Assembly: GCA_030835745.1 (NCBI GenBank)
Contig: JAUROA010000032.1
Location: forward strand, 1-58,756
Source of the DNA: Alphaproteobacteria bacterium
GTDB lineage: Bacteria; Pseudomonadota; Alphaproteobacteria; Rickettsiales; UBA1997
Reading direction: 5' to 3'
DNA length: 58,756 bases
The notes beneath the pieces were generated by a model. That model was not told where the DNA came from. It worked only from the letters and a program-made list of their open reading frames with translations, and ran no database searches. A program made the position numbers and the translations under genes. Positions 1 through 58,756 of the stretch are shown piece by piece; position 1 is the stretch's first letter, and each line of letters opens with the position of its first letter.

Positions 1-570
1 AGTAGTAAAGATAGTATTATCGATACATTAAAAAGTTCAAGCGAGTTTAGTAGAAATATTTATCTCCTAGTAAAGATTATTAATTCACGTGACAAATCTG
101 TTCAAAATATATTTAGCGATACTGAAAAAGATATTTTTATAGAAGAATTTGTAAGATCAGATGAATTTATAAAGTCAATTAAATCTATTTCTCATACTAT
201 TTCATCCTCTAAACAGCTACTACAAGAATATAAGCAAGATACAAAAGAAATACAACTACAAAAAGAATATAAAAAAGATGAAAAAGAAATTACTAAAAAC
301 GATTCACGAATCAAATTATTATCATTACCTCTTGAAATGAGAACGCAAATCATTCATCACTTACTACCACCAAAAATAGAAACAATATTTACCAATGAAA
401 AAAATCATCTTGTAGCAAATAAATTTGAGTCATTTATTAATATCTTTAAACTAAAAAGCAAAGATATTAATAAACCACATAACCCTAATCCTGGCTCAAT
501 GATTAATCCAGGTTCAAGTGCAGCAAAGCTACTAGAAAGAAGTGCTGAAAAAGGATTTGGTATTATCTAA
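1..570 (+). CDS. 3' part of a larger CDS running off the left edge; hypothetical K/E/S-rich protein with an F-box-like motif near its C-terminus
   Basis: Frame 1 is open from nt 1 to the stop at 568-570, and the tracked ORF 337..570 is only its internal-Met tail. Residues encoded from about 316 read LLSLPLEMRTQIIHHLLPPKIETIF. I recognise no housekeeping family. Confidence 0.55.
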   Translation, partial: SSKDSIIDTLKSSSEFSRNIYLLVKIINSRDKSVQNIFSDTEKDIFIEEFVRSDEFIKSIKSISHTISSSKQLLQEYKQDTKEIQLQKEYKKDEKEITKNDSRIKLLSLPLEMRTQIIHHLLPPKIETIFTNEKNHLVANKFESFINIFKLKSKDINKPHNPNPGSMINPGSSAAKLLERSAEKGFGII

Positions 571-650
571 TATTTTAGATCTTTAAGCAATATGTTAAGA
601 TATTATATCAAGAAGAATTTTTTTGTGCATAAAAATGCAAAAAGGAGTAA

Positions 651-1706
651 CTAGGTGTATTTTTTCTTATATTGCGCGGCAAAATGCTTTACTAATACGC
701 CAATAATAGCAGTTAAAGGTACGGCAATTACAACGCCTATTACCCCTAAAGTGATACCAAAAAAGAATAAGCCAAATATTATCCAAACTGGATGTATACC
801 AATTTTATTACCAATTAATTTAGGGGTAATGAAATTTCCTTCAATAAATTGACCGGTTGCAAAAATAGCGGCGATAATTGAGATATTAATTGGGTCAAAT
901 CCCCATTGAAATAAAGCAACAATGATACCAATAACAACACCAACCAACATGCCAACATAGGGTATAAAAGTAAATAAACCTGTTAAAAATCCTATTAGAA
1001 AGCCAAAATTAAGACCGCTTAAATTCAGTAATATTGCATAAAATAACCCAAGCATTAGGCAGATATTTAATTGGCCACGAATATATTGTGACAAAGTATT
1101 ATCAATATCTTTGAATATTTTTTTAATTGTTTTAGCAGATTTTTTTGGAAGATGGCTTTTTACAGTGTTGATCATTACTTCCCAATCTTTTATTAAATAA
1201 AATACTAATATTGGCGTTAATATTATTAGTGAGAAGGCATTGATTAAAGAAAAAGATGATAATAGTGCTTTATTAAAAAATTCTTTAGAAAAATTAATGA
1301 CTTTTGCTGTTATGTCTTGATCGTAAATAATTTTGCTATAATTTTCACCGTAATTTAGTCCTGTATTTTCAATAAAATTGGTAATTTTGGGATATATATC
1401 ATATTGAAAAATTTTAGCATATGCCGGCAGAGTGCTTATGAGATTTTGTAGCTGGTTATATGCTATTGGAAATATATAGGAGCATAATAAACCAGTTGCT
1501 GTTAAAAATATGGTTAAAATTAGTAATGTTGATAATGTGCGAGATACATTATAATTTTTGCTAAGGTAGTTAACAGGTGGACTAAGTAAATAAGCTAAAA
1601 TTAAAGAAAAAATAAAAGGAGATATTACTGTTCTTACAGTGAATATACCAAGAGATATTGTTGCTAAAATAATAAGTGAAATAAATATTTTATCTCTAAA
1701 TGTCAT
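651..1706 (-). CDS. AI-2E family transporter (PerM/UPF0118-type permease)
   Basis: 351-aa polytopic membrane protein. The N-terminal helices, the central DNTLSQYIRGQ-type segment and the C-terminal hydrophobic block are typical of the AI-2E/PerM family. Confidence 0.8.
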   Translation of the reverse strand: MTFRDKIFISLIILATISLGIFTVRTVISPFIFSLILAYLLSPPVNYLSKNYNVSRTLSTLLILTIFLTATGLLCSYIFPIAYNQLQNLISTLPAYAKIFQYDIYPKITNFIENTGLNYGENYSKIIYDQDITAKVINFSKEFFNKALLSSFSLINAFSLIILTPILVFYLIKDWEVMINTVKSHLPKKSAKTIKKIFKDIDNTLSQYIRGQLNICLMLGLFYAILLNLSGLNFGFLIGFLTGLFTFIPYVGMLVGVVIGIIVALFQWGFDPINISIIAAIFATGQFIEGNFITPKLIGNKIGIHPVWIIFGLFFFGITLGVIGVVIAVPLTAIIGVLVKHFAAQYKKKYT

Positions 1707-1717
1707 TTTGTATTATT

Positions 1718-2854
1718 TTAATTGATTAAGTCCTCTTCTGATGTAGTAACTATTGAGCCAAAAAAATGATTAGGACTTCTTTTGCTAAGATCGACCCCAA
1801 TAGCTTGAAAATTATTTTCAATATCTATGTTATTATCTTTAAGTAATATTTTAAATATAGCTGAATTAGTTGATAAAAGCTTGGTTTGAGAATTTTCAAT
1901 AAAGTTAGCATTTTCTAGTCTATTTTTAATCATAAGCCACTGACCCATATTGCTAATATTAAGGCCAATATAGATATTATTGTCATGAATTTTTGCATCA
2001 TTGTAATTTAGGTTGGCTAGATATTTGGTTGTTTTTTTAGCAACAATATTTATCAGGTTTGAACTATCTAGGGCTTCAGTATTAATAAAGCTGAGCTTTG
2101 TTTGTTTTTTATAAGTATCTTTAATGTAAAAGATGTCGATTAAAGCTTTATTTTTTAAATTATCATATGAGTAAAGCAAAACATAGAATGATTTGATATT
2201 ATATTTATTAGATAGTTTTTTTAGATGATCAAAGTTTTTATTATTAAAAATAATGTTGTAAATTTCATCTTCATCAATGAGAGATATATTTTCAATTGAA
2301 AATTCAGGTATAATAAATTTCTTATTGCCAATGTCATAATTATTGCTGGACATAATTTGATACCAAATATTGTCACTGCCCCATAATTGAACTTTTTTAT
2401 TTTTTAATTGAATTGGTAAAATAATATAAGGATCGGATTTAGCATCTATTTTGAATAGCTTTAGGTTTTTTTCTATGATATATTTATCTATGAAATCTTT
2501 GTCAAATAAAATGTTTAGAGTTGCCCAATATTCATTATCAGCAAATTTTTCATCATTAATTTGTTGCGATCTAATGACTTGCTCAATTTCCTGATCGCTG
2601 AATAATTCATTGGCATCAATATTGAATTTTAGCTGTTGAAGCATTAATATTAAGGCTCTTCTTCTGGCATCATTTAGGGCAACTGATCTTGATAATGTTG
2701 GATTTTCTTCTTGAGCATTTGCAATTATACCAGTTATTTGATATATATTTTGGGCAAGAGAGAAGTTAACTTGTAAAAAAGTCAGAATTATTGTATAAAT
2801 TATTAACAAGCGCATATTAAAATTAGTAATATTTCGCATAAATTTTAATGGCAA
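1718..2854 (-). CDS. Secreted conserved hypothetical protein (DUF2066-like by size, signal peptide and position divergent from purM)
   Basis: The N-terminal signal-like segment LLIIYTIILTFLQVNFSLAQ suggests export. The AI-2E, DUF2066, purM arrangement is a recurrent proteobacterial synteny that I recall from memory. The true start is probably an internal Met. Confidence 0.45.
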   Translation of the reverse strand: MPLKFMRNITNFNMRLLIIYTIILTFLQVNFSLAQNIYQITGIIANAQEENPTLSRSVALNDARRRALILMLQQLKFNIDANELFSDQEIEQVIRSQQINDEKFADNEYWATLNILFDKDFIDKYIIEKNLKLFKIDAKSDPYIILPIQLKNKKVQLWGSDNIWYQIMSSNNYDIGNKKFIIPEFSIENISLIDEDEIYNIIFNNKNFDHLKKLSNKYNIKSFYVLLYSYDNLKNKALIDIFYIKDTYKKQTKLSFINTEALDSSNLINIVAKKTTKYLANLNYNDAKIHDNNIYIGLNISNMGQWLMIKNRLENANFIENSQTKLLSTNSAIFKILLKDNNIDIENNFQAIGVDLSKRSPNHFFGSIVTTSEEDLIN

Positions 2855-3020
2855 ATATAATAAATTAATAATATTAACCTGATATATACAAGTTAAATAA
2901 ATAACACTACATCATTCTATAAATTGTTATTATTGATAGCAAGTTAAATTCGCTTTAAATTAAAAAAATTAGTATTAAACTAGAAATATTGATCAATCCT
3001 AAAAAATTTAGTAAAGTCAA

Positions 3021-4025
3021 ATGTCTAACAATAATCAAGTAAATTATCGAACTGCAGGCGTTGATATTGATGCGGGTAATAAATTTGTTGAAATGATTAA
3101 GCCCTTGGTAAAAAGCACTAATCGCATTGGAGTAGATAATAATTTTGGTGGATTTGGCGCATTATTTGACATTAAAAAATGCAATTTTAGTGATCCGGTT
3201 TTGGTTTCAGCAACTGATGGGGTAGGAACCAAGCTTAAATTAGCAATTTTGGCTGATAAGCATGATACAATAGGAATTGATCTTGTGGCAATGTCGGTCA
3301 ATGATTTAGTAGTGCAGGGCGCGCAGCCATTATTTTTTCTTGATTACTTTTCTTGTTCAAAGCTTGATATAAAAAAGGCAAAAGACATTGTAAAAGGCAT
3401 TGCAGATGGCTGCAAGATGGCAAATTGCGCTTTAATAGGTGGCGAAACTGCTGAAATGCCGGGAATTTATCACAATAAAGATTATGATTTGGCTGGTTTT
3501 GCAGTTGGTGCTGTAGAAAGAGATGAAATATTGCCTAAGGTCACTCAACCAGGCGATGTTATTATAGGAATAAAATCTAGCGGTCTTCATTCTAATGGCT
3601 TTTCATTGGCGCGCTATGTCATTGATAAAAATAATATAAATTATAATTTAAAAGCCTTCGATGATAAGACTATTCTAGAGCATTTATTAACACCAACCAA
3701 AATTTATGTTAAATCTTGTTTAAAATTAATGAAAGACATTAATGTAAAAGCATTTGCTCATATAACAGGAGGTGGAATATATGAAAATATGAGTAGAGTG
3801 GTTGCTAAAAATTTAGAAATTAAGCTAGAAGAAGCGAATTTTAAAAGGCCTGAAATATTTAATTTTTTACAAAAAGAAGGTAATATTTGTAATGACGAAA
3901 TGATAAGAACTTTTAATTGTGGAATTGGTATGGTAGCAATTATTAACAAGCAAGATGTTGATAAGACATGCAAGATTTTGCAAGATTGTGGTGAAGATTG
4001 CTTAGTAATTGGTCAATTAAATTAA
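3021..4025 (+). CDS. purM: Phosphoribosylformylglycinamidine cyclo-ligase (AIR synthetase)
   Basis: YRTAGVDIDAGN at the N-terminus, plus the DGVGTKLK, LVAMSVNDL and GGETAEMPG motifs, and the expected length. Confidence 0.95.
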   Translation: MSNNNQVNYRTAGVDIDAGNKFVEMIKPLVKSTNRIGVDNNFGGFGALFDIKKCNFSDPVLVSATDGVGTKLKLAILADKHDTIGIDLVAMSVNDLVVQGAQPLFFLDYFSCSKLDIKKAKDIVKGIADGCKMANCALIGGETAEMPGIYHNKDYDLAGFAVGAVERDEILPKVTQPGDVIIGIKSSGLHSNGFSLARYVIDKNNINYNLKAFDDKTILEHLLTPTKIYVKSCLKLMKDINVKAFAHITGGGIYENMSRVVAKNLEIKLEEANFKRPEIFNFLQKEGNICNDEMIRTFNCGIGMVAIINKQDVDKTCKILQDCGEDCLVIGQLN

Positions 4026-4030
4026 TTTAT

Positions 4031-4840
4031 ATGGATAGTAAAATTTCAATTCATTTGCAGGATTTTCCAGATTTATCATTCATTGAAAATGATAGTAAAT
4101 TAGAGCAAGATATGGATTTGGTTAGGGTAATATGTTCCACTATTTTATCAATTAGAGATTTAAAAAATCTTAGAGTTAGATTGCCGTTGCAATCTCTGGT
4201 TATTATTGGCAAGAATGCCTCAAGAATAGAATCATATAGCGACATAATAACCGACGAAGTTAATGTTAAATCTCTTTCAAGCGATGATAATATTGACGAA
4301 TTTGCTGATTTAAAGCTGCAAATAAATTTTAAGAAGGTTGGGGCAAAATTTGGCTCAAAAATGAAAAAAATTATTGAAGAAGCCAGGCTCAATAATTTTA
4401 AAATAATATCTAATAATAAAATATCAATTTGCGATATTGAGCTTAAAGACGATGAATTTGACCTTAAATTAATTCCTAAAAAATTCGACTCCAATAAATA
4501 TCACATAGAATCTCTGCCAACTAATGATTACTTAATCAAATTAGATATTGAAGTTACTCAAGATCTTGAGGAAGAGGGAGTTGCTCGTGATTTAGTTAGA
4601 ATTATACAGCAAAATCGTAAAGAGGCAGATTTGGATATATCAGATAGAATAAAATTATCATTTTATGGTGATGAATATTTAACTAAGATAATTACAAAAT
4701 ATCAAAAATATATATGCCAACAGGTTTTGGCTAATGATATTGCAATTTTGCTACAACCTATATCGCAAAATATTATTTTTGAAAATGAAATCAGTAATAA
4801 GTTAATTACTATGTCAATTGCAATAGATAATGAATCTTAA
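4031..4840 (+). pseudogene. ileS: Orphan C-terminal fragment (about 270 aa) of type-2 (eukaryote-like) isoleucyl-tRNA synthetase; gene remnant or stand-alone domain
   Basis: It starts at the SIHLQDFP junction motif. It continues through RxLKNLRVRLPLQ, TDEVNVK and EEGVARDLVRIIQQNRKEADLDISDRI, the C-terminal junction/tRNA-binding region of IleRS. The roughly 800-aa catalytic, editing and anticodon part is absent and purM ends 5 nt upstream. The tracked ORF begins at 3998, but the ATG at 4031 follows the purM stop. Confidence 0.6.
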
Positions 4841-4856
4841 TTAGGATTCTATGATA

Positions 4857-5402
4857 TTATTTTATGTCAGATTTTAGATGGCTAAAAATAAAAACATCAA
4901 CCTTATTTCCAAGATGATATCTATGTTGCCTTAATGTTCCTTCAAGGGTAAAGTTGCATTTCTTCAGTAAAAATTCTGATGCTTTATTGTTGGTGGCAAT
5001 AAAGGCTTCAATGCGATTAATATTAGAGTTAAGGAAAATATATTTAGTTAATTTATTGATTGCTTGAGTCATAATTCCTTTGCCCCAATATTCTTTGGCA
5101 AGATCATAGCTTAATTCTGCTCTTTGGTGGGTATTATTGACATTATTAATACCAATTGATCCAATCATTTTATTATTTTTTTTGGTGGCAATGGCAAAAT
5201 ATATTCCCTTATTATCATAATATAAATTGCGCCAATAATATAATTCTTTTCTTGCATCTTCAATAGAGGTTATAGGGTCGCATAAGATATATTTGTTAAC
5301 ATCTGGGTCGCTAAAATAATAAAAAAAATCATTAAGATCATCTTCCTCTTGCTCTCTTAGAATATAATCATTAATATTTAATATAGGAAAATTATTTATC
5401 AT
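4857..5402 (-). CDS. GNAT family N-acetyltransferase (RimJ/RimL-like)
   Basis: 181 aa. It has the AELSYDLAKEYWGKGIMTQA acetyl-CoA-binding type segment and the RIEAFIATNNKAS and LLKKCNFTLEGTLR motifs typical of RimJ/RimL-type GNATs. Confidence 0.8.
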   Translation of the reverse strand: MINNFPILNINDYILREQEEDDLNDFFYYFSDPDVNKYILCDPITSIEDARKELYYWRNLYYDNKGIYFAIATKKNNKMIGSIGINNVNNTHQRAELSYDLAKEYWGKGIMTQAINKLTKYIFLNSNINRIEAFIATNNKASEFLLKKCNFTLEGTLRQHRYHLGNKVDVFIFSHLKSDIK

Positions 5403-5414
5403 AATTATTATTTT

Positions 5415-5969
5415 ATGGCTTTAAAATATTCACAAATGTTGGAATTAAATTCCAAAATGCCTCAATTTAATTTATTAAATAGTTGTAATAATAAATTTTT
5501 CAACTCTAATTTATTAGCAAATAATAAGGCAAAATTAATAATGGTAATTTGCAATCATTGTCCATATGTTATCCATTATCACAATGTTATTTCTATGGTG
5601 GCTGACCAATATATTGATAAAATTGAAATTATAGCTATAAGCTCAAATGATGTTATAAATTATCCGCAAGATTCAGTTTTGGAAATGGCTAAATTGGCAA
5701 AAAAATTAAATTGGCAATTTCCATATCTTTATGATAAGGATCAAAAATTAGCAAAACAATTAAAAGCTGTTTGCACTCCAGAATTTTATCTTTATAACAA
5801 AAATAATTTATTAATATATAGGGGTCGCATGGATTCTACAACAGCTGAATCAAGTGAAAAGCCAAATGGTAAAGAATTGATTAATGCAATAAAATGTTAT
5901 TTATCAAATAAAGAAATAGAATTTAAACAATATCCATCAATGGGATGCAGTATAAAATGGATTCAATAA
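5415..5969 (+). CDS. Thioredoxin-fold (redoxin/AhpC-TSA-like) protein with a CxxC motif
   Basis: The CNHCPYV motif is followed by a YPQDS segment and PEFYLY, as in thioredoxin-family thiol-disulfide oxidoreductases. Confidence 0.7.
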   Translation: MALKYSQMLELNSKMPQFNLLNSCNNKFFNSNLLANNKAKLIMVICNHCPYVIHYHNVISMVADQYIDKIEIIAISSNDVINYPQDSVLEMAKLAKKLNWQFPYLYDKDQKLAKQLKAVCTPEFYLYNKNNLLIYRGRMDSTTAESSEKPNGKELINAIKCYLSNKEIEFKQYPSMGCSIKWIQ

Positions 5970-6024
5970 AGTTTAATAATATAGCTATATGGCGTTAAAT
6001 GTAATATTTAGGTTAAAATAGTAA

Positions 6025-6762
6025 ATGCGATTTTTTGATGAAGGTATTATTATAAATGTTGTTAATTATCAAGATTCTGCAGCTATTATTAAATTATTAA
6101 CCAAAGATCACGGAATTTGTTGTGGCTTTATCAAAAATGCCAAAACAAAAAAAGCATTAAGTTTATATCAAATTGGCAATCTAATTACATTTGAATATCG
6201 CAATAGAATTGATGATAATTTGGGAAGTTTTTTTAATATTGATTTAAAGCATTCTTATTTAGCTTATATTATGTTTGAACCCCTAAAGCTCGAGATAGTT
6301 AAGCTATTATTATATATATTTGATAAATCCTTACTGGAAAGAGAAGAGCAAAATTTACTATTTTTGCAATTAATTAATTTCTTAGAAGAAATTAATGATA
6401 ATGAGATATCATTTAATGATTTTATTGCATTATATATTAAATTTGAATTAGTAATTCTTGAATCTTTGGGTTATGCTATAGATATGACTTGTTGTGTTGC
6501 AACAAATAGTAGTGCTAATTTGGCCTTTATTTCTCCAAAGTCAGCAAAAGCAGTATCAATTGAAGCGGGAAGGCCTTATGAAGATAAATTATTAAAATTG
6601 CCAAAATTTTTAATTAGCAATATATATCCTTCAAAAATAGATCTTGTTAATGGTTTTAATTTAACAGGATATTTTTTGATTAAGAATATCTTTCTTGAAG
6701 ATAAAATTTTTTATAATTTGAGGCAGAATTTATTAAAAAAAATAGATAATAATGCCGTTTAA
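6025..6762 (+). CDS. recO: DNA repair protein RecO
   Basis: 245 aa. The N-terminal OB-fold-like segment MRFFDEGIIINVVNYQDSAAIIKLLTKDHGI, the central helical region and the C-x2-C-like CCVAT segment match the RecO layout. Confidence 0.75.
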   Translation: MRFFDEGIIINVVNYQDSAAIIKLLTKDHGICCGFIKNAKTKKALSLYQIGNLITFEYRNRIDDNLGSFFNIDLKHSYLAYIMFEPLKLEIVKLLLYIFDKSLLEREEQNLLFLQLINFLEEINDNEISFNDFIALYIKFELVILESLGYAIDMTCCVATNSSANLAFISPKSAKAVSIEAGRPYEDKLLKLPKFLISNIYPSKIDLVNGFNLTGYFLIKNIFLEDKIFYNLRQNLLKKIDNNAV

Positions 6763-6802
6763 TATATAATTTTGTCAAAATTAGAGGCCAACTTTAACTT
6801 AG

Positions 6803-7600
6803 CTAAAATAATAATTTTCCAATTTCATCGATCATATTGAATTTATTATCAATAATAAGGCAAATATATAATGAAAAGCATATTGATGGTGCAAAAGGAA
6901 ATGATTCATCTTTTTTAAGAAATTGCCATAAACTGCCAAATATAAGTCCGGAAATGCCGCTTAACAACATAAATAGTAGAAAGCTATTTAATGTTAAAGC
7001 AAATCCGGCAATGAAAAAAAACTTTAAATCATCAATTCCAATTGCTTCCATAGAAGCTCCATAGTAAAAAAATAGCCATAGTCCCAAACCAAACCCTAAA
7101 TAACAAAAGCCAGATAGTAAGTTATTTGTAATATTAATTTCACCTGTCTGCATTATTATAAATATTGTTATTACTGATATTAAAAGATATTGTGATAGAT
7201 CGGGAATATAATAATGTTCTAGGTCAATTATGCACATATATATTAATATTGATGCTATAATAAAGATCAAAATTAGCTTATAATCTATAATTTGACCAAG
7301 AGAAAAAAAGCTAATATGAAAAAACAGCAAAAAAGCTAGTTCAATTAGAGGGTATCGAATAGATATTTTGCTTTTGCAATTACTACATTTGCCAAATTGT
7401 AAAATCCAAGAAAAGAGAGGAATTAAATTGTAAAATCTAAGCGCTTTATTGCATGAGGGGCATTTAGATCTTGTAAAGATAAAGCCCTGATCCTTATTAA
7501 TGCGATAAGTTAATAAACTAAAAAAACTTCCTATCATCAAAGATAAAATGCTAATTATGATTAATTGTTGATAAAGCTCCAAATCATTTAAAATGTTCAT
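6803..7600 (-). CDS. pilD: Prepilin peptidase / type IV leader peptidase (A24 family, PilD-like)
   Basis: Cys-rich N-terminal box CPSCNKALRFYNLIPLFSWILQFGKCSNCKSKISIRYPLIE, then polytopic helices with the two Asp boxes (IIDLEHYYIPD and GIDDLKFF). Confidence 0.85.
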   Translation of the reverse strand: MNILNDLELYQQLIIISILSLMIGSFFSLLTYRINKDQGFIFTRSKCPSCNKALRFYNLIPLFSWILQFGKCSNCKSKISIRYPLIELAFLLFFHISFFSLGQIIDYKLILIFIIASILIYMCIIDLEHYYIPDLSQYLLISVITIFIIMQTGEINITNNLLSGFCYLGFGLGLWLFFYYGASMEAIGIDDLKFFFIAGFALTLNSFLLFMLLSGISGLIFGSLWQFLKKDESFPFAPSICFSLYICLIIDNKFNMIDEIGKLLF

Positions 7601-7987
7601 AATTATTGATATTTAAGATATAAATTATGCAATTATAATAAAGTTCACTAAAAGTAAAATATGACAAATAGCTTTAACCATAAATAAAAAGCAATTTTAT
7701 TTAGAAATATTGATTTCTGTATCAAAATGGTTTGTAATAATTTAACTTAAATTAGTCTTCAAAGAATTTAATTCATGAATTTAATGATATAATAAACTGG
7801 TTGATGATACTTTTAAACTTATTAAAAATGGCATTAATTTAGAATATGAAGATTAAGATAAAGATAGTTTTATAAAGTAAGTATTGAGTCATAAATATAT
7901 TTGCCTTAAGTAAATTTATTTTTACTACAATTTATGATCAGAAATTTATTGCCTTAAAAGATCTTTCTCTTAATTTATATCAAATGT

Positions 7988-8018
7988 CATCTTTAAAATA
8001 ATTAAAGATTGGTTGCGG
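7988..8018. repeat. Copy of a dispersed short palindromic intergenic repeat (weaker copy)
   Basis: catctttaaaataattaaagattggttgcgg shares the CAT(C/T)TTTAAAA(T/C)AATTAAAGAT(G)G core with the copies at 20893, 26194 and 38519. Confidence 0.35.
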
Positions 8019-8055
8019 TATCTTAGATCATTGTAAAGCAATTTAGCGAGGTTAA

Positions 8056-9000
8056 TTGTCAAATATGGATAAATTATTTTTCTGTAAACTATTAATAATA
8101 TTAATTTTTTTATCGTCCTGCTCAAGAAAGCCAGCTTTAATAGTTGATCGTGGAGATTTTTTCTATAATAAAGCTAATTCTTATCGATTTAGCAAGAGTC
8201 ATGCTTCTTATACCAAGAATAAAACATTTTATATCACAATAAAACAACAAGACACATTATCGCAAATTGCTCAATTTTATGATATGGAATTAACTAAAAT
8301 TGCCAAAGCTAATAATTTGAAAGCGCCATATCGTTTAAAAATTGGTTCAAAATTAAAAATTCCAAAGAAATATACCCACAAAGTAAAAGAAGGTGATACA
8401 TTATTTAAAATATCAAAATTATATAATATTAAACTCACTAGCTTGGCAAAAATGAATAATTTAACTGAGCCATATTTTTTAAAGAAAAATCAAATATTAA
8501 ATATTGACGCCAAAGATAATAATATAGTATCAACTAGCAATAAATCTCGATATCACAAGATCAAAACTGCTAGCAATAGAAAGCTCAATAATTCAAAAAG
8601 AATTAATAAAATATTTACCAGATCAGGTGCTAAATTTTTGTGGCCAATAGACGGAAAAATTGTTTCATCATTTGGTCCAAAAAAAGGAGGTTTATATAAT
8701 GATGGTATAAATATTAAAGCTAAAAATAACCAAATTGTCAAAGCTTCGCAAGATGGGGTAGTGGCATATGTTGGTAATGAATTAAAAGGATATGGCAATC
8801 TTATAATAATAAAGCATTCAGGTGGATGGATAACGGCTTATGCTCACCTTGCTAACACCAATGTTAAAAAAGGATTTGAAGTTAGAAGGGGGCAGAAAAT
8901 TGCTGTTGCTGGAGCTTCTGGCAATGTCGATTTTAATCAATTATATTTTAGCTTAAGAAGGGGAAGAAAAGCAGTTGACCCTCAAAAATATCTTAGATAA
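8056..9000 (+). CDS. LysM-domain M23 metallopeptidase lipoprotein (NlpD-like)
   Basis: Lipobox LSSC. There are two LysM-like repeats (TLSQIAQFYDMELTKIAKANNL and TLFKISKLYNIKLTSLAKMNNL) and a C-terminal M23 core (GINIKA, GYGNLIIIKHSGGWITAYAHL). The tracked start is TTG and an ATG lies 9 nt downstream. Confidence 0.85.
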   Translation: MSNMDKLFFCKLLIILIFLSSCSRKPALIVDRGDFFYNKANSYRFSKSHASYTKNKTFYITIKQQDTLSQIAQFYDMELTKIAKANNLKAPYRLKIGSKLKIPKKYTHKVKEGDTLFKISKLYNIKLTSLAKMNNLTEPYFLKKNQILNIDAKDNNIVSTSNKSRYHKIKTASNRKLNNSKRINKIFTRSGAKFLWPIDGKIVSSFGPKKGGLYNDGINIKAKNNQIVKASQDGVVAYVGNELKGYGNLIIIKHSGGWITAYAHLANTNVKKGFEVRRGQKIAVAGASGNVDFNQLYFSLRRGRKAVDPQKYLR

Positions 9001-9002
9001 TT

Positions 9003-9926
9003 ATGTTTAATTTTTTTAGTAAATCAAAGATTAAAGATGAAAGGACTAAAAATAGTAATATTGTCAATGCAATTGGAAAAATATTTAGTCATAAATCACT
9101 AAATCAAGAAATGCTTGATGATCTTGAGGAGCAGCTCATCATGTGCGATATTAGTCTAGATATTGCTCATGATATCATAATAAAATTATCAAAACAGAAA
9201 TTTGTTAAAAATATCGATATTGAATCTGTTAAAACTTTTTTAGCCAATGAAATTGCCAGTATATTACAGCCATATCAAAAAGAATTAAATTTATCAAGCA
9301 TTAATGGTTTGAAAGTAATTATCTTTAACGGTGTTAATGGCGCTGGAAAGACAACCACTATAGGAAAAATAGCTTTTAATTTAGCAAAAGATAATCATAA
9401 GGTTTTAATGGCGGCATGTGATAGTTTCAGGGCAGCAGCTGTTGAGCAATTGCAAATTTGGAGTAAAAGGGCTAATTGTGAAATAATATTACCCAACAAT
9501 CCTAATGAAGATCCAGCGTCAATAGCTTATAGAGCGGTTAGGGAGGCAAAGGAAAAAAATTACGATATTTTACTTATTGATACTGCTGGTCGCTTACAGA
9601 ATAAAAAAAACTTAATGGATGAGTTGGCCAAAATTAATAGAGTCATCAAGAAAATAGATGAAAATGCTCCGCATGAAAATATATTAGTTATAGATTCTAC
9701 TACCGGACAGAATTCAGCTTTGCAGTTAGAGTCATTTGATAAATTGATAAATATTTCAGGTGTTATTATTACTAAGTTAGATGGTAGTGCCAAAGGAGGC
9801 ATGATATTATCATTATCAAAAAAATTTCAAAAGCCAATCTATGCTATAGGGGTTGGAGAAAAAATTACTGATTTATGCGAGTTTAATGCGCAAAATTTTG
9901 CCAATTCATTATTGTCATTAGATTAA
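9003..9926 (+). CDS. ftsY: Signal recognition particle receptor FtsY
   Basis: NG domain motifs GVNGAGKTTTIGK, DTAGRL, TKLDGSAKGG and IGVGEKITDL. Confidence 0.92.
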   Translation: MFNFFSKSKIKDERTKNSNIVNAIGKIFSHKSLNQEMLDDLEEQLIMCDISLDIAHDIIIKLSKQKFVKNIDIESVKTFLANEIASILQPYQKELNLSSINGLKVIIFNGVNGAGKTTTIGKIAFNLAKDNHKVLMAACDSFRAAAVEQLQIWSKRANCEIILPNNPNEDPASIAYRAVREAKEKNYDILLIDTAGRLQNKKNLMDELAKINRVIKKIDENAPHENILVIDSTTGQNSALQLESFDKLINISGVIITKLDGSAKGGMILSLSKKFQKPIYAIGVGEKITDLCEFNAQNFANSLLSLD

Positions 9927-10079
9927 TCCCACAAGAATCTTTAACTAAATTTTTTAATAGTTTTAAAGATAGCTTTTGCTGTAACACTATTTTTATCCAT
10001 AAGCACTTAATTTATGAAAATATTATAAGAAGCAATTCAATATTTTGTAAATATTATCTGTGCTATTTTAAAACAAAAT

Positions 10080-10108
10080 TTGACAAATATGTAAAAATAT
10101 GATATAAT
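10080..10108 (+). promoter_or_regulatory. Consensus sigma70-type promoter with extended -10 (TTGACA-N17-TATAAT, TG at -15/-14)
   Basis: TTGACA at 10080..10085, a 17-nt spacer and TATAAT at 10103..10108 preceded by TGa. It lies about 50 nt upstream of the ankyrin gene ATG at 10160. Confidence 0.5.
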
Positions 10109-10159
10109 GTTAATTAGAAATTAAATGTATTTCAAATTTTATAATTAATATAAGTTATT

Positions 10160-11116
10160 ATGCCAAATAGTAAGAGCGATAATTTAGAAGGTTTATTGAA
10201 AGCTGGATTAGAAGAAGATACAATATTTTTAGCCATTCATAGTCGTGATCTTGCAAGGGTAAAAAATGTATGGCAAAGAAATGATAAGGCAGAATATGAA
10301 AGACATAATCCTCCTAAAATTGGCAATAGAAAGCAACCAAATGGAGGTCAAACACCTCTTTTATATGCTGTCAATAATGGTACATTTGATATAGTTAAAT
10401 TTATATGTGATAATTCTAAAACATTATTAGATGAGCCGGATTATGGTGGTGTTACGCCTCTAATTGCTGCATGTGAAAAAGGTTCTAAAGAAATTGTTAG
10501 TTTTCTAATTAACAGCCGTGCCGATCGTAATAAATGTAGGATAGAAGATGGATTTAGGGCTTTGGAAGTTGCAATAGGTAGAGGTGATGTTTTTAATCCT
10601 GAAGAGTTGAGTAAATTATTAAAAGCCGGAGCTGATTTTGAAAAAGGGTCTGTAACGTCAAAATTTACTCCGCTTCAAGTTGCAATAAAAAGAAATAATA
10701 TAGATGCATTAAATTTCTTATTATCTAAATTATGTCCCAATAATTCTAAATTGGACAATGAAAATGCTATTTCTTCAATTAAAACTGCAATAGATGTTGA
10801 TAATTTAGAAGCAATAAAATTATTAATGCCAAACTTGAATGTCCAAGAATTTAATCCAAGACAAGTTAATCAAATAAGCAAATTAATTGAAAAAAAAGGA
10901 AACATAAACACTGAAATTAAATTCTTAATAGAAAATTATATCAACTCTCAAACACCTTCTACTGGTAAGCGTAAAGAAAGAGAAGATGAAGCAAAATCAG
11001 GTCAAGGTGATATAGGAAGTCGACCTGGTAGGAGTTTTAATCTATCTCAAGAGTCAAGAGTTACAATTGAATCTTTAACCGGTGGATCTGAAACTCATAA
11101 AAGTAGGGAAACTTAG
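10160..11116 (+). CDS. Ankyrin-repeat protein (candidate secreted effector)
   Basis: Several ANK repeats are present: GQTPLLYAVNNGTFDIVKFI, GVTPLIAACEKGSKEIVSFLINSRADRN and FTPLQVAIKRNNIDALNFLL. The C-terminal tail is disordered and contains a basic patch GKRKERED. Confidence 0.85.
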   Translation: MPNSKSDNLEGLLKAGLEEDTIFLAIHSRDLARVKNVWQRNDKAEYERHNPPKIGNRKQPNGGQTPLLYAVNNGTFDIVKFICDNSKTLLDEPDYGGVTPLIAACEKGSKEIVSFLINSRADRNKCRIEDGFRALEVAIGRGDVFNPEELSKLLKAGADFEKGSVTSKFTPLQVAIKRNNIDALNFLLSKLCPNNSKLDNENAISSIKTAIDVDNLEAIKLLMPNLNVQEFNPRQVNQISKLIEKKGNINTEIKFLIENYINSQTPSTGKRKEREDEAKSGQGDIGSRPGRSFNLSQESRVTIESLTGGSETHKSRET

Positions 11117-11141
11117 TAAGGCTAAATCAAAATAATTTTAT

Positions 11142-11906
11142 TTACAGAGATTTCTTTTTAGGTAATCTTGCAAAAATAAAATCTGTTATTTTTAATGGAA
11201 GAGCTGATAATAGCAATATTGTCAAATAAAATGGCAATGGGAAAGCGATTCTTGATTTATTTTTTTCCAACCCTTTCTTAATGATTGAGGCACATTTATC
11301 TGCACTCATTATCATTGGCATCCAAAAATCATTTATGTCAGTCATTGGTGTTTTGATATATCCTGGGCAAATAGCATTAACCTTGACATTGTAATTTGAC
11401 ATATTGCCGCGCAATGCTTCGGCATAAACTCTAACAGCTGCTTTTGAAGCGCTGTAAGCTGGTGCGCTTGGCAGTCCTTTAAATCCAGCAAGTGACGAAA
11501 TGATGGCAATTTGTCCATATTTATTATTTTTCATTATTTCGCATGCGGGGTGGGTTAAGTTTATAACCCCATTTAAATTTGTAGCAAAAATTTCATTAAT
11601 TTGGTCAAAGCTTTCTATGCCCTTTGATGTTCCTGCAGAAATTCCAGCATTGGCAATAACAAGATCAATTTTAAAATTTTGAGCTATTTCAAAAATCCAA
11701 TTTTTAACATCTAATGAATTTGTAACATCAATTGCCTTAATAAAGCAATTAGCACCATTTTTTTGACATAGTTTTTGTATTTTTTCTAGCTTTTCTAAAT
11801 TTCTTGCGCATAAAAATAGATTATTATTTTTTTTGGAGTAAATTTTTGCTAATGCGGCGCCAATTCCACTATTTGCTCCACTAATGACAATATTTTGAGG
11901 AATCAT
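11142..11906 (-). CDS. Short-chain dehydrogenase/reductase (SDR) family oxidoreductase
   Basis: TGxxxGIG-type motif ISGANSGIGAAL, NAG motif, and catalytic YSASKAA. Confidence 0.85.
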   Translation of the reverse strand: MIPQNIVISGANSGIGAALAKIYSKKNNNLFLCARNLEKLEKIQKLCQKNGANCFIKAIDVTNSLDVKNWIFEIAQNFKIDLVIANAGISAGTSKGIESFDQINEIFATNLNGVINLTHPACEIMKNNKYGQIAIISSLAGFKGLPSAPAYSASKAAVRVYAEALRGNMSNYNVKVNAICPGYIKTPMTDINDFWMPMIMSADKCASIIKKGLEKNKSRIAFPLPFYLTILLLSALPLKITDFIFARLPKKKSL

Positions 11907-11910
11907 ATAA

Positions 11911-12513
11911 ATGACAAATTATAATTTTATTACCTTTGAAGGTATTGAAGGATGTGGTAAATCAACTCAAGTAAAATTGCTTCAAGAATTTTTTCAAGAA
12001 AAAAATATAAAATCTATTACCACAAGAGAGCCTGGAGGAGTGGCAATTTCAGAAAAAATTAGAGATATTTTAATAAATAGCGACAATATTAGTCCAAAAA
12101 CCGAGTTACTTCTTAATTTTGCTGCAAGAATTGAGCATATTAATAACCTTATTAAGCCAAATTTACAAAGTAACCGAAAGGTAATATGTGATCGTTTCTT
12201 TGACTCAACACTTGCTTATCAAGGTTTTGCAATGGGTTTGAAAATTTCAGAGATATTGCAAATTAAAGAAATTGCTATAGCTAATTTTAAGCCAGATATA
12301 ACTTTTTTGCTTGATATGGATGTTGAAAAAGCTTTTTTAAGAATCAAAAATCGTGCCGATAATAATCGCTATGATGCAATGTCTATTGATTTTCATAATA
12401 AGGTTAGAAGAGGCTTTTTAGAGATTGCTAAGCAAAATAATAATAGGATAATAATTATTGATGCTAATCGCTCAAAAGAACAAATTTTTCAACAAATTAT
12501 TGCTAAATTATGA
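11911..12513 (+). CDS. tmk: Thymidylate kinase
   Basis: FITFEGIEGCGKSTQ P-loop, the TREPGG motif and the DRFFDSTLAYQG (DRY-like) motif. Confidence 0.92.
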   Translation: MTNYNFITFEGIEGCGKSTQVKLLQEFFQEKNIKSITTREPGGVAISEKIRDILINSDNISPKTELLLNFAARIEHINNLIKPNLQSNRKVICDRFFDSTLAYQGFAMGLKISEILQIKEIAIANFKPDITFLLDMDVEKAFLRIKNRADNNRYDAMSIDFHNKVRRGFLEIAKQNNNRIIIIDANRSKEQIFQQIIAKL

Positions 12514-12596
12514 CAAAAAAATCTTATTATAAAGCATTCTCTTTAGTTGAGATATCGGTAACTATTTTAATTTTTTCTTTTTTATTGGCAATTGTT
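12510..12596 (+). other. Class III (prepilin) signal sequence plus N-terminal hydrophobic helix
   Basis: KA|FSLVE has Phe at +1 and Glu at +5, with Ala instead of the usual Gly at -1. Confidence 0.6.
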
Positions 12597-13373
12597 CAAT
12601 ATGGTGTTGGTTTTTATCAGGAGTCGCAAATAGTTAAAGCAAAAGCACATAGTAAAAATGCTCCAATGAATCATATGTCAAATTTGATAATATGGTATGA
12701 AACTTCTTTAGAAGATAATTTTAAAGAACAAAATATTGCCGATTCTCAAGATATTGAAATATGGTATAATAGAGCGCCAAATTATTGGCATCAAAATAAT
12801 GCTACTCAATATAATATTGCCAATAGGCCAATTTATAAAGAAAAAGTTTTGAATGAAACGATCTCAGCTTTATATTTTGATGGCTCTGACGATTTCTTAA
12901 ATTTTGATGCAAATTTACTAATTAACTCTGATTTTAGTTTTATAGTTGTTGAAACTAGACTTAGGGGAGATAATCACGACTATTATATTGGTGGGTTGGG
13001 TGGTTCGAGTCAAAATTTCCATATGGGCTATAGCACGCCAACAACTGCCAGATTTGGCATTTATGGCTCTGCTATTGCAGATTATACAATAAGTGATTAT
13101 TCAACTCCAATTGCACGCATTAATAGCTTTATATTTAGCAAGCAATCTGGTTCTAAATTTTGGATTAATGGTGGAGTCCAGCCTAAGGGTACTAATAGTA
13201 TCGCAAATTATCTATCATCATATCAGGGGGCAAGAATTGGTGATACTGAAAATGCTTATTTTTATCAAGGATATATTGCTGAGATGATTGTTTTTAATAA
13301 AGCGTTAAATAACCAAGAAAGGCAAGATATAGAGAAATATTTGAGCAATAAATTTAATATTAAATTAGATTAG
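12510..13373 (+). CDS. Prepilin-type (class III signal) protein with a single LamG/ConA-like lectin module; small modular pilin/pseudopilin
   Basis: N-terminus MTKKSYYKA|FSLVEISVTILIFSFLLAIV is a 9-aa basic leader, then F+1 and E+5, then a hydrophobic helix. The body shares IEIWYN, NATQ, RPIY, LYFDGSDDFL and YQGYIAEMIVFNKALNNQERQDIEKYLSNKF with the repeats of the downstream giant gene. The start overlaps the tmk stop (ATGA). Confidence 0.7.
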   Translation: MTKKSYYKAFSLVEISVTILIFSFLLAIVQYGVGFYQESQIVKAKAHSKNAPMNHMSNLIIWYETSLEDNFKEQNIADSQDIEIWYNRAPNYWHQNNATQYNIANRPIYKEKVLNETISALYFDGSDDFLNFDANLLINSDFSFIVVETRLRGDNHDYYIGGLGGSSQNFHMGYSTPTTARFGIYGSAIADYTISDYSTPIARINSFIFSKQSGSKFWINGGVQPKGTNSIANYLSSYQGARIGDTENAYFYQGYIAEMIVFNKALNNQERQDIEKYLSNKFNIKLD

Positions 13374-13424
13374 TAATTTTAGCTATCGATTAAATAGATT
13401 CTGGATAATTGTTATATTTTAATT

Positions 13425-13456
13425 CTATTGTCAAATTATAACAATAGCTTTTTTTA
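13425..13456 (+). terminator. Possible weak intrinsic terminator between the two pilin-like genes
   Basis: ctattgt-(9 nt)-acaatag is a perfect 7-bp inverted repeat followed by cttttttta. The stem is AT-rich, so this is weak. Confidence 0.3.
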
Positions 13457-13531
13457 TAATGATATATCTGGTAAATAGATTTTAAAAGAAATTAGATATT
13501 TAAAATTAAGTGAAACTAATTTATTAAAGGG

Positions 13532-13618
13532 GTGCGCAACATAAATTTAAAGTCAGCATTTGGTATAATTGAGCTTAGTATAATATTAACTGTTATATCA
13601 ATAATCATTGCTGTTGTC
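13532..13618 (+). other. Class III (prepilin) signal sequence plus N-terminal hydrophobic helix of the giant protein
   Basis: 9-aa basic leader MRNINLKSA, then FGIIE (F+1, E+5) and about 20 hydrophobic residues. The layout is the same as in the 12510 gene. Confidence 0.6.
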
Positions 13619-16600
13619 ACTTCAACAAAAGTTGTTGAAAAGAAAGTTGAAACTGTTGGGTCTGTTACTGTTAGTTTAGATAAATTTGTTGATGCTATTT
13701 CGCAATTTGCCAGCTCCAATAAAAGATTTCCATGTCCGGCTTCAATTGAATCCAAGCCATCAGACGCTAATTTTGGTAAAGAGCAATTTGACAATTCAAA
13801 TGATGACAAAACATTGCATCAATGTTCTGGAGCTGGAATTTTCTTTGGAGAGGGTTCGCCAGAAGCGCAGAATTTAGTATATGGCATGTTGCCAATTAAT
13901 GATTTGGGCTTGAGTATTTCAGCTGCATCCGATTCTTTTGGTGCAAAATTGGTCTATATAGTTGATAAAAGATTAGCAAGAGACAACGGAATTGCGAATA
14001 ATTATGATTCTGACCCAATTATAAATCTTGAAAATAAAGTAACTAATACATCGCAGCTACTTGATTTTATTGTCATTAGCTATGGTTCTAACAAAAATAA
14101 CGCATATAATTTAAATAGTATCTCAAAAAATAATGCTTCAATCATTGAAGATGAGATAAGTAATCAACTCATTTCAGCGTCAGGTACAAATTTTGATAAT
14201 AATTTTGTAAAAAGTTCAAATGATAAAAAGTTTGATGATATTATAGTTGGGGGTAAAAAATATGAAATCATCAAGGAATTCAGCATGGAAGATGTTATAA
14301 GATGCGAGCAGCATAGTGATTTTTTATATGGTATTAATATGGTGTGGAATAGTGATGGATCGGCTAGATCTGGAGAAATTATTGCTTCTGACACACCTTG
14401 CCCAAGCAATTTTAGTTATGGCCCTACCAATGCTTATAAAAGATGTGTTAATGGTATTTGGGGAGATGTTGAAGTTGGTTGTAAAGCTGCTCCATCATGT
14501 TATGTTAGTATAGAAGGGGTAGAGCCGCAAATTGTTGATATTGGATCAGGAACTTTGCCATGCTCACTTCGTGGATATTCAGGTTCAATAAATTATAATT
14601 GCAATGAATTAGTTGAAGGCGTTTCTGCTTCTGGTCAAGTAACAGAAGGGTATGATGGCGATCTAATTATTAATGGTTCTTGTAGCAATATAGGCGATGG
14701 TTGCTATATTGAAGATGTTTTAGGTATTGATAATCGTACAGTTATATACGGAGTTAATAAAGCTGGATCATCAGGCACTATTCAATGTCGCGAAGGTTTT
14801 ACAGGATCTCTAACTTATGATTGTCAGTGCACTTTGGGTGGAAGTTTTACTGAGCATTGCCCAAGAAATTGCCCATGTACTGGTAAGTATAAAATAGGAG
14901 AATATCCTTCTGTACATTCAAATGGAATTAGTGGAATGGTTCTTGATAGTGGTGTTAAAATTACAGTTTATAGCGGTGGTAGTTTTACAGGCTCAACTGC
15001 AGTATTTACATCAACACAAAATAATTGTTCTAATGGATGGAATGATAGAGTCAGAAGTTATAAATTTGAAATGATCAATGGCATTTGTCCTGAAACTAAT
15101 ATTAATTTATCAGTTACAGATTCATGCGCTATTTCAACATTGCCTGATTTTTCATCTGTAATTGATGCCAAAATTGGTGATCAGTCTGAATTAGACAATA
15201 TTGAGTCAAATATTAAATTATGGCTAGATGCATCTAATATTGACGGCAATAATAATAGATATGTTAAAAATGGTCAAAAAATTAATAAATGGTATGATTT
15301 AAGTGGTAATAATTATAATGCTACTCAAGATACTGAATCATATAGACCTACTTATGATGGAGCCTCGTTTATATTTGATGGCTCTAATGATCATTTCACT
15401 TTGCCAAATATTTTTGCTGGTACTAGTCAGGCAACTGGAATTATTGTAATTAAGGATAAAGAGCTTTCAACAGCTGCAAGAAATATGGCGCACTGGGATT
15501 TCGGTAATTATGGCCAAGTCATGAATGTTTATGGTGGGGGATGTTGTAGACAAGTTTATGATAATTTTGGAATGAGCTCTAGGCCTCTAACTGTAAGTGA
15601 TATTCAAAAAAACAACGAAACTCAGATATATATAATTCAAAATGATGGGTCTAATTTTACTAGCTATATGGATGGTCAATTTGGTATTTCAGCAAGTAGT
15701 GGTGGATATAATATGAGATCAAACCCTTTGATTGGTAAAGGTTGGGGTAGCTCTAATACAAGTGGGTCTGCTTACTTTAAAGGTGAAATTAAAGAAATTA
15801 TTATGTTTGATAAAATTCTTTTAAGTAAAGAAAGATACATCATAACTCATTATTTATCAAAAAAATGGGGGCTTGAAGATTTTGTTGATAGTGATGGTGA
15901 TGGTGTTGTTGATAGTCTCGATGATACCCCCTATGGAGAGTCTAGGATTATTTTTTCAGAAGCAATTACCCAAGAAATTGGTGATTTGGCAGGAGATTTA
16001 TCTCATTTAAATGCTAATTTAAAATTATGGCTAGATGCTCAAAATACAAATGACGATAGTAATAGAGGTTTGATTGATGGTTCTGCAATTGCGCAGTGGA
16101 ATGACCTTAGTGGTAATAATTATCACCTCGCTCAAAGTTCATCAGGTTACAGGCCTGTAATTAATTCTGAGTCAGGAAAGGATTATGTAGATTTTGTTTC
16201 AAATGATTTTTTAACAACTAATCTAAGTCAAGGTTTTAGCGACCTAAATGGAGAAGATAGGACTATTATAGTATTATTCAAGCAAGAAGAGGTTGCAGAT
16301 AATCCTTATGCAGGATCTGGAATAATATCTACAAGGCCATATGGTAATCAAAGTCTTGGTTTTACATTTTCAGTAAAAAATAATCAAACAGCTTTTGCTT
16401 ATAGTAGAGAGCAATCATCATCTGAGGTAATTTCTAATGATATTATGGCATTAAATCAATTTCATATTTTGTCATTTAGAACTACAAAAAATGATCAACA
16501 AATTTTAAAAGAAGGAAAAGTTATTGCTCAAGAGTTGCTAGATGTGTGGGATATACAAAATAGTGGCAATTTAGTGCTAGGAAAAGAAAGGCATGCAGAG

Positions 16601-19600
16601 TTACAATATGGCTATAAATTTCATGGTAAAATTGCCGAAGTGATAATTTTTGACAAAAAGATTTCAGATGAAGATTTATATAAAATAAATCATTATTTAG
16701 CTAAAAAATGGGGGCATGAATCTTCATTAGATAGCGATGGTGACGGGGTGGTTGATAGTCTTGATGAAAATCCAACATCTCATTTAATTCTTCATTTTAC
16801 ATTTGACAATACTAATATTTCTGAAATTGGTGATTATAAGATAATTTCATATGATGAACAAAATCCCGATATACTAACTTATAACTTATCTAACTCAAGA
16901 GATTTAACTCCTGTATTATTCAAGCATAATGAATATTATTCAACGGCCGGATCCCCAACTAATCCGTCAGACTTTTTTAAACTTAATAAAGATTTAGATT
17001 TAAGAAATTACCCTAAATTTTCAATAAGCTTTTGGGCCATGGCTAATAGTGATATTGACGGACAAGCCTTAACGGGTGGTAGTGAAAAATATTCTAGACT
17101 ATTTAATATGAGAAAACAATCTCATGGCTATATAGGATATCAAAATACTAATATTGGAATTTTGTATGATAATTGGCAAAATAACACTCCATTTAATCAG
17201 AGATGGGTACAGAAAGCTTATTATAGAGGTGATGGCAGTTGGAGCTATTTAGAATCAAATAATTTTGCAATGGATTTTAGGAATTGGGTACATTATGCTT
17301 TTACTTTCGACATGGATAATGACTATATAGCCTTTTACAAGAATGGTCAATTAAATGGTTATCATAATACTTCAAATAATTATTCGGATCTATATCCATA
17401 TTTTCACCTGGGATCGCATGGTGCATCCCATGGAGATGGTCAAAGATCATATTTTGATGATTTTAGAATTTATTCAGTAGCTTTAACTGCCAGTGAGGTT
17501 GAAGCAATATATAATGCCACAGATAAGATCACATTGCAAGATAAGATATTATATTATGGCAATGGTGTTGATGGCGATGTGACTATTAATTCTGGAAATA
17601 TTAACACCACATCATATATTGTTGGCAGGACAGCTCCTGATGGCGAAGCATTTAGTGTTGAGGCTATTGATGTTAATAAAATTTCTGTTAAAGGAGTTGG
17701 AACTGGTGGTACCTCATCTTCTAATGTAGCAAATTCATTTAAAGTTGGAGATATCTTGCTATTAATAAATATGAGGGGAGATGCTAATAATTTCGACAAT
17801 GTTGGTAATTATGAATTTGTTAAAGTTCAAGGAGTTGAACAAAATAATATTACTATTAATGGTCAAATTAAGAAAATTTATGGCCTTTCTGATAATTCAG
17901 ATTTAACTAGTCAATCTGTTATGATTCAAAGAGTTCCGCAATATGATAATTTATATTTAAATGGTGATATCACGGTTCAAGATTGGGATGGTCAGGTTGG
18001 TGGTATTTTGGCAGTAAAAGTAAAAAATATTTTAGTTAATAATACTAGTATTGATGTTAGTAAAAAAGGTTATAGAGGTGGTGCTAGAGTTGATGGAGGA
18101 AGTGCACCATATGGGCTTCAAGGTGAATCAATATCTGGTCAAACTAATATTATGATTAATAGCAATAATCAGGGTGGCGGCGGTGGTGGAATTTCATGCA
18201 GCCATGCAGCTGGTGGTGCTGGAGGTGGTTATGGCTCAAATGGAGCTAATGGCTCTAATGGAAATAGTTGCTCACCTGGAGGAACGGCAGGTTTGGCATA
18301 TGGAGAAAATAGCTTTCCATCTAAAATTTTTTTGGGATCAGGAGGTGGATCAGGAGGTGAAGATAATAGAGAGCCAGAATCATGGGCGGGTCCAGGTTTT
18401 AAAGGTGGTGATGGTGGAGGCATAATAATGATCTATGCTAATAATATCACGATCAATAGTGGTGCTAATTTTATTGCTAATGCAGAAAATGGAGAGTCAA
18501 GAGGATCTGCCTATGGTCAAGATGGCGGAGGTGGAGGAGGGGGCTCTGGAGGTAGTATTAATATTGTTACAAATAATTATAATGGTAGCTTAAATTATCA
18601 AATAAATGGTGGCTCTGGAGGATCGGTTGACACTAATGGAGATGGTGGCGCCGGAGGGGCTGGAAGGTTTAAATTATCATCGCAAATTGCTGAATTAGAT
18701 ATTGCAGATAGTAATTTGGCATATTCTTTTGATATTTTATCTTTAGGATCAAAAATATCCTTATGGCTTGATGCCACAAATATTGATGGTTACGATAATT
18801 CAACTTTAAGTGACGGTGATAAAATAAGTAGTTGGAAAAATCTTGCTAAGTCTAATGCTTTAACACAAACCAATATCTCTAACCAGCCTACCTTGGTTGA
18901 AGGTTATCTAAATCAAAAGCCAGCTGTAAAATTTGATAGATCTTCAAAACATTTTCTGCAAGATTTAAGTTTTAGCGAAAATCTTAACACAATTTTCTTT
19001 GTTTATAAGCCAAATAATGATATAAATAAAAGTACTTCTTCATGTGGCGGTATTAATTTTAATCAAAATAGTAATATTGCCTTGTGGTTTGGCTCTGTAA
19101 CAGAGCATCTAAATGATGAGATATTATCATTTAATAGTGGAAATCCATTAGAAGCCTGGGTCGCTCCTAATGAAGAAGCTATATCAAGTCAAAATGCTAA
19201 TATTTTTGCAGTAAGATATAGTGGTAGTAACATGAATCTTTATTATAATGGCATTATAAAAAATAATGCAGTTAGAACAGAAAATGTGCACGAATACACA
19301 ACTAACGGTATCAAATTATCGCAATCAACTGCTCTTAATAATGATTTATGCTATCTCGATGGTTATATAGCAGAGCTAATTATTGTTAATCAAGCATTAA
19401 CTAATGATGAGTTTAACAGAATTAACTATTATTTATCATATAAATGGGGCTTGATGGATGTTGTTGATAGTGACGCAGATTCATTAATTGACTCTGCAGA
19501 TTCTTTTCCTTTAAAGTCAGATGGAGAAGTGTTGGTAAGAAGTATCCCTCCTAAATTATGGTTAGATTCTAAAAATATCGATGGTCAAAATAATTTGACT

Positions 19601-20863
19601 ATTTCAGGAGCAATTTCATCTTGGTATGATTTAAGTGGTAATTCTTACAATGTAACTCAGTCTTCAACGTCAAACCAGCCATCATATGATGGTGCAGGGG
19701 TGTATTTTGATGGCTCAAATGATTATATGTGGACAGAATCTTTGGAAAGCCTTAATGAGGCTACAATATTTGCAGTTCTTGATTTAGGAAATATTGATTT
19801 TAGCGGCAATAACGCTGGCGGGGGCGCTGTTACAATCCAGCAGCAAGGAGTTGATAATTTTGATTCAATAGTATATCATGAAAGAAGCGATGCTGATAGA
19901 AAATTTATGCATGGATCTAGTTACTTTCAAAGGACTTATGTTTCATCTGTAGCTGAAGTTGATACTGGGCCATTTATTTATCAATATCAAATAAAGAGTG
20001 GCGAATTTGCAATATATAGAAATGGAGTGTTAGTAGGTCAAGCTACTTATAGCTCTACAAATAAACCAAATACAAGATTTATATTAGGCAATAGACATTT
20101 ATCAGGAACTAGCCCTACTAGTAATGGATATTGGTTTGGAAGAATTTATGAAACAATTATATTAAATCGCAAAGTTACAGATGAAGAGAGATCTAAAATT
20201 ACACATTATCTTGCAAGTAAATGGAATTTATCAGGAGAAGTTGATAGTGATTCAGATGGTGTTGTTGATAATATTGATGATAATCCATTAGTAGCATCAG
20301 GGTCATCATGTGATACTTCTCAAGTATCAAGAATAAATAATCCAGATTTTTTCTATCGATATGGTTCATATACTACTGGTAGTAGTTACTCATTAAATAA
20401 CTGGACATTATCATCTTCGATTGGAACATGGAGCAATGAGGGTTTAAATTCAATATTAACAACACCAGAAAATTTTGGCAGATATGGTAATAATGGTGAA
20501 AATAATTGCTGTAATGTAACATATCCTAGGGCTGCTGGTTTTACCAGAAATAATCCAACCATAACAATTGCCATGGATAAGCAATATTATATTTCAGAAT
20601 TTGAATGGTATGGGGTAAATGGTATTCACGGATCGAGGAGGAATGCAAAAGATGTTTTAATGCAGGGCTCCAATGATAATGCTACATGGGTTGATTTATT
20701 ATCATTTCAACTTCCCGAATTAGCAAGTTGGGATACGGCATCGAGATTTACTCTTGATAATCCAGGAAGTTATCAATATGTTCGATTTATTGTTAGCTAT
20801 AGTTGGGGAGATGCCAATTCAACAAAAATTGGCACCATATATTTGTTTGGCCCAGATTGCTAA
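13532..20863 (+). CDS. Giant (2443 aa) prepilin-signal protein: multi-LamG lectin-like adhesin with Sushi-like, beta/gamma-crystallin-like, TSP3-type Ca-binding, glycine-rich and C-terminal discoidin-like modules
   Basis: A single uninterrupted ORF with a GTG start preceded by aaagggg. N-terminus MRNINLKSA|FGIIELSIILTVISIIIAVV. Five LamG-type modules follow the pattern LWLDA.N, W.DLSGN, Q, RP, FDG, F.G.I.E.I.F, YL..KWG. Four acidic linkers (three D-x-D-x-DG-x-x-D, one degenerate), a G-rich block and a Cys-to-Cys terminal domain are also present. Confidence 0.75.
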   Translation: MRNINLKSAFGIIELSIILTVISIIIAVVTSTKVVEKKVETVGSVTVSLDKFVDAISQFASSNKRFPCPASIESKPSDANFGKEQFDNSNDDKTLHQCSGAGIFFGEGSPEAQNLVYGMLPINDLGLSISAASDSFGAKLVYIVDKRLARDNGIANNYDSDPIINLENKVTNTSQLLDFIVISYGSNKNNAYNLNSISKNNASIIEDEISNQLISASGTNFDNNFVKSSNDKKFDDIIVGGKKYEIIKEFSMEDVIRCEQHSDFLYGINMVWNSDGSARSGEIIASDTPCPSNFSYGPTNAYKRCVNGIWGDVEVGCKAAPSCYVSIEGVEPQIVDIGSGTLPCSLRGYSGSINYNCNELVEGVSASGQVTEGYDGDLIINGSCSNIGDGCYIEDVLGIDNRTVIYGVNKAGSSGTIQCREGFTGSLTYDCQCTLGGSFTEHCPRNCPCTGKYKIGEYPSVHSNGISGMVLDSGVKITVYSGGSFTGSTAVFTSTQNNCSNGWNDRVRSYKFEMINGICPETNINLSVTDSCAISTLPDFSSVIDAKIGDQSELDNIESNIKLWLDASNIDGNNNRYVKNGQKINKWYDLSGNNYNATQDTESYRPTYDGASFIFDGSNDHFTLPNIFAGTSQATGIIVIKDKELSTAARNMAHWDFGNYGQVMNVYGGGCCRQVYDNFGMSSRPLTVSDIQKNNETQIYIIQNDGSNFTSYMDGQFGISASSGGYNMRSNPLIGKGWGSSNTSGSAYFKGEIKEIIMFDKILLSKERYIITHYLSKKWGLEDFVDSDGDGVVDSLDDTPYGESRIIFSEAITQEIGDLAGDLSHLNANLKLWLDAQNTNDDSNRGLIDGSAIAQWNDLSGNNYHLAQSSSGYRPVINSESGKDYVDFVSNDFLTTNLSQGFSDLNGEDRTIIVLFKQEEVADNPYAGSGIISTRPYGNQSLGFTFSVKNNQTAFAYSREQSSSEVISNDIMALNQFHILSFRTTKNDQQILKEGKVIAQELLDVWDIQNSGNLVLGKERHAELQYGYKFHGKIAEVIIFDKKISDEDLYKINHYLAKKWGHESSLDSDGDGVVDSLDENPTSHLILHFTFDNTNISEIGDYKIISYDEQNPDILTYNLSNSRDLTPVLFKHNEYYSTAGSPTNPSDFFKLNKDLDLRNYPKFSISFWAMANSDIDGQALTGGSEKYSRLFNMRKQSHGYIGYQNTNIGILYDNWQNNTPFNQRWVQKAYYRGDGSWSYLESNNFAMDFRNWVHYAFTFDMDNDYIAFYKNGQLNGYHNTSNNYSDLYPYFHLGSHGASHGDGQRSYFDDFRIYSVALTASEVEAIYNATDKITLQDKILYYGNGVDGDVTINSGNINTTSYIVGRTAPDGEAFSVEAIDVNKISVKGVGTGGTSSSNVANSFKVGDILLLINMRGDANNFDNVGNYEFVKVQGVEQNNITINGQIKKIYGLSDNSDLTSQSVMIQRVPQYDNLYLNGDITVQDWDGQVGGILAVKVKNILVNNTSIDVSKKGYRGGARVDGGSAPYGLQGESISGQTNIMINSNNQGGGGGGISCSHAAGGAGGGYGSNGANGSNGNSCSPGGTAGLAYGENSFPSKIFLGSGGGSGGEDNREPESWAGPGFKGGDGGGIIMIYANNITINSGANFIANAENGESRGSAYGQDGGGGGGGSGGSINIVTNNYNGSLNYQINGGSGGSVDTNGDGGAGGAGRFKLSSQIAELDIADSNLAYSFDILSLGSKISLWLDATNIDGYDNSTLSDGDKISSWKNLAKSNALTQTNISNQPTLVEGYLNQKPAVKFDRSSKHFLQDLSFSENLNTIFFVYKPNNDINKSTSSCGGINFNQNSNIALWFGSVTEHLNDEILSFNSGNPLEAWVAPNEEAISSQNANIFAVRYSGSNMNLYYNGIIKNNAVRTENVHEYTTNGIKLSQSTALNNDLCYLDGYIAELIIVNQALTNDEFNRINYYLSYKWGLMDVVDSDADSLIDSADSFPLKSDGEVLVRSIPPKLWLDSKNIDGQNNLTISGAISSWYDLSGNSYNVTQSSTSNQPSYDGAGVYFDGSNDYMWTESLESLNEATIFAVLDLGNIDFSGNNAGGGAVTIQQQGVDNFDSIVYHERSDADRKFMHGSSYFQRTYVSSVAEVDTGPFIYQYQIKSGEFAIYRNGVLVGQATYSSTNKPNTRFILGNRHLSGTSPTSNGYWFGRIYETIILNRKVTDEERSKITHYLASKWNLSGEVDSDSDGVVDNIDDNPLVASGSSCDTSQVSRINNPDFFYRYGSYTTGSSYSLNNWTLSSSIGTWSNEGLNSILTTPENFGRYGNNGENNCCNVTYPRAAGFTRNNPTITIAMDKQYYISEFEWYGVNGIHGSRRNAKDVLMQGSNDNATWVDLLSFQLPELASWDTASRFTLDNPGSYQYVRFIVSYSWGDANSTKIGTIYLFGPDC
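14303..14482 (+). other. Sushi/CCP-like four-cysteine module
   Basis: C258-x31-C290-x14-C305-x11-C317 with NGIW after the third Cys. The spacing and the Trp resemble complement control protein modules. More C..G[YF].G...Y.C modules follow up to about 14880. Confidence 0.4.
14881..15072 (+). other. Beta/gamma-crystallin-like Greek-key segment
   Basis: ITVYSGGSFTGSTAVF fits [YFW]-x4-[FY]-x-G, and NDRVRSYKF follows downstream. Confidence 0.4.
15215..17525 (+). repeat. Three consecutive LamG/ConA-like jelly-roll modules (about 15215-15886, 16019-16729, 16781-17525) separated by TSP3-type acidic linkers
   Basis: Modules 1 and 2 start with KLWLDA and end with YL.KKWG plus DSDGDGVVDSLD (15887..15925 and 16730..16768). 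Module 3 is the Laminin_G_3 style (LHFTFDN, SISFWA, DDFRIYSVALTASEVEAIYN). Confidence 0.65.
17548..18690 (+). other. Glycine-rich, probably beta-helical insert
   Basis: GNGVDGDVTINSGNINT is followed by runs such as NQGGGGGGISCSHAAGGAGGGYGSNGANGSNG, GSGGGSGGED, DGGGGGGGSGGSINIV and GGSGGSVDTNGDGGAGGAG. Confidence 0.5.
18755..20242 (+). repeat. Two further LamG/ConA-like modules (about 18755-19465 and 19550-20242) with acidic linkers
   Basis: SLWLDATNIDG to YIAELIIVNQALTNDEFNRINYYLSYKWGL plus DSDADSLIDSAD (19466..19501). KLWLDSKNIDG to RIYETIILNRKVTDEERSKITHYLASKWNL plus DSDSDGVVDNIDD (20243..20281). Confidence 0.65.
20309..20860 (+). other. C-terminal discoidin (F5/8 type C)/galactose-binding-like domain bounded by Cys residues
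   Basis: It begins at Cys2260 and ends at the terminal Cys2443. The YVRFIVSYSWGD and TIYLFG strands resemble discoidin-fold domains, and eukaryotic FA58C domains are closed by a disulfide between their first and last Cys. Confidence 0.45.
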
Positions 20864-20892
20864 TGCTTAAGAATTAACATATAATACTAAAA

Positions 20893-20940
20893 GACATCTT
20901 TAAAGCAATTAAAATTCAACCAAAGATGGTTTTTGTGTTA
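20893..20940. repeat. Copy of a dispersed short palindromic intergenic repeat
   Basis: gacatctttaaagcaattaaaattcaaccaaagatggtttttgtgtta. The 3' half aaagatggtttttg.gttatt is nearly identical to the copy at 26194. Confidence 0.5.
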
Positions 20941-21027
20941 TTAATAATTATCAAATTAAAAAATACTTGAAATTAGGCTTAATATAACTAGAAATTAGTG
21001 AATATTACTAATTATAATTTTAATTAA

Positions 21028-21978
<951 letters not shown>

Positions 21979-21983
21979 ATATT

Positions 21984-23537
21984 TTGGCTGTAATAAATAA
22001 TTTTAATAAAAAATATCGGCTTTATTTTATTTGTTTTATATTTGCTATTTTATCTTTTATAATAATTGGTCGCATGATCTTTATTGTAGCTTACGGCAAT
22101 AAGAATCATGTGATTAGCGATTATAAAGTTAAAAAAGATTCTAAAAGAGGTTCTATTATTGATAGAAATGGTGTTATTTTAGCTGGAGATGTTAAAACCA
22201 AATCACTTTATGTTAAAAATATACTTGTTAAAAATAGCGATCAAATTGCCTTAAAATTAGCAAGATTATTTAAAGACCTTAATTATCAAGAGCTCAAGTT
22301 AAAGTTGGAAAAAAAAACCAAAAAAGATTGGGTCTTGATTAAAAGAAATTTATCGCCAAATCAAGTTGCTCAGGTTAAGAATATGCATATTGCCGGATTA
22401 GTTTTTCAAGATGATATAAGTAGAATATATCCTCATAAGTCTCTTCTAAGTCATGTTGTAGGTTATAGTGATATTGATAGAAACGGACTTTCTGGCATTG
22501 AATTAAGTTATAATAAAAAGCTTCATCAAGGTAAAGATATACAAACTGCTATTGATGTTAGAGTGCAAGATGCATTAGATAATGAGCTGAGAATTGCTAT
22601 GAAAAAATATAAATCCAAAGCTGCTGCCGGAATTATTATGAATGTTAATAATGGCGAGGTAATTGCTTTATCATCATTGCCAAATTTTGACCCAAATAAT
22701 AAGGAAGATATCAATTCAACAAATAGTTTTAATAGATTAGTTAGTGGAGTTTATGAATTGGGATCAGTTCTTAAAATTTTAACATATGCTATTGCCTTTG
22801 AAGATAATTTGCTAAATGAAAAAGAAATATTTAATGTTAAGGACCCAATAAAATATGGCAAATATACCATTAAAGACGATCACTATGTTAAAGATAATAT
22901 GAATTATAATGATATTTTTATTCATTCATCAAATATTGGTACAGTAAAAATTGCTAAAAAAATTGGCGCTAAAAGGCAAAAATCATTTTTTGAAGATATT
23001 GGTTTTTTAAAAAAATTAGATAGTGATTTTGTTGGATTGGCAACCCCAATTATTCCAAAAAGATGGAGCGATATTAGTCTTTACACCATATCATTTGGTC
23101 ACGGAATTGCAATTACACCACTTCATCTGGCAGTTGGAGTAAGTGCAATTGTTAATGGTGGTAGCTTGGTTAGTCCTTCTTTTTTAAAAAGGGATGATCA
23201 AATAATTGCTAAAAAAATAATTAGTCAAAATAGTTCAGAAAAAATAAGAAAATTAATGGCAAATGCTGTTAGCGATGGAACAGGAAAAAAAGCTGAAGTT
23301 AAAGATATTGCAATAGGGGGTAAAACAGGAACTGCTGAAAAAGCCGAGCTAGGAAGTTATAATAAAAGAAAGACAATAGCATCATTTGTTGCTGCTTTTC
23401 CTATTGAAGAGCCTGAATATTTAATATATATCTTATTTGATAATTCTGATTATATATATAATTCTGGGGGTATGCTTGCGGCTCCAATTGTATCTAATAT
23501 TATTTCCAAAACCTTGATGATGCTGCATGAATTATAA
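21984..23537 (+). CDS. ftsI: Class B penicillin-binding protein, FtsI/PBP3-like transpeptidase
   Basis: N-terminal TM anchor, RGSIIDRNG, an SxxK-type GSVLK, SSN (HSSNIG) and KTGT (GGKTGTA). The tracked start is TTG. It is not in a dcw cluster. Confidence 0.8.
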   Translation: MAVINNFNKKYRLYFICFIFAILSFIIIGRMIFIVAYGNKNHVISDYKVKKDSKRGSIIDRNGVILAGDVKTKSLYVKNILVKNSDQIALKLARLFKDLNYQELKLKLEKKTKKDWVLIKRNLSPNQVAQVKNMHIAGLVFQDDISRIYPHKSLLSHVVGYSDIDRNGLSGIELSYNKKLHQGKDIQTAIDVRVQDALDNELRIAMKKYKSKAAAGIIMNVNNGEVIALSSLPNFDPNNKEDINSTNSFNRLVSGVYELGSVLKILTYAIAFEDNLLNEKEIFNVKDPIKYGKYTIKDDHYVKDNMNYNDIFIHSSNIGTVKIAKKIGAKRQKSFFEDIGFLKKLDSDFVGLATPIIPKRWSDISLYTISFGHGIAITPLHLAVGVSAIVNGGSLVSPSFLKRDDQIIAKKIISQNSSEKIRKLMANAVSDGTGKKAEVKDIAIGGKTGTAEKAELGSYNKRKTIASFVAAFPIEEPEYLIYILFDNSDYIYNSGGMLAAPIVSNIISKTLMMLHEL

Positions 23538-23731
23538 TCTTCTCTTTTTTTTGTGATTTTGCTAAGATGCAATATGTCTTAAAATGACACATATAATAGT
23601 TGCAAATAGTAAAATAACAAAAAAATATATAATTTAGAGTGAATTAATTATTAAATTTGGCACATTAATTTTGTTTAATTAATTCAAACACCAGACGCAA
23701 AATGTCCTATAAACCTTTAAATAATTAAGAA

Positions 23732-24757
23732 ATGAGTAGTAACCATATACCTGAAAACCATCCAAAAATTGAAAAAAATCTTGGAATATTAATAATCAAT
23801 CTCGGCACACCTGATAATTATGACTTTTTTTCAGTTAGAAGATATCTTAAAGAATTTTTATCAGATCAAAGAGTAATAGAAGTTAATCCTATAGCATGGA
23901 AATTTATTTTAAATTTCTTTATACTGAATTATAGACCTTTTATTGCCAAAAGAAATTACAAAAAAATATGGTTTACCAATATTAACGAATCTCCATTAAG
24001 TTATTACACCAGGAATCAAGCAAGAAAAGTTGGAGAAATGGTTGATGAAAGCTATGATCATATTGTGGTTGACTATGCTATGAGATATGGCAATCCATCA
24101 ATTGAGTCTAAAATTAACAAACTTATCGATAAAGGGTGTCAAAAAATTCTATTCATTCCATTATATCCTCAATATAGTGCTGCAACTACAGCCTCGACTT
24201 GCGACGAAATTTCTAGAGTAATGTCTAAGATAAGATGGCAGCCAGAAATTCGAATTATCAATCAATATTGTGATAATGGTCATTATATTAAAGGCTTGGT
24301 TGGGATATTAAAAAAGCATTTCAGTGAAATAGATTTTAAGCCAGATGCAGTTCTTGCTTCTTATCATGGTATACCTCAAGAATATTTTGATAAGGGTGAC
24401 CCATATTCTTGTTTTTGTAAAAAAACCCATAGATTATTTTGCGAGGAAATTGAAAGTCAAAAATTAAATTTAAAAACATATTTCGGTTTTCAATCAAGAT
24501 TTGGTCCAAAAGAATGGCTTCAACCATATACTTCAGATGTATTGAGGCAAGTAATTGAAGATGACGTAAAAAATCTTGCAGTTATCGCTCCAGGATTTGC
24601 TTGTGATTGCGTTGAAACTCTTGAAGAAATTGCAATGGGTTATAAGGAAGAATTTTTGTCATTAGGTGGTAAAAATTTTACCGTGATACCATGTTTAAAT
24701 GATGAAGCATATGCCACAAATTTGGTTTATAATCTAATAATGGATTATATGTGGTAG
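23732..24757 (+). CDS. hemH: Ferrochelatase
   Basis: GILIINLGTPD, RRYLKEFLSDQRVIEV, PLYPQYSAATT and SYHGIP motifs. Confidence 0.92.
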   Translation: MSSNHIPENHPKIEKNLGILIINLGTPDNYDFFSVRRYLKEFLSDQRVIEVNPIAWKFILNFFILNYRPFIAKRNYKKIWFTNINESPLSYYTRNQARKVGEMVDESYDHIVVDYAMRYGNPSIESKINKLIDKGCQKILFIPLYPQYSAATTASTCDEISRVMSKIRWQPEIRIINQYCDNGHYIKGLVGILKKHFSEIDFKPDAVLASYHGIPQEYFDKGDPYSCFCKKTHRLFCEEIESQKLNLKTYFGFQSRFGPKEWLQPYTSDVLRQVIEDDVKNLAVIAPGFACDCVETLEEIAMGYKEEFLSLGGKNFTVIPCLNDEAYATNLVYNLIMDYMW

Positions 24758-24806
24758 ATAAACTATTCTAAGTTGCTAAAGATTAAAATATTATATATTT
24801 TAAGCC

Positions 24807-24903
24807 CTATGTGTTTTGAATTCTATGTGTTTTAGTTCTATGCGTTTTTAGTTCTATGTAATTTTAGCTTTATAGTTTTTTATGTTTTAGGTTTTTTATG
24901 TTC
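24807..24903. repeat. Degenerate tandem repeat, about 15-17 bp unit (ctatgtgttttagtt), 4-6 copies
   Basis: Units start at 24807, 24823, 24838 and 24854 and decay into tatgttttag units. The array lies between the convergent hemH and SDR genes and touches the SDR stop codon. Confidence 0.6.
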
Positions 24904-25645
24904 TGGCTTTTGCTTTAAGAGAAAATCCGCCTTCTATTTTTATTACTTGACCTGTAATCCAGTCATTATCTGGGTTAAGCAAAAATGAGCAAGCACGAGA
25001 TATATCCCCAACTTCTCCAATTCTGCCTAGTGAATGCATTGAACATGATGCTTTTAACATCATTTCGTTACCAGTCAGATCTTGGCTTAGATTTGTTTTT
25101 GTAAGACTTGGAGCAATGGCATTAAATCTTATATTTTTACCTGAATATGTACATGATGCTGACCTTATCAACCCTTCAATTCCGGATTTGGCAGCAGCGA
25201 TTGCTTCATGATTTGATATGCCAATTGAGGCTGCTATAGATGATAAAAATACAACTGAGCCACCTTCAGACATATTCTTAGCAGCTGATCTGGTTATGGC
25301 AAAACAAGTGGTTAAATTTTTGTTGATTACATCCATATATTGCTCGAAATTTGTTTGATGAGCTGCCTTTAACATTATTGATCCAGCAAAATTAACAATA
25401 CCATCGATTTTACCAAATTTTTCTTTTGCTAGTTGAGTAATTTTTTCTACCTCATCAAAATCTGATAAATCTTGACATATTTGATAATCATAACCAGTTT
25501 CTTGTTTGATATTATTGGCTAATTCTTCATTTCTTGATGTAAAAAATACATTGCTGTCAAATATTTTAAGCTTTCTAATAAGATCCTGAGCAATTGAAGA
25601 TGTGCCAGCAAATATAAGGTAGTTTTTATTATTAAATGACTTCAT
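24896..25645 (-). CDS. SDR family oxidoreductase
   Basis: The N-terminal nucleotide-binding segment is IFAGTSSIAQDL. It also has an NFAG (NAG-like) motif, the active-site region AIAAAKSG and the C-terminal tail ITGQVIKIEGG. Confidence 0.8.
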   Translation of the reverse strand: MKSFNNKNYLIFAGTSSIAQDLIRKLKIFDSNVFFTSRNEELANNIKQETGYDYQICQDLSDFDEVEKITQLAKEKFGKIDGIVNFAGSIMLKAAHQTNFEQYMDVINKNLTTCFAITRSAAKNMSEGGSVVFLSSIAASIGISNHEAIAAAKSGIEGLIRSASCTYSGKNIRFNAIAPSLTKTNLSQDLTGNEMMLKASCSMHSLGRIGEVGDISRACSFLLNPDNDWITGQVIKIEGGFSLKAKART

Positions 25646-25692
25646 ATAAATTTATAATTTTGATTATTTATTAAAATGTGATATTTGATATC

Positions 25693-26142
25693 CTAAATGT
25701 GGGAGAGAAAAATGCCACAGGAAACTGCTAAATTAATTGATCTCATATTATTTTGCATATTAATATAAACTCTATGGTCACATTTTTGATGAATTGACAA
25801 ATCAACACCACAGCTTTCTTGGCCAAATAAAATAATGTCATTTTGTTTAAATGTAAAATTTCTTAGATCTTCATCACCTTTTGTGGTTGCGAGTATAAGT
25901 CTTTTTGATTTTGTATTAACTTCATTTTGATAAAATATATCAAATGAATTATGTCTTATTATATTAATTTTATTAAAATAATCTAGTGCAGATTTTTTAA
26001 TTTTTTTTACATCAAAGGGAAAGCCGCAAGGTTCAATAATATGAAGATTGGCATTAAAACAAGCGCAGCTTCTAATAATAGATCCGACATTTCCAGCAAT
26101 TTCTGGTTGATATAATGCAATATCTATTTTTTTATTAGCCAT
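25693..26142 (-). CDS. trmL: tRNA (cytidine/uridine-2'-O)-methyltransferase TrmL (SpoU/TrmH family)
   Basis: 149 aa. IALYQPEIAGNVGSIIRSCACFNANLHIIEPCGF, KSALDYF, FGQESCG and SINLAVSCGI match the TrmL pattern. Confidence 0.8.
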   Translation of the reverse strand: MANKKIDIALYQPEIAGNVGSIIRSCACFNANLHIIEPCGFPFDVKKIKKSALDYFNKINIIRHNSFDIFYQNEVNTKSKRLILATTKGDEDLRNFTFKQNDIILFGQESCGVDLSIHQKCDHRVYINMQNNMRSINLAVSCGIFLSHI

Positions 26143-26193
26143 ATTAAATTTTAAAATTACTATTATTAATTAATGATAAATAATAATATAATA

Positions 26194-26248
26194 AAAACCA
26201 TTTTTAAAACAATTAAAAAACTTAATTAAAGATGGTTTTTGGCGTTAT
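26194..26248. repeat. Copy of a dispersed short palindromic intergenic repeat (best hairpin)
   Basis: aaaaccatttttaa-(loop)-ttaaagatggtttt is a 14-bp inverted repeat with one mismatch. It lies in the divergent trmL/tsaE spacer. Confidence 0.5.
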
Positions 26249-26299
26249 TTATTTACCAATAATTAACAAATATAAGTCAATAAATTAAGATCATTATTA

Positions 26300-26734
26300 A
26301 TGTCAGAATTTTTTATTCAAAATAAAAAGCAAATGTCTCTATTAGCTGCGCAAATAGCTGATCAGGCCTTGTTTAATAGTGTATATGCCTTAACGGGAAC
26401 TTTAGGATCCGGTAAAACATTTTTTGCTAAAGAATTTATAAATTCTCTTCAAAAAGAAAAGGATAATATATTAAGCCCAACTTTTAATATTGTTAATTAT
26501 TATCAAGGTTTAAAGGGTGAAATTCATCATTTTGATCTTTATAGAATTGAAAATAAAAATGAATTAGAGAATGTTGGTTTTTTTGATTCTTTGTCGCAAG
26601 CAATATGTCTAATTGAATGGCCCGAAATAGCATCAAAATTTTTACCACCGCACTATATCGAAATTAATATAACGCATCACAAAGATGATGATTTGCAGTC
26701 TAGAACAGTAAAAGTCACTTATAATGGACAATAA
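26300..26734 (+). CDS. tsaE: tRNA threonylcarbamoyladenosine biosynthesis ATPase TsaE (YjeE)
   Basis: LTGTLGSGKTFFAK P-loop, SPTFNIVNYY, HFDLYR and IEWPE motifs. Confidence 0.87.
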   Translation: MSEFFIQNKKQMSLLAAQIADQALFNSVYALTGTLGSGKTFFAKEFINSLQKEKDNILSPTFNIVNYYQGLKGEIHHFDLYRIENKNELENVGFFDSLSQAICLIEWPEIASKFLPPHYIEINITHHKDDDLQSRTVKVTYNGQ

Positions 26735-27344
26735 TGAATGGGTTAATATATTATATTTGATGTTATTATTGGCATTTATTGCAAGCTCAATATTTACCAG
26801 GGGAAATATGCCAATTTTAAAAGCTGTGAAATATTTCAGTATTTGGGCTGCAATTGCTATGTTTATTGTAATTTTATATAGTTTTCGCTTTGATTTTCTT
26901 GAGGTTAAAACTAGATTAGTTGGGGAATTAAATCCATCCCATATTCAGGTTAACTCATCAGATAAAATAATAATCAATATGTCTTATGGAAATCATTTTT
27001 ATGCCAATGTTAAAGTTAACAGCAAAAATATTAAATTCATGATTGATACAGGGGCAACCGATATGGTGCTCAGTCTTAGAGATGCTAAAAAAGCGGGTAT
27101 TAATATAGCAAAGCTCATTTTTAATAAACCTTATCAAACGGCAAATGGCATTTCATATGGCGCTTCAGTTATTTTAAAAGATATAAAATTTGGCAATCTA
27201 AATCTGAAAAATGTAAGAGCATCTGTTAATAGTTCGGATATGGGGGTGTCATTACTTGGTATGAGTTTCTTAAAAAATTTTAAGAAATATGAATTTTATC
27301 AAAATAAGCTCATATTAACACCTTATGCCAATAGCCATTTTTAA
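26724..27344 (+). CDS. Membrane-anchored retropepsin-like (clan AA) aspartic protease
   Basis: Two N-terminal TM helices are followed by FMIDTGATDMVL (DTG active site) and LLGMSFLK. This is the architecture of the alphaproteobacterial/rickettsial retropepsin-like proteases. Confidence 0.75.
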   Translation: MDNNEWVNILYLMLLLAFIASSIFTRGNMPILKAVKYFSIWAAIAMFIVILYSFRFDFLEVKTRLVGELNPSHIQVNSSDKIIINMSYGNHFYANVKVNSKNIKFMIDTGATDMVLSLRDAKKAGINIAKLIFNKPYQTANGISYGASVILKDIKFGNLNLKNVRASVNSSDMGVSLLGMSFLKNFKKYEFYQNKLILTPYANSHF

Positions 27345-27366
27345 AACAATAAAGATAGCTATTGCT
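27334..27366. repeat. Partial copy of the dispersed palindromic repeat overlapping the stop of the aspartic protease gene
   Basis: aatagccatttttaaaacaataaagatagctatt has flanking AATAGC/GCTATT arms and the shared ccatttttaaaacaat core. Confidence 0.35.
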
Positions 27367-27440
27367 AATTCTTAATTTTTTTAGATATATTTTGTGCTAT
27401 TAGTTTGCTCTATTATGTTTGTTTTATTGAGTAAGTTAAA

Positions 27441-28331
27441 TTATGATATTAGTGCAAAATCTACCCCTAAAGGTATTGACATATTTTGAGCTAAGTGACC
27501 TATATTAGATATTTTAAAAATTGGCAATCCAAGCTCTGTGCTAAATTGTTTTATTACATGATCAAGGTAGAACTTATTGTCGCTATGTTCTTTTTCAACA
27601 ATATCTCCAATGAATAAAGCATGACAATTATTGAAAATATTAGCATTTTTAAGGTGATTAAGTATTCTGTCAATTTTATATGCTTGCTCGTCAATATCTT
27701 CAATTAATAGACAAAATGGTTTATTATTAATTTGCCATTTAGTGCCAATTGAGGTTTGTATTAATGATAGATTACCGCCGATTAATCTTGGCAATAAATT
27801 AGATTTAAGTTTAATATTATTAATTTGCTTAACATCATAAAAAAGCTCTTTAATATTGCCAAAAATTATGTTTTTAAATAATTCAACTGAGCGATTATCA
27901 ATTTCATTATTGGCAATTTGTTTGAGAACAGGGCTATGAAGAGATGATTTATTAAGGTAATTATTAATTAATAAATGCAGAGATGTTAAATCGCTAAAAC
28001 CGGCAATAATTTTAAATTTATTATTAAATGAAAATTGATCAATTATTTTTGAACAACCATAACCACCTCTAGTGGTTAGAATAAATTTAGATTCGGGGTG
28101 GTTAACAGCATTATTTAGCTCAGCTTTACGATGTTTATCGCTATTGGCAAATAAGGGTTCGTTATTTTTGTTAAAATCGCCAATATGAATATTTAAACCC
28201 CAATCCTTTAGCAATAGTTTAATTTTTAATATTTCATCATCTTTTACAGCAAATGAAGGGCTAATTATGCTTACATAATCACCAATTGATAATTTTGGCC
28301 AGTAATCAGGAATATTGATTTTTATTTGCAT
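27441..28331 (-). CDS. ldcA: LD-carboxypeptidase (S66 family, LdcA/MccF-like)
   Basis: Segments GDYVSIISPS, TTRGGYGCSKI and GFSDLTSLH (nucleophile Ser), plus C-terminal GHL. Confidence 0.75.
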   Translation of the reverse strand: MQIKINIPDYWPKLSIGDYVSIISPSFAVKDDEILKIKLLLKDWGLNIHIGDFNKNNEPLFANSDKHRKAELNNAVNHPESKFILTTRGGYGCSKIIDQFSFNNKFKIIAGFSDLTSLHLLINNYLNKSSLHSPVLKQIANNEIDNRSVELFKNIIFGNIKELFYDVKQINNIKLKSNLLPRLIGGNLSLIQTSIGTKWQINNKPFCLLIEDIDEQAYKIDRILNHLKNANIFNNCHALFIGDIVEKEHSDNKFYLDHVIKQFSTELGLPIFKISNIGHLAQNMSIPLGVDFALIS

Positions 28332-29044
28332 GATTTAATGAATGCTTTAATAATTTCGTAATCAGGATTATATTGAGAAATTTGTTGTTTTTTGTAGCAT
28401 GAAAAATCTGGGTGCCACTGAACCCCAAGAGCAAATTTCTTATTTTTAACTTCAATAGCTTCAATGCATCCATCTTCTGATTTGGCGCATATTTTAACCG
28501 AATCGCTTATTTGAGCTATCGCTTCTCGGTGATTTGAATTTACTTCAATAATATCTTTATTAATTATTTTATGTAAAAGATTATTATTCGGAATTGATAT
28601 TTTATGATTTTTTACATAGCCAAAATGATCAATATTGCTTTTAAGATATTGATTGACATTGCCAGTTAGTTTGCATCCCATTATTGCGCCCAAAACTTGC
28701 ATTCCAGCGCATATTCCAAGAATAGGTAAGTCAATTTGCAATGCTTTACTAATCATGGATTTTTCAAATATTAGTCTTGGTGTAATTTGATAAGGACTTG
28801 TATCATGAGTATCTATATACCATTCTTCCGGAGTTTTGTAAAAGCCACCAGGAACTAATAAGCCGTCTATATTGCTTATATAATGGTCAATATTTGAAAC
28901 TTCGCCATAGGGTATTAGCCAAGCTGTTGCTCCAGCTAAATGAATCATTTCAATGTAATGAGTTCTAAGGGCAAAATGCTGATATTGAGAGTAACCTCCT
29001 GATTCATGCCAATCTGCTATGATACCAATTTTAGATTTAATCAT
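28322..29044 (-). CDS. Class I glutamine amidotransferase-like gamma-glutamyl hydrolase (peptidase C26, PuuD-like)
   Basis: GICAGMQVLG (nucleophile Cys) and GVQWHPDF (His) motifs. It overlaps the ldcA start by 10 nt. Confidence 0.75.
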   Translation of the reverse strand: MIKSKIGIIADWHESGGYSQYQHFALRTHYIEMIHLAGATAWLIPYGEVSNIDHYISNIDGLLVPGGFYKTPEEWYIDTHDTSPYQITPRLIFEKSMISKALQIDLPILGICAGMQVLGAIMGCKLTGNVNQYLKSNIDHFGYVKNHKISIPNNNLLHKIINKDIIEVNSNHREAIAQISDSVKICAKSEDGCIEAIEVKNKKFALGVQWHPDFSCYKKQQISQYNPDYEIIKAFIKSCK

Positions 29045-29055
29045 ATTTGTGTAAT

Positions 29056-30315
29056 TTATTTTCTAATTGCGCAATTAGCGTTAACAATATACTTATATGT
29101 TGTTAATTGTTCAAGGCCAACTGGCCCTCTTGCATGAAGTTTTCCTGTAGCAATGCCAACTTCACAGCCCATGCCAAACTCTCCGCCATCAGCAAATTGA
29201 GTTGAAGCATTATGCATTACAATTGCCGAGTCAATCTCTTTAAAGAATCTATCGGCAGATTCTGCATCTTGGGTAATTATTGATTCAGTATGTTTTGAAG
29301 AATATTTATTGATATGACTAATTGCTTGAGAAATATTTTTAACAATTTTAATTGATATTTTTTTATCAAGATATTCTGTTGCAAAATCAATATTTTTAGC
29401 TTTTTTTATACGATTATCAATTTTTTGACTGGCTAAATCTCCTACTATTTCGCAATTATGTTCTGTCAGATCGTCGCAAATTAAAGGAATTATTTTGCAA
29501 GAAATTTTTTGGTCAATAACTATAGATTCAGTAGCTCCGCATATTCCAACCCTTCTCATTTTAGCATTTAATATTATTTTACGAGCCTTACTTATGTCGC
29601 ACAATTCATGAATATAGCTATGACAATTGCCATCAAGATGTTTAAAAAGAGGTATTTTACTTTTTTTGCTAATAGCTGTAATTAATGACTTGCCACCTCT
29701 TGGTATAACAACATCAATATATTGGTCCATTTTTAATAATTCATTAACATATTGACGTTCAGGATTGCTGATCAGGGTAATAGCATTTTTATCAATATTA
29801 AAATGCTGCAAAGCTTTTTGATAAAGATTGGCAATTATGGTAGAGGAATTTATTGAATCTGAGCCACATCTTAAAATAGCAACATTGCCAGATTTTAACG
29901 CTAGTGCCGCAATATCTGAGGTAACATTGGGTCTTGACTCGTAAATTGCCATAATGATACCGATCGGTGTTGTTATTCTTTTAATATCAAGGCCATTTCC
30001 TGGTTGAGCGCTGTATATCACTTGATTGGTGGGGTCTTTTTGTTTGATGATATCTTCAATTGATTTAATCATAGATTTAATTCTATTTTCATCTAATTTA
30101 AGGCGATCAATTTTAGCGGATCCAATATTATTTTTAGCGGCATTTTCAAGATCAATTTTGTTGGCTTTTACTATTTTGACAATATTTTGTTTTATTAATT
30201 CAGATGTAAAACTTAATATTTTATTTTTGATAGAGCTTTCTAAATTTGAAATGTTATTTTGAGCTAATTTGCAAGATAGGCAAATTTTTTTTACTTCTTG
30301 TTTTATTATCGTCAT
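29056..30315 (-). CDS. proA: Glutamate-5-semialdehyde dehydrogenase (gamma-glutamyl phosphate reductase)
   Basis: IYESRPNVT, ILRCGS, VIPRGG, CGATESIV (catalytic Cys region), HNASTQFADGGEFG and the GPVGLEQLTTYKY tail. Confidence 0.9.
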   Translation of the reverse strand: MTIIKQEVKKICLSCKLAQNNISNLESSIKNKILSFTSELIKQNIVKIVKANKIDLENAAKNNIGSAKIDRLKLDENRIKSMIKSIEDIIKQKDPTNQVIYSAQPGNGLDIKRITTPIGIIMAIYESRPNVTSDIAALALKSGNVAILRCGSDSINSSTIIANLYQKALQHFNIDKNAITLISNPERQYVNELLKMDQYIDVVIPRGGKSLITAISKKSKIPLFKHLDGNCHSYIHELCDISKARKIILNAKMRRVGICGATESIVIDQKISCKIIPLICDDLTEHNCEIVGDLASQKIDNRIKKAKNIDFATEYLDKKISIKIVKNISQAISHINKYSSKHTESIITQDAESADRFFKEIDSAIVMHNASTQFADGGEFGMGCEVGIATGKLHARGPVGLEQLTTYKYIVNANCAIRK

Positions 30316-30357
30316 TATTTAAGTATAAAATTTATTTTAAGATTATTACTACAATTT

Positions 30358-31161
30358 ATGATATCAAATATAAAATATATAAATTTTATTATATCTTCTT
30401 TAACAGCAATTGGTCGTTTTACAATTGATAAATTAGTGCAATGTGGCAATTTAAGTATTTTCGTTGCTAAATCTGTTAAGAATTGCGTGACACCGCCTTA
30501 CTATCCTAAATTATTATGGCATCAATTGGTTAAAATTGGTTATTACTCATTGCCAGTTGTTGGTTTGACGGCAATTTTTTCTGGTGCCGTTTTGGCTTTG
30601 CAAAGTTATTCTGGTTTTTCAAGATTTAATGCAGAAAGTACAATTGCTACGGTAGTTGTTTTGTCGATTACAAGAGAGCTAGGTCCAGTGCTAGCAGGCC
30701 TTATGGTTGCAGGCAGAGTTGGAGCATCAATGGCTGCAGAAATTGGAACTATGAGAGTTACAGAACAAATTGATGCATTAAAAACACTTTCAACTAATCC
30801 TTATAAATATTTAATTGCACCAAGATTAATTGCTGGAGTAATATCCTTGCCGTTACTGGTTTTAATAGCTGACATAATTGGTGTAATGGGTGGATATTTA
30901 GTGAGCGTTTATTCTCTTGGATTTTCTCCAGGGCCATATATTATAAATAGCTTAAAGTTTTTAGAAGCTATAGATGTTATATTGGGGCTGGTTAAGGCGG
31001 CATTTTTTGGATTTGTTATTGCTATTATGGGTTGTTATTTTGGATATAATTCTAAGGGTGGTGCCGAAGGTGTTGGTATAGCGACTACAAATGCTGTAGT
31101 TGCATCTTCAATTACAATATTATTGCTAAATTATATCATTACAGGTTGGTTTCTTGGCTAG
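30358..31161 (+). CDS. mlaE: Phospholipid/ABC transporter permease MlaE
   Basis: ITRELGPVLAGLMVAGRVGASMAAEIGTMRVTEQIDAL is the MlaE signature. I start it at the internal ATG 30358, because the tracked 30298 start would overlap the divergent proA. Confidence 0.85.
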   Translation: MISNIKYINFIISSLTAIGRFTIDKLVQCGNLSIFVAKSVKNCVTPPYYPKLLWHQLVKIGYYSLPVVGLTAIFSGAVLALQSYSGFSRFNAESTIATVVVLSITRELGPVLAGLMVAGRVGASMAAEIGTMRVTEQIDALKTLSTNPYKYLIAPRLIAGVISLPLLVLIADIIGVMGGYLVSVYSLGFSPGPYIINSLKFLEAIDVILGLVKAAFFGFVIAIMGCYFGYNSKGGAEGVGIATTNAVVASSITILLLNYIITGWFLG

Positions 31162-33530
31162 ATGAATAGGCTAATTACTATAATTTTAATCTTGCCATTA
31201 TTTGCCTGCTCATCTTCTGGAGGTGGTAAAAGCAAACCCAGCACTAATTACTCGGACTTAATTGAGCAAAATAGTTGGGTTAATTTAGGAATTGATCAAT
31301 CTGAAATTGAATTTCATAAAACTCAAGAATATAATAATCAACCAAGTTATGACATAGTTAATCTTGCTCAATCATATGCTATACTTGACTATTTCAATAA
31401 ATCTGAAAGGGGGGAGGGGGTTAGTGCAGTTGTTATTGATTCTGGGCTAGATATTAATCATTTAGAATTTGCAAATCACTATAATGTTGGAAATAGCTAC
31501 AATTTTATTGATAATAATAATGATATATCTGCAGGTAATACTAGTCATGGTACAATGGTATCTTCAATAATATCTGCAAAGAAAGATGGCAATCAAATTC
31601 ATGGTATAGCTTATAAAAATAATATTACATCATTTAAAATTATTGATCAAGATTCAGATTTGTATTTAGAGCAATTTTATGATGATATTCCAGATCATTC
31701 AATTATTAATTTGAGCTGGGCTATTAATGGCAATATAACTGAATCTGTAATAGAAGATCTTAAAGAAAAATTCCTACCATTAAAAAATAGAAATATTTTA
31801 TCTATTGCTGCAACTGGTAATGATTCTCTTGATCAGTCATCTTATCCAGCTCGTCTTGCTAATGATTCTGATTTATCTGGGTCAATAATTGCTGTTGGTG
31901 CAATTGATCAAGATAAAAATATTGCTGATTTCAGTTCTAATTGCGGAGATTCCATGAATTACTGCTTAGTTGCACCAGGAGTTGAAATATATGCTGCTCA
32001 TTCATCTATAGGTTCTGCTCATTATTATAATACTTCAGCACAAGGTACTTCATATGCAGCTCCTCATGTTACAGGGGCGGCAATATTATTAAATCTGCCT
32101 GGCCTCATTTAACTAATGCTCAATTGTCAGAAATATTATTATCAAGCGCAACAGATCTAGGCATTAAAGGTGTTGACCCAATATATGGCAAGGGTTTGCT
32201 TAATATAGCAGAAGCTGTTAGTGCCAAGGGTCAAAATTTACTATTATCTGGATCTAGTTTTAAATCAAATGGCTATGAATTATCTGATTCAGCAATATTT
32301 TCAAGTCCATTATTTGGCGATTCTTATGTAAATATTGTAAAAAGCCTAGAAAAGGCAGTTTTTTTTGATGATTATGGGCGTGATTATAAAGCTAATTTAG
32401 CTAATAAAATTATACTTAGTAATAATTCGCTTTACACAATTAGGAATAAGAATAATCATATTTCAAATAAAATTTTACCTCATAATTTTAAGGATTCGAG
32501 TGCAAAATTCTATTTTAATATAAATTACTTTAAGGACAATAAGCTAGTAAATAACGACGGATTAAAATTTAGTGTAACTGATAATTCACAAAATATAAAT
32601 ATATCTCGTAATAATGGTTTTTCTTTTAGTTAAAATTTTAAAGATTATTATAACAAAATGGATTTTGATTTTGGTTTTGCTTATAATCTTAATCACACAG
32701 AGCTTAGTCAATCTGATAAATTAATCGGAGGTGGGAGGATGAGAAGCTTTTTTTATTCAAATCCATTTAGTTCATTTATAAATTCACATGATATTAATCC
32801 TGATAATAGTAGAAATTTTCATCAAATATTTTTTGGTAAAGATTTTTTTAATAATCATTTAAACATAACTTCATCATATCAGTTGGTTAATAAAGATAGA
32901 AATGTTAAAGAAGGTGTAAAAGAGCAAAATAGAATTATGGATATGACTATCTCATATAAAATTAATAATGACATAATATTGACCTCTATAGGCCAATTAT
33001 ATGAATTTAATAATAATATATTGAATTCTAAAAATTATGGTGCCTTTTCTAATTCAAATGATACAAAAACAAAATATCTTAAATTTACATATCAAAAAAA
33101 ACCATCTAAGAATATGGCAATTAATACTTCAATTGCTCACTCATTTTCAAAAATAGAGGGCAATGATATTGGAATATTTAGGGGTTATAATGATGTGGCA
33201 GCAAGATCGTTTGGCCTTAATATTACTCATAATAATGTTGCCGGTGGCGTGATAGGTTTTAATTATGTTGAGCCAATGACAGTATATAAGGGTAAATTAC
33301 ATTATGATATAGCAATTGCTAGAAATGATAAAGGCGATATTTTAAGGGAAAATGGAGTATTGTCATTAAAGCCTAAGGGCAGAGAGCGTAATTTTGAAAT
33401 ATTTTACGATAAATATCTTGATAACAATTTAAGTATAAATTTTGAAGCTATATATCAGAAGAATCCAAATAATAATATATATAATAAAGATAATAAGTTA
33501 ATATCGATATATTTAAATAAATTATTTTGA
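31162..33530 (+). pseudogene. Lipoprotein subtilisin-like (S8) autotransporter, disrupted by one frameshift and one in-frame stop (NalP/SphB1-like architecture)
   Basis: Lipobox LFAC. The catalytic triad motifs are VVIDSGLD, HGTMVSS and GTSYAAPHVTGAA. The frame breaks at about 32088-32095 in an A-run: GAAILL continues as KSAWPHLTNAQLSEILL in the -1 frame, which matches ORF 32124..32633. TAA at 32631..32633 is in frame with ORF 32658..33530. That ORF looks like a beta-barrel translocator and ends in ...YLNKLF. Confidence 0.75.
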
Positions 33531-33532
33531 TC

Positions 33533-34489
33533 TTATTTTATTAAATCAACTTCTTTAAAATATCTTAAAGCTCCAGGATGAATAGGTGCAGAATTTCCTG
33601 CTCTTACCATATCTTCTTTTTTTAAAGTTGAGAAAACGGGATGAAGAGTTTTAAAATTTTCAAAATTATCAAAGGTTGCTTTAATAATGTTGTAAACAAT
33701 TTGTTCGTCTGTTTTTTCTGAAGTCACAAGACTAGCTTTAACACCAAAAGTATTTATATCCTTATTATTGTTAATATACATGCCACCTGGTATATAGGCC
33801 TTAACATAGTAAGGATTTATTGATATTAATTTATCAATTGTTTGACTATCAATTGATATAATTTTTACTTTACATGTTTGAGTTGCTTCTTGCAAAACTC
33901 CATTTGGATTACCTGCGGCATAAATCATAACATCAATATCGCCAGAGCATAGTGCTTTTGGCTGTTCTGAAGGTTGTAAATATGAAATAGCTTCAAAGTC
34001 GCTATCTTTCCATCCTTTGACATCCATTAATACTTTCATTGTGGCATACATTCCAGAACCTTTAGGCCCAAAATTTATCTTTTTGCCTAGTAGGTCATTT
34101 AATGTTTTTATCTTAGATTTTTTATTAACAGCAATTGTGAATGTTTCGGTATATAATGAAAAAACTGATCTTAATTCTTTAAATGGTCTTTGATCAGAGA
34201 AGAATTTGTCGCCATTATAAGCTTGATATTGCCAATCAGATTGAACGATTCCAAAATCTATAGCACCATTTCTAATACCATTTAAATTAGAAACCGATCC
34301 GCCAGTTGATTCAACAGAACATCTAATACCATGCTCTTTTCTGCCTCTATTAAGTAATCTGCATATTGCCCCGCCAGATGGATAATAAACTCCAGTAATG
34401 GCACCAGTTCCTATTGATATATATTTAGTTGCAGACCATGCATTGAAAGATAAAATTAAATTTAATATGATTAAATATATTATTTTCAT
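33533..34489 (-). CDS. TAXI-family TRAP transporter solute-binding protein
   Basis: Signal peptide, then ISIGTGAITGVYYPSGGAICRL, GSVSNL, DFGIVQSD and the PIHPGALRYFKE tail. Confidence 0.8.
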   Translation of the reverse strand: MKIIYLIILNLILSFNAWSATKYISIGTGAITGVYYPSGGAICRLLNRGRKEHGIRCSVESTGGSVSNLNGIRNGAIDFGIVQSDWQYQAYNGDKFFSDQRPFKELRSVFSLYTETFTIAVNKKSKIKTLNDLLGKKINFGPKGSGMYATMKVLMDVKGWKDSDFEAISYLQPSEQPKALCSGDIDVMIYAAGNPNGVLQEATQTCKVKIISIDSQTIDKLISINPYYVKAYIPGGMYINNNKDINTFGVKASLVTSEKTDEQIVYNIIKATFDNFENFKTLHPVFSTLKKEDMVRAGNSAPIHPGALRYFKEVDLIK

Positions 34490-34869
34490 TATAAAACTTA
34501 ATAAGTTACTAATTGATCCTTGCTATATTCATGAATTTATTTTAAAAGTCAAATTTTTTGAATAATTGCTACTTTGGCTTAGGTTTAATCTACTATATAA
34601 AGATCTTGATATAAATATGTGAAATCATTATAAAAGGGTAATTATAACAATTTTGTGATTAGTTGCAATTAATAGATATGCTTTGATAGATGTTTTTTTT
34701 ATAAATAAATTAAACAGTTTGCGCAGCAAATAATTTATTAATTTTTTAAAATTAATTTTATAATTTAATATATTAATCTTAACCCTTTGAATTAAAGGTG
34801 TGATAAAATTTTTTGGTAGGTAAATTTAAAAAAAATATGGCTATATTTTTGAAATTATAAAAAAAATTT

Positions 34870-34899
34870 TTGACATTAACAAATTAAACATTACATTAT
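34870..34899 (+). promoter_or_regulatory. Possible sigma70-like promoter for the symporter gene (TTGACA-N18-CATTAT)
   Basis: TTGACA at 34870..34875 and cattat at 34894..34899. The context is AT-rich, so this prediction is weak. Confidence 0.25.
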
Positions 34900-35011
34900 C
34901 GATCACTAAATAATTTTATATTTTCAAAATTTATAACTTATATTTATTATTCATGATTAATCATGTTAGGCATGTTGAGTTATAAGTTGATATTAATTAA
35001 AAAATTTTAAA

Positions 35012-36268
35012 ATGAAAATTTTACGATCATTGCTTGGTATGAAATTGTGGAAACAAGTTCTTATAGGTTTGTTTTTGGGTGTTTGTGCAGGGATTTATTA
35101 TGGCGAAGATGCTGAAGGTCTTAAAATATTTGGTACCATTTTTATAAATTTAATCAAAATGGTTATTGTTCCTTTAATATTTTTTGCAATATTATCAGGA
35201 ATTACTTCAATGGATGATGAGGGAAATTTTACTAGAGTTGGTGTTAAGGGCTTTGGGGCCTACATATTTACCGCTATGTTTGCAGTTTTAATTGGTCTTT
35301 CAGCTGGTTTAATATTTGAACCAGGAGCTGGTGTTGATTTAAGTATTATTCCAAATGAAAATAGTGAAAAGGTTGCTAATGCTTCGCAAAAAGCTCCGCC
35401 ATCTATTATTGAATTTTTAGTAGCTTTAATTCCTACTAATCCAATCAAGTCTATGGCTAATGATGGATTTCTTCAAATTATTATTTTTACAATTTTTACT
35501 GGAATAACAATAAATATTGTTGGAGAAAGAGCTAGACCAGTTAAAGAGGTCATTCATTCTGCTGCTCAGGTGTCCTTTAAAATGATAGAAATTATTATTA
35601 AATTAGCTCCAATTGGAGTGTTTGGTTTTATAGCGTGGGTTATTGGAACACAAGGAACTGACATTTTGCTTGCTTTGGGTAAGTTAATTATTACTGTTTT
35701 AATTGCATGTATATTCCAGTATGTTATTTTTGGAGTAATGTTATTAATATTTGCTAGAGTTTCTCCTATGCCATTTTATAAAAAAATATTATTAACTCAG
35801 TCAATTGCCTTTGCTACTAGTAGCAGTAAGGCTACTCTTTCAACAGCTATGGAGCAATTACAAAAAAGAATGGGTGTATCAAAAGCTAACTCTAACTTTT
35901 TAATGCCACTTGGTGTTTGTATCAATATGGATGGTACGGCAATATATCTTGGAATTTGTGCTCTATTCTTTTCGCAAGCATATGGAATCGATCTTACATT
36001 GCAAAATTATTTAATGTTAATTCTAACTTGTACTTTAGGTTCAATTGGTGCTGCTGGTATTCCTAGTGGATCAATAATTTTTATGGGTATGGTACTTTCT
36101 TCTGTAGGATTGCCAGTTGAAGGGATTGGTATAATTTTAGGAGTTGATAGGCTGCTAGATATGGTAAGAACAACAATAAATATTACTGGCGATAGCGCTA
36201 TTACACTTATGGTTGATAGTTCAGAAGATGGGCTTGATAAAAATATTTACTATTCAAAAGATACATAA
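35012..36268 (+). CDS. Dicarboxylate/amino acid:cation symporter (DAACS family, GltP/DctA-like)
   Basis: AFATSSSKATL, MDGTAIY, GAAGIPSGS and DRLLDMVRTTINITGD motifs. Confidence 0.9.
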   Translation: MKILRSLLGMKLWKQVLIGLFLGVCAGIYYGEDAEGLKIFGTIFINLIKMVIVPLIFFAILSGITSMDDEGNFTRVGVKGFGAYIFTAMFAVLIGLSAGLIFEPGAGVDLSIIPNENSEKVANASQKAPPSIIEFLVALIPTNPIKSMANDGFLQIIIFTIFTGITINIVGERARPVKEVIHSAAQVSFKMIEIIIKLAPIGVFGFIAWVIGTQGTDILLALGKLIITVLIACIFQYVIFGVMLLIFARVSPMPFYKKILLTQSIAFATSSSKATLSTAMEQLQKRMGVSKANSNFLMPLGVCINMDGTAIYLGICALFFSQAYGIDLTLQNYLMLILTCTLGSIGAAGIPSGSIIFMGMVLSSVGLPVEGIGIILGVDRLLDMVRTTINITGDSAITLMVDSSEDGLDKNIYYSKDT

Positions 36269-36279
36269 TTTTTAAAATA

Positions 36280-36900
36280 TTGCGCTGTAAATATCTTATT
36301 TTGATTCTTAATATTGTTGTTTTTGGGCTTTTTAATAGCTCCTTTGCCAAAGAAAATAATATTAATTATTACAAGAAATATCAAAATGAAATTAATATTG
36401 TTGAGCAATATCTTAATAATGTTAAAAATATATCTGCCAAATTTAGTCAGATTTCATCTTCAGGAGCAATTTCTAAGGGTAACTTTTATCTATCACGACC
36501 TGGCAAATTAAGAATTGATTACGATCTTGACCAGCCAATTATAATTGTTGTTAATAATTCTGTTTTAACATATTATGATAAGGAGCTTGAAGAAAAGTCC
36601 AATCTTAGAACGCAGACTACTCCAGCTTCATTTCTTACCAGAAAAAAGATATCATTTAGTGCTAAAGATATCAAAGTGATTGATGCTTTTAGAAAAGATA
36701 ATTTTTTCAAGATAACAATAATAAAGAAGAATAGTAGAAGATTTGGTAATTTTTCTTTATTATTTTCTCTTAATCCTGTAAATTTTATTCAAATGGAAGT
36801 TGAAAATGATATGGGAGATATCGTAAATGTTAATTTATATGACGTTAATTATGATCAAAAGCTAGAAAATAGCTTGTTCATTATTAAAGATAGCGATTAG
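36280..36900 (+). CDS. lolA: Outer-membrane lipoprotein carrier protein LolA
   Basis: Signal peptide, then ISAKFSQ, GNFYLSRPGKLRIDY and the 206-aa length. The tracked start is TTG. Confidence 0.75.
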   Translation: MRCKYLILILNIVVFGLFNSSFAKENNINYYKKYQNEINIVEQYLNNVKNISAKFSQISSSGAISKGNFYLSRPGKLRIDYDLDQPIIIVVNNSVLTYYDKELEEKSNLRTQTTPASFLTRKKISFSAKDIKVIDAFRKDNFFKITIIKKNSRRFGNFSLLFSLNPVNFIQMEVENDMGDIVNVNLYDVNYDQKLENSLFIIKDSD

Positions 36901-36916
36901 AAATTTGTAAGTTTTT

Positions 36917-37336
36917 ATGATAATTAATTCTGGAAATAATAGATCGCGCTATAGAAGCAGAGCAATTAGCGATATTAACATAACTCCTTTTGTCGATGTT
37001 TTATTGGTATTATTAATAATTTTTATGGTAACATCGCCAATTATTACTGGAGGTTTTAATGTTGATTTACCAAATGGAGTTAATAAAGAAGAGTCTCAAA
37101 TTGATAAAAAAAATATTGTAGTTTCAATAGCTAAAAATGGTAAATTATATTTGGGCGATAAAGAAATTAATATATCATCATTGGCAAGAAGTTTAAAGGA
37201 TCAATTTGGTGGAGATTTTACATCAGAAATTCATATTAAGGCAGATAAAAGAAATGACTATGGAAAAGTTATGGAGGTTGTTAAAGTCATAAATCTAGCA
37301 GGGTTTTCAAAGGTTATACTTGTTACTAAAAAGTAA
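36917..37336 (+). CDS. tolR: Biopolymer transport protein ExbD/TolR
   Basis: INITPFVDVLLVLLIIFMV TM motif and IKADKRNDYGKVMEVVKVINLAGF. Confidence 0.8.
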   Translation: MIINSGNNRSRYRSRAISDINITPFVDVLLVLLIIFMVTSPIITGGFNVDLPNGVNKEESQIDKKNIVVSIAKNGKLYLGDKEINISSLARSLKDQFGGDFTSEIHIKADKRNDYGKVMEVVKVINLAGFSKVILVTKK

Positions 37337-37599
37337 TTTCTAGAATTTGCTAATAAGTAGTGCCAAAATCTACCTAAAAAATTAAAATTCAATTCAAGGT
37401 TGTATGTGATATCATTATTGTTTCTAAGATATTTGAAATCGCTTTAATATAAATATATTGTAATCTTTAATATTTTCTTTTTTTTCGACATAAATTATAA
37501 TAAATTTTTTAGCTGTTTTAAGGATTTGGCTTTTAAATATAAAAATTATTGAATTTAGGGATTGTAAGGTTGTGACGATCATTAATGCTAGATTAATTT

Positions 37600-38463
37600 A
37601 TGAATTTTAAAAATATAATTTTTTCACTAATATTGCATAGCTTGGTAATATATTATGTTATATTCCATATTTCCTCGTCAATAACACAAGAAAGCCAAGA
37701 ATTGCATATTAAAATTGAGGTAGAAAATCAGGCGCATGGTTCTTTAATTGAAGAAAGTGAAAAAAAAGAAGAGTTAAAGCGCAAGATTGTTAGCAAGATT
37801 GATGATATAATTAAGGGTAAAAAAATAGATCAAAAGATTAATGAAAAGAAAGATGAGGTCAAGAAGCCTAAAATAGTTGAGTCTAGTAAAGTTGAAAATA
37901 ACAAAGCTGCTAAGAAAAAAAAGATTAAAAAAGACAAAAAACAAGAAAATAAAACACTTAAAGATGACGATCAAATAAAAGATAAGGCTGAGGTAAAAAA
38001 TAAAGAAATAGAGCCTAAAAATGCCGAGGCCAAGGAGGCTGAGGATATATGGTTTGAAAAATTTCTAGATTTAGAAAAGAAAAATAAGGAAAAGGAATAT
38101 TTATTAGCAATTAAGTCAATAAAAACAATTGGCTTAACCAATAGAGAAAAGTTTAATTTATATAGTCAAATTAAGTCATGTTTTCAAAGGGCTATAGAAG
38201 AAAAGGGTCAAGAAAGTAGTCAAAGAATATTGGTTAAAATTAAAATATCCAAAAGCGGCTTTATTACATCAGATATTTCTGATTTGGAAGAGATGATAGA
38301 GTTCAAAGAAATTAATAAAGAGCAATTTAAGATTGCGGTATATAATGCTAAAAGAGCTATAGAGATATGTAATCCTCTTAGAGGATTGCCTAAGGATAAA
38401 TTTACTATATGGAAAGAAGTAATATTGGATTTTTCTCAAACATTAGATAATTATTTTGAATAA
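37600..38463 (+). CDS. tolA: TolA-like cell-envelope integrity protein
   Basis: An N-terminal TM helix is followed by a long K/E-rich helical spacer. The C-terminal domain has CNPLRGLPKDKFTIWKEVILDF. The gene lies downstream of tolR. Confidence 0.6.
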   Translation: MNFKNIIFSLILHSLVIYYVIFHISSSITQESQELHIKIEVENQAHGSLIEESEKKEELKRKIVSKIDDIIKGKKIDQKINEKKDEVKKPKIVESSKVENNKAAKKKKIKKDKKQENKTLKDDDQIKDKAEVKNKEIEPKNAEAKEAEDIWFEKFLDLEKKNKEKEYLLAIKSIKTIGLTNREKFNLYSQIKSCFQRAIEEKGQESSQRILVKIKISKSGFITSDISDLEEMIEFKEINKEQFKIAVYNAKRAIEICNPLRGLPKDKFTIWKEVILDFSQTLDNYFE

Positions 38464-38518
38464 ATTGCTAATTTTATTAAAAAATACCAATATTTTGACC
38501 TCTTAAATCTTGTATAAA

Positions 38519-38562
38519 GCCATTTTTAAAATAATTAAAGATGCCCCAAAGATGACTTATTG
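38519..38562. repeat. Copy of a dispersed short palindromic intergenic repeat
   Basis: gccatttttaaaataattaaagatgccccaaagatgacttattg shares the core with the copies at 20893 and 26194. It lies downstream of tolA. Confidence 0.45.
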
Positions 38563-38780
38563 TATAATTTTAAAGTGCAAAATACATTTCTAAATAACTA
38601 CTTGATTTTTTTAAGATTTTAACATTTAATCATAAAATGATATTATTTAGTTTCTAAGATTTTTTGTAAATAAAATTCTTATCAAATTAATAATATTTAT
38701 TGTATAAGCAAACTAGTCATTTAAATATGACATGTTAATATTACATAGTGCTTTAATTCATATAAATAAAAAGATAATTA

Positions 38781-39320
38781 GTGAAAATAAAAAACTCATC
38801 AAATGCCAAAAATATTAATAACCCATATCGCATTAATTCAGAAATTACTGCTGACGAAATTAAAGTTATTGATCAAGAAGGATCATTAATAGGAACAATG
38901 TCAGTTTCTGACGGTATAAAAAAAGCTCAATCTGTTTCTTTGGACCTTGTTGAGGTTTCACCAAACACCAATCCTCCAGTATGTAAAATAGCCAATTTTG
39001 GCAAAATGAAATATGAGTTGCAAAAAAAGCAATCTGACGCCAAAAAAAAGCAGAAAATCGTTGATATTAAAGAGGTTAAGATGACTATCAATATTGGTAA
39101 AGGCGATTATGATGTTAAATTAAAGCATACTAAAGATTTTATTGCTAAAGGTTGTAAGGTTAAAATTTCAATTAGAATGAAGGGCAGAGAAATAACACAT
39201 CGAGAGCTTGCTGAAAAAATGATGAGTGATATAATAGAGTCGGTATCTGATTTTGCTAAAACAGAATTTAACCCAAAATTGGAAGGTATGCAATATAGCG
39301 TTATTTTAGTTAAATGCTAA
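38781..39320 (+). CDS. infC: Translation initiation factor IF-3
   Basis: RINSEI, IKVIDQEG, DLVEVSPNTNPPVCKI and IKEVKM, with GDYDVKL and MKGRE. The only in-frame start after the upstream TAA is GTG, which fits the family habit of non-AUG starts. Confidence 0.9.
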   Translation: MKIKNSSNAKNINNPYRINSEITADEIKVIDQEGSLIGTMSVSDGIKKAQSVSLDLVEVSPNTNPPVCKIANFGKMKYELQKKQSDAKKKQKIVDIKEVKMTINIGKGDYDVKLKHTKDFIAKGCKVKISIRMKGREITHRELAEKMMSDIIESVSDFAKTEFNPKLEGMQYSVILVKC

Positions 39321-39398
39321 ATTTTGGTTGTAAAATATTAATTTTGCGTGCAAGATTTAGGGGTTTATGCTATTTGTTAATTATAAACAATTTTAGAA

Positions 39399-42300
39399 AT
39401 GTTTGAACTACAAGAGAGATTGCTTAATTTTATAGATAAAAAAAACCTTTCACAAGTAATTAACAAGAAAAATTTTGAAATATTTGCAAGTAATTTCTAT
39501 TCCGAGTCTAATCAGTCAGACTTTTTGCAATATAGCGATGATGATTTATTTAATCACATATTGAGTGCTTATCAATTTATTTTATCAAAAGGTCATGAAA
39601 GGTCTAAAATTAGAATTTTCAATCCAGATAAAAAGAAAGATGGCTTTGAGTCATATTATACAATAATTGAAATTGCTAACATTGATGCACCATTTTTAGT
39701 TGATTCAGCAGTGGGATATCTCGATAAGCACTCAATTGAAATAATCAATATTATTCATCCTACTTACGACATATCTAGAGACATATTAGGTAAAGTTAAA
39801 AATATTGCATGTGATAAGGAAAAAAGAAATGAATCAATAATCCAGTTTCACATTGAAAAAATTAATAATGAGATTGAAATAAATAATTTTACAAAAGGTC
39901 TAGAGCAAGTAATTGAAACGGTTAATTTGGTAGTATCTCAGTGGAGGTCTATGCTTGAAGTTGTAAAAAGCTGCAAGCTACAAATTGATAATTCAGCTAA
40001 GATTATTAGCGATCGAGACTATATTCAAGAAATAAAAGATTTTATTGATTGGATGGTGTCAGGTAATTTTGTTTTATTGGGTGTTAAAGAGTTTGACATT
40101 AAAAAAAATAAAGATTCAAAGCATATATTAGAAGAGGTTAAAGGGCAAGAATTTGGTGTTTTTTGTTCTCAATATGATGAAATGAAGCCTAGTGTAATTA
40201 ATTCAACAATTTCAGAAATTGAAGATTCGGTTAAAAGGCCATATATAATTGAAATACTTAAATCACGTTATCGATCTAAAATTCATAGAGTTGCCAATGC
40301 TGAGAGAATTAGAATTCAGAAAATTTCTCCTTCTGGTAAGGTAATTGGTGAATATAGAATTATAGGATTATTTACCTCATCAGCATATAATCAGTCTATT
40401 AAATTGATTCCTTTAGTAAGAAAAAAGGCGCAAAAAGTTATTGATGATTCCGGATTTATTAAAGGTAGTCACAATTATAAGGATTTGGTAACTGTTTTGG
40501 AATTTTACCCAAGAGACGAGCTATTTCAAATTTCTCACGAAGATCTTTTAAAAAATGCCGTTGGGATTGTGTCAATATGCGGTAGATCAAAGGTTAAGTT
40601 CTTTGCAAGAAAAGATAAGTTTGAAAGATTTGTTAGTTGTCTGATTTTTACTCCAAAAGATAGAAGTAATTCTGAATTGAGAACCAAAATCAGAAATTAT
40701 CTTGCTAAAGTATATAATGGCGAGGTGGCAGATTTTTTTGTGCAAATTAATGATTCAAATCTTGTAAGAATTCATATTATCATAAGAAATAATAGTTCTA
40801 TTCCAAATGTTGATGATTTAAAAGTTGAAAAGGAAATAGCAAAAATGACTAGAATATGGATGGATGACTTATTGCAGACAGTTAAAGCTAAATATAGCGA
40901 TGATAGAGCTTTAGATATATATTCAAAATATAAGAATTCATTTTCTATAAGTTATAAAAATAGATTTAGCGCTAGAAGAGCGGCAATTGATATTTCATAT
41001 ATTGAAGATTGCATTAATCAAAAAAATACTATTTTTAAGTTTTATAAATCATCTCAAGACCTAGATAAGGATATAATAGAGCTTAAAATATACAACCCTC
41101 ATGCAGAAGTGCCACTATCCAAGATAATGCCAATTCTTAATAGTTTTAATTTAGAGGTTATCAAGGAGCATACATATCCAATTGAAATTAATAAAGAGGG
41201 TAGGGTTAGAGAGCGAGATATAGTTTGGATTAATTATTTTAATTTAAAATTAGGCGATAAATCATTTAAATATTGCCATAAATTAAGATTAAATTTTGAA
41301 AAAGCGATTTCCTTAATTTGGTCTGGTGTCATTGAATGTGGAGAGTTAAATAAACTATTAATATCTGCCGATCTTAATTGGAAGCAAATATATATGTTAA
41401 GAGCATATACAAGATATATATATCAAACTGATTTAAAATATAAAACAAATTATATATCAAATACTCTTAATAAATATCATAATATTACTCGTAATCTAAT
41501 AGATCTTTTTGAGGTAAAATTTAACCCATTTTTATTGCTAGATGACAATAAAAGAAATGAGGAAATTAACAAGATTTCAAGCCAAATTAATCTTCAATTG
41601 TCAAAAGTTAGCGATGCTATTGAAGATAGTGTAATTAGAAGTTATTATAACTGTATTAAAGCAACTTTAAGAACAAATTATTACCAGTCAAAGATTTCTG
41701 GAGGATTTAAGGGCTATATTTCATTTAAGTTTAATTCACAAGAAATCCCAAATTTACCACTTCCAAGACCATATGCAGAAATTTTTGTATATTCTAAAGA
41801 AGTTGAAGCAATTCACCTAAGAGGTGGTAAAGTTGCAAGAGGTGGTTTAAGGTGGTCTGATAGATTGCAAGATTACAGAACTGAGGTTTTGGGTCTTATG
41901 AAGGCGCAAATGACAAAAAATGCAGTAATAGTGCCTGAAGGGTCAAAAGGTGGTTTTGTTGTTAAAAAGGATCTGTCAAATTTATCAAGAAATGAAGCAG
42001 AAAATATCGCTATTGAATGTTATAAAATATTTTTAAGAGGCGTGTTAGATATTACTGATAATGTTGTTAAAAACAAAATTATACACCCAAAATCTTGTAT
42101 AATTTATGATAAGGCTGACCCATATCTTGTTGTGGCAGCGGATAAAGGTACTGCAACTTTTTCTGATACGGCAAATTCAATATCTAATGAATATAATTTT
42201 TGGCTTGGAGATGCTTTTGCCTCTGGAGGTTCTTATGGTTATGATCATAAAAAAATGGGAATTACTGCTAAGGGGGCATGGGTGTCGGTAATGAGGCATT

Positions 42301-44231
42301 TTAGAGAAATTGGATTTAATACCCAAATTAGTGATTTTACTTGTGTTGCCATTGGAGATATGATGGGAGATGTATTTGGTAATGGAATGTTATTATCAAA
42401 ACATATTAAGCTTGTTGCCGCTTTTAATCATATGCACATTTTTCTTGATCCAAATCCTGATAGTGCCATTTCATTTAAAGAAAGGCAAAGATTATTTAAG
42501 CTCGATCGCTCAACTTGGTTAGATTACGATAAGTCAAAAATATCAAAGGGTGGAGGTGTTTTTGAAAGAAAAGCAAAATCAATAAAAATATCGCCAGAAA
42601 TAGCTAAAATGCTAGATATTAAAGATAAAGAATTATCTCCTAGTCAATTAATCAAGGCAATTCTTAAATCTCCAGTAGATTTACTCTGGAATGGTGGGAT
42701 TGGCACCTATGTTAAGTCATCAAGCGAATCGCATTTGGATGCTGGAGATAAAGCTAATGACGATCTAAGAGTTAATGGATCTGAATTAAGGTGTAAAGTT
42801 GTTGGCGAGGGTGGTAATTTAGGATTTACTCAAAAGGGCAGAATTGAATATGCTTTAAATAATGGTCTCATTAATACTGATGCAATGGATAATTCGGCAG
42901 GAGTTGACTGTTCTGATCATGAGGTAAATATTAAAATTGCATTATTTGATGCTGTGATAAAAGACAAAATATCTTTTAGTAAAAGAAATGAAGTTTTAGA
43001 ATTAATGACCAATGAAGTTTCTGATCTTGTCTTAAGAGATAATAATATGCAAACTCAGGCAGTTTCAATTGCCAATTCAATGGGTTATTTAGCTTTAGGT
43101 GAGCAGTCTAAATTTCTTGATCGCCTTGAAAAAAATGGTGAATTAAATAGGGATATTGAGTTTCTTCCATCTGCTAAAGAAATTGATCGTCGTCAAAATG
43201 ATAAGATTGGCATGACAAGGCCTGAATTATGTGTTATGCTGTCATATGCCAAAATGGGTATATATAAAAATATATTGCAGTCAGATTTAATAAAAGATAA
43301 ATATTTTAATAAATATTTAATAAGCTATTTTCCTGCTAAAATGCAGCAAGATTTTGTTAAAGAAATTAATAATCATCAATTATCAAAAGAAATTATATCA
43401 ACCCAAATTACTAATTTAATTGTAGATAGGGCTGGAATTACTTTTGTTGACCAATTAATGCAAGAAACCGGATTTGATGTAGATAAAATCGTTAAAAGCT
43501 TTATTATTGCTACTGAGTCATTTGAGCTTGATAAAATTTGGCAAGAAATAGAGTCGTTAAGCGGTAAGGTAAGTCATGATGTTGTTGTTGGTATGTTTTT
43601 ATCTTCTATTAAGCTTTTAGAAAGATCAGTAAAATGGCTATTAAGAAGACAATTTAGCGCAAAAATTGATGATGATATAAAAAAATATAAAAAATCTGCC
43701 AATGATTTATGGTCTTTTCTGTCTCAAGTTCTGGCTAAGGCTTCTCGTCAAGACTATGAAAATAAAGCAAAAAAATTACATCTAAGTAAAGTGCCAAGTG
43801 AATTGGCCAATAAAATTGCTGCTATGGACCCAATTGCATCGGCTTTTGATATTTGGGAGATATCGCAATCATCTAAAATTGATCTTAGAGTAATCGCAAA
43901 AATATATTTTGAGGTTGGAACAAGATTTTATCTTAAGAAATTACGAAGTAAAATTGCCAAGTTAAATTTAGAAAATAATTGGCAAAAAATGTCGAGCAAA
44001 GCAATTTTAGACGATTTATATCATTATCAGATGAGAATATCTAAAAGTGTAGTTGACTTTATGTGTAATGGTCAGGACTGCGATATTAACTCAATTGATA
44101 GTTGGATTCAAAATTCTCAATTTATAGTTAATAGATATGACAGCTTTATAGCTGAATTAGAGATGCAGCCACATGCTGACTTATCGCTTTATGTTGTGGC
44201 TTTAAATAGATTAAAACCGTTAATCTATTAA
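39399..44231 (+). CDS. gdh: Large NAD-specific glutamate dehydrogenase (about 180 kDa class)
   Basis: 1610 aa. The catalytic core has RGGLRWSDR, VPEGSKGGF, AADKGTATFSD, DMMGDVFGNGML and NSAGVDCSDHEVN. Confidence 0.9.
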   Translation: MFELQERLLNFIDKKNLSQVINKKNFEIFASNFYSESNQSDFLQYSDDDLFNHILSAYQFILSKGHERSKIRIFNPDKKKDGFESYYTIIEIANIDAPFLVDSAVGYLDKHSIEIINIIHPTYDISRDILGKVKNIACDKEKRNESIIQFHIEKINNEIEINNFTKGLEQVIETVNLVVSQWRSMLEVVKSCKLQIDNSAKIISDRDYIQEIKDFIDWMVSGNFVLLGVKEFDIKKNKDSKHILEEVKGQEFGVFCSQYDEMKPSVINSTISEIEDSVKRPYIIEILKSRYRSKIHRVANAERIRIQKISPSGKVIGEYRIIGLFTSSAYNQSIKLIPLVRKKAQKVIDDSGFIKGSHNYKDLVTVLEFYPRDELFQISHEDLLKNAVGIVSICGRSKVKFFARKDKFERFVSCLIFTPKDRSNSELRTKIRNYLAKVYNGEVADFFVQINDSNLVRIHIIIRNNSSIPNVDDLKVEKEIAKMTRIWMDDLLQTVKAKYSDDRALDIYSKYKNSFSISYKNRFSARRAAIDISYIEDCINQKNTIFKFYKSSQDLDKDIIELKIYNPHAEVPLSKIMPILNSFNLEVIKEHTYPIEINKEGRVRERDIVWINYFNLKLGDKSFKYCHKLRLNFEKAISLIWSGVIECGELNKLLISADLNWKQIYMLRAYTRYIYQTDLKYKTNYISNTLNKYHNITRNLIDLFEVKFNPFLLLDDNKRNEEINKISSQINLQLSKVSDAIEDSVIRSYYNCIKATLRTNYYQSKISGGFKGYISFKFNSQEIPNLPLPRPYAEIFVYSKEVEAIHLRGGKVARGGLRWSDRLQDYRTEVLGLMKAQMTKNAVIVPEGSKGGFVVKKDLSNLSRNEAENIAIECYKIFLRGVLDITDNVVKNKIIHPKSCIIYDKADPYLVVAADKGTATFSDTANSISNEYNFWLGDAFASGGSYGYDHKKMGITAKGAWVSVMRHFREIGFNTQISDFTCVAIGDMMGDVFGNGMLLSKHIKLVAAFNHMHIFLDPNPDSAISFKERQRLFKLDRSTWLDYDKSKISKGGGVFERKAKSIKISPEIAKMLDIKDKELSPSQLIKAILKSPVDLLWNGGIGTYVKSSSESHLDAGDKANDDLRVNGSELRCKVVGEGGNLGFTQKGRIEYALNNGLINTDAMDNSAGVDCSDHEVNIKIALFDAVIKDKISFSKRNEVLELMTNEVSDLVLRDNNMQTQAVSIANSMGYLALGEQSKFLDRLEKNGELNRDIEFLPSAKEIDRRQNDKIGMTRPELCVMLSYAKMGIYKNILQSDLIKDKYFNKYLISYFPAKMQQDFVKEINNHQLSKEIISTQITNLIVDRAGITFVDQLMQETGFDVDKIVKSFIIATESFELDKIWQEIESLSGKVSHDVVVGMFLSSIKLLERSVKWLLRRQFSAKIDDDIKKYKKSANDLWSFLSQVLAKASRQDYENKAKKLHLSKVPSELANKIAAMDPIASAFDIWEISQSSKIDLRVIAKIYFEVGTRFYLKKLRSKIAKLNLENNWQKMSSKAILDDLYHYQMRISKSVVDFMCNGQDCDINSIDSWIQNSQFIVNRYDSFIAELEMQPHADLSLYVVALNRLKPLIY

Positions 44232-44266
44232 TTTAATTGTTAAATTTCTAAATCATTTAGATTAAA

Positions 44267-45361
44267 ATGAAATTATTAGTTTTAAAAGAAAATCATCCAT
44301 TAGAAAAAAGAGTGGCTTTAACGCCAGATATTGCTAAAAAACTTCATGATTTAGGATTTCAGCTTTATATTGAAAAAGATGCAGCAAAGCAGAGCGGTTT
44401 TTTGAATGAATCATATATTGAATATAATGCTAAAATTATTGATGATATCAATAAAATATTACCAGATATTGATATAATTGTATCTGTTCAAAGACATGAT
44501 CTTGATTTTTCAAAATGTAAAGACGAAGCATTATTTATTGCTACATTGAATCCATTAATGGATAAAAATATTATCACTAAAGCAAAGAAGGCTAAAATAG
44601 ATATTTTTTCATTAGATTTATTGCCAAGAATTACTCGTGCTCAGTCAATGGATGTGTTATCATCTCAAAGTAATTTAGCTGGTTATAGGGCAGTTATAGA
44701 TGCGGTATATGAATATCAAAAAGCTGTTCCAATGATGATGACAGCAGCTGGAACTGTTTCAGCAGCAAGATTTATGATTATTGGTGCTGGGGTTGCGGGC
44801 CTTCAGGCTATTGCAACTGCAAAAAGGTTGGGAGGTGTGGTCTGTGCTTTCGATGTAAGATCTTCTGCCAAGGAGCAGGTTGAAAGTTTGGGTGCAAAAT
44901 TTATTGAAGTTGAAAGTGAAGAAAAAATTGATTCAGTCTATGCTAAAGAAATGAGTAAAGATTATCAAAAATTACAAAAAGAATTACTGATCAAAAATAT
45001 AGCCAAGCAAGATATTATAATTCTAACAGCATTGATTCCAGGAAAAAAGGCGCCAGTAATAATTACTAAAGATATGGTTAAGCTTATGAAGCCTGAATCT
45101 GTAATAGTTGACCTAGCAGCAATTAATGGAGGCAATTGTCAATTGTCAGAAATAGACAAAATATCTAATTATAATGGAGTCAAAATTATTGCTCATTCAA
45201 ATTATCCATCAAGAATTGCTACTGATTGTAGTAAATTATATGCTAAAAATATATTTAATTTTATTGAATTTTTATTTGATAAAAGTCTAAATAGTCTTAA
45301 CATCGATTATAATGAAGAAATAATTCAAAAAACCTTGGTTAAAAATATCAAAACCTCTTAA
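44267..45361 (+). CDS. pntA: NAD(P) transhydrogenase subunit alpha, part 1 (dI domain)
   Basis: EKRVALTPD, SQSNLAGYRAV and IIGAGVAGLQAIATAKRLGG. No alpha part 2 or beta subunit gene follows. Confidence 0.9.
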   Translation: MKLLVLKENHPLEKRVALTPDIAKKLHDLGFQLYIEKDAAKQSGFLNESYIEYNAKIIDDINKILPDIDIIVSVQRHDLDFSKCKDEALFIATLNPLMDKNIITKAKKAKIDIFSLDLLPRITRAQSMDVLSSQSNLAGYRAVIDAVYEYQKAVPMMMTAAGTVSAARFMIIGAGVAGLQAIATAKRLGGVVCAFDVRSSAKEQVESLGAKFIEVESEEKIDSVYAKEMSKDYQKLQKELLIKNIAKQDIIILTALIPGKKAPVIITKDMVKLMKPESVIVDLAAINGGNCQLSEIDKISNYNGVKIIAHSNYPSRIATDCSKLYAKNIFNFIEFLFDKSLNSLNIDYNEEIIQKTLVKNIKTS

Positions 45362-45367
45362 AAAATT

Positions 45368-46936
45368 ATGCAACAGCCATTAAATAAAAGTGACGTGAAA
45401 AAAAACATTAATGAATATAAGCCAAAAATAGTTATTTTTGGAGTTGGTGGCGCTGGAGGTAATGCCATTAACAATATGATTTCTTCTAATTTGCAAGGAG
45501 TTGAATTTGTTGCAGCTAATACAGATGCTCAATCTCTTGATAATTCTCTTGCAAAAAATAAAATTCAGTTAGGAGTTAATTTGACCAAGGGTTTGGGAGC
45601 CGGGTCATTTCCAGAATGTGGCAGAGATGCTGCCGAAGAAAATGTTGATGAAATTAATAAATTTCTTGAAGGGGCAAATATGGCTTTTATTTCTGCTGGT
45701 ATGGGTGGTGGAACTGGTACTGGTGCTGCTCCAGTAATTGCTAGGCTTGCAAGAGAAAAAAATATCTTAACTGTTGGAGTTGTTACTAAGCCTTTTTATT
45801 TTGAAGGTAGTCACAGAATGGACGTTGCGGAAGATGGTGTTGAAGACTTAAAAAAGCATGTTGATACCTTAATTGTAATTCCAAATCAGAATTTATTTCG
45901 TATTGCAAATGAGCAAACAACTTTTGAGTCAGCTTTTAAAATGGCCGATGCAGTTCTTCATGCTGGAGTTAGAGGGGTAACAGACCTGATAACTAGACCA
46001 GGTATTGTTAATTTGGATTATGCCGATATTAGAACTGTGATGACTAAAATGGGTCGAGCTATGATGGGAACAGGAGAAGCTAGTGGAGAAAATAGAGCAA
46101 TAGTGGCATGCGAAGAAGCAATTTCTAATCCACTTTTAGATGATATTTCAATTAAGGGGGCAAAAGGAGTTTTGGTCAATATGACGGGTGGTAGTGATAT
46201 GACATTATTTGAGGCAGATGCTGCGGTTACTACCATTAAAAAAGAGGTCGATCCCAAGGCTAATATTATTTTTGGTACGGCTTTTGATCAAAATATGAAA
46301 GGATCTATTAGGGTATCTGTTGTGGCAACTGGTATTGATAGTGAATTAGCGTCAAGAAATAGTAATTCAATTGTTCAAGATATTAATAAGAGTGATTTAA
46401 GCAAAGATTATCTCAATCAGGATTGGGAAGTTTCACAAAAAAAAGATCGTATCAATGATTATCAATCAAATCTAGTGAATGACGACAATAAAGAGCCTAG
46501 CTATGATGATAAAAGTTACTATGAAGAAGATGTGTCCATAAAGGATAATAATGATAATAATCTATCTCAAGCAAATAATGATCATCAAGCACTTGATAAT
46601 ATAGAAAATAAAAAAATATTATCAAAAGATAGTTTTTTTGCTGATCATAGTGATAATGATAATTGCAATGAATCTGAGAATGATCAGGCCGATATTGAAT
46701 ATGAAGATGACAATAAAAGCTTTAGTTTATTTGGCTTTATGAATAATAAAAAAAGTAAGGGTTCGCCAAATAAAAATAGATTAAATAAGGATTCATCGCG
46801 AAATATTAGTGATCAAAATATATCTTCAGGAAAGTTCTTTGATTCAAGTTCAATGAGCAATAATGTTGATCATCAATCTGATATTGATGATAATATAGTT
46901 AATGTTCCAGCATTCTTTAGAAAAAAAAATAAGTAA
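45368..46936 (+). CDS. ftsZ: Cell division protein FtsZ
   Basis: [21 protein letters not shown] and NLDYADI motifs. A long acidic N/D/S-rich linker is followed by the C-terminal peptide NVPAFFRKK. Confidence 0.96.
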
Positions 46937-46941
46937 ATAAA

Positions 46942-48264
46942 GTGGATAAATTTCTAATTATTGGTAATGGTGCAAGAGAGGCGATATTTGCTACAAAATT
47001 AGCCAAGGACTCTATATTATTCGCGATAATGGGTCATGAAAATCCAACAATAATTAATGCAGTAGAAAAGAATAGTGGTAAATATATTATTGGCGACATA
47101 AATAATAGCAAAATTATCATAGATTTTGTAAATCAAAATGCAATCGATTATGTCTTTGTTAATTCTGATGCTCCTTTGGCAAATGGTGTTGTAGATGATT
47201 TAATGGTTAATCAAATCAAAGTTATTGGACCTACCAAGAAAGGCGCTCAAATTGAATGGGATAAAAATTACTCAATTAATATTGTCAATGAAATTGCTAA
47301 GAAATTTACTCCTAAATATTTTATTATCAAAAATATAGAGCAAATTGATAATGCTTTAAGCGAGTTTGAGAATGAAGATATTGTTATAAAGCCTCAAGGA
47401 TTAACTGCTGGAAAAGGAGTCAAGGTAATGGGTGAGCATCTAGAAAATATATCACAAGCTCGTCAATATATCTATTCATTGCTTGATAAGGGTGAAGAAG
47501 TGTTAGTTTGCGAAAAGCTACAAGGTTTTGAATTTACGATTATGGGTATTACCGATGGTTTAAATATTATATTTGCCCCAGCAACATATGATTATCCATA
47601 TCGTAATATAGGTGATAAGGGTCCAGGAACTGGTGGTATGGGGTGTTTTAGTGATAGTAAAAAAACTTTGCCCTTTTTATCTGATCAAGATTATAAAGAT
47701 TGTTGCGATATTATGTCTGCAGCAGTTAAACATATGTCTAGCAATAAAATTCATTTTAATGGAGTGATAAATGGGGGATTCTTTTTAACTAAAAATGGCA
47801 TTAAATTTATGGAATTTAATTCCAGATTTGGTGATCCAGAAGCTCTTAATGTGCTATCTATTATGAATTGCTCATTTTCAGAGCTTTTAAAAGCAATTTA
47901 TTATAAAAATATTGATAAATTTAAATGTGACTTTGTAAAAAAAGCTAGTGTTGTCAAATATCTAGTATCTAAGGAATATCCAAATAAGGGGCCAAAAGTT
48001 TTTTTTAATCTTGATATCAACGAGATAGAAAAAAATAATATAGATATATATTTTTCAGCTGCAAAGCAAGTTGAGGGTAGTGATAATTTATATCAAACAG
48101 TTTCTTCGTCAAGGGTTGTTGCATTATGCTGCATTGCCGATAATATTGTTGAAGCAAGTACAAAATTAAATAATGTTATTAATTCTTTCATTGCGCGAAC
48201 TGACCTTGATTACAGATCTGACATTGCTTCAGATATTGAAATTAAGAGGTTAACCAAAAATTGA
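46942..48264 (+). CDS. purD: Phosphoribosylamine--glycine ligase
   Basis: IGNGAREAI at the N-terminus, an ATP-grasp core (VIKPQGLTAGKGV) and EFNSRFGDPE. The start is GTG. Confidence 0.88.
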   Translation: MDKFLIIGNGAREAIFATKLAKDSILFAIMGHENPTIINAVEKNSGKYIIGDINNSKIIIDFVNQNAIDYVFVNSDAPLANGVVDDLMVNQIKVIGPTKKGAQIEWDKNYSINIVNEIAKKFTPKYFIIKNIEQIDNALSEFENEDIVIKPQGLTAGKGVKVMGEHLENISQARQYIYSLLDKGEEVLVCEKLQGFEFTIMGITDGLNIIFAPATYDYPYRNIGDKGPGTGGMGCFSDSKKTLPFLSDQDYKDCCDIMSAAVKHMSSNKIHFNGVINGGFFLTKNGIKFMEFNSRFGDPEALNVLSIMNCSFSELLKAIYYKNIDKFKCDFVKKASVVKYLVSKEYPNKGPKVFFNLDINEIEKNNIDIYFSAAKQVEGSDNLYQTVSSSRVVALCCIADNIVEASTKLNNVINSFIARTDLDYRSDIASDIEIKRLTKN

Positions 48265-48276
48265 GTCATTTAAATA

Positions 48277-48891
48277 ATGTCTAATATATATCTCATATCC
48301 AATCCTGTAATTGATGATAGTAACTTTGCGATTGATTTGAAAAATATATTAGCAACAAATCTGGTGAAAGCATTCCAGTTAAGATTAAAAGGATATAAAA
48401 AATTAGAAATTGAAAAAATTGCCAAAAATTTACAAAAAATATGCAGAGATTATGATTGCTCTTTTATTATAAATGATCATCCAGATATTGCCCTTAATAA
48501 TGATATTGACGGAGTTCATCTTGGTCAAGATGATTTATTGCAATATGATATTGCAGAAATTTCTCAAAAATTGCTAATAGGCATTAGCTGTTACGATAAA
48601 ATTGATCTTGCTCTTAAAGCTCAAGAAATGGGAGCATCATATATTTCTTTTGGTGCATTTTTTCCAACTATAACAAAAAAATCGCCCGGAACTCCAAAAA
48701 TTGATATTATTTCTAAATTTAGCAAGATATCATCATTGCCAATTGTTGCTATTGGGGGTATAAATGACACTAATTGCGTTAAAATAGTAAATGAGGGAGC
48801 AGATTTCATTGCTGTTATCTCATATGTCTGGAATAGCGATAATAAGGTTAATAATATTAAAATATTACATGATAAAATTAACAAAAGGTAA
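48277..48891 (+). CDS. thiE: Thiamine-phosphate synthase
   Basis: FQLRLK, IINDHPDIA, GVHLGQDD and VAIGGI motifs. Confidence 0.85.
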   Translation: MSNIYLISNPVIDDSNFAIDLKNILATNLVKAFQLRLKGYKKLEIEKIAKNLQKICRDYDCSFIINDHPDIALNNDIDGVHLGQDDLLQYDIAEISQKLLIGISCYDKIDLALKAQEMGASYISFGAFFPTITKKSPGTPKIDIISKFSKISSLPIVAIGGINDTNCVKIVNEGADFIAVISYVWNSDNKVNNIKILHDKINKR

Positions 48892-49387
48892 AAAGTCGCA
48901 ATTTAACTCTAAATTATTCCTTCATTTATTGGCAATTATTTTTGTAGTTATTAATTTATCATCATTTGCTATTGGCAATATTGTGAAAATAATTCCCTTA
49001 TTTGATTTAATAATAATATTTTACTATTGGTTTCATCGAAAAGTATTTAGTAATTTTTTCATATTCTTTTTAGGATTATGGCATGATGCGATTATTGGAA
49101 ATTTCTTGGGATTGACATCGATATGCTATTTATTTTCAATTAAATTTTTTGAAATTATTAGTGATCGATTATTCATTAAAGAAAATTTTATGCATATATG
49201 GTATCAGTTTATAGCTTTTAGCGCAATAGTGATAATGCTAAAATTTTTATTTTTAACATTATTAAATAATAATGTCATATCTCTTATTTCGCCAATATCA
49301 TCGTGGATTTTAACTATATTATTCTATGTTATAATGCATAAATTTTTTGATTATTTAAGTGAAAGACTGCTAGAAGATGCTTCGTGA
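48869..49387 (+). CDS. mreD: Rod shape-determining protein MreD (probable)
   Basis: Small polytopic protein with LGLWHDAIIGNFLGLTS, directly upstream of and overlapping mrdA. I use the internal ATG 48869, because the tracked 48791 start runs 100 nt into thiE. Confidence 0.6.
   Translation: MIKLTKGKKSQFNSKLFLHLLAIIFVVINLSSFAIGNIVKIIPLFDLIIIFYYWFHRKVFSNFFIFFLGLWHDAIIGNFLGLTSICYLFSIKFFEIISDRLFIKENFMHIWYQFIAFSAIVIMLKFLFLTLLNNNVISLISPISSWILTILFYVIMHKFFDYLSERLLEDAS

Positions 49388-58756: not shown

Follow-up and report, generated by a model that had tools for sequence, protein, structure and literature searches.

Two adjacent genes in the window, that is, the whole 58,756-nt stretch of DNA analysed, probably encode modular minor subunits of the type IV pilin type, which would form part of a type IV filament; this filament could be either a type IVa-like pilus or a pseudopilus resembling that of a T2SS. 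The pilin reading of both proteins is well supported by sequence comparison and structure prediction, and together they would probably constitute a pilus-displayed adhesin. The larger protein is an extreme case of the known modular pilin design; what is new is its size, the uncharacterised carrier-pilin family to which it belongs, and a cargo that varies at a conserved tmk-mdh locus.

The original prediction described adjacent, same-strand genes for 287-aa and 2443-aa proteins, and both were found intact at the coordinates given. The small gene (12510..13373, forward strand) starts with ATG, and its product has a class III signal and an alpha1 helix, followed by a single LamG/ConA-like module. 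The giant gene (13532..20863, forward strand) starts with GTG, the sole start downstream of an in-frame upstream TAA, which is backed by the N-terminus of an orthologue, MKIIKSKKSAFSLIELS. Upstream, the stop of tmk (thymidylate kinase, 11911..12513, forward strand) and the start of the small gene share an ATGA at 12510..12513, an overlap that had been predicted and was confirmed in the sequence. The tmk-small order was retained in L062, L093 and L105, and the order tmk-small-Ndom pilin was found again in three other lineages, with the small protein down to 35% identity; this recurrence lends indirect support to the small gene as a partner of the giant. Calling it a small paralog was mistaken, since the pilin parts represent two different families that have in common only the signal, alpha1N and the module type. 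Profile comparison of the two pilin parts gave a common stretch of 41 columns, comprising the signal and alpha1N only.

Both proteins carry a prepilin-type (class III) signal, as claimed originally, and it is conserved in both families. Each N-terminus shows a 9-residue basic leader with a final Ala, F-x-x-x-E with Glu at +5, and approximately 21-26 hydrophobic residues. The predicted leader of the small protein, MTKKSYYKA (12510..12536, forward strand), was read from the sequence and precedes FSLVEISVTILIFSFLLAIV, with putative cleavage after Ala9; that of the giant, MRNINLKSA (13532..13558, forward strand), precedes FGIIELSIILTVISIIIAVV, and comparison of the family profile with mature PDB pilins likewise suggests cleavage after Ala9. 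A motif scan of all ORFs of the window found class III signals in these two proteins only. Residues A9, F10, S11, L12 and E14 were invariant in 17 small-protein homologues, while in the N-terminal family of the giant (150 representatives) position -1 was Ala in 123 cases and Gly in another 15 (A/G in 138), +1 was F or Y, and Glu stood at +5 in 138. Because of this conservation in both families, the motif goes beyond chance. A class III leader by definition ends in Gly or Ala (PMC10191384), and the two window signals fit this definition, with A/G interchange at -1 across both families.

Domain searches placed the small protein below the cut-offs for Pfam N_methyl (19.4 bits, cut-off 21.2), TIGR02532 (15.1 bits, cut-off 16.3) and Pfam Laminin_G_3 (23.6 bits, cut-off 27.6). 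Its AF2 model (pLDDT 81) consists of a helix at residues 12-49 followed by a beta-sandwich, which matched ConA-like lectin domains structurally (E 3e-8 to 1e-6); the Foldseek matches included sialidase lectin domains, CBM40, BoNT Hc and S. sanguinis PilC (7oa7, E 9e-7).

The giant begins with a carrier pilin module (13559..14494, forward strand, to residue 321) composed of alpha1 (residues 10-63) and a family-specific globular head, which ends in a Cys-rich sushi/HRM-like subdomain. N_methyl was absent from the giant itself in Pfam and NCBIfam profile scans, including a segment scan; it was present in 56 of 69 carrier-family members (E<=0.01), and its cut-off was passed by the syntenic giant orthologue (22.5 bits) and by other members (28.8 and 22.9 bits). 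Exhaustive phmmer searching with the first 321 residues retrieved 2455 representative clusters at E<=1e-3, and the family consists mostly of stand-alone proteins of 300-350 aa. Among PDB sequences, the matches of the carrier-family (A2) profile were confined essentially to type IV pilins and GspG (best 8.5e-7), and the profile's F at position 14 aligned with residue 1 of the mature PDB pilins. AF2 modelled the carrier module at pLDDT 89.7 as a helix at residues 12-63 (a 52-residue alpha1) with a beta-rich head; the head has no Pfam model, and none of its fold matches in the PDB was significant, the best being an ETEC T4b pilin (E 0.55). Carrier-family genes also occur in tandem clusters that hold 2-4 prepilin genes and resemble minor-pilin operons, and a distant relative lies within a T2SSE-T2SSF operon. 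The cargo on the module varies by protein (7 LamG, Gly_rich_2, TSP1 or discoidin), and its size differs at the conserved tmk-mdh locus (496/820/2443 aa). Such grafting of varied cargo is the pattern reported for modular pilins. The description of the giant as an extreme modular pilin was borne out.

All cargo modules of the giant lie on the forward strand. The carrier is followed by a Cys-rich region with 14 Cys (14495..15151), which had no Pfam match and possibly includes a beta-gamma-crystallin-like unit, given weak phmmer matches to microbial beta-gamma-crystallins (E 0.011-0.36). Laminin_G_3 scored 77.9 bits on the whole protein (Pfam) and matched five segments when each was searched singly. 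Four of them are of the small-protein type, with LWLDA...NATQ...YL..KW motifs and 21-25% identity to the small protein: module 1 (15200..15886, about residues 557-785), followed by the Asp-rich linker DSDGDGVVDSLD (15887..15922); module 2 (16007..16726, about residues 826-1065), with a linker at 16730..16765; module 4 (18749..19480, about residues 1740-1983), with a linker at 19466..19501; and module 5 (19547..20236, about residues 2006-2235), with a linker at 20243..20278. Module 3 (16784..17536, residues 1085-1335) is a generic Laminin_G_3 (Pfam, 41.3 bits for the segment alone); therefore, of the LamG counts originally proposed, the single copy in the small protein stood, and the five same-type copies in the giant became four plus one. 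Between modules 3 and 4 lies a Gly-rich region, probably a beta-helix (17783..18685), whose score against NCBIfam gliding_AgmC_N (96.4 bits) is so far under the cut-off of 275 that it denotes mere similarity; Pfam Gly_rich_2 is present in the giant's orthologues and family members. The C-terminal module (20333..20860) is discoidin-like (F5_F8_type_C, 27.7 bits, cut-off 28.2), and the same module follows the carrier module directly in the 556-aa family member P0018.

A bifunctional prepilin peptidase of the PilD/GspO type (265 aa, 6803..7600, reverse strand) is encoded 5 kb upstream of the gene pair and was identified by Pfam, motifs and synteny. A24_N_bact (92.9 bits) and Peptidase_A24 (38.4 bits) both exceeded their Pfam cut-offs; CPSC...CSNC contains the four zinc-site Cys of the methylase, and two Asp motifs are present, DLEHYYIPD and GIDDLKF, both of which are kept in a 56%-identical marine-MAG orthologue. 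The order pilD-LysM/M23-ftsY-SDR-tmk-small-big-mdh-PBP is shared with the marine MAG. Congeneric syntenic contigs (81-91% nucleotide identity) carry a gspF/pilC-family platform gene approximately 5 kb beyond the window end, and one 57-kb Tara scaffold holds it together with a giant-gene fragment. This gene was seen in congeners only, beyond the stretch covered by the window's own contig. Neither the window nor the flanks in close relatives contained an extension ATPase (PilB/GspE), a secretin, PilMNOP/GspLM or a major pilin. The original prediction would have been refuted by a lack of any N_methyl/pilin-fold match together with a lack of pilus or T2SS machinery throughout the genome, an objection that the peptidase gene in the window answers in part. 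As the search yielded the peptidase and, in congeners, the platform gene, and no ATPase, secretin or major pilin, display on a filament is something we infer.

We propose that each protein would be inserted into the inner membrane via its class III signal, that the neighbouring prepilin peptidase would cleave after Ala9, so removing the 9-residue leader, and probably N-methylate Phe10, and that alpha1 would dock the subunit into the filament. A tip complex is the likeliest site, the cargo being apparently too bulky for the filament shaft. The giant would then represent a dedicated carrier pilin module of ~320 aa with a grafted string of adhesive modules, comprising the Cys-rich region, five LamG, the Gly-rich beta-helix, the discoidin-like end and Asp-rich linkers that probably bind Ca. 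In the small protein, alpha1 would be joined directly to one LamG, and this conserved neighbour is a probable tip-complex partner. The most likely role would be a lectin-type one, attaching the cell to glycans on a particle, on prey or on a eukaryotic host. The processed giant would be ~260 kDa, to our knowledge far above any pilin shown to be assembled. This size counts against filament assembly, as do the machinery genes that were looked for and not found, the sub-threshold or missing N_methyl matches of the two window proteins and the carrier head's failure to match a solved pilin significantly.

Other explanations were weighed against that of filament subunits. It is conceivable, if rather unlikely, that the pilin-type signal serves for insertion and PilD processing only, and that the proteins do not polymerise and act as non-filament adhesins or binding proteins, anchored in the inner membrane by alpha1N or released to the periplasm or surface. 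Archaeal sugar-binding proteins with class III signals are an analogue, and the extreme size of the giant, the solitary position of both families' genes among housekeeping genes in relatives, and a machinery limited to the peptidase and the congeners' platform gene would all agree with it. However, the platform gene is conserved in congeners, with 99.5% identity between contigs, and we know of no role for a GspF/PilC-family platform protein outside filament assembly. In addition, alpha1 is conserved over ~50 residues, beyond the membrane-spanning part, the tandem multi-pilin clusters are similar to minor-pilin sets, and an inner-membrane lectin array in a diderm would be unable to reach external ligands.

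It is improbable that the N-termini are plain uncleaved signal anchors or Sec signals of conventional giant adhesins outside the pilin pathway. Giant adhesins that are rich in LamG and exported by other routes are common, and N_methyl is sub-threshold in the small protein and absent in the giant; yet A/G at -1, F/Y at +1 and E at +5 are kept in hundreds of diverged homologues, the family profile is in exact register with the mature pilin N-terminus, the prepilin peptidase is syntenic, and Pfam scans of the window proteins revealed no C-terminal T1SS, autotransporter or sortase-type features. Finally, many assemblies break within the giant gene, as might be expected if the 7.3-kb ORF had been created by faulty assembly or were a pseudogene decaying within a repeat-rich region, a reading that we consider very improbable. 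Over 8354 nt, the independent DRR337548 assembly departs from the window at a single synonymous base. A congeneric marine contig bears a giant fragment of at least 2275 aa that is collinear and uninterrupted (67-76% identity), other populations contain uninterrupted collinear fragments of orthologues (67-87% identity), and a population variant shows 8 synonymous vs 4 non-synonymous changes. The interruption named beforehand as a possible refutation was found neither in that assembly nor in diverged relatives.

The original prediction regarded the system as undescribed, which was wrong in kind: the architecture is catalogued, a lectin pilin has been characterised, and homologous giants exist in GenBank (e.g., MFC1659029.1, 2087 aa). 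In the InterPro survey of Raynaud et al. 2021, IPR012902 (N_methyl) with PF13385 was the most frequent modular-pilin architecture (PMC8179133), with 229 proteins carrying one LamG, 9 carrying two, and 4 carrying four LamG plus PF05345 (PMC8179133, Dataset S1). The window pair has the same class of architecture, but the catalogued pilins were found via an InterPro N_methyl match, of which the window proteins fall short, and none is reported to reach the giant's size, the extreme case highlighted being 860 aa (PMC8179133); moreover, the carrier of the giant is a separate pilin module of 320 aa, and no Pfam model covers its head. For S. sanguinis PilC, a modular minor type IV lectin pilin, experimental characterisation is available (PDB 7oa7/7oa8; PMC9934059). 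Like the window proteins, PilC joins a class III signal and a ConA-like lectin module to a pilin moiety that is unusually short; a small partner pilin is encoded close by, and a position in a tip complex has been proposed. In contrast, it belongs to a monoderm, is 52.8 kDa once processed and has an extra Ig-like module; the sequence relationship is undetectable past alpha1N and the fold class, and glycan binding is demonstrated for PilC whereas a ligand of the window proteins is presumed. ETEC CofB, T2SS GspK and Thermus ComZ are large minor pilins with extra domains (PMC8179133). Like the giant, they bear additional domains on a pilin module, with a filament-tip position predicted or shown, but the domains differ and the proteins are far smaller (~350-550 aa); the carrier-head fold search found no homology of head or cargo to them. 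PilY1/PilC (type IVa) and MshQ (MSHA), very large modular adhesins on a minor-pilin tip complex, may be functional analogues. PilY1, however, does not belong to the pilins, its defining feature being a C-terminal beta-propeller (IPR008707), whereas here the adhesin is fused to a pilin module, and Pfam and NCBIfam scans of the window proteins matched neither this propeller nor MSHA families. IncI-plasmid PilV minor pilins have shufflon-variable C-termini (see also PMC9045228), and like the carrier family they combine a constant N-terminal pilin part with interchangeable C-terminal adhesin parts. The PilV adhesin parts set binding specificity and vary by site-specific recombination inside one genome, whereas carrier-family cargo changes from one lineage to another at a locus that is itself conserved.

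Regarding the organism, which had been called reduced and host-associated, host-associated reduction is suggested only; the contig comes from a MAG. Exact or near-identical contig copies were found in sediment, marine and other metagenomes, the gene content includes purine, thiamine and glutamate dehydrogenase genes together with ankyrin proteins, and DnaK is ~81% identical to those of Rickettsiales, Rickettsiaceae and Pelagibacterales MAGs. The two genes belong to an uncultured aquatic alphaproteobacterium.

Our analysis indicated that two adjacent forward-strand genes of the window encode modular pilins of unequal size. Both open reading frames were found as originally described, a small gene at 12510..13373 (+) that starts with ATG and encodes 287 aa, and a giant gene at 13532..20863 (+) that starts with GTG and encodes 2443 aa. 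The tmk stop codon overlaps the ATG of the small gene in the ATGA read at 12510..12513, and the GTG is the sole start codon available to the giant downstream of an in-frame TAA two codons upstream. An N-terminus of the same kind, MKIIKSKKSAFSLIELS, is present in the syntenic orthologue of the giant in the marine MAG GCA_002335845.1. Only one synonymous base in 8354 nt separates the window from an independently assembled contig of another run, and congeneric marine contigs carry collinear fragments of the giant without interruption, of at least 2275 aa (67-76% identity) and of 451 aa (87% identity). Because the independent assembly is near-identical and the congeneric fragments are uninterrupted, the 7.3-kb ORF is no artefact, and the chance that it was created by assembly is very small.

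Assemblies of several samples (L002-L004, L038, L039 and L027-L032, contigs matching the window) end within the giant gene or at the position of the window's left end, and these shared breakpoints suggest repeats or population variation at the points concerned. Contigs with the exact window sequence stop at the same left edge, and a 71.6-kb JGI contig extends to the right by only ~2 kb. The exact sequence was present in DRR337548/9, ERR514705, ERZ27296377 and JGI 3300040856. A promoter and terminator scan returned 77 sites against 58 expected and was uninformative in this AT-rich DNA. The GC content was 0.30-0.35 across the module versus 0.24-0.32 elsewhere in the window; recent horizontal transfer was rejected as an explanation, as Gly-rich coding can account for the difference.

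Both proteins begin with a basic leader of nine residues ending in Ala, MTKKSYYKA in the small protein and MRNINLKSA in the giant, followed by FSLVE(+5)ISVTILIFSFLLAIV and FGIIE(+5)LSIILTVISIIIAVV, respectively, with 21-26 hydrophobic residues in the two proteins. When all ORFs of the window were scanned for such a leader with the F-x-x-x-E motif, only these two matched. Residues A9, F10, S11, L12 and E14 were invariant among homologues of the small protein (n=16-17), with Ala at -1 in all of them. For the carrier family, that is residues 1-321 of the giant and their homologues, 150 representatives showed Ala (123) or Gly (15) at -1, Phe or Tyr at +1 and Glu at +5 in 138; E14 was invariant or nearly so in both alignments. 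The class III signal is defined by a short hydrophilic leader with Gly or Ala at its end (PMC10191384), which 20-25 mainly hydrophobic residues follow, often with Glu at +5, and the interchange of Ala and Gly solely at -1 fits this definition. The small protein scored 19.4 bits against N_methyl PF07963 (cut-off 21.2) and 15.1 against TIGR02532 (cut-off 16.3), and the giant itself matched neither model in the Pfam and NCBIfam scans. Its syntenic orthologue P0019 exceeded the N_methyl gathering threshold with 22.5 bits, other members reached 22.9-28.8 bits, and N_methyl was matched by 56 of the 69 aligned carrier-family members at E<=0.01 (Pfam). Comparison of the carrier-family profile with all PDB sequences retrieved hardly anything but type IV pilins and GspG, with S. 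sanguinis PilE1 as the top match (8.5e-7), and placed the family Phe on residue 1 of the mature pilins. Conservation, family membership, the profile match to solved structures and the predicted structure, in which AlphaFold places an alpha1 helix, are four independent lines arguing for a real prepilin signal, as the original prediction had proposed for both proteins. Genuine class III processing of both is highly probable, and the opposing explanation, that the N-termini are uncleaved anchors, very improbable.

The pilin part of the giant belongs to a large family of its own. An exhaustive phmmer search with residues 1-321 retrieved 2455 representative clusters at E<=1e-3, mostly stand-alone proteins of 300-350 aa, and a word-indexed homologue search with the same residues gave no matches. 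The AlphaFold (AF2) model of this region comprised a helix at residues 12-63 (52 residues) carrying a beta-rich head (pLDDT 89.7, pTM 0.81), in keeping with the lollipop shape of type IV pilins, in which a globular head sits on an alpha1 helix of about 50 residues. Foldseek detected no significant structural relative of the head in the PDB, solved pilins included, and no Pfam model matched it; for these reasons the head is an uncharacterised pilin head family, a large one consisting mostly of metagenome-derived sequences, for which no description was found in the literature searched. Profile comparison further confined the similarity between the pilin parts of the small protein and the giant to the signal and alpha1N (41 profile columns), so that the two can no longer be regarded as paralogues of one pilin. 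Judged from these profiles, they belong to separate pilin families onto which modules of one type have been grafted. A T2SS pseudopilin (GspG-K) identity was also considered, since a member of the small protein's cluster at >=90% identity bears the JGI name 'pseudopilin PulG'; it was rejected, as neither window protein matched T2SSG (Pfam). One of the 69 carrier-family members did so, at E 0.0087.

The cargo of the giant is mainly lectin-like. The whole protein scored 77.9 bits against Laminin_G_3 (PF13385), above the cut-off, and five LamG regions emerged when it was searched segment by segment. Four of them (residues ~557-785, 826-1065, 1740-1983 and 2006-2235) are 21-25% identical to the small protein, have in common the motif LWLDA...NATQ and a C-terminal helix ending in YL..KW, and each precede an Asp-rich linker of the DSDGDGVVDSLD type. 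The remaining region (residues 1085-1335) is a generic Laminin_G_3 domain (41.3 bits); the five copies first reported therefore stand as LamG regions, but only four are of the small-protein type. Between LamG 3 and 4 lies a Gly-rich region that resembles AgmC_N and Gly_rich_2 at a score far below the cut-off, the C-terminus is discoidin-like (27.7 bits, cut-off 28.2), and residues 322-540 contain 14 Cys and gave weak beta-gamma-crystallin-like matches only. Against the PDB, phmmer found weak crystallin-like matches or none for the Cys-rich and C-terminal regions. The many Cys of the giant would be consistent with folding outside the cytoplasm. The small protein scored 23.6 bits against Laminin_G_3 (cut-off 27.6), and its AlphaFold model (pLDDT 81) showed a helix at residues 12-49 passing directly into a beta-sandwich. 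This model matched ConA-like lectin domains (trans-sialidase lectin domains, CBM40 and BoNT Hc; E 3e-8 to 1e-6) and S. sanguinis PilC (7oa7, E 9e-7), and it is by this predicted fold that the LamG module of the small protein was identified. As in the definition of a modular pilin by Raynaud et al. (2021), a pilin module is joined here to domains not specific to pilus biology, namely the LamG, discoidin-like and Gly-rich regions.

The order pilD - LysM/M23 - ftsY - SDR - tmk - small - large pilin - mdh - PBP is kept between the window and the marine MAG, where the large pilin has 820 aa. Moreover, three other lineages have the arrangement tmk - small LamG pilin - carrier pilin, with identities of 69%, 42% and 35% for the small protein and with different cargo on the carrier. 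It is solely from this conserved adjacency, and hence indirectly, that the small protein may be regarded as a functional partner of the giant. Carrier-family genes are often found as sets of 2-4 prepilin genes in tandem (loci L044, L045, L049, L063-L066 and L077 from relatives), an arrangement resembling minor-pilin operons. The carrier is fused to seven LamG domains in a protein of 2087 aa (GenBank MFC1659029.1, annotated merely as LamG-like protein), and elsewhere to Gly_rich_2, to TSP1 or directly to the discoidin-like C-terminus of the giant (556 aa). In distant freshwater MAGs, members of the small family are either solitary, surrounded by housekeeping genes, or amplified in tandem; 3-4 copies and versions of 740-784 aa were observed in freshwater relatives (L009 8137..11757, L012 6618..9371 and L011 2461..9744). 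In a freshwater MAG, a VirB4/TrbE-type T4SS ATPase fragment (L006 42..1562) flanks a small-pilin homologue, and would agree with the presence of an rvh-type T4SS among such lineages.

A prepilin peptidase was sought in the window and found at 6803..7600 (-). This bifunctional enzyme scored 92.9 bits for A24_N_bact and 38.4 bits for Peptidase_A24, both above threshold. Its methylase zinc site still has all four Cys, and the two Asp motifs, DLEHYYIPD and GIDDLKF, are likewise present; the orthologue in GCA_002335845.1, at 56% identity, has these motifs as well. No other pilus or T2SS genes were detected in the window, and extension ATPase, secretin and major pilin were found neither in the window nor in the flanks of close relatives. 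A regular-expression search of all loci covered for the GspE/PilB Walker A and secretin motifs found an ATPase only in the distant locus L110. A pooled Pfam scan of 114 ORFs neighbouring homologues, judged from its 25 most frequent families, was uninformative on machinery. A 399-aa platform gene of the GspF/PilC family (PF00482; TIGR02120 250 bits, below the equivalog cut-off of 424) was present on the congeneric contigs L033, L036 and L037 only, between def and bioD, ~5 kb past the point where the window stops; these contigs are syntenic with the right end of the window, with 81-91% nt identity over aligned stretches. One 57-kb Tara scaffold carries both the platform gene and a giant fragment adjoining mdh. 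In type IVa systems it is normal for the pilus genes to be dispersed (PMC10191384), and basal as well as aquatic Rickettsiales are reported to have type IV pilus components (PMC9352585, PMC10847448). In L110, from a distant GC-rich (57%) relative, positions 115..8729 contain T2SSE (with an MshEN domain), T2SSF and four ORFs without Pfam family (502, 200, 138 and 836 aa); a family-related pilin at the end of this operon passes N_methyl and T2SSG (23.6 bits), and the operon may be an uncharacterised type IV filament system. Identity with a PilY1/PilC tip adhesin or with MshQ of MSHA pili was rejected: Pfam and NCBIfam, libraries that may hold no MshQ-specific model, gave no match to the PilY1 C-terminal beta-propeller or to MSHA families, and the window contains no msh genes. 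No matching literature was found on LamG minor pilins or on MshQ together with LamG.

We propose that both proteins would be inserted by the class III signal, processed after Ala9 by the neighbouring peptidase and incorporated by alpha1 into a type IV filament. They would most likely sit in a tip complex, since the shaft could not accommodate so bulky a cargo, an argument that has been made for S. sanguinis PilB and PilC. From there the giant would display a flexible string of lectin-type modules, probably Ca-stiffened, for attachment. We regard filament display as somewhat favoured, and glycan or host adhesion as an even chance. The main rival, on which the proteins are processed but do not polymerise, has the peptidase as the one filament gene of the window on its side and the platform gene of the congeneric contigs against it, and we consider it rather unlikely. 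Returning to filament display, a wider and still doubtful reading is that the carrier could be a dedicated minor pilin of a pared-down, scattered filament machine in uncultured aquatic Rickettsiales-like alphaproteobacteria, with cargo swapped or expanded by lineage at a fixed tmk-mdh locus and the small LamG pilin as obligatory tip partner. The variants at this locus carry TSP1 (496 aa), LamG with a Gly-rich region (820 aa), and five LamG with beta-helix and discoidin (2443 aa). If this were true, the giant would be the largest pilin-pathway subunit known, and the organelle a hypervariable one for attachment to hosts or particles.

Modular pilins are an established concept, and IPR012902 with PF13385 is their commonest architecture, accounting for 229 of 1219 proteins (Raynaud et al., 2021, PMC8179133); in the same InterPro survey, 9 proteins had two LamG and 4 had four LamG with PF05345 (PMC8179133). 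PilC of S. sanguinis is a lectin pilin characterised structurally and functionally, with a small partner pilin (PMC9934059). The small protein, like PilC and the catalogued modular pilins, combines a pilin N-terminus with a lectin-type module, and to call the arrangement undescribed was too strong, given this catalogued architecture and the characterised PilC. Beyond the catalogue are the size of the giant, 2443 aa versus 860 aa for the extreme case singled out by the survey (PMC8179133), the large carrier-pilin family with its unmodelled head, the cargo that differs by lineage at a conserved locus beside pilD, and the prevalence of Ala at -1 (123/150 carrier-family representatives). The functional diversity of simple type IV filaments is currently explained by modular pilins, of which only a few, small examples have been investigated; a subunit of ~260 kDa would probe the upper size at which filament priming and secretin passage still work. 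For Rickettsiales, a role of type IV pili in extracellular host attachment has been proposed (PMC10847448). For uncultured alphaproteobacteria near Rickettsiales, the locus offers a concrete and variable adhesin candidate, which could mark host or particle specificity.

The window DnaK is ~81% identical to those of MAGs named Rickettsiales, Rickettsiaceae, Pelagibacterales or Alphaproteobacteria, a coarse placement. An NAD-specific glutamate dehydrogenase of 1610 aa (39399..44231, +) is encoded together with pntA, purD, purM and thiE in the window, so that the metabolism of the organism is less reduced than that of classical Rickettsiales. A stand-alone 280-aa ORF adjoining purM (3998..4840, +) matches DUF5915 and, weakly, Anticodon_1; it is equivalent to the C-terminal portion of a class I tRNA ligase, and other assemblies likewise have it as a gene by itself. 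At 10160..11116 (+), an ankyrin-repeat gene seems to have been inserted, because the marine MAG, although syntenic in other respects, lacks it and has ftsY directly against SDR. Another ORF, cut by the right end of the window (57730..58716, -), aligns with ankyrin-repeat proteins of 972-1227 aa in relatives, and both ankyrin ORFs hint at host interaction. In addition, a 406-aa protein without Pfam family (53387..54607, +) contains a near-perfect internal duplication, HDIVSNSANDLLEELKD[QK]QGN, and ends in C-V-I-S, resembling a CaaX prenylation box; its slot between atpC/FixS and dnaK holds genes of other lengths (249+219, 462 or 492 aa) in some congeneric contigs, and looks like a hypervariable, effector-like locus.

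What the first reader, a model, noticed from the sequence alone, without database searches (positions are those of the whole stretch)
13532..20863. The giant protein stacks eukaryote-type extracellular adhesion modules
Reading the translation in order, the protein contains these elements.
- Pilin-like N-terminus (aa 1-257).
- Four-Cys module C258-x31-C290-x14-C305-x11-C317 with NGIW, matching Sushi/CCP spacing.
- Further Cys-rich C..G[YF].G...Y.C units.
- A [Y]-x4-F-x-G plus ND..RS Greek-key signature (beta/gamma-crystallin-like).
- Two LamG modules, a Laminin_G_3-type module and a Gly-rich block.
- Two more LamG modules.
- A terminal domain opened and closed by Cys (C2260...C2443) with a YVRFIV strand, like FA58C/discoidin domains.
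The LamG modules are joined by D-x-D-x-DG-x-x-D-x-x-D thrombospondin-type-3-like Ca-binding loops at 15887, 16730 and 20243, plus a degenerate copy at 19466. This combination (LamG, TSP3, Sushi, discoidin) is the vocabulary of metazoan extracellular matrix and complement proteins. It suggests host-surface or glycan binding and possibly domain acquisition from a host.
Basis: partly seen in the sequence, partly recalled or inferred. Interest (0 to 1): 0.8.

Follow-up and report, generated by a model that had tools for sequence, protein, structure and literature searches.

The report
Giant modular type IV pilin adhesin
This 2,443-residue gene from a small-genome aquatic alphaproteobacterium looks like an oversized "modular pilin": a pilus-subunit head carrying about a dozen bacterial-type sugar- and calcium-binding modules, probably for sticking to surfaces, and not a set of domains taken from an animal host.

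Summary
The gene is real: it has a syntenic 89 % ortholog and dN/dS of about 0.12.

Domain calls:
- **Pilin-like N-terminus:** supported. It belongs to a family of about 40 members whose other members pass N_methyl/TIGR02532. The family profile hits solved type IV pilins.
- **Beta/gamma-crystallin:** supported. 30 of the 31 closest homologs are Pfam Crystall proteins, all bacterial.
- **Five LamG modules:** supported, but all as Laminin_G_3.
- **C-terminal discoidin-like domain:** supported at threshold. Its nearest solved relative is a bacterial mannosidase module.
- **First 4-Cys module ("Sushi"):** remotely related to the HormR/Sushi group (hhalign 90 % to HormR, 5 % to CCPs), below Pfam cut-offs, and conserved throughout the pilin family.
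- **Other Cys units:** an unnamed bacterial repeat.
- **"TSP3" loops:** no HMM support. They form the tail of the duplicated LamG unit.

GC3 is native, and no eukaryotic protein was recognised among the close hits of the one segment searched exhaustively (aa 250-560). Host acquisition is therefore unsupported.

Best reading: an extreme modular type IV pilin, nearly three times the largest in the 2021 survey, acting as a tip or surface adhesin whose binding cassettes are swapped between strains.

The parts
12510..13373 (+). Upstream 287-aa pilin-like partner gene: class III signal-like N-terminus (KAFSLVEIS) plus one LamG module. It overlaps tmk by 4 nt.
   Evidence: Pfam N_methyl E 8e-4 and Laminin_G_3 E 6e-5. 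TIGR02532 15.1 bits. The same gene pair is found in L082 and L086. Its LamG is 24-26 % identical to the giant's modules.
13532..20863 (+). Giant ORF, 2443 aa, GTG start.
   Evidence: 89 % syntenic ortholog P0002/L082. dN/dS 0.12-0.13. GC3 0.185 is native.
13532..13639 (+). Class III (prepilin-type) signal: leader MRNINLKSA, predicted cleavage A|F, F+1, E+5 (aa 14), then a hydrophobic alpha-1 helix.
   Evidence: Sequence. The family profile aligns this F with residue 1 of mature pilins in PDB: Geopilin 1e-5, S. sanguinis PilE1 1e-4, PilA, GspG. 15 of 22 relatives hit N_methyl and relatives pass TIGR02532. The giant itself hits neither model.
13640..14302 (+). Conserved globular pilin head (aa 37-257) with motifs NKRFPCPAS, YGMLP..LGL, D.FG.K..Y.VDK, ISYG.NK and FDD.
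   Evidence: 34-36 % identity to P0010 and P0071. 39 related loci in metagenomes. Invariant columns are listed in A6. The fold is not established: the AF2 model had pLDDT 34.
14303..14482 (+). "W module" (aa 258-317): 4 Cys with C..G.W; a remote HormR/Sushi-type domain.
   Evidence: Pfam HRM lands on this module in relatives (E 4e-4 to 0.06) and in the giant (0.067). In a PDB profile search, 44 of 45 hits are class-B GPCR ectodomains or CCP proteins. hhalign to HRM gives 90.2 %, score 34.2, against 9.0 +/- 2.0 for 400 shuffles.
14498..14878 (+). Two copies of a bacterial 4-Cys repeat (aa 323-384 and 391-449), C...G...GSG..C..G[YF].G...Y.C....GSC, plus a CxC/CPxxCPC cluster.
   Evidence: The same repeat occurs 43 times in the giant plus 11 proteins found by exhaustive search. 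No Pfam family. No Sushi or HRM signal by hhalign. The AF2 model (pLDDT 74) has no Foldseek match in PDB.
14879..15091 (+). Beta/gamma-crystallin-type Greek-key module (aa about 450-520): one complete motif (YSGGSFTG...WNDRVRSYKF) and a shortened one.
   Evidence: phmmer E down to 3e-16 to multi-repeat proteins, 30 of 31 of which are Pfam Crystall. The isolated piece gives Inhibitor_I36 0.006 and Crystall 0.019.
15197..15922 (+). LamG module 1 (LWLDA...YLSKKWG) with its acidic tail DSDGDGVVDSLD at 15887. Its core (aa about 601-765) is a swapped cassette.
   Evidence: Laminin_G_3 E 0.027. 35 % identical to module 5. The core is only 22-30 % identical to the ortholog while the flanks are above 90 %; dS 1.47 against 0.2.
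16004..16765 (+). LamG module 2 with its acidic tail at 16730.
   Evidence: Laminin_G_3 E 5e-6. DNA repeat families D1/D2.
16775..17566 (+). LamG module 3, a different subtype without the WLD/KWG ends.
   Evidence: Laminin_G_3 E 2e-10, 41 bits, above the cut-off.
17567..18736 (+). Gly-rich block (20 % Gly).
   Evidence: NCBIfam gliding_AgmC_N E 2e-27 over aa 1418-1718, below the model cut-off. 31 % identical over 223 aa to the Pfam Gly_rich_2 domain of relative L089; low-complexity caveat applies.
18740..19501 (+). LamG module 4 with a degenerate acidic tail (DSDADSLIDSAD) at 19466.
   Evidence: Laminin_G_3 E 2e-5..
19535..20278 (+). LamG module 5 with its acidic tail DSDSDGVVDNID at 20243.
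   Evidence: Laminin_G_3 E 1e-4..
20309..20860 (+). C-terminal F5/8 type C (galactose-binding-like) domain bracketed by invariant Cys 2260 and 2443. It is replaced by a LamG-like domain in the 89 % ortholog.
   Evidence: F5_F8_type_C 27.7 bits (cut-off 28.2), E 3e-6. 55 % homologs P0006-9 carry precomputed PF00754. The profile hits a GH92 mannosidase module, E 3e-5. The terminal Cys are invariant. Swap shown.

Best explanation
The gene most likely encodes an extreme modular type IV pilin (type IV filament subunit).

Its parts:
- A prepilin-type N-terminus and a conserved pilin head of about 260 residues act as the carrier.
- Grafted behind the head is a string of about 12 extracellular modules. 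These are a HormR/Sushi-like 4-Cys module, two copies of a bacterial 4-Cys repeat, a beta/gamma-crystallin Greek-key module, five ConA-like LamG lectin-type modules (four of them ending in an acidic DxDxDG loop), a Gly-rich block, and a terminal F5/8C sugar-binding-type domain.

Inferred mechanism:
1. The prepilin peptidase cuts before Phe10.
2. The hydrophobic alpha-1 helix docks the protein into a pilus or pseudopilus. Given its bulk, this would be at the tip, probably together with the small LamG pilin encoded just upstream.
3. The module string then projects from the cell and binds polysaccharide or other surface ligands, with calcium probably stiffening the linkers and the crystallin module.
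4. Two binding modules, the LamG-1 core and the C-terminal domain, are exchanged as cassettes between close strains. This fits selection on ligand specificity or on escape from phages and grazers.

Shown: the gene is real and under purifying selection; it belongs to a pilin family; the module identities; the cassette swaps.
Inferred: processing, tip location, calcium binding, ligand class and adhesion.
For: Pilin family membership:
- The head is 34-36 % identical to P0010 and P0071, and 39 related loci were found.
- 15 of 22 relatives hit N_methyl and relatives pass TIGR02532.
- The family profile hits solved type IV pilins, with F aligned to mature residue 1.
- F+1, E+5 and a hydrophobic stretch of about 20 residues are present.

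Partner and neighbours:
- The small LamG pilin is conserved immediately upstream in the window, L082 and L086.
- Tandem pilin genes occur in L087, L092 and L094.

Mini-version: P0071 (556 aa) has the same head, W module, one Cys unit and the same C-terminal domain. The giant is therefore an expansion of a shared plan.

Modules:
- Laminin_G_3 x5, nearest solved structures being the sialidase lectin domain and an S-layer protein.
- F5/8C.
- Crystallin.
- HormR-like module.

Selection and native status:
- dN/dS is 0.12-0.13.
- Two modules are swapped, with dS 1.47 against 0.2.
- GC3 is native.

Precedent:
- Modular pilins are widespread, PF13385 is among the commonest grafted modules, and such pilins are thought to be tip-exposed (PMC8179133).
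- The S. sanguinis PilA-PilC lectin complex binds glycans (PMC9934059, abstract).
Against: - The giant's own N-terminus hits neither N_methyl nor TIGR02532.
- The residue at -1 is Ala, not the canonical Gly. This holds for most of the family.
- No pilus-assembly genes (ATPase, platform, peptidase, secretin) lie in the 58.8-kb window or next to most relatives. Whether the organism has the machinery is unknown.
- The fold of the head could not be modelled (pLDDT 34).
- A 2443-residue subunit is nearly three times the largest modular pilin in the 2021 survey (860 aa). How it would pass an outer-membrane secretin is unaddressed.
- No ligand, calcium binding or surface exposure has been tested.
Confidence: 0.6

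Rival explanations
1. The pilin-like N-terminus works only as an uncleaved signal-anchor, or as an export tag for a type II-like system. On this reading the protein is a membrane-tethered or secreted envelope protein (matrix, S-layer-like or polymer-capture protein) that is never built into a filament.
For: - Ala at -1, and no N_methyl or TIGR02532 hit for the giant itself.
- No assembly genes nearby.
- Its extreme size relative to known pilins.
- One solved hit of the LamG profile is an S-layer-domain protein.
Against: - E+5, F+1 and the conserved head are kept across about 40 relatives, many of which pass the pilin models.
- The gene is paired with a second pilin-like gene.
- Small family members of 320-340 aa look like ordinary minor pilins with one extra module.
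Confidence: 0.2
2. One reading: a mosaic of eukaryote-type extracellular-matrix and complement modules (Sushi, TSP3, LamG, discoidin) acquired from a eukaryotic host and used to bind host surfaces.
For: - The W module resembles metazoan HormR/CCP domains more than anything else solved.
- A relative carries a TSP1 repeat above Pfam's cut-off.
- The terminal domain is closed by an invariant Cys pair, as in FA58C. The comparison with FA58C is my own knowledge.
- An ankyrin-repeat gene lies 2.4 kb upstream.
Against: - The close homologs of the crystallin module carry bacterial-type domains. For the LamG and C-terminal modules the nearest solved matches are a pneumococcal sialidase lectin domain, an S-layer protein and a GH92 mannosidase module. 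No taxonomy is available for the four close C-terminal homologs.
- LamG matches only Laminin_G_3.
- There is no Sushi, TSP_3 or Crystall hit above cut-off in the giant.
- The W module is family-wide and only remotely HormR-like: it has 4 Cys rather than 6, scores below Pfam's cut-off, and gives 5 % to CCPs.
- GC3 is native in every module.
- The housekeeping context and biosynthetic genes argue for a free-living cell, and AtpD is nearest aquatic MAGs and Pelagibacterales.
Confidence: 0.06
3. The filament it belongs to serves DNA uptake (a competence pseudopilus) or capture of dissolved polymers for nutrition rather than adhesion. The modules would bind substrate, not surfaces.
For: - Judged by N-terminal sequence only, a comF-like gene sits directly upstream of the pilin clusters in L087 and L089.
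- Relatives give weak hits to ComGC, ComGD and ComGE models.
- Lectin-type modules could bind dissolved polysaccharide.
- The SAR11 literature speculates on nutrient uptake for large adhesin-like genes lying next to pilus genes (PMC12636525).
Against: - The Com hits cover only the shared N-terminal helix and fall far below the model cut-offs.
- No com or DNA-binding module was found in the giant.
- The comF identification was not tested with an HMM.
Confidence: 0.12

Closest known systems
Modular type IV pilins (S. sanguinis PilB with a vWA module, PilC with a ConA-like lectin module; Raynaud et al. 2021 PNAS, PMC8179133; Shahin et al. 2023, PMC9934059)
   Same: - An N-terminal pilin module carries grafted functional modules.
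- PF13385/ConA-like lectin modules are among the commonest grafts.
- A small partner minor pilin is present.
- Tip display and ligand binding are predicted.
   Different: - It has 2443 aa and about 12 modules, against 860 aa for the largest in that survey.
- It comes from a diderm alphaproteobacterium.
- Its head is a large 260-aa domain of its own family, with Ala at -1.
- Crystallin and HormR/Sushi modules are absent from that survey's architecture list. FA58C and TSP1 each occur once.
- The giant is invisible to the N_methyl model such surveys rely on.
HormR / HRM domain (Pfam PF02793; ectodomains of class-B and adhesion GPCRs) and Sushi/CCP (PF00084)
   Same: - The core pattern W...G..v...CP......R.C..dG.W is shared.
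- The best PDB hits are CRFR1 and PTH1R ectodomains, followed by CCP proteins.
- hhalign gives 90 % to an HRM alignment, far above the shuffle controls.
   Different: - The module has four Cys, not six, so the three-disulfide HRM pattern cannot form.
- It scores below Pfam's cut-off everywhere (best 21 bits against 26.2).
- It gives only 5 % to CCPs.
- It is always fused behind a bacterial pilin head.
- No structural confirmation was possible.
Bacterial beta/gamma-crystallin domains (Pfam PF00030/PF08964; for example Protein S-type calcium-binding modules, from my own knowledge)
   Same: The Y-x4-F-x-G ... W-N-D-x-x-x-S Greek-key signature is present, and the nearest relatives are multi-repeat Crystall proteins.
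   Different: There is a single module with a shortened first Greek key. It scores below the Pfam cut-off on its own (15.5 bits against 25).
Large adhesin-like genes of coastal SAR11 (5-9.5 kb, next to type IV pilus or T2SS genes; ISME J 2025, PMC12636525)
   Same: A very large surface-protein gene in a streamlined aquatic alphaproteobacterium, linked to pilus-type systems and sometimes lying in variable regions.
   Different: Those genes are annotated as autotransporters. No autotransporter domain was found here, and the link to pili here is the protein's own N-terminus. Homology between the two was not tested because no sequences were in hand.
PilY1/PilC tip adhesins and the CofB/TcpB-type large minor pilins
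   Same: A bulky adhesive protein presented at the tip of a type IV pilus. Modular N-terminal variation includes FA58C and TSP3-like repeats in PilY1 architectures.
   Different: PilY1 is not a pilin and is defined by a C-terminal beta-propeller, which is absent here. CofB is about 500 aa with different modules.

Membership tests
Type IV pilin / type IV filament subunit (class III signal peptide) | Short, polar or basic leader followed by a hydrophobic stretch of about 20 residues | tested here: met
   MRNINLKSA | FGIIELSIILTVISIIIAVV.
Type IV pilin / type IV filament subunit (class III signal peptide) | Gly at -1 of the cleavage site | tested here: not met
   Ala at -1 in the giant and in most of the 22 close relatives. 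Gly occurs in P0071, L099 and the distant members. Whether a prepilin peptidase tolerates Ala here is untested.
Type IV pilin / type IV filament subunit (class III signal peptide) | Phe (or Met) at +1 and Glu at +5 | tested here: met
   F10 and E14. E14, L15 and S16 are invariant or nearly invariant in A6. The F aligns with residue 1 of mature pilins in PDB.
Type IV pilin / type IV filament subunit (class III signal peptide) | Match to the curated N-terminal models (Pfam N_methyl PF07963, TIGR02532) | tested here: inconclusive
   The giant has no hit. 15 of 22 homologs hit N_methyl, and most of the ten rescanned score above its 21.2-bit cut-off. L086, L087, L089 and L102 pass TIGR02532.
Type IV pilin / type IV filament subunit (class III signal peptide) | Globular alpha/beta pilin fold packed on the alpha-1 helix | tested here: inconclusive
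   The AF2 model of aa 1-322 (4-sequence alignment) had pLDDT 34. Only helix 7-36 was predicted.
Type IV pilin / type IV filament subunit (class III signal peptide) | Prepilin peptidase and assembly machinery encoded in the genome | not testable with these tools
   None in the 58.8-kb window. No genome of this organism is in the GTDB set.
Sushi / CCP (PF00084) | About 60 aa with four Cys, a Trp between C3 and C4, and a score above the Pfam cut-off | tested here: not met
   - The spacing C-x31-C-x14-C-x11-C and the C..G.W motif are present.
- There is no Pfam Sushi hit in the giant.
- One relative scores 0.0012.
- hhalign to a factor-H CCP alignment gives 5 %.
- CCP proteins appear only as weak PDB hits, E 0.009-4.
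HormR / HRM (PF02793) | Conserved core (W, CP, R.C..G.W) recognised by profile comparison | tested here: met
   hhalign 90.2 %, E 1.5e-6, score 34.2 against shuffles of 9.0 +/- 2.0 with a maximum of 17.4. CRFR1 ectodomain E 0.005 and PTH1R E 0.02 in PDB. The HRM query sequences were checked against PDB.
HormR / HRM (PF02793) | Six Cys forming three disulfides, and a score above the Pfam cut-off (26.2 bits) | tested here: not met
   Only four Cys are conserved. The best Pfam score is 21.0 bits in L096 and 14.0 in the giant.
Thrombospondin type 3 repeat (PF02412) | HMM match to the repeat, not just a DxDxDG loop | tested here: not met
   No TSP_3 hit for the whole protein at E <= 1 or for the four isolated 41-aa linkers at E <= 10. 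HMMER's filters may hide very weak matches.
Beta/gamma-crystallin (PF00030) | Greek-key signature and significant similarity to family members | tested here: met
   phmmer E down to 3e-16 to proteins of which 30 of 31 are Pfam Crystall. The direct Pfam score of the single module is sub-threshold (0.019).
Laminin G-like / ConA-like lectin (PF13385 Laminin_G_3) | HMM match | tested here: met
   Whole protein E 1e-21, 77.9 bits. Five modules score E 2e-10 to 0.027. No hit to the eukaryote-dominated Laminin_G_1/2 models.
F5/8 type C / discoidin (PF00754) | HMM match above the cut-off | tested here: inconclusive
   27.7 bits against 28.2, E 3e-6. Four homologs at 55 % identity carry precomputed PF00754. 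The profile hits a GH92 mannosidase appended module, E 3e-5.

The most novel reading that the evidence does not exclude
A HormR/Sushi-like disulfide module is a fixed part of a widespread family of bacterial type IV pilins, always directly behind the pilin head. It could be a true prokaryotic relative of the hormone-binding ectodomain of metazoan class-B and adhesion GPCRs. On that reading these pilins, which in relatives also carry TSP1, LamG and discoidin-type modules, would be pilus-tip "receptors" through which streamlined planktonic bacteria recognise eukaryotic (algal or protist) surfaces or peptides.
Probability: 0.15. Interest if true: 0.75.

Novelty: new variant of a known kind. Interest (0 to 1): 0.5.

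Why it matters
Streamlined planktonic alphaproteobacteria are thought of as free-floating and non-adhesive. A recent SAR11 study states that adhesion has never been observed in that group (PMC12636525). Here a 7.3-kb gene, a large share of a small genome if the genome is about the size of the one complete Pelagibacter chromosome among the AtpD hits (1.36 Mb), is kept under purifying selection, and its binding cassettes are swapped between strains. That argues that surface or polymer attachment matters to such cells.

For pilus biology it extends the modular-pilin idea to a far larger and more complex subunit. It also exposes a family that motif-based surveys miss.

For domain evolution it offers a bacterial, pilin-borne relative of the HormR/Sushi group, which can be tested by solving one small domain.

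Tried and rejected
- **GTDB genome scan with the giant protein:** no relative found.
- **Whole-protein and Cys-region word-indexed homolog searches:** almost nothing beyond the ortholog.
- **Whole-protein PDB sequence search:** only chance-level internalin hits.
- **AF2 of one Cys-repeat unit:** pLDDT 74, but Foldseek against PDB gave no match. The Sushi reading of these units is therefore unsupported, though Foldseek is weak on domains of about 60 aa.
- **AF2 of aa 1-322 with 4 sequences:** pLDDT 34, unusable and not searched.
- **hhalign of the W module against the Cys repeat:** no relation.
- **Pfam on the isolated acidic linkers:** no TSP_3 hit.
- **Promoter and terminator scan:** uninformative in this AT-rich DNA.
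- **Context of C-terminal-domain homolog P0007:** uninformative short contig.
- **Literature searches for SAR11 pili:** no paper focused on pili or pilins in SAR11 was found; the searches did surface one SAR11 study on large adhesin-like genes, PMC12636525.
- **Considered and rejected:**
  - Assembly chimera. Against it: identical protein on 4 contigs, a syntenic ortholog, uniform GC3.
  - Autotransporter or RTX adhesin. Against it: no such domains.
  - Recent foreign origin. Against it: native GC3.

Full report
**1. The observation**

The window holds one uninterrupted ORF at 13532-20863 (+), with a GTG start and 2443 codons.
- 30 Cys, 18 of them within aa 258-560.
- The spacing C258-x31-C290-x14-C305-x11-C317, with NGIW at aa 307.
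- YVRFIV at aa 2416, and terminal Cys 2260 and 2443.
- Acidic motifs DSDGDGVVDSLD at nt 15887 and 16730, DSDADSLIDSAD at 19466 and DSDSDGVVDNID at 20243.

The gene is real.
- The identical protein is called on four independent contigs.
- An 89 % identical ortholog (P0002) lies in the same gene order, tmk / small pilin / giant / mdh / PBP / hemH, on a 71.6-kb JGI contig.
- dN/dS between the two is 0.12-0.13 over the conserved 2,050 codons. The neighbouring mdh, tmk and PBP genes give 0.06-0.14.

**2. What the modules are**

*Pfam and NCBIfam on the giant itself.*
- On the whole protein and on nine segments, Pfam finds only Laminin_G_3 (five modules, E 2e-10 to 0.027) and a near-threshold F5_F8_type_C at the C-terminus (27.7 bits against 28.2). 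There is no Sushi, Crystall or TSP_3.
- NCBIfam matches the Gly-rich block to the N-terminal domain of the gliding protein AgmC (E 2e-27, below that model's cut-off).

*Exhaustive search of aa 250-560.* A phmmer search against 1.84 billion representatives split the Cys-rich region into separate entities.
- *Crystallin module.* Residues about 449-520 hit multi-repeat proteins (E down to 3e-16), of which 30 of 31 are Pfam Crystall. Many also carry T9SS sorting tails, bacterial Ig domains or glycoside hydrolases. The crystallin call is right, but the relatives are bacterial.
- *Cys repeat.* Residues about 300-440 hit eleven proteins built from a 4-Cys repeat of about 50 aa, C...TG...V..GSG..C...GY.G.I.Y.C....GSC.
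  - This repeat has no Pfam family.
  - hhalign shows no signal to CCP or HormR alignments.
  - An AF2 model (pLDDT 74) has no Foldseek match in PDB.

*The pilin family.*
- Two of those eleven proteins share the giant's whole N-terminal 320 residues at 34-36 % identity: P0010 (751 aa) and P0071 (556 aa).
- P0071 also ends in the giant's C-terminal domain. It is a miniature of the same plan.
- A metagenome scan with this head alignment returned 39 loci. The proteins begin K/R-x-A-F-[SGT]-L-I-E-L-S and share a head of about 260 aa with the motifs NKRLPCPAS, YGMVP..LGL, D.FG.K..Y.VDK, ISxGxNK and FDD.
- In nearly all of them the same 4-Cys "W module" follows the head, and variable modules come after it. 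Most are 320-750 aa. One (L100) has at least 1786 aa and 107 Cys.
- 15 of 22 members hit N_methyl, and several pass TIGR02532.
- The family profile hits solved type IV pilins and GspG over the first 60 residues, with the family's Phe aligned to residue 1 of the mature pilins.
- The giant itself has F+1 and E+5 but Ala at -1, and it hits neither model.

- Pfam HRM lands exactly on this module in several relatives (E 4e-4 to 0.06) and in the giant (0.067). One relative gives Sushi at 0.0012.
- A 15-sequence profile searched against PDB returned 45 hits. Of these, 44 are class-B or adhesion GPCR ectodomains (CRFR1 E 0.005, PTH1R 0.02) or CCP proteins (MASP-1, C2, C1r, factor B, GABA-B sushi).
- Longer profiles gave the same picture, adding C4BP and the EphB2 Cys-rich region.
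- hhalign against an alignment of ten HormR domains gave 90.2 % probability and a score of 34.2. Four hundred column-shuffled controls averaged 9.0 +/- 2.0, with a maximum of 17.4.
- Against factor-H CCPs the probability was 5 %.
- The module is therefore a remote member of the HormR/Sushi group, closest to HormR. It has four Cys, not six, and scores below every curated cut-off.
- A structural test could not be run.

*LamG modules and their linkers.*
- The four LWLD...KWG modules are 23-35 % identical to one another and 24-26 % identical to the LamG of the upstream gene.
- The acidic loop is the conserved tail of this duplicated unit, visible as DNA repeat families at 62-79 % identity. The four "TSP3-like" loops are therefore one inherited feature.
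- Isolated, the loops give no TSP_3 hit.
- The LamG profile's only solved relatives are the pneumococcal sialidase B lectin domain and an S-layer protein.

*C-terminal domain.*
- Its 55 % homologs are 247-aa proteins that carry precomputed PF00754.
- Its profile hits an appended module of a GH92 mannosidase (E 3e-5).
- The two bracketing Cys are invariant.

**3. Context and organism**
- The flanks are housekeeping genes: ftsY, tmk, mdh, PBPs, hemH, gdh, pntA, ftsZ, purD, thiE, atpD and dnaK.
- No pilus-assembly genes lie in the window, and none lie beside most relatives.
- A 287-aa pilin-like protein with one LamG module is encoded just upstream and overlaps tmk by 4 nt. The same pairing recurs in L082 and L086.
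- AtpD is 86-87 % identical to two aquatic alphaproteobacterial MAGs and about 80 % to Pelagibacterales. This placement is tentative.
- GC3 of the giant (0.185) and of each module (0.14-0.23) matches the host genes.

**4. Strain variation**

Against the ortholog, identity is above 90 % nearly everywhere except in two modules.
- The LamG-1 core (aa about 601-765) is 22-30 % identical, with dS 1.47 against a background of 0.2.
- The C-terminal domain is replaced by a LamG-like domain.

These are cassette replacements, not accelerated point mutation.

**5. Interpretation**

The best-supported reading is an extreme modular type IV pilin.
- The concept is established. Raynaud et al. 2021 found more than 1,200 such proteins in 264 architectures, with PF13385 among the commonest grafts, a largest case of 860 aa, and a likely tip location.
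- Their architecture list has single cases with FA58C and TSP1 and none with Sushi, HormR or crystallin.
- The S. sanguinis PilA-PilC lectin pair is a functional analogue of the two-gene arrangement here.
- Processing, tip display, calcium binding and the ligand class are inferences.
- The main rival is that the N-terminus is only an anchor or export tag.
- The host-acquisition idea is not supported.
- Recent SAR11 work describes large adhesin-like genes next to pilus genes in coastal genomes. Whether those are related was not tested.

**6. Verdict**

The protein is a new, very large variant of a known kind. One lead is worth following: the pilin-borne HormR-like module.

Noticed in passing
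window 10160-11116 (+): A 318-aa ankyrin-repeat protein (Ank_2 E 7e-24) sits between ftsY and an SDR gene. The otherwise syntenic contig L082 lacks it, so it is a strain-specific insertion of a eukaryote-like repeat protein.
   Followed up: partly
window 53387-54607 (+): A 406-aa ORF with no Pfam hit contains a 21-aa tandem duplication (HDIVSNSANDLLEELKD[QK]QGN x2) and ends in ...CPQCCVIS. The last four residues (CVIS) look like a eukaryotic CaaX prenylation box. This could be chance.
   Followed up: no
L086 4251-5741 (family member, aa 329-374): A 496-aa relative of the giant's pilin head carries a thrombospondin type 1 repeat (WNKWSSWSNCS...RSRNC) that passes Pfam's TSP_1 cut-off (22.1 against 21.6 bits). 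It lies directly after the HormR-like module.
   Followed up: partly
L100 9938-15295: Another giant family member, at least 1786 aa and cut by the contig end, has 107 Cys and is built almost entirely of the 4-Cys repeat. Its N-terminus has Asp instead of Glu at +5 (AFSLNDLS).
   Followed up: no
L087 5970-6701 and L089 9244-9963: A gene whose N-terminus looks like ComF (CxxC, ...FPxxCLxC...) lies directly upstream of clusters of one to four tandem pilin-like genes of this family. This hints at a link to competence. It was judged by eye and not checked with an HMM.
   Followed up: no
window 12510-12513: The small pilin-like gene overlaps the stop of thymidylate kinase by 4 nt (ATGA), in the window and in L082. 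The pilin gene therefore appears to be co-transcribed with a housekeeping gene.
   Followed up: partly
window 15332-15826 and 20297-20860 compared with L082: Two modules of the giant protein, the LamG-1 core and the C-terminal domain, are replaced by unrelated or very divergent cassettes in a strain that is otherwise about 95 % identical.
   Followed up: yes
window 39399-44231 (+): The second very long ORF (1610 aa) is an ordinary NAD-specific glutamate dehydrogenase (Bac_GDH_CD E 3e-251) followed by pntA. ORFs of matching lengths (1619 and 364 aa, not tested for homology) lie in the same order downstream of the family pilin in L104.
   Followed up: yes
window about 54000-58756: Cumulative GC skew rises steadily across the window and turns down after about 56 kb, where gene orientation also flips (dnaK and its neighbours are on the minus strand). 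This may be a replication-related switch point.
   Followed up: no
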